Shown one piece after another: positions 1-21,186 of a DNA stretch of 21,186 bases. The position numbers were made by a program, and so were the translations under genes. Below the pieces are notes generated by a model. It made no database searches and was not told the DNA's origin. It saw only the letters and a program-made list of their open reading frames with translations. This DNA comes from an uncultured virus (IMG/VR IMGVR_UViG_3300029288_000009). Taxonomy: Duplodnaviria > Heunggongvirae > Uroviricota > Caudoviricetes. The stretch covers positions 62,001 to 83,186 of IMG/VR virus record IMGVR_UViG_3300029288_000009; one strand, written 5' to 3'. The number at the start of each line of letters is the position of its first letter. Within the stretch, counting starts at the first letter, position 1.

Positions 1-1
1 G

Positions 2-103
2 ATAACAAAGACGGCGGGAAGTGGTATATCCGCCCGTGAGATTCCCGTGATACAAGTGGACTGCGAGTTCCTGGACTGGCAAGCAGAAGCCGGATCGACG
101 TGA
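2..103 (+). CDS. 3' end of a probable tail tube protein (partial; ...ITKTAGSGISAREIPVIQVDCEFLDWQAEAGST*)
   Basis: The frame is open from the window edge to TGA at 101-103, 6 nt before the next ATG. It lies immediately upstream of the chaperone/tape-measure genes, and the terminal beta-strand pattern (VIQVDCEFLDW) fits tube proteins. The call is mainly positional. Confidence 0.5.
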   Translation: MTKTAGSGISAREIPVIQVDCEFLDWQAEAGST

Positions 104-109
104 TAACCA

Positions 110-763
110 ATGCAGCGAATACCAGAAACACCTAAGAAGTTAGACACGTCAGCGCTTGACGCGGTGATGGCTCTCAAGAAAGAGGATATAGACCGCGCCA
201 CGAATAGGGAACCTTCCACGGTTATAGACGTGGATCTACGCCTACGAGAAGGCGCGAAGTACAAGGGAGATGAGATGGAGATAGACGGGGTGAAGATTTA
301 CATCCCCCAGTTAACTTTTCTCCAGCTCCGGAAGGCTAACCGGGAGGCCATGAAGTCCCTCGATGGAAAGCCGATAGGAAAGAAGGTGTTGCTTGCCATA
401 CGCTCGGAAGCGAAGCTGGACGAGAAGATAGACGACACGATAGAAGAAACAGTCCAGATCGCCGAGATGAGCGACATAGAAGATCTATGGCTCATGTTTT
501 ACTCCCTCGTGGAATCCAAGCATCCTAAGATCACCGGGGAATTTACAAAGGATAGGCCGTACTTGGAGCGCATTCGGAACGCCGAGGAGTTTATCACGGC
601 CATACGACGCTTTAACGGTCTCAGCGAAGAGGGGGTTAACGACATGAAATACTTTCGTGACCACGGACTACGGGGCGCAGCTAAAGATGGAACTGGTGCG
701 ACTCCAGCTACGCCAGTTCTCGGAGATGACGACGCTACGAAGCGCGATGCTAAGGTACTTTGA
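110..763 (+). CDS. Tail assembly chaperone (lambda G-like)
   Basis: Acidic/charged 217-aa ORF between tube-like and tape-measure-like genes. The 'EIDGVKIYIPQLTFLQLRK' strand-turn-helix pattern is typical of tail chaperones, and an overlapping alternative-frame ORF sits at its 3' end. Confidence 0.65.
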   Translation: MQRIPETPKKLDTSALDAVMALKKEDIDRATNREPSTVIDVDLRLREGAKYKGDEMEIDGVKIYIPQLTFLQLRKANREAMKSLDGKPIGKKVLLAIRSEAKLDEKIDDTIEETVQIAEMSDIEDLWLMFYSLVESKHPKITGEFTKDRPYLERIRNAEEFITAIRRFNGLSEEGVNDMKYFRDHGLRGAAKDGTGATPATPVLGDDDATKRDAKVL

Positions 764-806
764 TTTTGAAGAGATCAAGACCATTGGAGTTGAAGCGATG
801 TGGTGA
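654..806 (+). CDS. Unannotated +1-frame ORF, probable frameshift extension of the tail chaperone (T-like part of G-T): FVTTDYGAQLKMELVRLQLRQFSEMTTLRSAMLRYFDFEEIKTIGVEAMW*
   Basis: The +1 frame opens after TGA 645-647 and closes at TGA 804-806, overlapping GTG 803-805 of the next gene (GTGA coupling). The candidate shift site is TTT-CGT at 653-658. Confidence 0.6.
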   Translation, partial: FVTTDYGAQLKMELVRLQLRQFSEMTTLRSAMLRYFDFEEIKTIGVEAMW

Positions 807-1405
807 CGGTACGGGAACTCAAGGCTCGGTTATCACTCACCGACACGACGTTCACGATGGGGATGAGCAAGGCCGCTTCAGCTACGAATAGGCTCCAGCG
901 CAACCTTCAGAACGCCGCGACGAACCTCGTCACTTTTGAATCGACCTTGAAGGGAGTGGATCTCTCCGGGTTAAAAGGCTTGCTCGCATTCGGAACCAAG
1001 AAGCTTGCCATAAGTTTTTCTCTTGATTGGAAAGCGATGCGAGATGACATCAACGCGTTCATAGACGCGAACGGTGGTAAAGGAAGGTTAAAACCTTTCA
1101 AGGATCTCCAGCTAAACCTTGACTGGAAGTATCTCCGAGACCAGATAAACGACTTCGTGGATAAGAAAGGTGCTAAGGACAAGCGCATGAAGGAGTTCAA
1201 GGGGGTGGAGTTCGACGCTAGTTTGAAAGGTGGGTCTAATGAATCGCTTGAAGTTTTAAAGGCTATAGATGGAAAGTTAAACGCGCTGAACTCTATATTT
1301 AATAACATTTCAAATATCAACGCGTCTATAGAGCCAGCTACAGAAGCAATCGTGAAGGCAATCGAGAACAGCGGCGGTATCGCTTCTATACTCGGAGTGA
1401 AGTAA
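800..1405 (+). CDS. Very short tape-measure-like protein (start GTG 800 or 803)
   Basis: The N-terminus 'VRELKARLSLTDTTFTMGMSKAASATNRLQ' resembles canonical tape measure N-termini. The protein looks helical, has an internal 32-aa-period repeat, and follows the chaperone in the canonical position. Confidence 0.6.
   Translation: MVTVRELKARLSLTDTTFTMGMSKAASATNRLQRNLQNAATNLVTFESTLKGVDLSGLKGLLAFGTKKLAISFSLDWKAMRDDINAFIDANGGKGRLKPFKDLQLNLDWKYLRDQINDFVDKKGAKDKRMKEFKGVEFDASLKGGSNESLEVLKAIDGKLNALNSIFNNISNINASIEPATEAIVKAIENSGGIASILGVK
1022..1195 (+). repeat. Internal 96-nt (32-aa) period duplication in the tape-measure-like gene
   Basis: LDWKAMRDDINAFIDANG..RLKPFK starts at 1022 and LDWKYLRDQINDFVDKKG..RMKEFK starts at 1118. 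The DNA reads cttgattggaaa vs cttgactggaag. Confidence 0.85.
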
Positions 1406-1406
1406 A

Positions 1407-2519
1407 ATGGAAGCATTTCACAGCAGAGCAGATCACGTCATACTAAGATATGGGCCTTGGGTTGCATTCCCTTGGGTTACTCGTATCACGGAATCATTCG
1501 CGAATCAAACCATAGTGGAACCAAGCAACTGGGATGATTATAAATGGTTGGAATTTAGCGGTGGGAATGTTGCTGTAACAATTCACGGTTTCTTAAGAGG
1601 TAGCAATAGAAGACGTGATAAAGCGTGGTTAGAAGCGTTGAGAAACTTTCAAGCCTTCATAGCCAACATTCCAGCAGCGTTCAATGTCGGGACTGGCGGG
1701 GTAAAAATCGGCCTCGGCCAGATAGCTTTGTGGCTACTTGGTTTTTCATTCTATATACAAAGCGAAATGACGTTTCAATTTAACATGCTTATCAAGACAA
1801 TGGAGTTTGAACACTCTCCCCAGTATGGAGAAGAATATGCTTTTAACATCGTGTTCGAGAAGCTTTCTTTCGGTATAGTACAATTTGCTGTCGATTTGAT
1901 AACAAGCGGTGTCACCGGATTCTTTTTAGCAACGAATACTAAAAACAAGATAGGTACAGACATAGGGCAATCTGCTGACCAATTACTTGCCACAACGGCA
2001 ACAAATAACAGTGGTGCTGATAACCCTTTAGGAGATTGGGTGTCAAACGAAGAACTTCCAAGCCCTATATCAACGGAGATAGATATTGAAGGAAACTCTG
2101 TCGAATCTTTAGGAGAGGAACCGGGGCAGATAGTTCGCATCGTTACCGATGAGACGTTTGATAACAAGAACATCCCGCAACGAAACACGGTCATCGCGCA
2201 ACTCGATTCAACGCTTGAATGGCGTGAACTCCCGTTTCTTAGCACGTTCCCGCAATCATTTACCTTCGCACTTGGTAGTTATAACTACGGGATAACTCTA
2301 CGCGTCTACGACTACCAGGATGACGACGAGGTGATTCACTATGATTTGTGGATGAACTTGACACGTGACGGCGAGGACGTGTACCTCGGAAAGGTTCAAA
2401 GTAATATGCAGTACAATCTCGGAACCATCGCGATCTACATCTCGAACTTCAAGATGGAAACCACCCGTGACGCCTACACGATGAGTTTCATAGAGGGGAT
2501 GGTGTCAGACCTTGGTTGA
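1407..2519 (+). CDS. Baseplate tube-initiator/Dit-like protein, probably fused to a C-terminal baseplate plug-like domain
   Basis: It follows the tape measure gene and has an N-terminal tube-like beta pattern (ITESF..TIVEP, VAVTIHGFL, MLIKTMEFEH, YAFNIVFEKL). After an acidic linker, the C-terminal 'ELPFLSTFPQSFTFALGSYNYGITLR...LWMNL' resembles small plug proteins found upstream of hubs. Confidence 0.5.
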   Translation: MEAFHSRADHVILRYGPWVAFPWVTRITESFANQTIVEPSNWDDYKWLEFSGGNVAVTIHGFLRGSNRRRDKAWLEALRNFQAFIANIPAAFNVGTGGVKIGLGQIALWLLGFSFYIQSEMTFQFNMLIKTMEFEHSPQYGEEYAFNIVFEKLSFGIVQFAVDLITSGVTGFFLATNTKNKIGTDIGQSADQLLATTATNNSGADNPLGDWVSNEELPSPISTEIDIEGNSVESLGEEPGQIVRIVTDETFDNKNIPQRNTVIAQLDSTLEWRELPFLSTFPQSFTFALGSYNYGITLRVYDYQDDDEVIHYDLWMNLTRDGEDVYLGKVQSNMQYNLGTIAIYISNFKMETTRDAYTMSFIEGMVSDLG

Positions 2520-3783
2520 CCTCACGATTGAGGTGGATGGAAAGCCATTCTCGACCTCGTGCGATTCAATATCTATTTCTTCTTCTTACATCATCGGTAA
2601 TAGATACGGGTCGTCAATATCTATCGTCAATGCTGATTCAGCGATCATATCCGCCATGAACACGGATGGCGTTGTCAAAGTATTCGCTAAAGCAACTTCA
2701 TCGAACATTCTCATAGCAACTGGAATCGTATCCTACGTGGATACCACGAGAACGAAGTCCAACAGATCCACGACGATAAACCTTGACGACGAGACGTTCA
2801 GCCAGTTAGATAATGATATATTCTCCGGGGAACTACGCGGCGAGATGTCCGCGGTTCTTGGTAGGATAACTGGAATGAACGTGCTGAACTTCTACGGGAG
2901 CATCGATGTTCGTGAGATGGTTAACGACTCGTATCTGATCGATGTTATTAGAAAACTATCGAACGATAACGAGCTGGCGTGGAACATATCGAACGGGGAG
3001 ATATTCATTGGAACCACGTTATCCCGTAGGCAACACGTCCTACCAGTGAGCGTCCAGACTGACCGCGGCTTCTTCAAGGTGGACGGCGTTCTCCACAAGA
3101 AAACCGACGTGTCGTTATCCTATAACCCGGAGATACGCTGCGGGGATAGGGTGGTGATAAGCAAGGCGATATACACTGTGGTAGGAGCGGCACACGTGTT
3201 CTCGGTTGACAAGAGAAGTTTCGTGAGCGCTACGTATCTTTCCGTTGTGGATGATATCGCTCTAGCGTTCCAATACGCTAAGAATAAAGATGGAAAGAGT
3301 ATCACGAATGATGTTATAAACGTGGAGAGTGTCAAGCAGAAATACGACTCAATAACAAACGTCGTGTATTACTACGATAACGTGCGCGAAGCATATCTCG
3401 GAGATCTTGAATCGTTATCGTTTTCAGATTCAGCCGGGCTTGCCGCGCATGGTGGAGGGGCGGCGGTTTACACGTATATGTTTCACGATTCCAGGCAGAC
3501 CACGATATCTATATCACCGTTCATTCCATATCCAATAACGATAACGAACTTCTCGTTTAACATCGCGACAATCGACGGTGGTTATTTCGAGATACTAAGA
3601 AACGGCATCCTTCTATGGAGCATACGGGCGAATACCGGCGGCGTTTCAAACGGGTTTGATATTGCTATCCCGGCGGATTCCGGGGTGTTCACGGTTCGAT
3701 ACGCGGCGAGGGATGCTAGCGCCACTGGGATAGCAAGAGCATTCGTTTCTTTCCGGTATAGGCGCGTGATGGATCAAAAGTAA
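2512..3783 (+). CDS. Baseplate hub protein (T4 gp27/Mu gp44-like) with C-terminal extension
   Basis: Hub-like motifs: 'SISIVN', 'LIATGIVSYV', 'IRKLSNDNELAWNISNGEIFI', 'YNPEIRCGDRVVI...YTVVGAAHVF'. Synteny agrees. The TTG start overlaps the upstream stop. Confidence 0.65.
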   Translation: MVDLTIEVDGKPFSTSCDSISISSSYIIGNRYGSSISIVNADSAIISAMNTDGVVKVFAKATSSNILIATGIVSYVDTTRTKSNRSTTINLDDETFSQLDNDIFSGELRGEMSAVLGRITGMNVLNFYGSIDVREMVNDSYLIDVIRKLSNDNELAWNISNGEIFIGTTLSRRQHVLPVSVQTDRGFFKVDGVLHKKTDVSLSYNPEIRCGDRVVISKAIYTVVGAAHVFSVDKRSFVSATYLSVVDDIALAFQYAKNKDGKSITNDVINVESVKQKYDSITNVVYYYDNVREAYLGDLESLSFSDSAGLAAHGGGAAVYTYMFHDSRQTTISISPFIPYPITITNFSFNIATIDGGYFEILRNGILLWSIRANTGGVSNGFDIAIPADSGVFTVRYAARDASATGIARAFVSFRYRRVMDQK

Positions 3784-3811
3784 TATAAACACAAACGCGG
3801 TAATATAACCA
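3781..3811 (+). promoter_or_regulatory. Possible archaeal TATA promoter for a leaderless transcript
   Basis: TATAAA at 3784-3789 lies ~23-28 nt upstream of ATG 3812 and is preceded by purine-rich CAAAAG. GTAATATAA occurs twice in this short intergenic gap. Confidence 0.4.
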
Positions 3812-4231
3812 ATGACTCAAACCTTCAAGTTAACTAACGGCGGTATAACCTTCGGCGCAGACCACCGTATAGAGATGGTTGGAGATGCGAACCAACTCTC
3901 GCTTGAAGAAGTAAGGCAGCGTACAGAAATTCGTTTCACCACTCAAACACGCACGAACTTGATGCACCCAAACGAGGGATTCGATTTCTGGTCACTGCTT
4001 AACGTTAAGAAAGATCCGGAGAACGCCTACCCCATAAAGATAGACCAGTTGATAAAACAAGAAGTTCTCGCGACCCTCGCACAAGATAACATGATAGATT
4101 ACCATAACTCGGAGATCCTTGTATCACCTTCCGAGACTGACAATCGCGGGTGGGTAGTGCGCGTGAACTACACGGTCAAGGGTAATTCCACCAAGCAACT
4201 CGAATACATCGGAGGCTTGAACACGCTATGA
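3812..4231 (+). CDS. Baseplate wedge/sheath initiator (gp25/Mu gp46/DUF2634-like)
   Basis: 139 aa with 'EEVRQRTEIRFTTQ...LMHPNEGFDFWSLL...IKQEVLATLAQDNMI', matching the family pattern. It lies directly upstream of baseplate J. Confidence 0.75.
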   Translation: MTQTFKLTNGGITFGADHRIEMVGDANQLSLEEVRQRTEIRFTTQTRTNLMHPNEGFDFWSLLNVKKDPENAYPIKIDQLIKQEVLATLAQDNMIDYHNSEILVSPSETDNRGWVVRVNYTVKGNSTKQLEYIGGLNTL

Positions 4232-6096
4232 GCACGGAAAACTACGGGATGTTGCGGCAAGGGTTTAGGGCTAAGAACCTCGCGAAGATCGTACAAGAGA
4301 ACCGCGTGTTGCTCAAGGAATACTTCGGGGCAGACGTGGATGTTACCGGCATGAACCCGCTTGTTAAGTTTGACGAGGTGGAGTCCCGTGGCGTGGAGCG
4401 AGCGTGGGTAGAGCTTGGAAACTTGTTTAACTCCGGGAATATCAAGGATGCTGAAGGCCAGTTCTTGGACGACCTCGCGCTGTCGATGGGGAAGGAGCGG
4501 AAGCTCGCCGCGAATGCTACGACAAGGTTAACCGTTCTTAAAACATCCGGGTCTTCTGATATAACCATACCCGCTGGGTTCCGCGTGGATAACCAGTCAT
4601 CATCTTCGCTGAAAGAGTTTGAAGTGGACGAGGACACGTTGCTCCCTGGCGTGTTCGTGATAAAGAAAGGAGTCGCTGCTGGTATAGATAGCATAAACGG
4701 GTATCCTGGATTTACAGACTTCTTTAATATACTCACGACTGGAGTAGAATGGGTTTCGCCTAACAAGGATGGTTCTACACCTTGGACTGGTGGAGCTGTG
4801 GACTACGCTCTCGTGGTTGCTGGAACGTACACGACTGGTATAAACTGGGCTGCTGCTGGATTGGAACCAGCGACCGATTCTATCTACTACGTGAAGGTGG
4901 GAAGCTACAGCGCCTACGTGGATGTCACCGCAGTTCTCGCCGGGTCGTTATCGAACGCCCAGATCAACGAGATACACCACCAGCAAAATCCACTCTATGC
5001 GATAGCGAAGGTCACGAACGAGTCTACCATACGGAACGGGCGAGACCTTGAATCAGACACGGAACTACGCCGCCGTCTTCTACAAGCATCCTACCTCTTG
5101 GATAACGACGAGCAGATGACCGCGTGGCTCCAGCAGCTCCACAAGGTAACGTCGGCAAAGGTAATAACGGATCTCTACCAGGACTACCGCGGCCACTTCC
5201 GGTCTCTTGTACACCCTCTCGATGAGAACGACCTCGTGAGCGTGTATAACGAATGCTTGCTTGAAACTGAAACGAGAAAGGCGGCCGGGACTAGTTCGGT
5301 TGCTATAATTAGGATGGTGAAGGGTGGAGCAGCAGCGGTAACCGACGTGTTCCCGTCCCCATACAGACAGACTGCTGGAGTGTCCGGCGTGTGGAGGATA
5401 GACTGGGTTAACTCCCGATACGATGGAACCGGAACGGCGTATGTCGCTGGCACACATTACAACGCTTATACACCGTACATGGATCAGATAGAGTGGATCG
5501 CTGCTGGTCCCGGCGCTGCTCAATACTTCGTGAAGCTCGTGAAGGCAGTGGAGATAGCAGAGACCTTCCCGCTAAGGATAGCAGCGAAGTTATACTTGAA
5601 ACAAGGCTACGACTTATCCACGGTGTCAGCAGAGTTATTCTCTGAACTAAACTCGCATATCAAGACCATAGGAGTAAACGGGATACTCTACATGGCAGAC
5701 GTGTTTAGGATAATCACGGCGCACGAGGGGGTGAAGTATGCGGACGGGTTGTACATGACGCTGACGTGTAGAATTTACAGAGGGCCAGTTGCGGATACCG
5801 CCGACATTATTCCCATCAATGGAAGTGGTAGATATGACGACACTTCCGCAACTGTTTTAGATATCGTGTGGGCGTCGTTAAGTAAATTAGGGACAACTCC
5901 ATACACACGAAGTGTTGATTATCTTTGGTTACCAAGCACGGTACAAGGTGTCAGACGTATTGATTGGAGTCCTGGCGCTCCAGGTCCAGAACCTCCAGTG
6001 AATAATCCATATTGGGTAAAGTGCTACGTGAAAGCTGATATAACTTCTCCGATAGATTGTCTTGTAGTTCTCGATGGATGTGATTTCACGATATGA
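4228..6096 (+). CDS. Baseplate J/gp47-family wedge protein with three inserted repeats
   Basis: Hallmark motifs 'YGMLRQGF', 'AEGQFLDDLA...RKLA', 'ITIPAG', 'VDVTAVLAG', 'NGRDLESDTELRRRL', 'IGVNGILY'. Confidence 0.9.
   Translation: MSTENYGMLRQGFRAKNLAKIVQENRVLLKEYFGADVDVTGMNPLVKFDEVESRGVERAWVELGNLFNSGNIKDAEGQFLDDLALSMGKERKLAANATTRLTVLKTSGSSDITIPAGFRVDNQSSSSLKEFEVDEDTLLPGVFVIKKGVAAGIDSINGYPGFTDFFNILTTGVEWVSPNKDGSTPWTGGAVDYALVVAGTYTTGINWAAAGLEPATDSIYYVKVGSYSAYVDVTAVLAGSLSNAQINEIHHQQNPLYAIAKVTNESTIRNGRDLESDTELRRRLLQASYLLDNDEQMTAWLQQLHKVTSAKVITDLYQDYRGHFRSLVHPLDENDLVSVYNECLLETETRKAAGTSSVAIIRMVKGGAAAVTDVFPSPYRQTAGVSGVWRIDWVNSRYDGTGTAYVAGTHYNAYTPYMDQIEWIAAGPGAAQYFVKLVKAVEIAETFPLRIAAKLYLKQGYDLSTVSAELFSELNSHIKTIGVNGILYMADVFRIITAHEGVKYADGLYMTLTCRIYRGPVADTADIIPINGSGRYDDTSATVLDIVWASLSKLGTTPYTRSVDYLWLPSTVQGVRRIDWSPGAPGPEPPVNNPYWVKCYVKADITSPIDCLVVLDGCDFTI
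4660..6024 (+). repeat. Three ~75-85-aa homologous insertions in baseplate J (approx. 4660-4899, 5314-5538, 5773-6024)
   Basis: Shared pattern (K/R)G....D...(V/I).W......G...(Y/W)....(D/H)Y....I.W...G.(E)P....Y(Y/F/W)VK. Confidence 0.8.
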
Positions 6097-9000
6097 TCGA
6101 TGAATTAATTTCATACATTCCAGAGTCTTCATATTCTGACAAGAAGATGCTCAAGCTTTACAGCGGGCTAGCGAAGAATGGAATCATTATCTCGAACTCG
6201 GATATAGAAGCAACCACGACTCCAGATCAATCGCCTCTTATCGTGAAATCTGAAACTCCAGGAAACAAGAACCACAAAGTCGTCGTTACGAGGCTAAGAG
6301 ATGATGATGGTGTTTACAAGGTTCAATCGGCACACGTCATCCCGTTTAACAAGAAAGGTTCTGTATCACCTCTGACTTTATCCAGTGTCGATATAGAAGA
6401 TTCCTTCGTTAGCACAGGATACGATAGATTCGCGAGGTTCGGTGAGAAACAGTCGTGCGATACGTTTGTAGATTGCATCGATGATTTAACCGGGATATTC
6501 CCGTCGAGCTTCTTGAATATACTTCCAAGGGGAAGCGTGATGCGGGCATACGATGGATATAGTTACAGATCGTTATGCTATTACATCGACACGTTTTTGG
6601 AATCGTCTCCTGGTGTTTACTTCGGAAGTGAAAACAATGCTGGAGGGCTACTTGGATTCCCTCTCGATGGAAAAACATCTTTTCAGTTGGTGAAACAAGG
6701 AATAGACGCTGTTTTCTCCATTTCTGAAGGAACGAGGATAACAAGTGGGTTATACCGCAACGATAAATCCGGGTTGCTTAAGAAGTCTGCATCAGCAACG
6801 GATTGGGAGTCAGACGCTTCTTTAGATCTTATAACGAAGTGGAATAACCATCTTGAAAGCATCGAGTCTGACCCAAGTGGAAACGATGGATTTGAGATTG
6901 AGATTCACGACGGAAAGAAAGGGTGGTGTAGCTTTTGGTTGGATCTTGCCGGGTTAGAACACGTAGAGCAGAACCACGTCGTAGAAAATTTTGAAATTTA
7001 TGCGGTAGGAAACGATCCTAGTGTTATCGATCCGGGACATTGGACGAAATGGATAACTGGGGCATCTACATTTACGGTTCAAGTTGTTGGAGGATCGCAG
7101 ATGGGAGATATGTTTGCTCCTTTAGGAGGATGGGATATACAAACATTATACACCTTCGATAATTCATCGCCAACCATATTTCCGTTTACTATAGAGTTTA
7201 AAGCTGGTGTCAGCACGGTGGATTTAGTTATTCGATCTATTTTCATTTATGGGGTGGGAGGTACAACATCGAGCCTAATAAGATTTTTCAGTACAATGGA
7301 TCTTGGCCATTCGTTACAAGCATCTCTTGGATACGTAGCTGGAACGATATACAACTTCAAGGTTGTTATATTGAATCAATCTTATTTCGATATTTACATA
7401 AACGGTGTTTTATTCAATTTTAGCGGAGTTCACTACACTATAAATCCAGCATTTGTATTCCCGATAACCGGATTGTATATGTCTGCTATAAGCGCTGCCA
7501 ATAACCAACATCTTTATATGGATGTCATCGCGCCGAGTTGGATTATATCATCCGGTCAAACTTCCTGGCTCGAACTCTCTGAGACACGCGACTTCCTCCC
7601 AGACGCGACGGCGAACATCTACTTCCATAATGACGAGATCTATAACGAGGGAAACACACTATATCGAAACATCAACTTCAAGAAACTCCACCGCGTCACA
7701 CTCTCGTGGGACTACACCGTTGCATCCCCGTGGAACACGTTCCGTCTTGACGATCTCGACCCGAAGGAATTCACGTGGGATGACGGTGGTTCAGCTCTTG
7801 TTAACGGCTTCGCGATAAACGCGATTCGCATAGCGGCGAACTACGTGCCGGTCAGAGTCCACGGCTTCTGTCAATCCGGCGACTACTTCCCCTTCGTCCA
7901 CGCAGAGTCTAACAAGCAGAACTACTTGCCCTTCAACTTGGACTTGCTGGAGAAGGTGACCGGGATACTCGGCCCTAACCGGCGGGACACGGAAGGTTTT
8001 AAGAATCTACGGGCAACGCAACCAATAACCGTGGACATGAGCTGCTACACGATAGGAAACATTGCTGGTCAAGGGTCGTGGGTTGCGAACGCTGGTGATG
8101 ACCGGAACGGAACTACTGAAATACACGACATTGTAGAATGTGGTGACACGGACGCTTTTTTCGCGTTGAAAGGATTGCAGCCGTATGGGTACGAAGGTTT
8201 CAACACGTATATTGATGGAAGTAAGATACGTGACGTGAACGGCTGGAACGCATGGGTTGAACATGCTTTATGTACTTTTGTTAAAGATTCCGGAAAGGCG
8301 CGGTTAGTCAAGACTGGTGATACGGGAGGTGCTATCACGAAAACAATGACATTTAGCACACCGTGTTCGGCAGCCGGTTGGTATGAGTTTAAACTTTCAT
8401 TAAATTCGATTAGTGTTGCTGACCAACAATTCCGGTTCTATAGTGGTGGTAGTCTTATCCATTATATGCGTATTTCGAGTCTTGGTATTTTCGCGTGTTA
8501 TGACAATCTTACAAGTCGAAACATCATTACGCCGATGATTGCGTCTACGGAATACACCATTCGTATCGTGTTCGGAGACAACGCGACATATCATCTTGAT
8601 GTCACGCCAATTGGTGGAAATGTTACGAGATTTCCACCAATTGGCGAATACACGAACTATAATGGTGGTACCGGATTTGTATCGTCGTTTGTTATAAACA
8701 GCCTTCAAACAACCGTTGTTGATTTCACGATTGACGATATCATCACGTCTTGGAACACTCTCGGCCCCGACATCCTCGCAACAACCCCGGTCGGGAAGGG
8801 GCGTGTGCTGAAAATATATGACAACAACGCTGGTCTAAACTTGGATTTTCAGAAGACAATTCTCGAAACAAAAGCGCCGAATGGTAGGATCTCTTTCGAG
8901 TGCTGGCCGGTTACTGGTGCTGGCGGGACGTTCTTACAATTCACGTTAAAAGAGGATGCTAACATCCGGATACAATTCTACATAAACTTGACGACCGGTG

Positions 9001-12000
9001 TTGTCTATCTTTATAACAACGTCCCAGCATGGGTTTCTACTGGGTTGACGGCATCGTTAGACGCTGTGAATCATTTTGAAGTTGAATGGTCAAACACTGA
9101 TAGAAATGGTGATGCAAACCCAGACGCTCGTGTAATATTGAACGGCGTGTATAGCCCTTGGATAAGAGCGTTCTCAAATTGGGTGACCGGGATAAATATA
9201 TTTAACATATTAACCGGTGTTGCTAACACCGGTATTGAAGTTTATATCAATGATATCACACTTATCACGACTGGTTTAGCATTTAATTCAGCGATAACCA
9301 AGCCTCAAATCTCCTACCCAGACGGAGACTTCCTCGACGTTCGCTTCCTCCAGCGCGGTCGTGAGCCGGTCGTGGAGCCTTATGTAAGGTTGGTAAATGC
9401 TTCCGGTAATGGTACGGAGCAACGCCTTGTATCCTTAAACGATACCGCCGTGATGGATCACCGCGTGGACGAGGTGAACGTCTACATCCCCACCACACAG
9501 ACGAACTACCGTGTACTCGGCGCTGGTGGTGTCAATGCCCAGTGGACAGACGGCCTTATTCCGAACCATTGGTTGCCACTCGCCTTGACGCATCAGATCC
9601 ACGCAAAGTACCCACGTCTGTTCACTCACGATACGTTCTACAACCGGTATCAATTCTGTTACTCTGCAATGACATCGCTGATAACGGAATACTCGCGCAT
9701 AATCGTGGCTAACTTGAACTACGAGAACTGCGCCGAGATGGAATTCACGCCTAGCGTCCACCCGTTCATACACCCGAATAACATAGCGTTCTACCGGGAT
9801 TGTGAGAATGCTCTACCGGAGAAGTTTAGTAATTCGCCGCAGAGGATGAGGAAGTCCGTGCTGGTTCCACAAGAGTTCTTCGCGGACTACGCGGTAGACG
9901 CGGATATAGTTGCTGCTGCGGCCGCGTGGACGGATGGTGGAGCTGCTGCTGGAGCTAGCTTCACGTGTGTTATGGACGAGGGGATGAAAGTTGGGAAGTA
10001 CGTGAGGGACGCTGTTTTATACACGCCTATATACACGTTTCAAACACCGTCTCCAACTATACCCGGTGTTTATTCGATATCATTTGATGTTAAAGCAACG
10101 GTGGGCGAGTTTAAAGTTAGAATAATGGACGCCGCTGGATCGCGCATCTATCTATGGTTCCGCACTGCAAATTACGCTTTGTGGAACGAAACCGGCCCTG
10201 TTTTGATAGCAAACAACGCATGGGGTGCAAGTGATGAATATCCCGCCTATGTAAACGTGAAACTCGTTATTGTTGGAATCGGTGATTTTTACGTGATCGT
10301 TAACGGAATAACGTACGATAATGCTGGTGCGTATTACGCTAATTCATCCAATTTCACTGGGCCGATAACAAAGCTTCAATTCTATTCTACTGCTGCGAAT
10401 ATGTTTTGTATAAAAAACATAGCACCGAACTGGAAACTCTACCCGGACATCGACGCAGATGACTTCATAGTACACCCGCAATACCTCGGACACGCTAAGC
10501 CCGTGGAGATAGTGTCGCTAGAGGACAAGTGGGGTTTTAGGGATTATGGGAAGTACACGGCAATCTCCAACGCGCATCCAACGCGCTCGTGGGTGTCGTT
10601 CTTTATCACAGCTCCATATGGCGTGGATGAAGGAATTGGAGAGGTGATCCTCTACGATATTGCCGGGAACGAAATGCTTTACATTCAAGTAAACCCGATG
10701 AATAACACGGACTTCTCCGTGCATCCCAAGATGATGCTCTACGATTCCACCAGCGCTGGAGGCGCATTGACCGCGATAGATGGAACGTGGAACGGATGGC
10801 TTCCAGTGACCGTCGAGTTCGATAATGATAACCGGAAGGGGAATATCTACTTCCACGGGCAACTCGTTGCGGGCAACATAACACTCGGAGCTGGAGCGCT
10901 GGTGGGCTTCGGTAAGGTCGTGTTCCTTAGCGGGCTCAAGACTGTTGCCCCGGTGCTTGGTATATGGAGGCAAGAAGACTTCCAATCCTACGCGGAGGCT
11001 GCGGCTCCTGGTGCTCCGTGGGCAATCGTTGCTGGTGGAACCACCGCGTTTACAGCGAGGTATTTGGACGGTGATTCTCGTGGGTATTTGAACGATACCG
11101 ACGGGGCTGCCACGCTATCAGCGCAACTGATGTTTCCGATACCATCCACAGCAGCTCCGGCAGCAGCAAGCCCTTATGCTATTAAATGGTCTCAGCAGAT
11201 AAACACTCTTACTAATAACGGATATGCTGCTCGCATAACAGCGGCCGCTCCAGCGAACGGTGACCTTAGAATACAGATACGCGCTGGTGGTGCTATATGG
11301 AACTACACGGCTGGAGCGTGGGCTAACACCGGTCTATTCGCTCCCTTCCCCACGCTAGAACACGAGATCACCATCCAGTTCACCACGAACGCCTTGTATA
11401 ACATCTACGTGGACGGCGTGTTGCAGAACGCTGCCCCGTTAGCAGTTCAAGTGGCGTTCGCTGCGGTGATAACAGACCTAACGTTTTACACGGAAGCGAA
11501 TGCTGATACAGCACAAGTTTACATTGACGACATCGACGTGAGCTGGTCTGATTGCGTTCAGACTGCTGATATACACCACGTCCACGGCTCCCTACTCATT
11601 GACGGTATAACGTTCGGCGGGTACGACAACAGCAACAAGGACTTCTCATCGCAGACAAAGAACTTGTTTATGCTCCCCTACCGGGACTACATCAACCCGC
11701 ATCACTCGACGTTCCATAACAATCTAAACGGGCTTGACCAAGATATAATCCCGTTGCCTCTGTACAACGCCGTCCCGGACGCGTCGTTTAACATTGCTTC
11801 GTGGACACGCGGTGCGTACTGGGATTATTATTCGCTCGCAACTGCTGGAATGTACGGCGGTGTAGTTCGTAACTGGTACGCGTGGAAGTTCCCCTACGTT
11901 TTCGGCGGGAGGTTTGACGAGCCTAACAAGGATATAAAATCAATAGCTCGCCTATACCACGATGTTGCAACTGCGGACAAGAAGACGAGTGGTAAATGGG

Positions 12001-13862
12001 AATTCGTGATGCACGGGAACGCGAGGCAAGTCTACAACGTTAAAGATGATTTCACGGCATACTTGGATGGTGCTGACATACACGGACTGAACGGGTGGAC
12101 GATCTTTCTTTCCGGTGGAAACACGTCGATCCTCGTTAACGGGTATGAAAACAAAAAGGTATTGCATTTTATCGATAACAGCGGGGCTGCATATTGTCAA
12201 GCTACGAACACGTTGGTTAATGAACGCACGAAAGTTTGTTACGTTCATTTAAAAATGGAGATAGATTCCATTACAGACCAGTTCGTGATTTTTTTAGACG
12301 ACACTGCTGGAAACCATACCGCTGCTGTTAGGTTTGAAACTACCGGTCAAATACAAACGATGCAAGCTGGGGCATATGGTAACATAGTTGCATATCTCGC
12401 TAACACGGAATACGATGTCACTATTAAAGTCGATATCGTTCTTGGTAAATATTGGGTTTATATAAATAACATAATGTACGGTGGAATGGTTGGTTATAGT
12501 CTTGGGAATGCCGTTGCAACCGGCGTTAAAACAATTGAATTGCTTACCGACACTGGTGCTATGACTTATAACGTTTATCTATGGGACTTCTCCGCCTACG
12601 GCGAACCCGGTTCCATAGACGTTACCCTCGACTACGACAAGCTCTACGATTCCGGCCTCGTGGAGATCCCCACGCCTCCGATGGATATCTGCGAGAAGTG
12701 GCAACTTCAATTCGTTCCCGCGTCGATAGGAACCAAGGCGATCATACAAGGGGACGGCATATCCGAGGACTTCCAGCAGTACCTCACGAACGTCGTTCCC
12801 ACGACCGGGTGGACTATTGCCGGGGCTTCCGCGACGGCGTGGTTCAAGACGCTGGATGTTGGCGGGAACATCATCGGGTCTTTCCACGATTTTGATGCCG
12901 CCGCGACGCTAGCTGCATCGTTTGTTTTTCCAACACCTAGCACTAATCCGATTTCGCTTAGAACGTGGGTATCCGCTGATATGACACCGATAACAATCAG
13001 TGGACAAAATATGTGGATGTACGTTCGATCCGCCGTTGCTGGAACGATTTACCTTGGTGTTAGTTTCACGACCGGAAACGAGATCAGAGTGACCCAGGGT
13101 GCTGGAACGATATTGATCGGGACGTGGGTTTCTGGCGTTAAATATCGCGTTCAAATCATCGTTATATCATCATCTCTTTACGATGTTATCATTAATGATG
13201 TTCTATACGATAACGCTGGCGCACATTACACACCCTCGTCTCTTTTCACGGTTGCGAACGTTATAGGATCGTTATATTTTGGAGCCGGTGTTATGGCTAT
13301 GACGAATACAGATGTTTATATCGATAATATCGCAGCATCTTGGCTGCGCGCTCCCACCACCATCGCGAACTACGACAAGGCAAAAGCCCTCCACAAGTAC
13401 ACGGTCGAGTGGGATACCGGCTTCATATGGACAAGCATAGATGACAAGTTAGTAGATCAGCGGAAGTATGCCGGTCGCGTCCCGTTCTACTTGGACAAGT
13501 TCAAGGCTCACGTGTGTAGCGGGTATGGGCTCCACGAGATATATGCGGTGATGTTCGGGGCGCAATGCGATAACGAGGCGGCATACGAGCCAAACTGCCT
13601 TGACTTGATACCTGGTGGAACGATGGAGCAAGAGGGATACACCGGCATCTTGAACACGCGAAACAAGGGAACCTACGCGCTCTTGAACGCTGAAGACGAG
13701 TGGACGTTAGAGAAAACAAACTTCTGGAAAACGATGATGCTTGATTCCGGCGGGCTACCAGTTCTCGGTAACTTCGATGACGTTCAGAACGATCTCGTGG
13801 AGTTAGAAAAGAAAGCCGTGGGACATCGGAGCAACGTGTATAACAACGCTAACAAGGTGTAA
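6093..13862 (+). CDS. Giant (2589 aa) virion adhesin / receptor-binding tail fibre or baseplate protein with ~10 ConA/LamG-like beta-sandwich domains
   Basis: ATGA-coupled to baseplate J. The protein is beta-rich, aromatic- and Gly/Thr/Asn-rich, with recurring modules that begin E(D/N/G)F..Y....W and end (V/F)YID.I..SW. No signal peptide or TM anchor is visible. Confidence 0.75.
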   Translation: MIDELISYIPESSYSDKKMLKLYSGLAKNGIIISNSDIEATTTPDQSPLIVKSETPGNKNHKVVVTRLRDDDGVYKVQSAHVIPFNKKGSVSPLTLSSVDIEDSFVSTGYDRFARFGEKQSCDTFVDCIDDLTGIFPSSFLNILPRGSVMRAYDGYSYRSLCYYIDTFLESSPGVYFGSENNAGGLLGFPLDGKTSFQLVKQGIDAVFSISEGTRITSGLYRNDKSGLLKKSASATDWESDASLDLITKWNNHLESIESDPSGNDGFEIEIHDGKKGWCSFWLDLAGLEHVEQNHVVENFEIYAVGNDPSVIDPGHWTKWITGASTFTVQVVGGSQMGDMFAPLGGWDIQTLYTFDNSSPTIFPFTIEFKAGVSTVDLVIRSIFIYGVGGTTSSLIRFFSTMDLGHSLQASLGYVAGTIYNFKVVILNQSYFDIYINGVLFNFSGVHYTINPAFVFPITGLYMSAISAANNQHLYMDVIAPSWIISSGQTSWLELSETRDFLPDATANIYFHNDEIYNEGNTLYRNINFKKLHRVTLSWDYTVASPWNTFRLDDLDPKEFTWDDGGSALVNGFAINAIRIAANYVPVRVHGFCQSGDYFPFVHAESNKQNYLPFNLDLLEKVTGILGPNRRDTEGFKNLRATQPITVDMSCYTIGNIAGQGSWVANAGDDRNGTTEIHDIVECGDTDAFFALKGLQPYGYEGFNTYIDGSKIRDVNGWNAWVEHALCTFVKDSGKARLVKTGDTGGAITKTMTFSTPCSAAGWYEFKLSLNSISVADQQFRFYSGGSLIHYMRISSLGIFACYDNLTSRNIITPMIASTEYTIRIVFGDNATYHLDVTPIGGNVTRFPPIGEYTNYNGGTGFVSSFVINSLQTTVVDFTIDDIITSWNTLGPDILATTPVGKGRVLKIYDNNAGLNLDFQKTILETKAPNGRISFECWPVTGAGGTFLQFTLKEDANIRIQFYINLTTGVVYLYNNVPAWVSTGLTASLDAVNHFEVEWSNTDRNGDANPDARVILNGVYSPWIRAFSNWVTGINIFNILTGVANTGIEVYINDITLITTGLAFNSAITKPQISYPDGDFLDVRFLQRGREPVVEPYVRLVNASGNGTEQRLVSLNDTAVMDHRVDEVNVYIPTTQTNYRVLGAGGVNAQWTDGLIPNHWLPLALTHQIHAKYPRLFTHDTFYNRYQFCYSAMTSLITEYSRIIVANLNYENCAEMEFTPSVHPFIHPNNIAFYRDCENALPEKFSNSPQRMRKSVLVPQEFFADYAVDADIVAAAAAWTDGGAAAGASFTCVMDEGMKVGKYVRDAVLYTPIYTFQTPSPTIPGVYSISFDVKATVGEFKVRIMDAAGSRIYLWFRTANYALWNETGPVLIANNAWGASDEYPAYVNVKLVIVGIGDFYVIVNGITYDNAGAYYANSSNFTGPITKLQFYSTAANMFCIKNIAPNWKLYPDIDADDFIVHPQYLGHAKPVEIVSLEDKWGFRDYGKYTAISNAHPTRSWVSFFITAPYGVDEGIGEVILYDIAGNEMLYIQVNPMNNTDFSVHPKMMLYDSTSAGGALTAIDGTWNGWLPVTVEFDNDNRKGNIYFHGQLVAGNITLGAGALVGFGKVVFLSGLKTVAPVLGIWRQEDFQSYAEAAAPGAPWAIVAGGTTAFTARYLDGDSRGYLNDTDGAATLSAQLMFPIPSTAAPAAASPYAIKWSQQINTLTNNGYAARITAAAPANGDLRIQIRAGGAIWNYTAGAWANTGLFAPFPTLEHEITIQFTTNALYNIYVDGVLQNAAPLAVQVAFAAVITDLTFYTEANADTAQVYIDDIDVSWSDCVQTADIHHVHGSLLIDGITFGGYDNSNKDFSSQTKNLFMLPYRDYINPHHSTFHNNLNGLDQDIIPLPLYNAVPDASFNIASWTRGAYWDYYSLATAGMYGGVVRNWYAWKFPYVFGGRFDEPNKDIKSIARLYHDVATADKKTSGKWEFVMHGNARQVYNVKDDFTAYLDGADIHGLNGWTIFLSGGNTSILVNGYENKKVLHFIDNSGAAYCQATNTLVNERTKVCYVHLKMEIDSITDQFVIFLDDTAGNHTAAVRFETTGQIQTMQAGAYGNIVAYLANTEYDVTIKVDIVLGKYWVYINNIMYGGMVGYSLGNAVATGVKTIELLTDTGAMTYNVYLWDFSAYGEPGSIDVTLDYDKLYDSGLVEIPTPPMDICEKWQLQFVPASIGTKAIIQGDGISEDFQQYLTNVVPTTGWTIAGASATAWFKTLDVGGNIIGSFHDFDAAATLAASFVFPTPSTNPISLRTWVSADMTPITISGQNMWMYVRSAVAGTIYLGVSFTTGNEIRVTQGAGTILIGTWVSGVKYRVQIIVISSSLYDVIINDVLYDNAGAHYTPSSLFTVANVIGSLYFGAGVMAMTNTDVYIDNIAASWLRAPTTIANYDKAKALHKYTVEWDTGFIWTSIDDKLVDQRKYAGRVPFYLDKFKAHVCSGYGLHEIYAVMFGAQCDNEAAYEPNCLDLIPGGTMEQEGYTGILNTRNKGTYALLNAEDEWTLEKTNFWKTMMLDSGGLPVLGNFDDVQNDLVELEKKAVGHRSNVYNNANKV
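6981..13343 (+). repeat. Six ~186-194-aa homologous modules at 6981-7541, 8190-8753, 9870-10433, 10971-11546, 12042-12599, 12762-13343
   Basis: Starts: VENFEIY, YEGFNTY, QEFFADY, QEDFQSY, KDDFTAY, SEDFQQY. Ends: MDVIAPSW, IDDIITSW, IKNIAPNW, IDDIDVSW, LWDFSAY, IDNIAASW. Lengths are near-identical (558-582 nt). Confidence 0.85.
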
Positions 13863-13865
13863 CAA

Positions 13866-14522
13866 ATGGACATCACCCTATCCAATATGAACGTGAACCC
13901 GGAAACATACGGGAAGTTTTTCTCCCTCTACTTGAACGACTTCAAGGCGGAGCGAGATGCCGCGATGCGGTTATTCGACGTGTACACCTTCACAAACGGT
14001 TATACCGATGACCTATTTCAGTTTAGTATCATCGGTCTCCAAGGTTCCATAGCGCGCCTACTCGCCATCCCAGCGATCCAGCTCAGCCAGATCCGGGACA
14101 CGGCGAGGTGGATACACTTCTCCAAGCTCATACAAAACAAGAGTGGGTTATCATTGTTAAAAAGCGCCGAGGAGATGCTTCCGGAATCACCGGCGGACAT
14201 CGGAGAGGAGAACACGCGAGATCTAATGGAGTTAATGTTCAAGAGAAAGAAGCCGAACATGGAAAACTTGAAAGACTTCCTCGCATCGCTCTACGGTGTA
14301 AACAAGAAGTATTTCACGATAGGCGAGCGTGAATCACAAGCCGCGGTGGATATCCCCATCGTGTATCCCCGCCCTAACGGGATAATCGAGTCATCTGGCT
14401 TTAACTCCTTCTTGGAGAGCGTGATCGACAAGTTTAAATCAGCGGGAATCACTTATGTATATGTAGAAATACTCACAGTAGTAACTACAGTACACATACA
14501 TTCGATAGTGACGATAACATGA
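13866..14522 (+). CDS. Baseplate wedge subunit (P2 gpI/Mu gp48-like)
   Basis: 'NMENLKDFLASLYGV' and the C-terminal 'VIDKFKSAGITYVYV' match the wedge-I family ending (K/R-P/S-A-G/H). It sits in the baseplate operon. Confidence 0.6.
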   Translation: MDITLSNMNVNPETYGKFFSLYLNDFKAERDAAMRLFDVYTFTNGYTDDLFQFSIIGLQGSIARLLAIPAIQLSQIRDTARWIHFSKLIQNKSGLSLLKSAEEMLPESPADIGEENTRDLMELMFKRKKPNMENLKDFLASLYGVNKKYFTIGERESQAAVDIPIVYPRPNGIIESSGFNSFLESVIDKFKSAGITYVYVEILTVVTTVHIHSIVTIT

Positions 14523-14995
14523 AAATAAGAGGATACTTTGAAATCATCGACCCGGTAACCGGGAAAGTCTTAGCACACGCTGAAAACGACTTGTTAAGCA
14601 AAGGAGCGCGGTTCTTGACATCGTTTGTCGCGAATAGGATGGTAGCGGACGGGTATGGAGCCGCGGCGGTCTACGTTACTCGCATTCACTACGGTAGTGG
14701 TTCTACTCCAGTGGATAACGTGAATGACTTCCGGATGGAGTCTTATGTCGGGACAATCGCGCTTACAACAACAGCGAGGGTTTCTGACACGCTGGTTACA
14801 ATCACCGGGACCATAACCGGGGCAGCGGGAGGGACGTTCATAAGCGAGCTAGGACTTGGGCTGACAGCGGTAGACCCAGCAAACTCTGCGAACTACGTTA
14901 ACGCGGTGATAGACCGCGCCGTGCCAGCTTCCACGATAGTCGTGCCAGAGGGTGTTTCCAGGACGATAACGTATAACTTCGAGGTGATATTATGA
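14519..14995 (+). CDS. Stand-alone tail-fibre attachment/collar-like protein (DUF3751-like fold)
   Basis: The pattern 'ENDLLSKG..FL...VTRIHYGSG......DFRM...ISELGL...IDRAV...TITYNFEV' is typical of fibre N-terminal attachment domains. Confidence 0.6.
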   Translation: MKIRGYFEIIDPVTGKVLAHAENDLLSKGARFLTSFVANRMVADGYGAAAVYVTRIHYGSGSTPVDNVNDFRMESYVGTIALTTTARVSDTLVTITGTITGAAGGTFISELGLGLTAVDPANSANYVNAVIDRAVPASTIVVPEGVSRTITYNFEVIL

Positions 14996-15195
14996 ACGTT
15001 CAGAAAGTGTTGGTTTACTCGACTATAATAATAGCTCTTGTTTTTGCAGCATTATGGTCATTCGCTGTGATAACCGGAGTAAACTACATTAGGGATAATA
15101 TCGATACAATTTCTGGTAGTGTCGAAACGGTTGTTAATTATTTTGTAGATTTCTTTAAATCGATAATAGATGCAGTTCCGGTGTATAATCTATGA
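14992..15195 (+). CDS. Small membrane protein (one N-terminal TM helix plus amphipathic helix); holin-like candidate
   Basis: Hydrophobic stretch VLVYSTIIIALVFAALWSFAVITGV. ATGA overlaps at both ends. Confidence 0.6.
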   Translation: MNVQKVLVYSTIIIALVFAALWSFAVITGVNYIRDNIDTISGSVETVVNYFVDFFKSIIDAVPVYNL

Positions 15196-15734
15196 GCATA
15201 TCCCCAGACAAACTACGCGAGCAGATGGAGCAGACCATAACCACGATGCTCCCCACCATAAGTGAAGAGTTGAAAAGCCGCATCAAGTTGGAACTCAAGA
15301 AGCAGTTCAGCTCCGGTTTAGAAGAGGAGAAAGCTGCTGTTGGCGAATCCTTGAAAGAGTTGAGCAGCAAAGAAGCAGAAGCCCTCAAGGTTATTAAAGG
15401 AGAACTTGAAGACATCAAAAAAGAACTCTCCGCTGAGAAAGCAGATGCTTTGAAAGTCATCACGAAGAATGTTTCCGAACTTTCCACGAAGCTTGGTTTA
15501 GACCCGAAGCTATCAAACATCTTGCTAAGCCTTCCTAATCTACGTGATGGTATCACCGCTGAAGTATCGCTTGCAAACAAAGCGTGGGAAGATCTAAAGG
15601 CGGAGCGAGCAAAGGTGACAAAGGATAAGCATGAAATCACGATCAAAGCAACAAACCTTATCCTCGCTATCGTTATCACCGCGATTAGCGTGCTCTACGC
15701 GATAATACAACTCATCATGATCATAAAGGGGTGA
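15192..15734 (+). CDS. Coiled-coil protein with C-terminal transmembrane anchor
   Basis: K/E/L-rich heptads with an internal near-repeat (KELSSKEAEALKVI / KELSAEKADALKVI) and the C-terminal hydrophobic LILAIVITAISVLYAIIQLIMII. Confidence 0.7.
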   Translation: MSISPDKLREQMEQTITTMLPTISEELKSRIKLELKKQFSSGLEEEKAAVGESLKELSSKEAEALKVIKGELEDIKKELSAEKADALKVITKNVSELSTKLGLDPKLSNILLSLPNLRDGITAEVSLANKAWEDLKAERAKVTKDKHEITIKATNLILAIVITAISVLYAIIQLIMIIKG

Positions 15735-16414
15735 TTTCTTTTCTTTTTTCTTTCGCGGACGACCTCTCCGACTTCCTGGAAGCAGTCCAGCAGTTTGTCC
15801 CGTGGATCGTAGCCATAGCGACTATAATTGGTGTTATCATCAAGATACGCCGGGACGTGGTGTATAAGCTCAAGAGCGAGATGGGAAAGGACATGCTTTA
15901 CCTCGGCTTCAAGATGATACGCGAGATATTCGATGAAGTCCCGGCGAAGTCCTTGTTTGATTTTCTAAAGGAGTTCAAGCGGAAGTACGTCTTGGAAAGC
16001 GACATGAAGGAAACAGTTCTAACCCTCGCGAACATCGCGCTTGTCCAAGGCACGGTGAAGACGTTAAAATCGCTTGGAAAGAAGGTGAAGAGGAAAGATA
16101 AGTCCGCCATCGAGATCAGCAACAAGAAGTTTCTTAACCGCCTTCGCGCTAACCGGGACTTCGACGCGGCGATAGAGAGCATGTCGATAATCGTGAACGA
16201 GCAGTTAAAGATCCAGTCGAAGTTAACCAGGGAGAAGATGCAGCCGTTCATAGACGACATAAACACCATTCTTAACACGGCTAAGGAGAACATTCCGGCT
16301 AATCGCGAGAAGAGGATGGAAGCGGAGTCGTTAAAGAGGAAGGCCGCTGATGCGAAGTGCGACGCTGAGAAAGCGGAGATAGGAAAGAAATTGCACAAGA
16401 TATTCCGCCGATAG
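15731..16414 (+). CDS. Membrane-anchored helical protein (N-proximal TM helix, basic soluble tail)
   Basis: TM segment FVPWIVAIATIIGVII followed by KIRR. GTGA overlap with the upstream stop. Confidence 0.65.
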   Translation: MISFLFSFADDLSDFLEAVQQFVPWIVAIATIIGVIIKIRRDVVYKLKSEMGKDMLYLGFKMIREIFDEVPAKSLFDFLKEFKRKYVLESDMKETVLTLANIALVQGTVKTLKSLGKKVKRKDKSAIEISNKKFLNRLRANRDFDAAIESMSIIVNEQLKIQSKLTREKMQPFIDDINTILNTAKENIPANREKRMEAESLKRKAADAKCDAEKAEIGKKLHKIFRR

Positions 16415-16446
16415 CCTTATATACTCCTTTTGATATATACTCAATT
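16415..16446 (+). promoter_or_regulatory. Archaeal TATA-box promoter candidate (leaderless) at the start of the replication module
   Basis: TTATATA at 16417-16423 lies 24-30 nt upstream of ATG 16447, with no Shine-Dalgarno sequence. It sits at a functional module boundary. Confidence 0.55.
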
Positions 16447-17166
16447 ATGCGGATGTTTTTTGTTGATACCCAAGAACCCCTCCACGTTGTCAATTCGGCT
16501 CGGCAGTGGGTTAAAAACTCTGATCTTGGTGTTGGGCTTCAAATACGCGCGCTGAAAAACTACGACTTTTTATTTGTCCATGATGATTTAACCCTCGGGA
16601 TGGAACGAAAAAATATCGAGTCCGGGGACGCGCTGAAGTCCATCTTTAACTCAGACCTAAAGAATAAAATGTCCGGGATAATAGAATCGGGTATCCACGG
16701 TTTCTTAGGTGTCAGCGGCGAGAAGAACGCTCTACCTCCGACCAAGCAGATGGCAATCGACACGATAGAGACGGAGTACACGATGGTTGGTATCCCGTGT
16801 CTCGAAGCAACGAACGACTCGCTCTTGATACGGAAGTTTGTCCAAGCGTGTCGAATGCTTATCGGAAAGAAGAAGATTGTTATCAAGCCGTTCCTGGCTC
16901 CCACTCGGGAAGCCGACACGGTGCTGATCCGCATGATAAAACAATTCCCTGGCTTCGATGATGACGCTAAGTTTCTCGCCGGGGATAGTAACTCGTGGAT
17001 GGAATTGTTTGGATTAGAACACGATGGAATGACCGATGCGTTCAAGCAGTTCCTATCCGACAAGTTAAGAAGGAATAAAGGTAACGACCCTCAGCCAGAC
17101 CCGTTAGAGAAGGTGGTTGAGCTGGTGGATTGGTTCTTTGAAGGAGAATTGAAAACCGTTGATTAG
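16447..17166 (+). CDS. ERCC4/XPF-family structure-specific endonuclease
   Basis: 'FFVDTQEP' (cf. VDxRE), 'LKNYDFLF' (cf. L..GDY), 'GMERKN...D...SI' (ERK..D...S catalytic motif), followed by HhH-like 'MIKQFPGF'. Confidence 0.8.
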   Translation: MRMFFVDTQEPLHVVNSARQWVKNSDLGVGLQIRALKNYDFLFVHDDLTLGMERKNIESGDALKSIFNSDLKNKMSGIIESGIHGFLGVSGEKNALPPTKQMAIDTIETEYTMVGIPCLEATNDSLLIRKFVQACRMLIGKKKIVIKPFLAPTREADTVLIRMIKQFPGFDDDAKFLAGDSNSWMELFGLEHDGMTDAFKQFLSDKLRRNKGNDPQPDPLEKVVELVDWFFEGELKTVD

Positions 17167-17167
17167 T

Positions 17168-17815
17168 ATGGCAGAAGACAAGACAAAGACGATGATAAAG
17201 AACATGAAGCAGATTTTCATGGATGAAAGCTGCTTCGGGAAGTTGGAAGCGCCTTGGAAGCGCGCGCTGCTCGGATTCAAGAAGTTGTCACAAGATTCAA
17301 ACGTGACAATCTTCACGACGCCGGACACGCTCAAGGCATTGGAAGCGATGTTGGACAAGCACTTCGGAAGGAACGTCGAGAAGGAGTTCTACGACTCCGT
17401 GGAAGTGTTAAACGCGGATGGTTCGCAGAAGCTTGACAAGGATGGGCGCCCGGTGTTCGAGCGAAAGAAGCGCATGGAGAAGGTTCGCGAGCTTGAAGTT
17501 GCTCCAGTTTACAAGGTGGAGTACACCGATAACGGAAAGATTGGTTTCTTGAATACCGTTCTCAAGGCGATGTCGTGGGATACATGGGTTCTCGATACCA
17601 AGAAGAATGTTATTGCCGGTCTGTTCGGTATGAAGGACTACAATTCCATCGTGGAGTTCAAGCGGCAATTAAACTCCGGTTTCATGATGGAAGCCTTCTT
17701 GATAGCAGACACGAACGACTGGCAGAACGTCGTCAAGGTGGACGAGGCCGATCTTCGCGAGGTCAAGCCCACGGCAGATGTCAAGAAGTTAACGACAAAA
17801 TCGGTTATAACGTGA
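17168..17815 (+). CDS. Hypothetical protein, possibly a divergent PIN-fold (ATG 17168 preferred over the TTG at 17159)
   Basis: The ORF is solid by packing and codon usage. There is a weak PIN-like pattern: IFMDES...IFTTPDTLKAL...WDTWVL...FLIADTND. Confidence 0.5.
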   Translation: MAEDKTKTMIKNMKQIFMDESCFGKLEAPWKRALLGFKKLSQDSNVTIFTTPDTLKALEAMLDKHFGRNVEKEFYDSVEVLNADGSQKLDKDGRPVFERKKRMEKVRELEVAPVYKVEYTDNGKIGFLNTVLKAMSWDTWVLDTKKNVIAGLFGMKDYNSIVEFKRQLNSGFMMEAFLIADTNDWQNVVKVDEADLREVKPTADVKKLTTKSVIT

Positions 17816-17826
17816 TCTTTTTTTCA
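17816..17826 (+). terminator. Possible archaeal oligo-T terminator
   Basis: A T7 run (17818-17824) follows the TGA of the upstream gene, with no hairpin. Confidence 0.35.
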
Positions 17827-17846
17827 CCTATACTTTCGTGGTCGAG

Positions 17847-18770
17847 ATGGATTTTCACCCTTTTAATCGCAAGGAATTGGGCGACAAAATCACTCTTTCA
17901 ATAACCATTGGACGCGCTGTTGCATTGACCGGTGGTATAGGAGTAGGCAAGACGTTTCTCGCGCGAGCCGCGATGGACCATATCAAATGCAACGCGATAG
18001 AGTTCGACGCGAATTTTCCGATACAAGAAGCCAGGATTCCTAAACAAGCCTTCAGCTTCGGTAAAAGTTATGGCGTTCTGATAGAAGGAATGGAAAACGC
18101 AATTGCTGATACTTACAAGATGATAAAGAAGCACGTGTTTAAAGACACTTCAAAAAATGGAGATGGTTTGTGGTATGAATCGAGGTTTCCCACCATCTTT
18201 TGCATCTCCAGCAAGTCTAAATTCAAGTTCGGAGAAAAATACTGCGATTTTATAGAAGTACCACCGCTTTCACGAGAAGATATCATCGACGTGTTATCCA
18301 GCATAAACAAGAAAGATTTTGCTCCGGATATCTTGTATGTGATAGCGGATTCTTGTAAAGGAGATATACGGAAAGCGATAAACGCCATGCAAATAGGCCG
18401 GATAGAGGAGACTGGTAAATACGATAAACTTTCCGACATGGTTAAGGTGTTTCTTGGTTGCGACCCGGAAGATCGAATATCGGTGCTTGCCGATAATAAG
18501 GTTGGAGAGTATGGCGGGGTTGGACTGGAGTACCTCATATCACTTGTATCAAGGAACATTAAAGGCTCCGCTGCTGAAGTTAAAAGCGACATGAAAATAC
18601 TCGACAATGCTTCTCGCTTGAAGTACGTTAACGCGGAAGCTGCGAAGTTAATGCTATGCGGTCTAAACCAAAACCGCGTGAGATTTTTAAAGTGGCCTAA
18701 GAAGAAGGTGGATAAGAATGAACCCGGACACGATAATGCAAAAACTAACATGGCTGTCGAAGAGGATTAA
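17847..18770 (+). CDS. rfcL: Replication factor C large subunit-like clamp-loader ATPase (start 17838 GTG or 17847 ATG)
   Basis: Walker A GGIGVGKT, 'IEFDAN' (cf. IELNAS), degenerate Walker B 'VLIEGME', 'SRFPTIFCI' (cf. PIILIAN), and sensor-2 'CKGDIRKAINAMQ'. Confidence 0.75.
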   Translation: MDFHPFNRKELGDKITLSITIGRAVALTGGIGVGKTFLARAAMDHIKCNAIEFDANFPIQEARIPKQAFSFGKSYGVLIEGMENAIADTYKMIKKHVFKDTSKNGDGLWYESRFPTIFCISSKSKFKFGEKYCDFIEVPPLSREDIIDVLSSINKKDFAPDILYVIADSCKGDIRKAINAMQIGRIEETGKYDKLSDMVKVFLGCDPEDRISVLADNKVGEYGGVGLEYLISLVSRNIKGSAAEVKSDMKILDNASRLKYVNAEAAKLMLCGLNQNRVRFLKWPKKKVDKNEPGHDNAKTNMAVEED

Positions 18771-19317
18771 CCTCCGCGACAAGAAGATGTTATCCCTCGC
18801 CTATAACCTACTCGACAAGGCGAAAGCGGATGGATACATCAAGGATGCCCAGTTATTCCAGATAGTCCACGCCTATGTCTCGGCGGCCAAGCTAATGGGA
18901 TTACACGTTAACTTGTTTCAGTTAAAGAAGATAACCAAGGTTCAAATTGGATTAACTGGATTAGAGTTATACATTAAAACAATAGCGCCTTTACTGAACA
19001 TCCAGCGAGCTAACTTCTCTTTGCTCGAATACGGGAAGCGGAAGTTAAATCGACACGTGTTAAGCATTCCAGCTTGTGAGATGTTCGTGGATGCACTACA
19101 AGGTATAGAGAAGGATTTATCGAAGGTCGTGAATAATGGGAACATGGATAGATACCTCGGGTCGCTGCTGTACGTGGTCACGAGGACGCTAAACGTCCCG
19201 CCTTCCTTCGCCGCCGTGTGTCGGATGTTCCACGTGAGCGAGGTAAAAATGCGGGCGGTGATGCCGGTGATAAACGAGATGTTAAACAAGAAGAAGGAGA
19301 ACGAGAGCAATGAGTGA
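18718..19317 (+). CDS. TFB/TFIIB core-like protein (two cyclin folds, no Zn ribbon)
   Basis: Repeat 1 is 'LSKRINL...LAYNLLDKAKADGYIK...IVHAYVSAAKLMGLHVNLFQL'. Repeat 2 is 'GNMDRYLGSLLYVVTRTLNVPPSFAAVCRMFHVSEVKMR', paralleling TFB 'G.SP..LAAAALY......TQ.EVA....VTEVTVR'. Confidence 0.7.
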   Translation: MNPDTIMQKLTWLSKRINLRDKKMLSLAYNLLDKAKADGYIKDAQLFQIVHAYVSAAKLMGLHVNLFQLKKITKVQIGLTGLELYIKTIAPLLNIQRANFSLLEYGKRKLNRHVLSIPACEMFVDALQGIEKDLSKVVNNGNMDRYLGSLLYVVTRTLNVPPSFAAVCRMFHVSEVKMRAVMPVINEMLNKKKENESNE

Positions 19318-20233
19318 AACATACGCGCAAAAATACGAGCCTAAATATTATGACGAATTGATAGAATGTGACGAAGTAAAAGAGTTATTCAAATCGAAAA
19401 CAGCAGATGAGATGCTTAACTACGCGTTCACCGGAACACCAGGAACGAGCAAATCATTGATGGCGAAGATAATCGCGAATGATAAGTTTCCACGAAATAA
19501 TCACACGTGGAACATGAGCCTTGAAGGGACTAAAGCGAATATAGAATCAGAGGTGATGTCTTTTTGTAGCGAACCGGCGCTTGGTGGAGCGAAATACAAG
19601 CTGGCGATATTCAGCGAGGCTGATGGAATAACACCGGCAGCTCAGAAGGCTTTGCGCGTCCCGATGGAGGATTTCGCGGACACGATAAAGATAATCATCA
19701 CCGCGAATTATCAATCCAAGATAATCGACGCTCTTCTATCTCGTGGTTGCACGATACGGTTTAATAAACCTTCCTTGAAAGGAATCATCGAGTGGGTTAG
19801 CCGGATTGCTTCCGGAGAGAAGTTGAAAATAACAGAAGCGCAGATACAAGGCGTTGCTAAGGAAGCTGGCGGAGACTTCAGAAAGGCTGCTAATCTTCTC
19901 CAAGGGTGGACCGCGGGAAAGAAGGTGTTCTATAAAGTCAAGACGGAAGTGGATAAGGATATCTCAGATTATCTAAAGGAGATATTAGTACCAGATCTTG
20001 ACAAGTCAATGACCTTAGCCGAGTCAATGCTACTCAAGTATAACGAGCGTGACCTTGTAAATGATATTACCAGGAAGATCGCGACCAGTACATTACCACA
20101 GCTAGTCAAAGCTAATATACTGGTATCTTGTAAAGATCTAGCTCTATCAATAGAACATACTGACTCGTATGTAGCAATACACGGGTTTACTGGAGATCTA
20201 ATTAAATACATAGCTGCGGTGAAGAAGAAGTGA
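19310..20233 (+). CDS. rfcS: Replication factor C small subunit (clamp loader)
   Basis: 'YAQKYEPK' (cf. WVEKYRP), 'FTGTPGTSKS', 'YKLAIFSEADGITPAAQKALRVPME', 'IIITANYQSKIIDALLSRG', 'GGDFRKAANLLQ'. Confidence 0.9.
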   Translation: MSETYAQKYEPKYYDELIECDEVKELFKSKTADEMLNYAFTGTPGTSKSLMAKIIANDKFPRNNHTWNMSLEGTKANIESEVMSFCSEPALGGAKYKLAIFSEADGITPAAQKALRVPMEDFADTIKIIITANYQSKIIDALLSRGCTIRFNKPSLKGIIEWVSRIASGEKLKITEAQIQGVAKEAGGDFRKAANLLQGWTAGKKVFYKVKTEVDKDISDYLKEILVPDLDKSMTLAESMLLKYNERDLVNDITRKIATSTLPQLVKANILVSCKDLALSIEHTDSYVAIHGFTGDLIKYIAAVKKK

Positions 20234-20655
20234 AGATAATAAGAAAGCTTACATACACGGATAAGAGTTATATCAAGCTAGATGATGAATATCCGTTATC
20301 AGCTTATATATACGGAGAAGTTCATAACCTGGATGATGTAGTTAACTTAGATATACTAGCTAGAGATATACTACATAGAAACGGTATAAGATATACTGGA
20401 GATCCAATATTATATCTAAAGAATAGCTATACTTGTAGCTACTGGCCTCAATGTGGTAGATTTATACCGGATAATGACGGTGTTAAAGATAGTAGGAGAG
20501 CTAAAGGTAACAAGTTCATACGGTGTAGTAAATTAACTAGTAAAGGAGTACAAGGTATATTTGATACTACAATGATAGAGTTCGAGAGGAGAGTAGCTAC
20601 AATAACTAGTATTAGTGACTCTAGCAGCTTTAATAATAATATTATAGTTCACTAG
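20230..20655 (+). CDS. Hypothetical protein with atypical TA-rich codon usage
   Basis: 141-aa open frame with a GTGA overlap to the rfcS stop. No family was recognised, and it lies in the CTAG/TA-rich zone. Confidence 0.5.
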   Translation: MKIIRKLTYTDKSYIKLDDEYPLSAYIYGEVHNLDDVVNLDILARDILHRNGIRYTGDPILYLKNSYTCSYWPQCGRFIPDNDGVKDSRRAKGNKFIRCSKLTSKGVQGIFDTTMIEFERRVATITSISDSSSFNNNIIVH

Positions 20656-20745
20656 TAATTACTAGTTATATTAATTATATTTATATAGTATCTTAGCTAC
20701 GGGAGGAGCGAAGCGACGACCCTCCTCTAGTAAGCTCTAGTAAGC
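20630..20745. other. Candidate replication origin (or packaging/terminus signal)
   Basis: An AT-rich tract at 20630-20698 contains the perfect 16-bp palindrome ACTAGTAATTACTAGT (20651-20666). A GGAGG/CCTCC stem (20702-20706/20721-20725) encloses GCGAAGC (20708-20714). CTCTAGTAAG occurs twice in tandem (20725-20744). This overlaps the longest intergenic region in the window. Confidence 0.5.
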
Positions 20746-20771
20746 ACGCTGAAAATCTTCATTCTCTTGTT

Positions 20772-20827
20772 TAGAAAGGTTTAAATATCCATATTGATAT
20801 TCTTCTTTTATCACGAGTTGCGTGATA
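20772..20827 (+). promoter_or_regulatory. Archaeal BRE-TATA promoter with downstream inverted-repeat operator
   Basis: AGAAAGG is followed by TTTAAATA (20780-20787). A perfect IR TATCACG-N5-CGTGATA (20809-20827) covers the expected start site and the GTGA RBS-like motif before ATG 20832. Confidence 0.65.
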
Positions 20828-20831
20828 TCTC

Positions 20832-21047
20832 ATGGGTTTGAAGGATAAAAAAGTCTCCGTGATTCTCGCGGAGCCCGCACAATTCCGAACGCAGACTTCA
20901 CAGTACCAGGCTAAGGTAATGCCAGCCGTGAAGCTTCCAAACGAGTCACCCATCTTTGATCGAGTCAAGAAGGGTGATCCGGTGGAGATGTGGGCTGAAT
21001 TGGACGGAAAGGACTTGATAATCGTAGCGAGGATTGGAATATCATGA
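20832..21047 (+). CDS. Small AbrB/SpoVT/MazE-like (swapped-hairpin) DNA-binding protein
   Basis: 71 aa with 'AVKLP......VKKGDPVEMW..DGKDLII', matching the V.IP...L..GD.V......I.I pattern. It is the first gene after a promoter/operator. Confidence 0.5.
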   Translation: MGLKDKKVSVILAEPAQFRTQTSQYQAKVMPAVKLPNESPIFDRVKKGDPVEMWAELDGKDLIIVARIGIS

Positions 21048-21186
21048 GCAAAAAGACGTTAAACGTCACGGATTGGGGTTTCCTGGATGATCTCGCGGAG
21101 TTCAAGGTTTCCGCGGAGGATCTCAAGAAGATCTTCAATGACGAGGTTGAAGAGATTGTCGAGATAGATCCGGAGATTCCAGAAGA
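21044..21186 (+). CDS. 5' end of an acidic hypothetical protein (partial; MSKKTLNVTDWGFLDDLAEFKVSAEDLKKIFNDEVEEIVEIDPEIPE...)
   Basis: ATGA overlap with the upstream stop. The frame is open to the window end. Confidence 0.65.
   Translation, partial: MSKKTLNVTDWGFLDDLAEFKVSAEDLKKIFNDEVEEIVEIDPEIPE

Follow-up and report, generated by a model that had tools for sequence, protein, structure and literature searches.

The giant open reading frame at positions 6093–13862 (plus strand) of the window – the whole stretch of 21,186 nucleotides that we analysed – encodes a 2589-aa protein (P0001) that, as judged from its sequence, carries six homologous modules of ~190 aa (M1 to M6). Modules M1, M2, M5 and M6, together with a further segment, scaffold b, are insertions in otherwise continuous sequence when P0001 is aligned with its orthologues. 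By the same alignments and by profile comparison b is itself a seventh module, and the presence of M2 inside b is the sole proven case of same-family nesting in P0001. The virus record is 83,186 bases long, bears direct terminal repeats and is a complete genome; the window, which includes a tail module, makes up its final 21 kb, and the features of the locus are collected in Table 1.

Table 1. The giant gene, its segments and its two neighbours (positions in the window; all on the plus strand)
Feature	Position	Strand	Remarks
Baseplate J / wedge subunit (BW2), 622 aa	4228..6096	+	directly upstream of the giant ORF
Giant ORF (P0001): conserved trunk, scaffolds a–d, seven family modules	6093..13862	+	
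N-terminal trunk, aa 1–249, without family match	6093..6839	+	conserved in orthologues
Scaffold a, first part, from an approximate start to just past the GWCSFW strand	6840..6980	+	
Module M1, insert in scaffold a	6981..7541	+	95 bits, independent profile
Scaffold a, second part (approximate end)	7542..7874	+	joined to the first part in P0002, P0094
Scaffold b (seventh family module), N-terminal strands and linker	8028..8189	+	profile positions 6–39, 5.2 bits
Module M2, insert inside module b, two deep	8190..8753	+	missing from each of the four full-length orthologues
Scaffold b, C-terminal part, aa 888–1058	8754..9266	+	profile positions 38–188, 47.5 bits
Conserved trunk, aa 1059–1259, possibly including the initial strands of scaffold c	9267..9869	+	
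Module M3, putative insert	9870..10433	+	102 bits; in 5/5 full-length proteins
Scaffold c body, aa 1448–1626, likely ConA-like	10434..10970	+	12.7 bits, profile positions 60–152
Module M4, probably separating the final two strands of scaffold c	10971..11546	+	108 bits; 5/5
Likely last strand of scaffold c (LLIDGITF)	11547..11615	+	family last strand; HHalign 0.9%, not significant
Scaffold d, first part (approximate start)	11928..12041	+	contiguous with later parts in P0004, P0094
Module M5, insert in scaffold d	12042..12599	+	absent in P0004, P0094
Scaffold d, middle part, aa 2170–2223	12600..12761	+	GC3 z +3.3
Module M6, second insert in scaffold d	12762..13343	+	absent in P0004, P0094
Scaffold d, last part, GH16-like strand motif	13344..13568	+	Pfam Glyco_hydro_16 E 0.006, below cut-off
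C-terminal trunk and stop	13569..13862	+	relatives read on into the wedge core here
gpI / Mu gp48 / Wedge1-like baseplate wedge core (BW3), 218 aa	13866..14522	+	

The module family and its empty alleles

The modules lie in frame and span aa 297–483 (M1, 187 aa), 700–887 (M2, 188 aa), 1260–1447 (M3, 188 aa), 1627–1818 (M4, 192 aa), 1984–2169 (M5, 186 aa) and 2224–2417 (M6, 194 aa). An earlier note on this DNA had proposed six such modules of 186–194 aa belonging to one family; the modules and the flank motifs that it quoted are all present, and the family relationship is borne out by leave-one-out comparisons, in which each module, scored against a profile made from the remaining five, reached 26–85 bits; the highest-scoring of 200 shuffles gave no more than 9.6 bits, and reversed sequences no more than 4.5. 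Identity of the other modules to M1 is only 17–27%. A recent tandem duplication within the giant gene is ruled out: neither BLASTP comparison of P0001 with itself nor a DNA repeat search detected repeats.

Searched against 1.84 billion representatives, the module profile retrieved 91 proteins with E no higher than 0.001, and the family has no model of its own in Pfam, PHROG or NCBIfam. M5 matches Pfam PF22585 (Sialidase-like_CBM) at 27.2 bits, with a cut-off of 27, and Atlas gives the same lead for this module; the other five match neither PF22585 nor PF13385 (Laminin_G_3) at E 0.05, and whole P0001, at 24.7 bits, falls under the cut-off. Among 22 aligned family members, six match Sialidase-like_CBM and two match Laminin_G_3 at E 0.05. 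Sequence searches against solved structures found nothing below E 0.1, and word-based protein searches returned P0001 itself or nothing. From these weak Pfam matches we infer that the modules are putative lectin-like sugar binders with a predicted ConA-like fold.

Our full-length set comprised five proteins: P0001 and its colinear orthologues P0002, P0003, P0004 and P0094 (about 30–45% identity), of which P0002 to P0004 came from the module-profile matches and P0094 was found via the open reading frame next to the giant gene. M1 is absent in P0002 and P0094, where its conserved anchors lie 57 and 62 residues apart versus 253 in P0001. M2 is absent in all four orthologues, with an anchor gap of 28–34 residues in three of them versus 244 in P0001, and M5 and M6 are both absent in P0004 and P0094 (gaps of 25 and 20 residues versus 212 and 219 in P0001). 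Since the flanks are rejoined wherever M1, M2, M5 and M6 are missing, four of the six modules are dispensable inserts. The proposal that the modules are inserts rather than a simple tandem array therefore stands for these four, and leaves M3 and M4, which are present in all five full-length proteins and have no empty allele, as putative inserts. Neither locus scans of viral, genome and metagenome contigs nor tblastn among 50,697 phage records detected a relative of the locus; the contigs bearing P0002 to P0004 and P0094 are 44–85 kb long.

Scaffolds and nesting

An independent profile was built from 149 family domains with the orthologues left out. HHalign gave 21% for the N-terminal part of b alone, 97.6% for the C-terminal part and 98.8% for both parts together. 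The two parts, split by M2 in P0001, are contiguous in P0002, P0003 and P0004, and this unsplit b scores 41–55 bits over nearly the whole independent profile; a profile alignment of it extends over 180 columns (block-shuffle p = 0.003). In P0094, the one orthologue of the four that lacks b altogether, the trunk runs straight across the site. As b is absent in P0094, whole in P0002 to P0004 and split in P0001, it is itself an insert and M2 sits two deep; the earlier note, which had counted about four scaffolds carrying six daughter domains, had not seen that one of the four is a daughter too. What speaks against this reading is that P0001 on its own failed the automatic peeling threshold and that adding the N-terminal part of b changed its score only from 55 to 55–62 bits (controls 52–57); the case for b is carried by the orthologues.

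The same note had taken the scaffolds to be apparently of the module family, which the profile and HHalign results confirm for b. With the profile of the six modules alone, no scaffold scored above 2.9 bits. Against the family, scaffolds a, c and d gave HHalign values of 0.4–4.6%, which are not significant, and p = 0.06–0.56 in the block-shuffled profile test; scaffold-to-scaffold comparisons were not significant. A weaker test, in which single-sequence HMMs were combined with block shuffles, gave p = 0.002–0.05 in seven of nine tests of scaffolds a, c and d (the exceptions being a of P0002, p = 0.36, and c of P0003, p = 0.09), versus p = 0.23–1.0 in five of five trunk or wedge controls; the nine tests include orthologues, which are not independent, and the p values carry no multiple-test correction. 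The body of scaffold c reached p = 0.002 in this test and about 1% by HHalign, and the empty allele of a in P0094 scored 14.1 bits (block-shuffle p = 0.005). By eye, the strands of a, c and d follow the family order. For these three scaffolds family membership is thus not significant by HHalign or profile and ranges over p = 0.002–0.36 by single-sequence HMM; we regard them as likely diverged ConA-like sandwiches, as a prediction. The remaining trunk is conserved, with 34–46% identity to the orthologues over aa 1–296 and 40% identity to all four over aa 1059–1259; the N-terminal trunk has no match to the module profile, and the latter stretch is without a family match.

Nesting recurs across the family. 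Complete modules, 159 altogether, are held by 87 of 95 proteins, and peeling them out of the 95, under the assumption of nested rather than crossed pairing, exposed a further full-length module in nine, a third level in two and a fourth in one (P0019, residues 52–845, with hosts scoring 64–121 bits). The insertion offsets in hosts are 7–37 and 108–109 residues; in P0055, P0035 and P0039 the insert reads as lying ahead of the final strand, as with M4, and M2 and these relatives have short end linkers in common. We also observed a branched three-deep self-nesting in P0008 (474–1272) and a single host bearing two near-identical inserts in P0012 (584–1040).

Two more genes of the virion region, outside the window at record positions 58260–59255 and 56109–57710, each hold a module-family copy (aa 49–232, 26 bits, and aa 48–211, 16 bits, respectively). 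In the former the module looks, by eye, inserted into a small head-tail joining protein.

Probable baseplate linkage and codon signature

The giant gene directly follows the baseplate J (BW2) gene, whose product matches Pfam Baseplate_J (E 3.9e-16) and phrog_6 baseplate wedge (E 1.4e-33). The open reading frame on its other side (13866–14522) has no match in Pfam, PHROG or NCBIfam; Atlas gives it feature scores of 0.90–0.93 to the Phage_Wedge1, Tail_P2_I and Mu_Gp48 clusters and a TM of up to 0.56 to the Wedge1/gpI/gp48 clusters, with family shares mostly under half. Six relatives (P0002 to P0004, P0094 and the fragments P0093 and P0095) fuse the giant protein to a homologue of this wedge core, and a stop separates the two in P0001 and P0006. 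The fusion to a gpI/gp48-like wedge core points to a baseplate-wedge extension rather than a trimeric fibre. The earlier note had likewise set P0001 apart from a linear trimeric fibre, and for the giant protein neither a fibre family nor fibre repeats, a coiled coil or a chaperone domain came up in Pfam, PHROGs or NCBIfam. P0001 probably extends the third wedge protein (BW3); because the stop splits it from the wedge core, its own attachment to the wedge can only be inferred from these relatives.

In the baseplate J protein we noted three related interruptions of ~60 aa (aa 168–232, 385–440 and 540–606; window 4729–4923, 5380–5547 and 5845–6045), the first and third of which match at E about 1e-5 and the second weakly; they are likely small inserted decoration domains. 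The gene at the tape-measure position (window 800–1405) encodes only 201 aa, with a weak phrog_339 match (E 0.095), and would imply that the tail is very short or that the gene is split. An imperfect AT-rich palindrome, possibly regulatory or an origin, lies at window 20633–20684, intergenic after the open reading frame 20230–20655. Finally, two clamp-loader (RFC-like) genes flank a TFIIB-repeat gene at window 17838–20233, as judged by Pfam and PHROG matches; these genes point to an archaeal host, and the tailed virus is likely archaeal.

Codon usage separates modules from their surroundings. The amino-acid-corrected residual of third-position GC (GC3) is −0.089 for the modules (1085 codons) versus +0.133 for the scaffold and trunk between them (896 codons), and none of the 2529 circular shifts is as extreme as the module mask. 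The z values are −5.6 for M1, −3.9 for M2, −2.9 for M5 and −2.1 for M3; M4 (+0.5) and M6 (−0.8) are near the gene average, yet below their flanks (+2.7 to +4.3). The N-terminal 296 codons are also low (z −2.1). In this analysis, the median third-position GC of 51 mechanically called open reading frames of at least 200 aa is 0.60. The low module GC3 could reflect later arrival or exchange, or else faster drift rather than a foreign origin.

The modules diverge faster than their flanks: between P0001 and P0006, M6 is 53% identical and its flanks 81–93%. In a module tree built from 72 of 176 module hits, in which many nodes are weak, M2 is placed with P0038 (0.89) within a clade (0.92) whose modules belong to non-orthologous proteins, away from its neighbours, and M3 of P0004 and P0094 groups with P0016 (0.96). 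Across the orthologues, none of M1, M3 and M6 forms a single clade, a pattern that swapping or noise may account for. Inspection of the module ends by eye revealed no obvious target-site duplication. Organism names are attached to five of 30 clusters – Promethearchaeota, of the Asgard archaea (P0011, P0016 and P0021, which bear the name of OmpL47-type surface proteins), Bathyarchaeota (P0017) and Nanoarchaeia (P0062).

Proposed working and known systems

We consider it probable that P0001 is a branched, multivalent adhesin on the baseplate rim, an outward extension of BW3 and a predicted glycan binder. In this model, the conserved trunk would carry predicted ConA-like beta-sandwich domains whose loops are occupied by the ~190-aa lectin-like modules. 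The two ends of each module would lie side by side, and, with its ends adjacent, a module could bud from a loop as the host domain stays folded. Scaffolds a, c and d would be older, diverged domains of the module fold, and M3 and M4 older inserts. Each wedge contains one BW3, giving six per baseplate; six arms would then display about 42 modules, and weak contacts with cell-surface glycans would act in concert before sheath contraction. Modules would be inserted, lost and likely swapped in the scaffold loops, arriving through ordinary recombination from a pool common to other viral and archaeal surface proteins, and their gain, loss or swap would retune host range with the wedge core untouched.

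We entertain, tentatively and with less than even confidence, a more specific account of how the modules spread, in which the M2-type module would be a lectin cassette that inserts itself, brings its own linkers (a Gly before the first strand and a short Gly-Pro turn after the last) and moves among archaeal surface proteins and the virion proteins of archaeal viruses. With one copy lodged in a homologue, the corresponding N- and C-halves of the inner and outer copies could recombine by double crossover, each event deepening the nest by one level, and such endonuclease-free homing would explain the four-deep tower of P0019, the branching in P0008 and the near-identical inserts of P0012. If this were true, scaffolds a, b, c and d would all be fossil layers left by the same process.

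Returning to the branched adhesin, a reading that we judge unlikely holds that P0001 is mostly beads on a string, with M2 in b the only true domain-in-domain and the other modules placed in linkers that join small trunk domains or in unrelated scaffolds. The non-significant HHalign, profile and scaffold-to-scaffold comparisons of a, c and d fit such an arrangement. However, the pieces of scaffold d flanking M5 and M6 comprise 40–75 residues of strands and merge into one ~165-aa unit in P0004 and P0094, and a, c and d match mid-profile in register in seven of nine tests as compared to none of the five trunk controls. Rather more doubtful is the suggestion that the same architecture serves another role, namely that it stiffens or shields the baseplate, binds protein (S-layer or pili), or that d is a GH16-like hydrolase opening surface polysaccharide. 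ConA-like folds bind proteins too, and the Pfam matches of the modules are at or below cut-off, which leaves room for such a role; the enzymatic variant can draw on a GH16 motif found in d of three proteins at E 0.006–0.016, although this match covers about 30 residues only. Against this, fast module divergence together with gain and loss suits ligand-facing parts, and some members of the family adjoin polysaccharide lyase and NPCBM domains.

That the long open reading frame is an assembly chimera of several related viruses strikes us as highly improbable. A single contig spans window 5000–15000 without a difference or a joint, but it may be the source assembly and hence not independent, and M2 is unique to P0001 among the full-length orthologues. 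A second sequencing run yielded short pieces only, one of which (197 bases) is identical over 8729–8925 and has too few letters on one side to bridge the M2 junction. Against a chimera, 2589 codons remain open in a complete genome with direct terminal repeats, no alternative joints were found, the orthologues are colinear with the same sites, and the M2-type cassette and its linkers recur in other proteins.

Domain insertion is usually inferred from a single structure. At this locus, separate insertions are caught present or absent in five orthologues and bear a codon signature, which opens the order and the source of the events to study; the contribution of the locus is this series of alleles, together with the codon signature and a family of cassettes nesting four deep. 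The likely picture is that P0001 grips the surface of the host with many exchangeable hands, a prediction from sequence that points to contractile-tailed viruses adding binding sites without a longer fibre. It gives candidate receptor-binding modules for an uncultured virus group, and the loops at which a ~190-aa sandwich accepts entire domains may be of use in protein design.

Our literature search, which covered few subscription papers, found no same-family nested lectin or LamG domains in viral adhesins or baseplates, with the caveat that the supplementary dataset of PMC13114784 may list ConA-like self-insertions; a P0001-type protein is not described in the accessible part of the Asgard virus paper (10.1101/2021.07.29.453957). 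Each element on its own has precedent: recursive insertion, split-domain adhesins, carbohydrate-binding modules (CBMs) on BW3 and CBM inserts in virion proteins. In dairy siphophages, CBM insertions in Dit, Tal, neck and tail proteins aid adsorption (PMC6669499, PMC7533335, PMC10688798). As in these evolved Dit and Tal proteins, putative CBM-type inserts sit here in conserved virion proteins, the module being found in two other likely virion genes as well; the scaffold there is Dit or Tal and the hosts are Gram-positive, and same-family nesting was not found in the available portions of the three papers.

A further parallel is Gp119 of Bacillus phage Vp4 (a homologue of A511 Gp105), a BW3 with CBMs for which cell binding was shown (PMC11406892). 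As far as the available text of that paper goes, both Gp119 and, by prediction, P0001 are BW3-type wedge proteins that gained carbohydrate-binding folds absent in relatives, but Vp4 Gp119 has two CBMs in 831 aa as compared to seven homologous modules, one nested, in the 2589 aa of P0001, which, unlike Gp119, comes from a likely archaeal virus and is split from its wedge core.

Two cellular proteins offer parallels in architecture, compared here on the sections of the papers open to us. In the RTX adhesin AhLap, ligand-binding domains bud from split host domains, with a vWFA domain emerging from an RTX roll and a further insert from the vWFA (PMC12077191). AhLap resembles P0001 in its loop-budding domains with adjacent N and C termini, predicted for P0001, and in the presence of nesting; its hosts, however, are of Ig-like or beta-roll type and bear no relation to the insert, whereas P0001 is a virion protein in which insert and host belong to one family in at least one case. 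SI3 of the cyanobacterial RNA polymerase beta' subunit is built by recursive insertion over six levels, and inserted domains have their N and C ends together (PMC13114784, section 2.2). It shares with P0001 the A1-B1-C-B2-A2 recursion, repeated domains and branching hosts, but while SI3 consists of small hybrid-motif domains in a conserved enzyme, P0001 carries 190-aa lectin-like domains that vary between close viruses.

Follow-up and report, generated by a model that had tools for sequence, protein, structure and literature searches.

Host-binding proteins that vary at the level of whole modules are known both in bacteriophages and in haloarchaeal viruses. Invertible tail-fibre cassettes of the Mu G / P1 C type rely on a serine or tyrosine site-specific recombinase, on inverted sites at the flanks and on an alternative cassette kept silent. 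In lactococcal 936 phages, carbohydrate-binding modules (CBMs) are inserted in 'evolved' Dit, TpeX and neck proteins (PMC6669499), and exchange within or near conserved motifs, with no dedicated enzyme, is described for T-even gp38 and for hafunavirus tail-fibre adhesins in the available text of two reports (PMC3157838, PMC9229481).

The protein considered here, of 2,589 aa, is encoded in a window of 21,186 nucleotides (the whole stretch of DNA that was analysed, positions 62,001 to 83,186 of IMG/VR record IMGVR_UViG_3300029288_000009), which belongs to a metagenomic virus record with a complete 83-kb genome, rated 100% complete. As far as the available text on the 936 phages goes, the two cases are alike in that a conserved structural protein of the virion carries optional CBMs, internal or appended, whose presence varies among relatives; optional insertion of a CBM-type fold in a conserved structural scaffold is found here as presence or absence at fixed slots and in the predicted fold of one module. 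However, the scaffold here follows a baseplate J gene, carries a fused baseplate domain in relatives and matched no Dit profile (Pfam and PHROG were among the profile searches). It holds six common slots plus a nested module, compared with one insertion per Dit in the available text of PMC6669499, and it has a codon mosaic; binding here is predicted only. With the gp38 and hafunavirus adhesins it shares the alternation of conserved and variable stretches, but in the available descriptions theirs are short loops between glycine-rich motifs of a small tip protein, whereas here whole domains of about 190 aa vary in number along a protein of 2,600 aa, and no gp38 profile matched (Pfam, PHROG). No description of this protein family was found in the literature covered, which included few subscription papers.

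From the layout, the varying number of modules, their faster divergence, the codon switches at their edges and the lack of any match to reverse transcriptase (RT) or site-specific recombinase, the reading favoured here, with moderate confidence, is that of a scaffold bearing seven predicted sugar-binding modules, each likely to come, go or be swapped as a whole through ordinary recombination close to its conserved ends, which would retune binding to the host surface. Exchange taken by itself, gain and loss aside, is probable. Crossovers would fall in the scaffold flank or within the first 10-40 or last few codons of a module, donors would be related viruses with lower GC3 and the same restriction regime, and selection would favour new specificities, each swap changing which cell surfaces the virus grabs. 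An earlier note on this DNA had proposed host-range diversification by domain exchange, a reading that is partly supported.

Scaffold and modules of the gene

Seven homologous modules of about 190 aa, one nested inside another, were identified by profile search of the 2,589-aa protein; BLASTP of the protein against itself gave no repeats, which emerged with pairwise scores and the profile. Module letters A to F and the nested module follow this profile, and modules 1-6 of the earlier note correspond to A, nested, C, D, E and F. The features are as follows.

4228..6096, + strand: baseplate J / wedge gene, directly upstream (PF04865, E 3.9e-16; phrog_6, E 1.4e-33)
6093..13862, + strand: ORF of 2,589 aa, seven modules set into a conserved scaffold
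6093..6980, + strand: N-terminal scaffold (aa 1-296), in 4/4 full-length orthologues at 28-40% identity; low GC3 (0.45)
6981..7544, + strand: module A (aa 297-484), GC3s 0.30; slot occupied in 2/4 orthologues
7545..8033, + strand: scaffold S1, GC3s 0.68
8034..8189, + strand: module B, first part (aa 648-699), separated from the rest by the nested module
8190..8756, + strand: nested module (aa 700-888), GC3s 0.37; in 0/4 orthologues
8605..8646, strand not given: perfect 17-bp inverted repeat with 8-nt loop within the nested module; fold z -8.3
8757..9266, + strand: module B, second part (aa 889-1058); slot occupied in 3/4 orthologues, one clade with support 100/99
9267..9869, + strand: scaffold S2, GC3s 0.62
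9870..10436, + strand: module C (aa 1260-1448), GC3s 0.42; slot occupied in 3/4 orthologues
10437..10970, + strand: scaffold S3, present in every orthologue at 33-74% identity and more conserved than any other part; GC3s 0.62-0.63
10971..11549, + strand: module D (aa 1627-1819), GC3s 0.40 in first half and 0.64 in second; slot occupied in 3/4 orthologues
11550..12041, + strand: scaffold S4, GC3s 0.62
12042..12599, + strand: module E (aa 1984-2169), GC3s 0.39; slot occupied in 2/4 orthologues; Sialidase-like_CBM match
12600..12761, + strand: scaffold S5, GC3s 0.69
12762..13346, + strand: module F (aa 2224-2418), slot occupied in 2/4 orthologues and in fragment P0004; predicted concanavalin-A-like sandwich
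13347..13862, + strand: scaffold S6, GC3s 0.68
13866..14522, + strand: 218-aa ORF, in frame after the stop of the 2,589-aa ORF

The first part of module B has its match at the beginning of slot B of orthologues (local scores of 43, 48 and 76, with a few flank residues included) and is covered in 2/3 orthologues in a separate orthologue alignment; the profile match of the second part begins at profile position 30 of 192. The region 8800-9290, taken in the earlier note for AT-rich scaffold and thus for an exception to its own rule, is in fact largely this second part (8757-9266) of a seventh module, split by the note's module 2, so the exception mostly disappears.

The 2,589-aa protein is predicted to be attached to the baseplate, from its place after baseplate J and from the fusion to a baseplate domain in relatives. 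The 218-aa ORF has its counterpart as a fused C-terminus in the four full-length orthologues, 6 proteins in all matching it at their C-termini with 35-47% identity, and aa 2057-2196 of orthologue P0002 match the phrog_1160 baseplate protein (E 5.3e-5); its product is likely a baseplate anchor, judged by these sequence matches. In the structure model, the scaffold has pLDDT under 50, so the model gives no structural support for insertion of the modules in loops, a point against the favoured reading.

Orthologues were found by full HMMER search, while word-index protein searches gave the protein itself or nothing. Aligning homologues for module presence and absence, a check that the earlier note had proposed, gave a varying count at these slots: 7 here, 4 in P0002, 5 in P0003, 6 in P0005 and 0 in P0006. 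The scaffold is retained in 4/4 full-length orthologues, whatever the number of modules. Modules are less conserved than scaffold in 27/27 same-slot comparisons, contrary to the equal conservation that the earlier note had named as speaking against its reading. Together, six common optional slots for whole domains, a nested insertion and edges mostly marked by codons make an unusually clear natural record of module-level variation.

Codon usage along the gene

The earlier note had seen AT-rich modules within a GC-rich scaffold; its four hand counts are exact (19, 16, 36 and 35 GC of 60), and the mosaic is genuine after amino-acid control, GC3s being 0.41 in six modules (1,086 codons) and 0.65 in scaffold (765 codons). 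This gap was reached by 0/5,000 within-codon-family shuffles (z 10), which excludes the uniform GC3 named in the note as a contrary outcome, and by 3/518 circular label shifts, the unshifted one included. Codon positions 1 and 2 are nearly even, at 0.41-0.54 across all segments. The usage of core genes is closely followed by scaffold (r 0.90) and hardly by modules (0.13), which correlate with low-GC3 genes at 0.62.

Switches were placed with a two-state codon HMM whose training set, 33 GC-rich and 12 GC-poor genes, left out the 2,589-aa ORF. Measured from the six outer module ends, the return to the genome-core state comes at 2, 11, 4, 84, 7 and 3 codons, hence within 2-11 codons for five, and 0/830 shifts came as close. 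The low state is entered 12, 13, 13, 33 and 42 codons inside five module starts, the first 42 codons of module F being core-like (GC3s 0.82) and its remainder low (0.37). Switches near module boundaries, as claimed before, are thus confirmed for five of the six outer ends and fail at the start of module A, where no switch occurs; scaffold-like codons at module edges, also claimed, are borne out for starts. The codon switches at module edges count for exchange of modules as units.

Other parts depart from the rule. Module D had been called less AT-rich, which is right for its core-like second half (0.64) and wrong for its low first half (0.40). In module B, aa 889-951 have core-like codons. A low-GC3 tract (5767-7550) spans the gene boundary and conserved scaffold, covering the 3' end of the baseplate J gene (109 codons from 5767; GC3s 0.29, vs 0.60) and the N-terminus (6093-6980), an exception to the GC-rich scaffold at 0.45. 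Half of D, part of B and the low N-terminus count against the favoured reading.

Exchange or inheritance in place

At slots A, E and F, same-slot likeness between proteins is 0.20-0.29 (P0004 apart), no closer than the 0.19-0.31 between different slots within this protein, which counts for module exchange. The closest relative, P0004, keeps 25/27 identical residues in S5 and 139/171 in S6; in its module F the first 40 residues are 29/40 identical and the interior 76/155, and the drop falls about at the codon switch. Exchange near motifs of the gp38 kind fits both the codon switches and this drop; recombinant pairs were not seen. Domain exchange at module ends, as the earlier note had it, is partly supported by the varying module number and by the kept flanks and diverged interior in P0004, and not by the motif patchwork between modules that the note had cited. 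Its six peptide motifs and an 18-mer are all present, but identical residues use different codons in 3/7, 8/12 and 2/5 positions, and 2/3 motif pairs recur in modules of other proteins (3-4 and 19-21 of 37). Conservation of the family accounts for the patchwork, which was rejected as proof of recombination. DNA likeness at module ends reaches 20/24 nt, with a maximum of 15 in 196 random in-frame pairs; at 12-20 of 24 nt, recombination between slots would have little to work with, and conserved residues alone may account for this likeness.

Alternatively, the modules could be old insertions inherited in place, with early gain and loss, fast divergence, low GC3 as a regional lag and no recent exchange, an explanation that is unlikely overall and yet the most serious competitor. 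Such a lag could arise, for example, if GC3 in conserved DNA is raised by homologous recombination or codon selection and divergent regions escape these; GC-biased conversion is known in prokaryotes. In a bootstrap tree of 36 rows (8/44 rows excluded as near-copies or long branches), slot B modules form one clade and those of C and D mostly cluster by slot, so that most modules descend in place; the slot-F module of P0003 falls among slot-D modules (90/87, unstarred), which counts for exchange. For A, E and F, a single clade per slot is not rejected by AU tests (p 0.186, 0.054 and 0.096). Inheritance in place is also favoured by the avoidance of the genome's under-represented words, almost alike in modules (0.76) and scaffold (0.67), a likeness that counts for the favoured reading too, and by the patchiness of other genes, with z above 3 in 6/26 of those of at least 300 aa and a raw GC3 variance higher in baseplate J than in the 2,589-aa ORF. 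Against it stand the sharp switches a few codons from module ends, the nested module lacking in all four orthologues, the conserved N-terminus that is low in GC3 though not divergent, and the lack of a residue-level link between conservation and GC3. The GC3 effect is regional, conserved module residues having 0.44 and variable scaffold residues 0.63, and AT-rich codons arising at fast-evolving residues were rejected on this ground. If inheritance in place alone holds, the gene is a neat example of domain accretion and brings no new mechanism.

Predicted fold and possible sources of the modules

Module E matches PF22585 (Sialidase-like_CBM) with 27.2 bits at a cut-off of 27, and the other six modules missed this cut-off, with no PF22585 match in the Pfam scan. 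The model of module F resembles a domain of sialidase BT_1020 (Z 20.3, rmsd 2.4, 177 aligned), the domain with which Vibrio cholerae sialidase binds sialic acid (2w68; Z 14.0, rmsd 3.8, 183 aligned) and CBM2 of the evolved Dit of Lactobacillus phage J-1 (5ly8; Z 12.7, rmsd 4.0, 185 aligned), at 5-14% identity of modules to solved chains. The predicted model of F has the jelly-roll beta-sandwich of concanavalin-A-like lectins; that of E is all-beta, and the listed fold-search rows do not span it. A concanavalin-A-like fold is thus predicted, from models for E and F and from the fold search for F, and the modules are predicted to bind glycans. PDB sequence searches gave nothing significant. Foldseek on a 650-aa model gave low TM-scores across mixed domains, a lead only, as are the ESM Atlas results: 0.95-0.97 with DUF6645, Sialidase-like_CBM and DUF6772 clusters for module F, and 0.91-0.94 with LamG-type clusters among others (104-132 common features) for aa 985-1145 of the module-free P0006. 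A first fold model (6-row alignment, pLDDT 49) was discarded with its Foldseek list. Catalytic modules of GH16 type were rejected, the acid pattern being present in 0/23 viral modules. These 23 modules are small, single-domain and easily expressed, and might serve as probes for host surface glycans, helping to find the host, which may be an Asgard archaeon.

Tandem modules of the same family are present in P0010, named Ca. Lokiarchaeota archaeon, and others in P0009 and P0013, proteins with Ig-like or beta-helix domains. That the modules were captured directly from an Asgard (Lokiarchaeia) host, out of AT-rich genes for surface proteins and by way of short likeness at module ends, is quite improbable, although these proteins speak for it, as do the best pairwise matches of the nested module (modules of P0009 and P0012) and a quick tree in which the nested module and module A join such proteins (SH-aLRT 95 and 96). 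Both joins are lost in the bootstrap tree, and host origin of these two modules as a tree result was rejected; moreover, the family is also found in Paenibacillus proteins, and the lineages of slots B, C and D lie inside the virus group.

Probable absence of a programmed switch and likely nature of the virus

The earlier note had found no RT or invertase in the window, and this holds for the complete genome: RT (PF00078) and serine and tyrosine recombinases (PF00239, PF00589) gave 0 matches at E up to 1, and no RT family was seen in 90 ORFs, whereas the RT, tyrosine and serine recombinase searches matched in 4, 14 and 13 of 14 control genomes. No second copy of module DNA or silent cassette lies on either strand of the genome (tblastn, blastn). 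As for a template/variable repeat, no repeat of the gene occurs elsewhere in the genome, whose one 127-bp repeat pair lies outside the gene with 14 mismatches not restricted to A. The longest 25 inverted pairs listed are 70-89% complementary over 30 nt or less, and no flanking inverted sites were found among them. Variation by a diversity-generating retroelement or an invertible cassette is therefore largely refuted and very improbable, even if variable lectin-type domains in tail-region genes are usual targets in the available text of PMC4372165 and PMC5006420 and one module holds a perfect hairpin, the only one of its kind in the genome (arms of at least 11 bp, loop up to 30). A chimeric assembly, with several strains or organisms joined in one mosaic, is barely credible: the record comes from a metagenome and its only full holder is possibly its own source, but a single 83,089-base contig of the source run covers the whole gene, free of joints and with 0 differences, the frame stays open for 7.8 kb across 13 switches, and the slot layout recurs in orthologues of other origin. 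This contig shows no alternative modules either, which counts against present swapping in the sampled population, with the limit that contigs drop rare variants.

The virus is likely archaeal, and its host would be archaeal, possibly Asgard. Among Asgard tailed viruses, Fenrir and Nidhogg (10.1101/2021.07.29.454249) and NMV1 (10.64898/2026.08.12.739948) resemble it in gene content: as far as the available text goes, baseplate J appears in both reports, Fenrir and Nidhogg have RFC-small- and RFC-large-like ATPases, and NMV1 has a complete genome of similar size (96.6 kb), whereas the text of the reports mentions no modular lectin baseplate protein. Pointers to an Asgard host are limited to gene content and look-alikes of the modules. 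The locus of relatives was not found in the viral contigs, metagenome contigs or GTDB genomes searched. The 2,589-aa protein and the capsid protein had no match among 50,697 phage records, and baseplate J, terminase and RFC had distant phage matches only. A bolder version of the favoured reading, doubtful at present, is an Asgard myovirus family with a baseplate lectin plug-board: at least six fixed sockets plus nesting, a concanavalin-A-like pool common with host surface proteins, and enzyme-free swaps at conserved ends. If true, it would offer a readable record of co-evolution between Asgard cell-surface glycans and the viruses of these cells.

Run X2 contains 0.06 of the sequence words, in pieces that bridge nothing and were left out of account; they include 197 nt identical at 8729-8925, with only 28 letters left of a module junction, and 153 nt in S3 with 21 differences.

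Codon usage of the large ORF

The large ORF (6093-13862; 2,589 aa), lying directly behind the gene for baseplate J, is a mosaic in codon usage. Synonymous GC3 (GC3s) is 0.41 across six modules versus 0.65 across the scaffold. Shuffling codons inside their families 5,000 times never gave such a gap, so GC3 does not become uniform once amino-acid composition is controlled for. Module borders in this comparison were first drawn by eye, and a profile later agreed within a few residues. A two-state codon HMM, trained on other genes (33 GC-rich and 12 GC-poor), served as an independent check. At the six outer module ends it returned to the core state at distances of 2, 11, 4, 84, 7 and 3 codons, none of 830 circular shifts being as close; the low state begins 12-42 codons inside five module starts, and the outcome held over three switch rates. 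Compared with core genes, codon usage gives r 0.90 for the scaffold and 0.13 for the modules. The GC3 effect is regional: GC3s at conserved and variable residues is 0.44 and 0.41 in the modules, and 0.63 at both in the scaffold.

The earlier note had described this composition mosaic with switches near module boundaries, and its observation is confirmed; its four hand counts of GC and all quoted motifs are exact, and its interpretation is partly supported. The pattern is imperfect, as it had said, since the second half of module D is core-like, as is aa 889-951. The supposed AT-rich scaffold at 8800-9290 instead belongs to module B, because aa 889-1058 (matching from profile position 30) and aa 648-699 (aligning, in relatives, with the beginning of slot B) form that module around a nested one. 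Motifs shared between modules, taken for recombination patchwork, reflect family conservation, with many synonymous differences.

GC3 patchiness is also found in 6 of 26 other genes of at least 300 aa, and raw GC3 variance is higher in baseplate J (0.0216) than in the large ORF (0.0181). A low-GC3 tract (5767-7550) covers the last 109 codons of baseplate J, the conserved N-terminus of the large ORF and module A; two interacting parts may here have been replaced together as one block.

Module gain, loss and probable exchange

Pairwise comparison shows the six modules to be homologous, with z above 3 in 14 of 15 pairs and as high as 16.5. A phmmer search with aa 1390-2589 against 1.84 billion proteins gave 17 matches, of which four are full-length orthologues (P0002, P0003, P0005 and P0006), three are fragments from the C-terminus and ten are other proteins. 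With an iterated profile, seven modules are recognised in the large ORF, against 4, 5, 6 and 0 in the respective orthologues. Aligned on shared scaffold, slot A is occupied in two of the four, slots B, C and D in three, and E and F in two, and the nested module within B, module 2 of the earlier note, has a counterpart in none. This presence and absence, which the earlier note had proposed to look for, shows whole modules gained or lost at fixed slots, as read from aligned proteins. Between the last scaffold segment (S6) and the C-terminal fusion, P0006 carries about 470 additional residues, in which the profile has one weak match; this stretch is possibly another slot. The nested module exceeds the other modules by about 7 residues at the site of a perfect inverted repeat (17-bp arms, 8-nt loop; 8605-8646). 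This repeat, unique for its size in the 83-kb genome, may therefore have arisen by template-switch duplication. The family also occurs in P0010 (named Ca. Lokiarchaeota archaeon), in P0009 and P0013, which bear Ig or beta-helix domains, and in Paenibacillus proteins, one named exo-alpha-sialidase. P0018 (1,659 aa, ENA) carries five such modules on a different scaffold, suggesting movement of the module between unrelated genes too.

In all 27 of 27 same-slot pairs drawn from the four full-length proteins that bear modules, the module was less conserved than the scaffold. In P0004, the closest relative (a C-terminal fragment), identity is 25/27 in scaffold segment S5, 29/40 over the first 40 residues of F, 76/155 in the F interior and 139/171 in S6, dropping approximately at the codon switch. 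Exchange of modules as units, by ordinary recombination near their ends, would produce the codon mosaic and is judged its likeliest cause, with moderate confidence. In a tree of 36 of the 44 modules (200 bootstrap trees, the bootstrap not fully settled), slot B forms one clade (support 100/99), C and D group together (82/81) with the P0003 slot-F module inside, and none of the 200 trees recovers slot A, E or F as a single clade. AU tests of one clade for A, E and F did not reject it (p 0.186, 0.054 and 0.096), so that replacement by an unrelated module is only suggested. Old inheritance of the modules in place is an unlikely source of the mosaic, and capture of modules from the host is less likely still. 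Modules (0.76) avoid the genome's under-represented words, picked from the whole genome with the large ORF included, almost as strongly as scaffold does (0.67). This favours long residence, or donors subject to the same restriction regime, and argues against fresh import from unrelated organisms.

The genome encodes a PD-(D/E)XK nuclease and an endonuclease VII domain, which may act in general recombination. The absence of a reverse transcriptase or invertase, noted earlier for the window, extends to the complete genome, with no match to a reverse transcriptase, tyrosine recombinase or serine recombinase and no template repeat or silent cassette found; a DGR or invertible cassette is thereby largely ruled out. 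The best-matching run, labelled landfill metagenome and possibly the source of the record, assembles the large ORF in one contig without joints, which means only that abundant alternatives were not assembled, because contigs lose rare variants. The arrangement resembles the way T-even phages and hafunaviruses shuffle their adhesins near conserved motifs (PMC3157838, PMC9229481, PMC10791045).

Predicted fold and anchoring

Modules E and F, modelled from a 21-row alignment, are all-beta, with most ten-residue blocks at pLDDT 70-94 and scaffold below 50. For the module F model the top match is a sialidase BT_1020 domain (Z 20.3, rmsd 2.4, 177 residues aligned). Well below it (Z at most 15.1) come, among others, GH16 enzymes, alginate lyases, the binding domain of Vibrio cholerae sialidase and the CBM2 of the J-1 evolved Dit; module E reaches the PF22585 cut-off. 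A GH16-type acid pattern was found in none of 23 viral modules. The modelled fold suggests that the modules bind sugar. In its working the protein resembles CBM-bearing evolved Dits (PMC6669499). Membership of the Dit or gp38 family is unsupported. No description of the present family was found in the literature searched; passages of PMC8813620 and PMC13452462 hold nothing specific.

The 218-aa ORF behind the large ORF is a C-terminal fusion in all four full-length orthologues, and its P0002 counterpart hits a family of baseplate proteins (E 5.3e-5), so the array is likely anchored to the baseplate rather than forming a classical fibre tip. At 13860-13866 the stop of the large ORF is in frame with the 218-aa ORF, and P0004 stops at the same place; the split is real, with read-through possible.

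Genome setting and candidate host

The record (83,186 bases, direct terminal repeats, rated 100% complete), of which the window is the final 21 kb, encodes three DNA methyltransferases, a Mu-F-like head protein, baseplate J, two clamp-loader-like ATPases, a weak TFIIB-repeat match and a divided polymerase:

G000:C1:8496-11191 (complete genome), family B DNA polymerase, divided between two adjoining ORFs

Terminase and portal gave weak matches only. Baseplate J points to a contractile tail, and no sheath was identified by profile. The TFB-like gene and the two clamp loaders suggest an archaeal host. Published Asgard viruses have similar gene content. Fenrir and Nidhogg carry RFC-like ATPases, with baseplate J among the hallmark genes (10.1101/2021.07.29.454249), WyrdV1 (10.1101/2021.07.29.453957) and JinchiV1 (PMC13700489) carry TFB, and the 96.6-kb NMV1 encodes baseplate J and is predicted to have a contractile tail (10.64898/2026.08.12.739948). 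An Asgard archaeon is a plausible candidate host.

The clamp-loader-like genes (window 17838-20233) have GC3 of 0.45 and 0.44, and the TFB-like gene between them 0.63. Several hexamers are wholly missing from the genome (30-51 expected), four of them palindromes; with the three methyltransferase genes, they may be a fingerprint of host restriction systems. A 127-bp direct repeat (89%; G000:C1:7176-7302 and 7869-7995) spans ends and starts of tandem small genes, its mismatches lacking adenine specificity. The Mu-F-like head gene (G000:C1:46320-48137; L003:8320-10134) contains a LAGLIDADG-like domain in a region with GC3 of 22-34%; an AT-rich source probably supplied it as an intein-type or homing insertion. 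Near the capsid gene, a 533-aa gene (G000:C1:56109-57710) of uniform, lowish GC3 (0.48) has a CBM_4_9 domain (E 4.6e-8), making its product a second candidate glycan-binding virion protein.

What the first reader, a model, noticed from the sequence alone, without database searches (positions are those of the whole stretch)
18718..19317. Viral TFB core without Zn ribbon/B-reader, wedged between the two clamp-loader genes
Seen: 199 aa with two cyclin-like repeats and a C-terminal HTH-like 'AAVCRMFHVSEVKMR', no N-terminal CxxC ribbon, and overlaps with both rfcL and rfcS. Established: in TFB the ribbon recruits RNA polymerase while the core binds TBP/BRE, and in T4 late transcription is coupled to the loaded sliding clamp. 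Inference: it may be a dominant-negative inhibitor of host initiation, an altered-specificity factor for viral promoters, or a component of clamp-coupled late transcription in an archaeal virus. The last option is speculative and rests only on gene order.
Basis: partly seen in the sequence, partly recalled or inferred. Interest (0 to 1): 0.7.

Follow-up and report, generated by a model that had tools for sequence, protein, structure and literature searches.

The report
Ribbon-less viral TFB-core-like protein
A small conserved gene of an archaeal tailed virus, squeezed between its two clamp-loader genes, probably encodes only the promoter-binding half of the transcription factor TFB, which could let the virus block or redirect transcription; the fold is not yet proven.

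Summary
The ORF is real: 18718..19317, with the likely start at 18736 (193 aa). Four relatives share 75-87% identity. It has no Zn ribbon and overlaps both neighbours. These are a degenerate RFC-large-like gene upstream and an RFC-small gene downstream. The window is the last 21 kb of an 83-kb tailed virus with direct terminal repeats. Its host is most likely archaeal.

The TFB-core reading rests on several weak lines that agree:
- Pfam TFIIB repeat, E 0.002, below the cut-off.
- 22 of 30 language-model neighbours lie in TFIIB-bearing clusters.
- hhalign against 18 TFBs gives P 4e-4, colinear over both repeats.
- The ORF ranks first of 87 viral ORFs against the TFB core.

Against it, two AlphaFold models failed (pLDDT 42 and 39). 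HMMER over 1.84 billion proteins found only the ORF's own family. So the fold is probable, about 0.75-0.8, and not shown.

It shows no similarity to T4 gp62 or to the RFC-large C-terminus. The gene order could be traced only in close kin.

Best reading (0.4): a ribbon-less TFB decoy or regulator at TBP/BRE-TATA promoters, made together with the replication genes.

Full-length viral TFBs are already known, so this is a new variant of a known kind. Clamp-coupled transcription stays speculative.

The parts
17838..18770 (+). RFC-large-like AAA+ clamp-loader subunit (307-310 aa). Walker A is present. The Walker B region looks degenerate (my reading of the alignment). The C-terminal tail is conserved.
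   Evidence: NCBIfam RFC large E 5.2e-8; PHROG clamp loader E 3.1e-6; hhalign against 17 archaeal RFC-L, Prob 98.6, E 9e-16, aa 20-184; three homologues at 65-67% identity, all 309-311 aa.
18718..19317 (+). The ORF in question: an all-helical protein of 199 aa, or 193 aa from the probable start at 18736. TFB-core-like, with no Zn ribbon, B-reader or B-linker.
   Evidence: homologues start at M7; TFB similarity; helical, low confidence.
18736..18770 (+). 35-nt stretch that codes in two frames. It holds the last 11 codons and the stop of the RFC-L-like gene and the first codons of the ORF. Both readings are conserved in the homologues.
19141..19257 (+). Stretch matching Pfam TFIIB repeat positions 46-84 (aa 142-180). 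It includes the HTH-like 'AAVCRMFHVSEVKMR' (aa 165-179, nt 19210-19254), which aligns to the TFB 'VTEVTIRNRY' helix.
   Evidence: (the only PF00382 match in the whole virus, E 6.8e-4).
19310..20233 (+). RFC-small-type clamp-loader ATPase (307 aa). Its start overlaps the ORF's stop by 8 nt, and an AAGGAG lies about 10 nt upstream.
20230..20655 (+). 141-aa ORF of unknown function, last gene of the overlapping run (4-nt overlap with rfcS).
   Evidence: no Pfam, PHROG or NCBIfam match.
20776..20788 (+). AAGGTTTAAATAT: one of 12 copies in the virus of an A-rich-BRE/TATA-like motif. It lies 44 nt upstream of ORF 20832..21047.

Best explanation
The gene encodes only the two-cyclin-repeat core of an archaeal TFB/TFIIB-type factor. 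The core includes the C-terminal helix-turn-helix that in TFB reads the BRE. The Zn ribbon and the B-reader/B-linker, which recruit and position RNA polymerase, are missing. The gene sits inside, and is translationally coupled to, the virus's clamp-loader genes, so it is made together with the replication proteins.

Most likely working: the protein docks on TBP bound to BRE/TATA promoters. Without a ribbon it cannot bring in RNA polymerase. It would then compete with host TFB and silence or re-weight promoters. Targets would be host promoters and the virus's own 12 strong BRE/TATA promoters in the small-gene region, once replication genes are on.

Shown here: the gene, its conservation, the absence of a ribbon, the overlaps, the clamp-loader neighbours, the promoter motif, and weak but colinear TFB-core similarity.

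Inferred: the fold, binding to TBP and DNA, competition with TFB, and the timing.
For: The gene is real and constrained.
- Four homologues at 75-87% identity.
- That is at least as conserved as its neighbours (RFC-L-like 65-67%, RFC-S 73-74%).

TFB-core similarity.
- Pfam TFIIB is the top family for 5 of 5 members, best E 0.0011. The next family, RB_B, is a cyclin-fold family by my recollection, not by any search.
- PF00382 has a single match in the whole 83-kb virus, and it is this ORF (E 6.8e-4).
- In the ESM Atlas, 22 of 30 nearest clusters carry TFIIB. The top score is 0.93 with 197 of 256 shared features. The clusters are 155-212-aa proteins of Thermoproteota and Uroviricota.
- hhalign against 18 TFBs scores 32.5, P 4.4e-4, over 163 colinear columns. 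Shuffles reaching that score: 0 of 60 column shuffles and 2 of 60 block shuffles. The reversed sequence scores 14.1.
- Against the TFB core, the ORF ranks 1 of 87 viral ORFs: score 28.5, P 7.3e-4, 175 columns. The runner-up scores 21.2 over 62 columns.
- Each half aligns in register to a TFB repeat (P 0.002-0.1).
- The predicted helices repeat a long-long-short-long pattern with a period of about 97 aa.
- 'SEVKMR' aligns to the TFB 'TEVTIR'.

Archaeal setting.
- The 80 best RFC-S loci in genomes are archaeal by their record titles, with Aenigmatarchaeota on top.
- PolB is nearest to haloarchaeal tailed viruses.
- The motif AA-N2-3-TTAAATA[CT] occurs at 12 sites against 0.86 +/- 1.0 in shuffles.

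Domain roles: the Zn ribbon recruits RNAP and the second cyclin fold reads the BRE (PMC7289017, passages read).

No TBP and no second TFB were found in the virus.
Against: - No confident structure: pLDDT 42.3 and 39.3. No fold search was possible.
- The Pfam hit is under the gathering cut-off and covers 39 residues only.
- HMMER over 1.84 billion representatives found only the ORF's own family at E <= 0.001.
- PDB sequence searches found nothing.
- An HMM of 11 cellular TFBs ranks the ORF only 2nd of 361 six-frame ORFs, at E 0.86.
- The family's HMM finds no TFB in 1470 archaeal ORFs or in five archaeal genomes.
- With the 11-TFB profile, 15 of 100 block shuffles reached the real score. Much of the signal is therefore the local HTH.
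- The two halves do not detect each other (P 0.42).
- The host is unknown.
- No expression data exist, and no binding was tested.
Confidence: 0.4

Rival explanations
1. It is an initiation factor with altered specificity. The core binds TBP and a virus-specific upstream element. RNA polymerase is recruited through another protein, for example one of the virus's many stand-alone Zn-ribbon proteins acting as a ribbon in trans. This would switch on middle or late viral genes.
For: - The recognition helix keeps V..R but changes the following N-R-Y (alignment).
- The long + strand gene array that holds the structural and replication genes lacks the BRE/TATA consensus found at 12 other sites.
- 24 of 124 ORFs carry two or more Cx2-4C motifs. 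Three small ORFs align to the TFB ribbon: genome 23509-23661(-), P 5e-5; 38313-38594, P 3e-4; 50068-50277(-), P 3e-4. The 93-aa one also has a weak Pfam TFIIB zinc-binding hit, E 5.8e-4.
- Sulfolobus TFB3 is a precedent for a truncated TFB paralogue acting in trans (PMC7289017).
Against: - Zn ribbons resemble each other generically.
- None of the candidates is adjacent to the ORF, and none has a B-reader.
- No late-promoter motif was identified.
- No split TFB is known to me (recalled; no search was made for one).
Confidence: 0.15
2. It is a replication-linked factor with a TFIIB fold. It would be tethered to the clamp loader or clamp, as gp55 and gp33 are in T4 late transcription. Alternatively it would be an Orc6-like DNA-binding accessory of an AAA+ loader.
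For: - The conserved overlaps with both clamp-loader genes suggest coupled synthesis.
- A viral TFIIB lies two genes from PCNA in Halorubrum tailed virus DL1.
- TFB, RFC-S and PCNA are named in sequence in the genome-map legend of magrovirus YSH_150918 (the figure itself was not seen).
- Asgard MGEs share PCNA and TFB (preprint 10.1101/2021.07.29.453957, passages read).
- The nearest Atlas cluster to the N-terminal half carries ORC6 (0.86, a lead only).
- The T4 record notes gp45 as a mobile enhancer of late transcription.
Against: - No PIP-like motif in the ORF or in 7 viral TFBs.
- The C-terminus is polar.
- No PCNA was detected in this virus at E <= 1.
- TFB lies within 6 kb of RFC in only 2 of 80 archaeal loci, which is about chance.
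- Gene neighbourhood alone is weak evidence.
Confidence: 0.12
3. It is not TFB-related. It would be an unrelated helical protein whose similarity to TFIIB is limited to a chance HTH-like motif. One option is a clamp-loader accessory subunit, such as a gp62 analogue or a split-off C-terminal part of RFC-large.
For: - All TFB evidence is sub-threshold.
- Block shuffles often reach the real score (15 of 100).
- The viral RFC-L-like protein (about 310 aa) is 75-180 aa shorter than the archaeal RFC-L found here (385-490 aa).
- T4 gp62 has a similar size of 187 aa and also lies next to gp44.
- hhalign against RFC-L gives 19.3, P 0.079, over 29 columns in the C-terminal region.
Against: - No similarity to T4 gp62: score 10.6 over 5 columns.
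- The RFC-L match is short and weaker than the end-to-end TFB alignment.
- No fused RFC-L-ORF form exists among the homologues, which are all 309-311 aa, or in the exhaustive search.
- Pfam, the Atlas and hhalign point to the same family independently of one another.
Confidence: 0.2

Closest known systems
Archaeal TFB / eukaryotic TFIIB (Pfam Zn_Ribbon_TF PF08271 plus two TFIIB repeats PF00382)
   Same: The length and colinear alignment match the roughly 190-aa two-repeat core. The HTH-like helix sits at the end of repeat 2. The virus shows A-rich BRE + TATA-type promoter motifs.
   Different: The whole N-terminal part of about 110 residues (ribbon, B-reader, B-linker) is missing. Identity is only 18% in the profile alignment. 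The ORF is below the Pfam cut-off and invisible to HMMER profiles of cellular TFBs.
Virus-encoded full-length TFB homologues (Sulfolobales viruses YNP1 and YNP2; rudiviruses SSRV1, ARV2, ARV3, MRV1; Halorubrum lacusprofundi tailed viruses; magrovirus YSH_150918; Asgard viruses and MGEs)
   Same: They are TFB-family genes carried by archaeal viruses. In Halorubrum tailed virus DL1 the gene lies beside a replication clamp gene. TFB genes are reported for the other groups in the papers read.
   Different: All 15 records in the phage collection align from TFB residue 13-19 onward. They therefore keep the ribbon-like N-terminus and the B-reader region, although YNP1/2 and the rudiviruses have lost some or all Cys ligands. 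They are found by tblastn with a cellular TFB (E 5e-40 to 6e-10), whereas this ORF is not.
Sulfolobus TFB3 (truncated TFB paralogue acting in trans)
   Same: A TFB-family protein that lacks part of the canonical architecture and cannot replace TFB (PMC7289017).
   Different: By my recollection, TFB3 keeps the ribbon and lacks much of the core. That is the opposite truncation to this ORF.
T4 clamp-loader small subunit gp62, and T4 clamp-coupled late transcription (gp45, gp55, gp33)
   Same: A protein of about 190 aa encoded next to an RFC-small-like ATPase.
   Different: There is no sequence or profile similarity to gp62. No clamp-binding motif was found. Here the gene lies before the ATPase gene, not after it.
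Eukaryotic Orc6
   Same: By my recollection, Orc6 is a ribbon-less protein built of TFIIB-like cyclin-box domains that works with an AAA+ loader in replication. An ORC6-bearing cluster is the nearest Atlas neighbour of the N-terminal half (0.86).
   Different: The score is below the level the tool treats as more than a lead. There is no Pfam ORC6 hit. Archaea are not known to have Orc6 (recalled).

Membership tests
TFB/TFIIB (PF08271 + 2x PF00382) | N-terminal Zn ribbon (CxxC...CxxC) that binds the RNAP dock | tested here: not met
   Only two Cys (C120, C168) and no CxxC. The ORF starts at the first start codon after a stop. No Zn-ribbon Pfam hit.
TFB/TFIIB (PF08271 + 2x PF00382) | B-reader / B-linker between the ribbon and the core | tested here: not met
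   The alignment to TFB begins at core column 7-12. Only about 5-20 residues precede repeat 1.
TFB/TFIIB (PF08271 + 2x PF00382) | Two TFIIB cyclin repeats recognised by the family model above its cut-off | tested here: not met
   There is one partial match of 18.3 bits against a 23.6-bit cut-off, at aa 142-180. Profile-profile alignment covers both repeats at P 4e-4 to 7e-4.
TFB/TFIIB (PF08271 + 2x PF00382) | HTH at the end of repeat 2 that reads the BRE | tested here: inconclusive
   'VSEVKMR' aligns to 'VTEVTIR', but the following N-R-Y is A-V-M. DNA binding was not tested.
TFB/TFIIB (PF08271 + 2x PF00382) | Binds the TBP-TATA complex | not testable with these tools
   The host and its TBP are unknown.
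Cyclin-like fold superfamily | Two five-helix cyclin boxes in 3D | tested here: inconclusive
   AlphaFold2 gave pLDDT 42.3 and 39.3. The models are all-helical, with a helix pattern repeating about every 97 aa. No fold search was run.
T4 gp62-type clamp-loader subunit | Sequence or profile similarity to gp62 | tested here: not met
   hhalign score 10.6 over 5 columns, P 0.62.
RFC large subunit (split-off C-terminal part) | Similarity to the region of RFC-L that follows the AAA+ and lid domains; existence of fused forms | tested here: not met
   hhalign score 19.3, P 0.079, 29 columns. All RFC-L-like homologues are 309-311 aa and none is fused. The exhaustive search found no longer relatives.
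Orc6 | Pfam ORC6 (PF05460) match | tested here: not met
   No Pfam hit at E <= 1. There is only an Atlas neighbour at 0.86 for the N-terminal half.

The most novel reading that the evidence does not exclude
Archaeal tailed viruses may have evolved a counterpart of T4's clamp-coupled late transcription. A TFB-core promoter-recognition protein, made with and bound to the viral clamp loader or the loaded PCNA, would tie middle or late transcription to replicating DNA. The recurrent placement of viral TFB genes beside PCNA or RFC genes would be the footprint of this. It is seen here, in Halorubrum tailed virus DL1, and apparently in a magrovirus.
Probability: 0.08. Interest if true: 0.85.

Novelty: new variant of a known kind. 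Interest (0 to 1): 0.5.

Why it matters
Archaeal viruses encode no RNA polymerase, so they must take over the host's TBP/TFB machinery. Very few viral factors that act on this machinery are understood.

Truncated TFB cores are, by my recollection, laboratory tools that bind promoters without recruiting polymerase. A natural, conserved TFB core without its recruiting ribbon would be a simple mimicry-type switch, comparable to an anti-sigma factor.

It would give a directly testable handle on host shut-off or early-to-late switching in an uncultured archaeal virus. Its fixed place between the clamp-loader genes, and the TFB-PCNA adjacency in another archaeal virus, also raise the question of whether archaeal viruses couple transcription to replication.

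Tried and rejected
**Searches for related loci, to test synteny.** All came back empty.
- ORF family in viral contigs, in metagenome contigs and in genome contigs.
- RFC-S of the window and the 37%-identical RFC-S P0009 from an 84.5-kb contig in viral contigs.
- The contigs of the relatives could therefore not be read. Synteny in close kin rests on equal contig lengths and on one bridging contig.
- ON649702 (magrovirus YSH_150918) is not in the phage collection.

**Complex prediction.** RFC-L-like + RFC-S + ORF gave no answer (ipSAE 0.00 in both runs). Controls were not run. This is not evidence either way.

**RNA evidence.** No RNA holder is listed.

**Search of cellular genomes.** The ORF family profile over 301 genomes of the phylum of an Aenigmatarchaeota MAG gave 6 hits at E 0.007-0.09, which is chance level. 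The two I inspected are an epimerase-like protein (my reading of its sequence) and an unrelated helical ORF.

**Survey for short TFIIB proteins.** A PF00382 survey of 151 genomes of another phylum, meant to collect short ribbon-less TFIIB proteins, listed only the top full-length TFBs and was abandoned.

**Inserts between rfcS and rfcL.** The 550-725-nt inserts in 4 archaeal loci encode unrelated proteins.

**Other checks.**
- Sigma-70-like promoters are not enriched in 14500-21186 (10 found against 11.0 +/- 3.4 expected).
- No tRNA genes in genome positions 1-63000. The rest of the window, 63001-83186, was not scanned.
- Earlier findings of this scan: nothing.
Full report
**What is there.** The window is the last 21 kb (62001-83186) of an 83,186-base virus record with direct terminal repeats, estimated complete.

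ORF 18718..19317 (+, 199 aa) is real. Four homologues of 193 aa share 75-87% identity, and all start at the residue equal to M7 (nt 18736). That is the likelier start, although an AAGGTGGA lies 5-6 nt before 18718.

The protein has two cysteines and no CxxC. It overlaps the upstream gene (17838..18770) by 35-53 nt. Both reading frames of that overlap are conserved in the relatives. It overlaps the downstream gene (19310..20233) by 8 nt.

The downstream gene is an RFC-small-type ATPase (NF001679 E 8.4e-43; phrog_168 E 1.2e-36). The upstream gene is RFC-large-like in its AAA+ and lid part only (NF003229 E 5.2e-8; hhalign against 17 archaeal RFC-L, Prob 98.6, E 9e-16, aa 20-184). It is about 310 aa in all four members.

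**The virus and its host.** The record encodes:
- a baseplate J protein and a 2589-aa protein;
- a Mu-F/portal-like protein, endonuclease VII and three DNA methylases;
- a PD-(D/E)XK nuclease, a PrimPol and a split family-B polymerase.

Most proteins match no PHROG.

The N-terminal PolB fragment matches haloarchaeal tailed viruses best over its full length (26.5%). The RFC-S matches T4-like phage gp44 (27-31%) and halovirus RFC-S (26%) about equally. Among genomes, however, the 80 best of 497 confirmed loci are archaeal by their titles. I take one, Candidatus Culexmicrobium, to be archaeal from memory. Aenigmatarchaeota lead at 31-38%.

A motif AA-N2-3-TTAAATA[CT] occurs at 12 distinct sites, against 0.86 +/- 1.0 in 100 dinucleotide shuffles. 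It is an A-rich stretch abutting a TATA box, as the archaeal BRE/TATA is described in PMC7289017 (passages read). Most sites lie 35-60 nt upstream of small genes at 24.7-36.8 kb. One lies in the window at 20776-20788. An archaeal host is likely, but it is not identified.

The DNA is held whole by one landfill-metagenome run, which may be its source. Parts are held by a second landfill study and by a sediment study.

**Is it a TFB core? Evidence for.**
- Pfam TFIIB repeat is the top family in 5 of 5 members (E 0.0011-0.0023). It matches aa 142-180 to profile positions 46-84, but at 18.3 bits against a 23.6-bit cut-off.
- PF00382 has a single match in the six-frame translation of the virus, and it is this ORF.
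- In the ESM Atlas, 22 of 30 nearest clusters carry TFIIB. The top score is 0.93 with 197 of 256 shared features. The clusters are hypothetical proteins of 155-212 aa from Thermoproteota and Uroviricota.
- The N-terminal half alone gives only leads: an ORC6-bearing cluster at 0.86 and a TFIIB-bearing cluster at 0.84.
- hhalign of the family against 11 archaeal TFBs taken from five genomes gave score 22.8, P 0.02, over 160 colinear columns.
- Adding 7 viral TFBs raised this to 32.5, P 4.4e-4, over 163 columns. Of 60 column shuffles none reached it, and of 60 block shuffles two did. The reversed sequence scores 14.1.
- As single sequences against the 18-TFB core, the ORF ranks first of 87 viral ORFs: score 28.5, P 7.3e-4, with 175 of about 193 columns aligned end to end. 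The runner-up scores 21.2 over 62 columns.
- In an earlier test with 95-aa windows, its C-terminal half ranked 1st and its N-terminal half 7th of 239.
- The helices predicted by AlphaFold repeat a long-long-short-long pattern with a period of about 97 residues.

**Is it a TFB core? Evidence against.**
- Both AlphaFold runs failed (pLDDT 42.3 with the 5-row alignment and 39.3 alone). No fold search was meaningful.
- An exhaustive HMMER search of 1.84 billion representatives found only the ORF's own family.
- PDB sequence searches found nothing.
- An HMM of the 11 cellular TFBs places the ORF 2nd of 361 six-frame ORFs, at E 0.86.
- The family's own HMM finds no TFB among 1470 archaeal ORFs, in five genomes, or in 301 genomes of one phylum.
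- With the 11-TFB profile, 15 of 100 block shuffles reached the real score. Much of the signal is therefore the local HTH.
- The two halves do not detect each other.

I put the TFB-type two-cyclin fold at about 0.75-0.8.

**Rival identities tied to the clamp loader.**
- T4 gp62 (187 aa, encoded next to gp44) shows no similarity: score 10.6 over 5 columns.
- An alignment of 17 archaeal RFC-L proteins gives 19.3, P 0.079, over 29 columns.
- No fused RFC-L-ORF form was found.
- In 53 of 77 archaeal loci rfcL follows rfcS directly. The few inserts between them are unrelated genes.
- A TFB lies within 6 kb of RFC in 2 of 80 loci, which is about chance.

**Synteny.** The homologues of the ORF, of the RFC-L-like gene and of RFC-S share contigs of the same lengths:
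- 6870 bases for all three genes;
- 5502 and 3576 bases for the first two.

A 470-nt contig from another study bridges the ORF's 3' end and rfcS. Beyond this close kin I could fetch nothing. Halovirus HCTV-5 has no such arrangement.

**What is known.** Full-length TFB homologues are reported in several groups:
- some rudiviruses and Asgard viruses and MGEs (PMC13700489 and preprint 10.1101/2021.07.29.453957; passages read);
- a magrovirus (PMC10768690, whole text read; its figure legend lists TFB, RFC-S and PCNA in sequence, but the figure was not seen);
- all thaumarchaeal ICEs (PMC6563490; passages read).

In the phage collection a cellular TFB finds 15 records by tblastn. All align from TFB residue 13-19 onward, so they include the ribbon-like N-terminus. 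In YNP1/2 and the rudiviruses the Cys ligands are partly or wholly lost.

In Halorubrum tailed virus DL1 the TFIIB gene lies two genes after PCNA.

In four literature searches I found no description of a viral TFB reduced to the core alone. Supplements were not consulted.

**Mechanism.** In TFB the ribbon recruits RNA polymerase, and the second cyclin fold reads the BRE (PMC7289017). A core-only protein should therefore sit on TBP-promoter complexes without recruiting polymerase.

My best reading (0.4) is a decoy or regulator made together with the replication genes. It would damp host promoters, the virus's 12 BRE/TATA promoters, or both.

The alternatives are:
- an altered-specificity factor that uses a ribbon supplied in trans (0.15). 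The virus has many Zn-ribbon ORFs, none of them specific;
- a replication- or clamp-coupled role (0.12). There is no PIP motif, no viral PCNA and no viral TBP;
- an unrelated helical protein (0.2).

The single complex prediction gave no answer.

**Verdict.** This is a real, conserved, ribbon-less gene that most probably encodes a TFB-core-like protein. It is a new variant of a known kind, the virus-encoded TFB homologues. It is of moderate interest, because both the fold and the function remain to be shown.

Noticed in passing
window 20776-20788; genome sites 24715, 26733, 28083, 29651, 32025, 32079, 32559, 34712, 36592, 36803, 50262 (G000 coordinates): A BRE/TATA-like motif AA-N2-3-TTAAATA[CT] occurs at 12 distinct sites, against 0.86 +/- 1.0 expected. 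Ten cluster in the small-gene region at 24.7-36.8 kb, on both strands, 35-60 nt upstream of start codons. They are probably early promoters.
   Followed up: partly
L002:8496-10349 and L002:10346-11191 (G000 8496-11191): The family-B DNA polymerase is split into two overlapping ORFs. The first holds the exonuclease and the start of the polymerase domain, and the second holds the rest. The magrovirus genome map also names separate PolB-NTD and PolB-CTD parts.
   Followed up: no
window 6093-13862: A 2589-aa ORF lies directly after a baseplate-J gene. Its only Pfam match, a sialidase-like carbohydrate-binding module, is just under the cut-off. It is probably a giant tail fibre or adhesin.
   Followed up: no
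L121 (OP630574) 2090-3876: In Halorubrum tailed virus DL1 a PCNA gene, a 33-aa ORF and a full-length TFIIB gene lie in a row, upstream of a P4-type primase. This is a second case of a viral TFB gene beside clamp genes.
   Followed up: partly
G000 whole record; e.g. 23509-23661(-), 38313-38594(+), 50068-50277(-): 24 of 124 ORFs of 45 aa or more carry two or more Cx2-4C motifs. Three small stand-alone Zn-ribbon ORFs align to the TFB ribbon region (P 5e-5 to 3e-4). That resemblance is probably generic to Zn ribbons.
   Followed up: partly
L004:8320-10137 (G000 46320-48137): The Mu-F-like head-morphogenesis or portal-associated protein also carries a LAGLIDADG-like domain at aa 387-434. This may be an inserted homing endonuclease or an intein remnant.
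   Followed up: no
window 17838-18770: The RFC-large-like protein keeps Walker A (GGIGVGKT). Where archaeal RFC-L has the Walker B motif DEVD, it reads LIEGME. It may be a non-catalytic subunit. This is my reading of the alignment.
   Followed up: no
L002:15579-17435 (G000 15579-17435): An N6/N4 DNA methylase whose Pfam match is split (aa 42-488). It is interrupted by a block with four CxxC motifs at aa 322-377.
   Followed up: no
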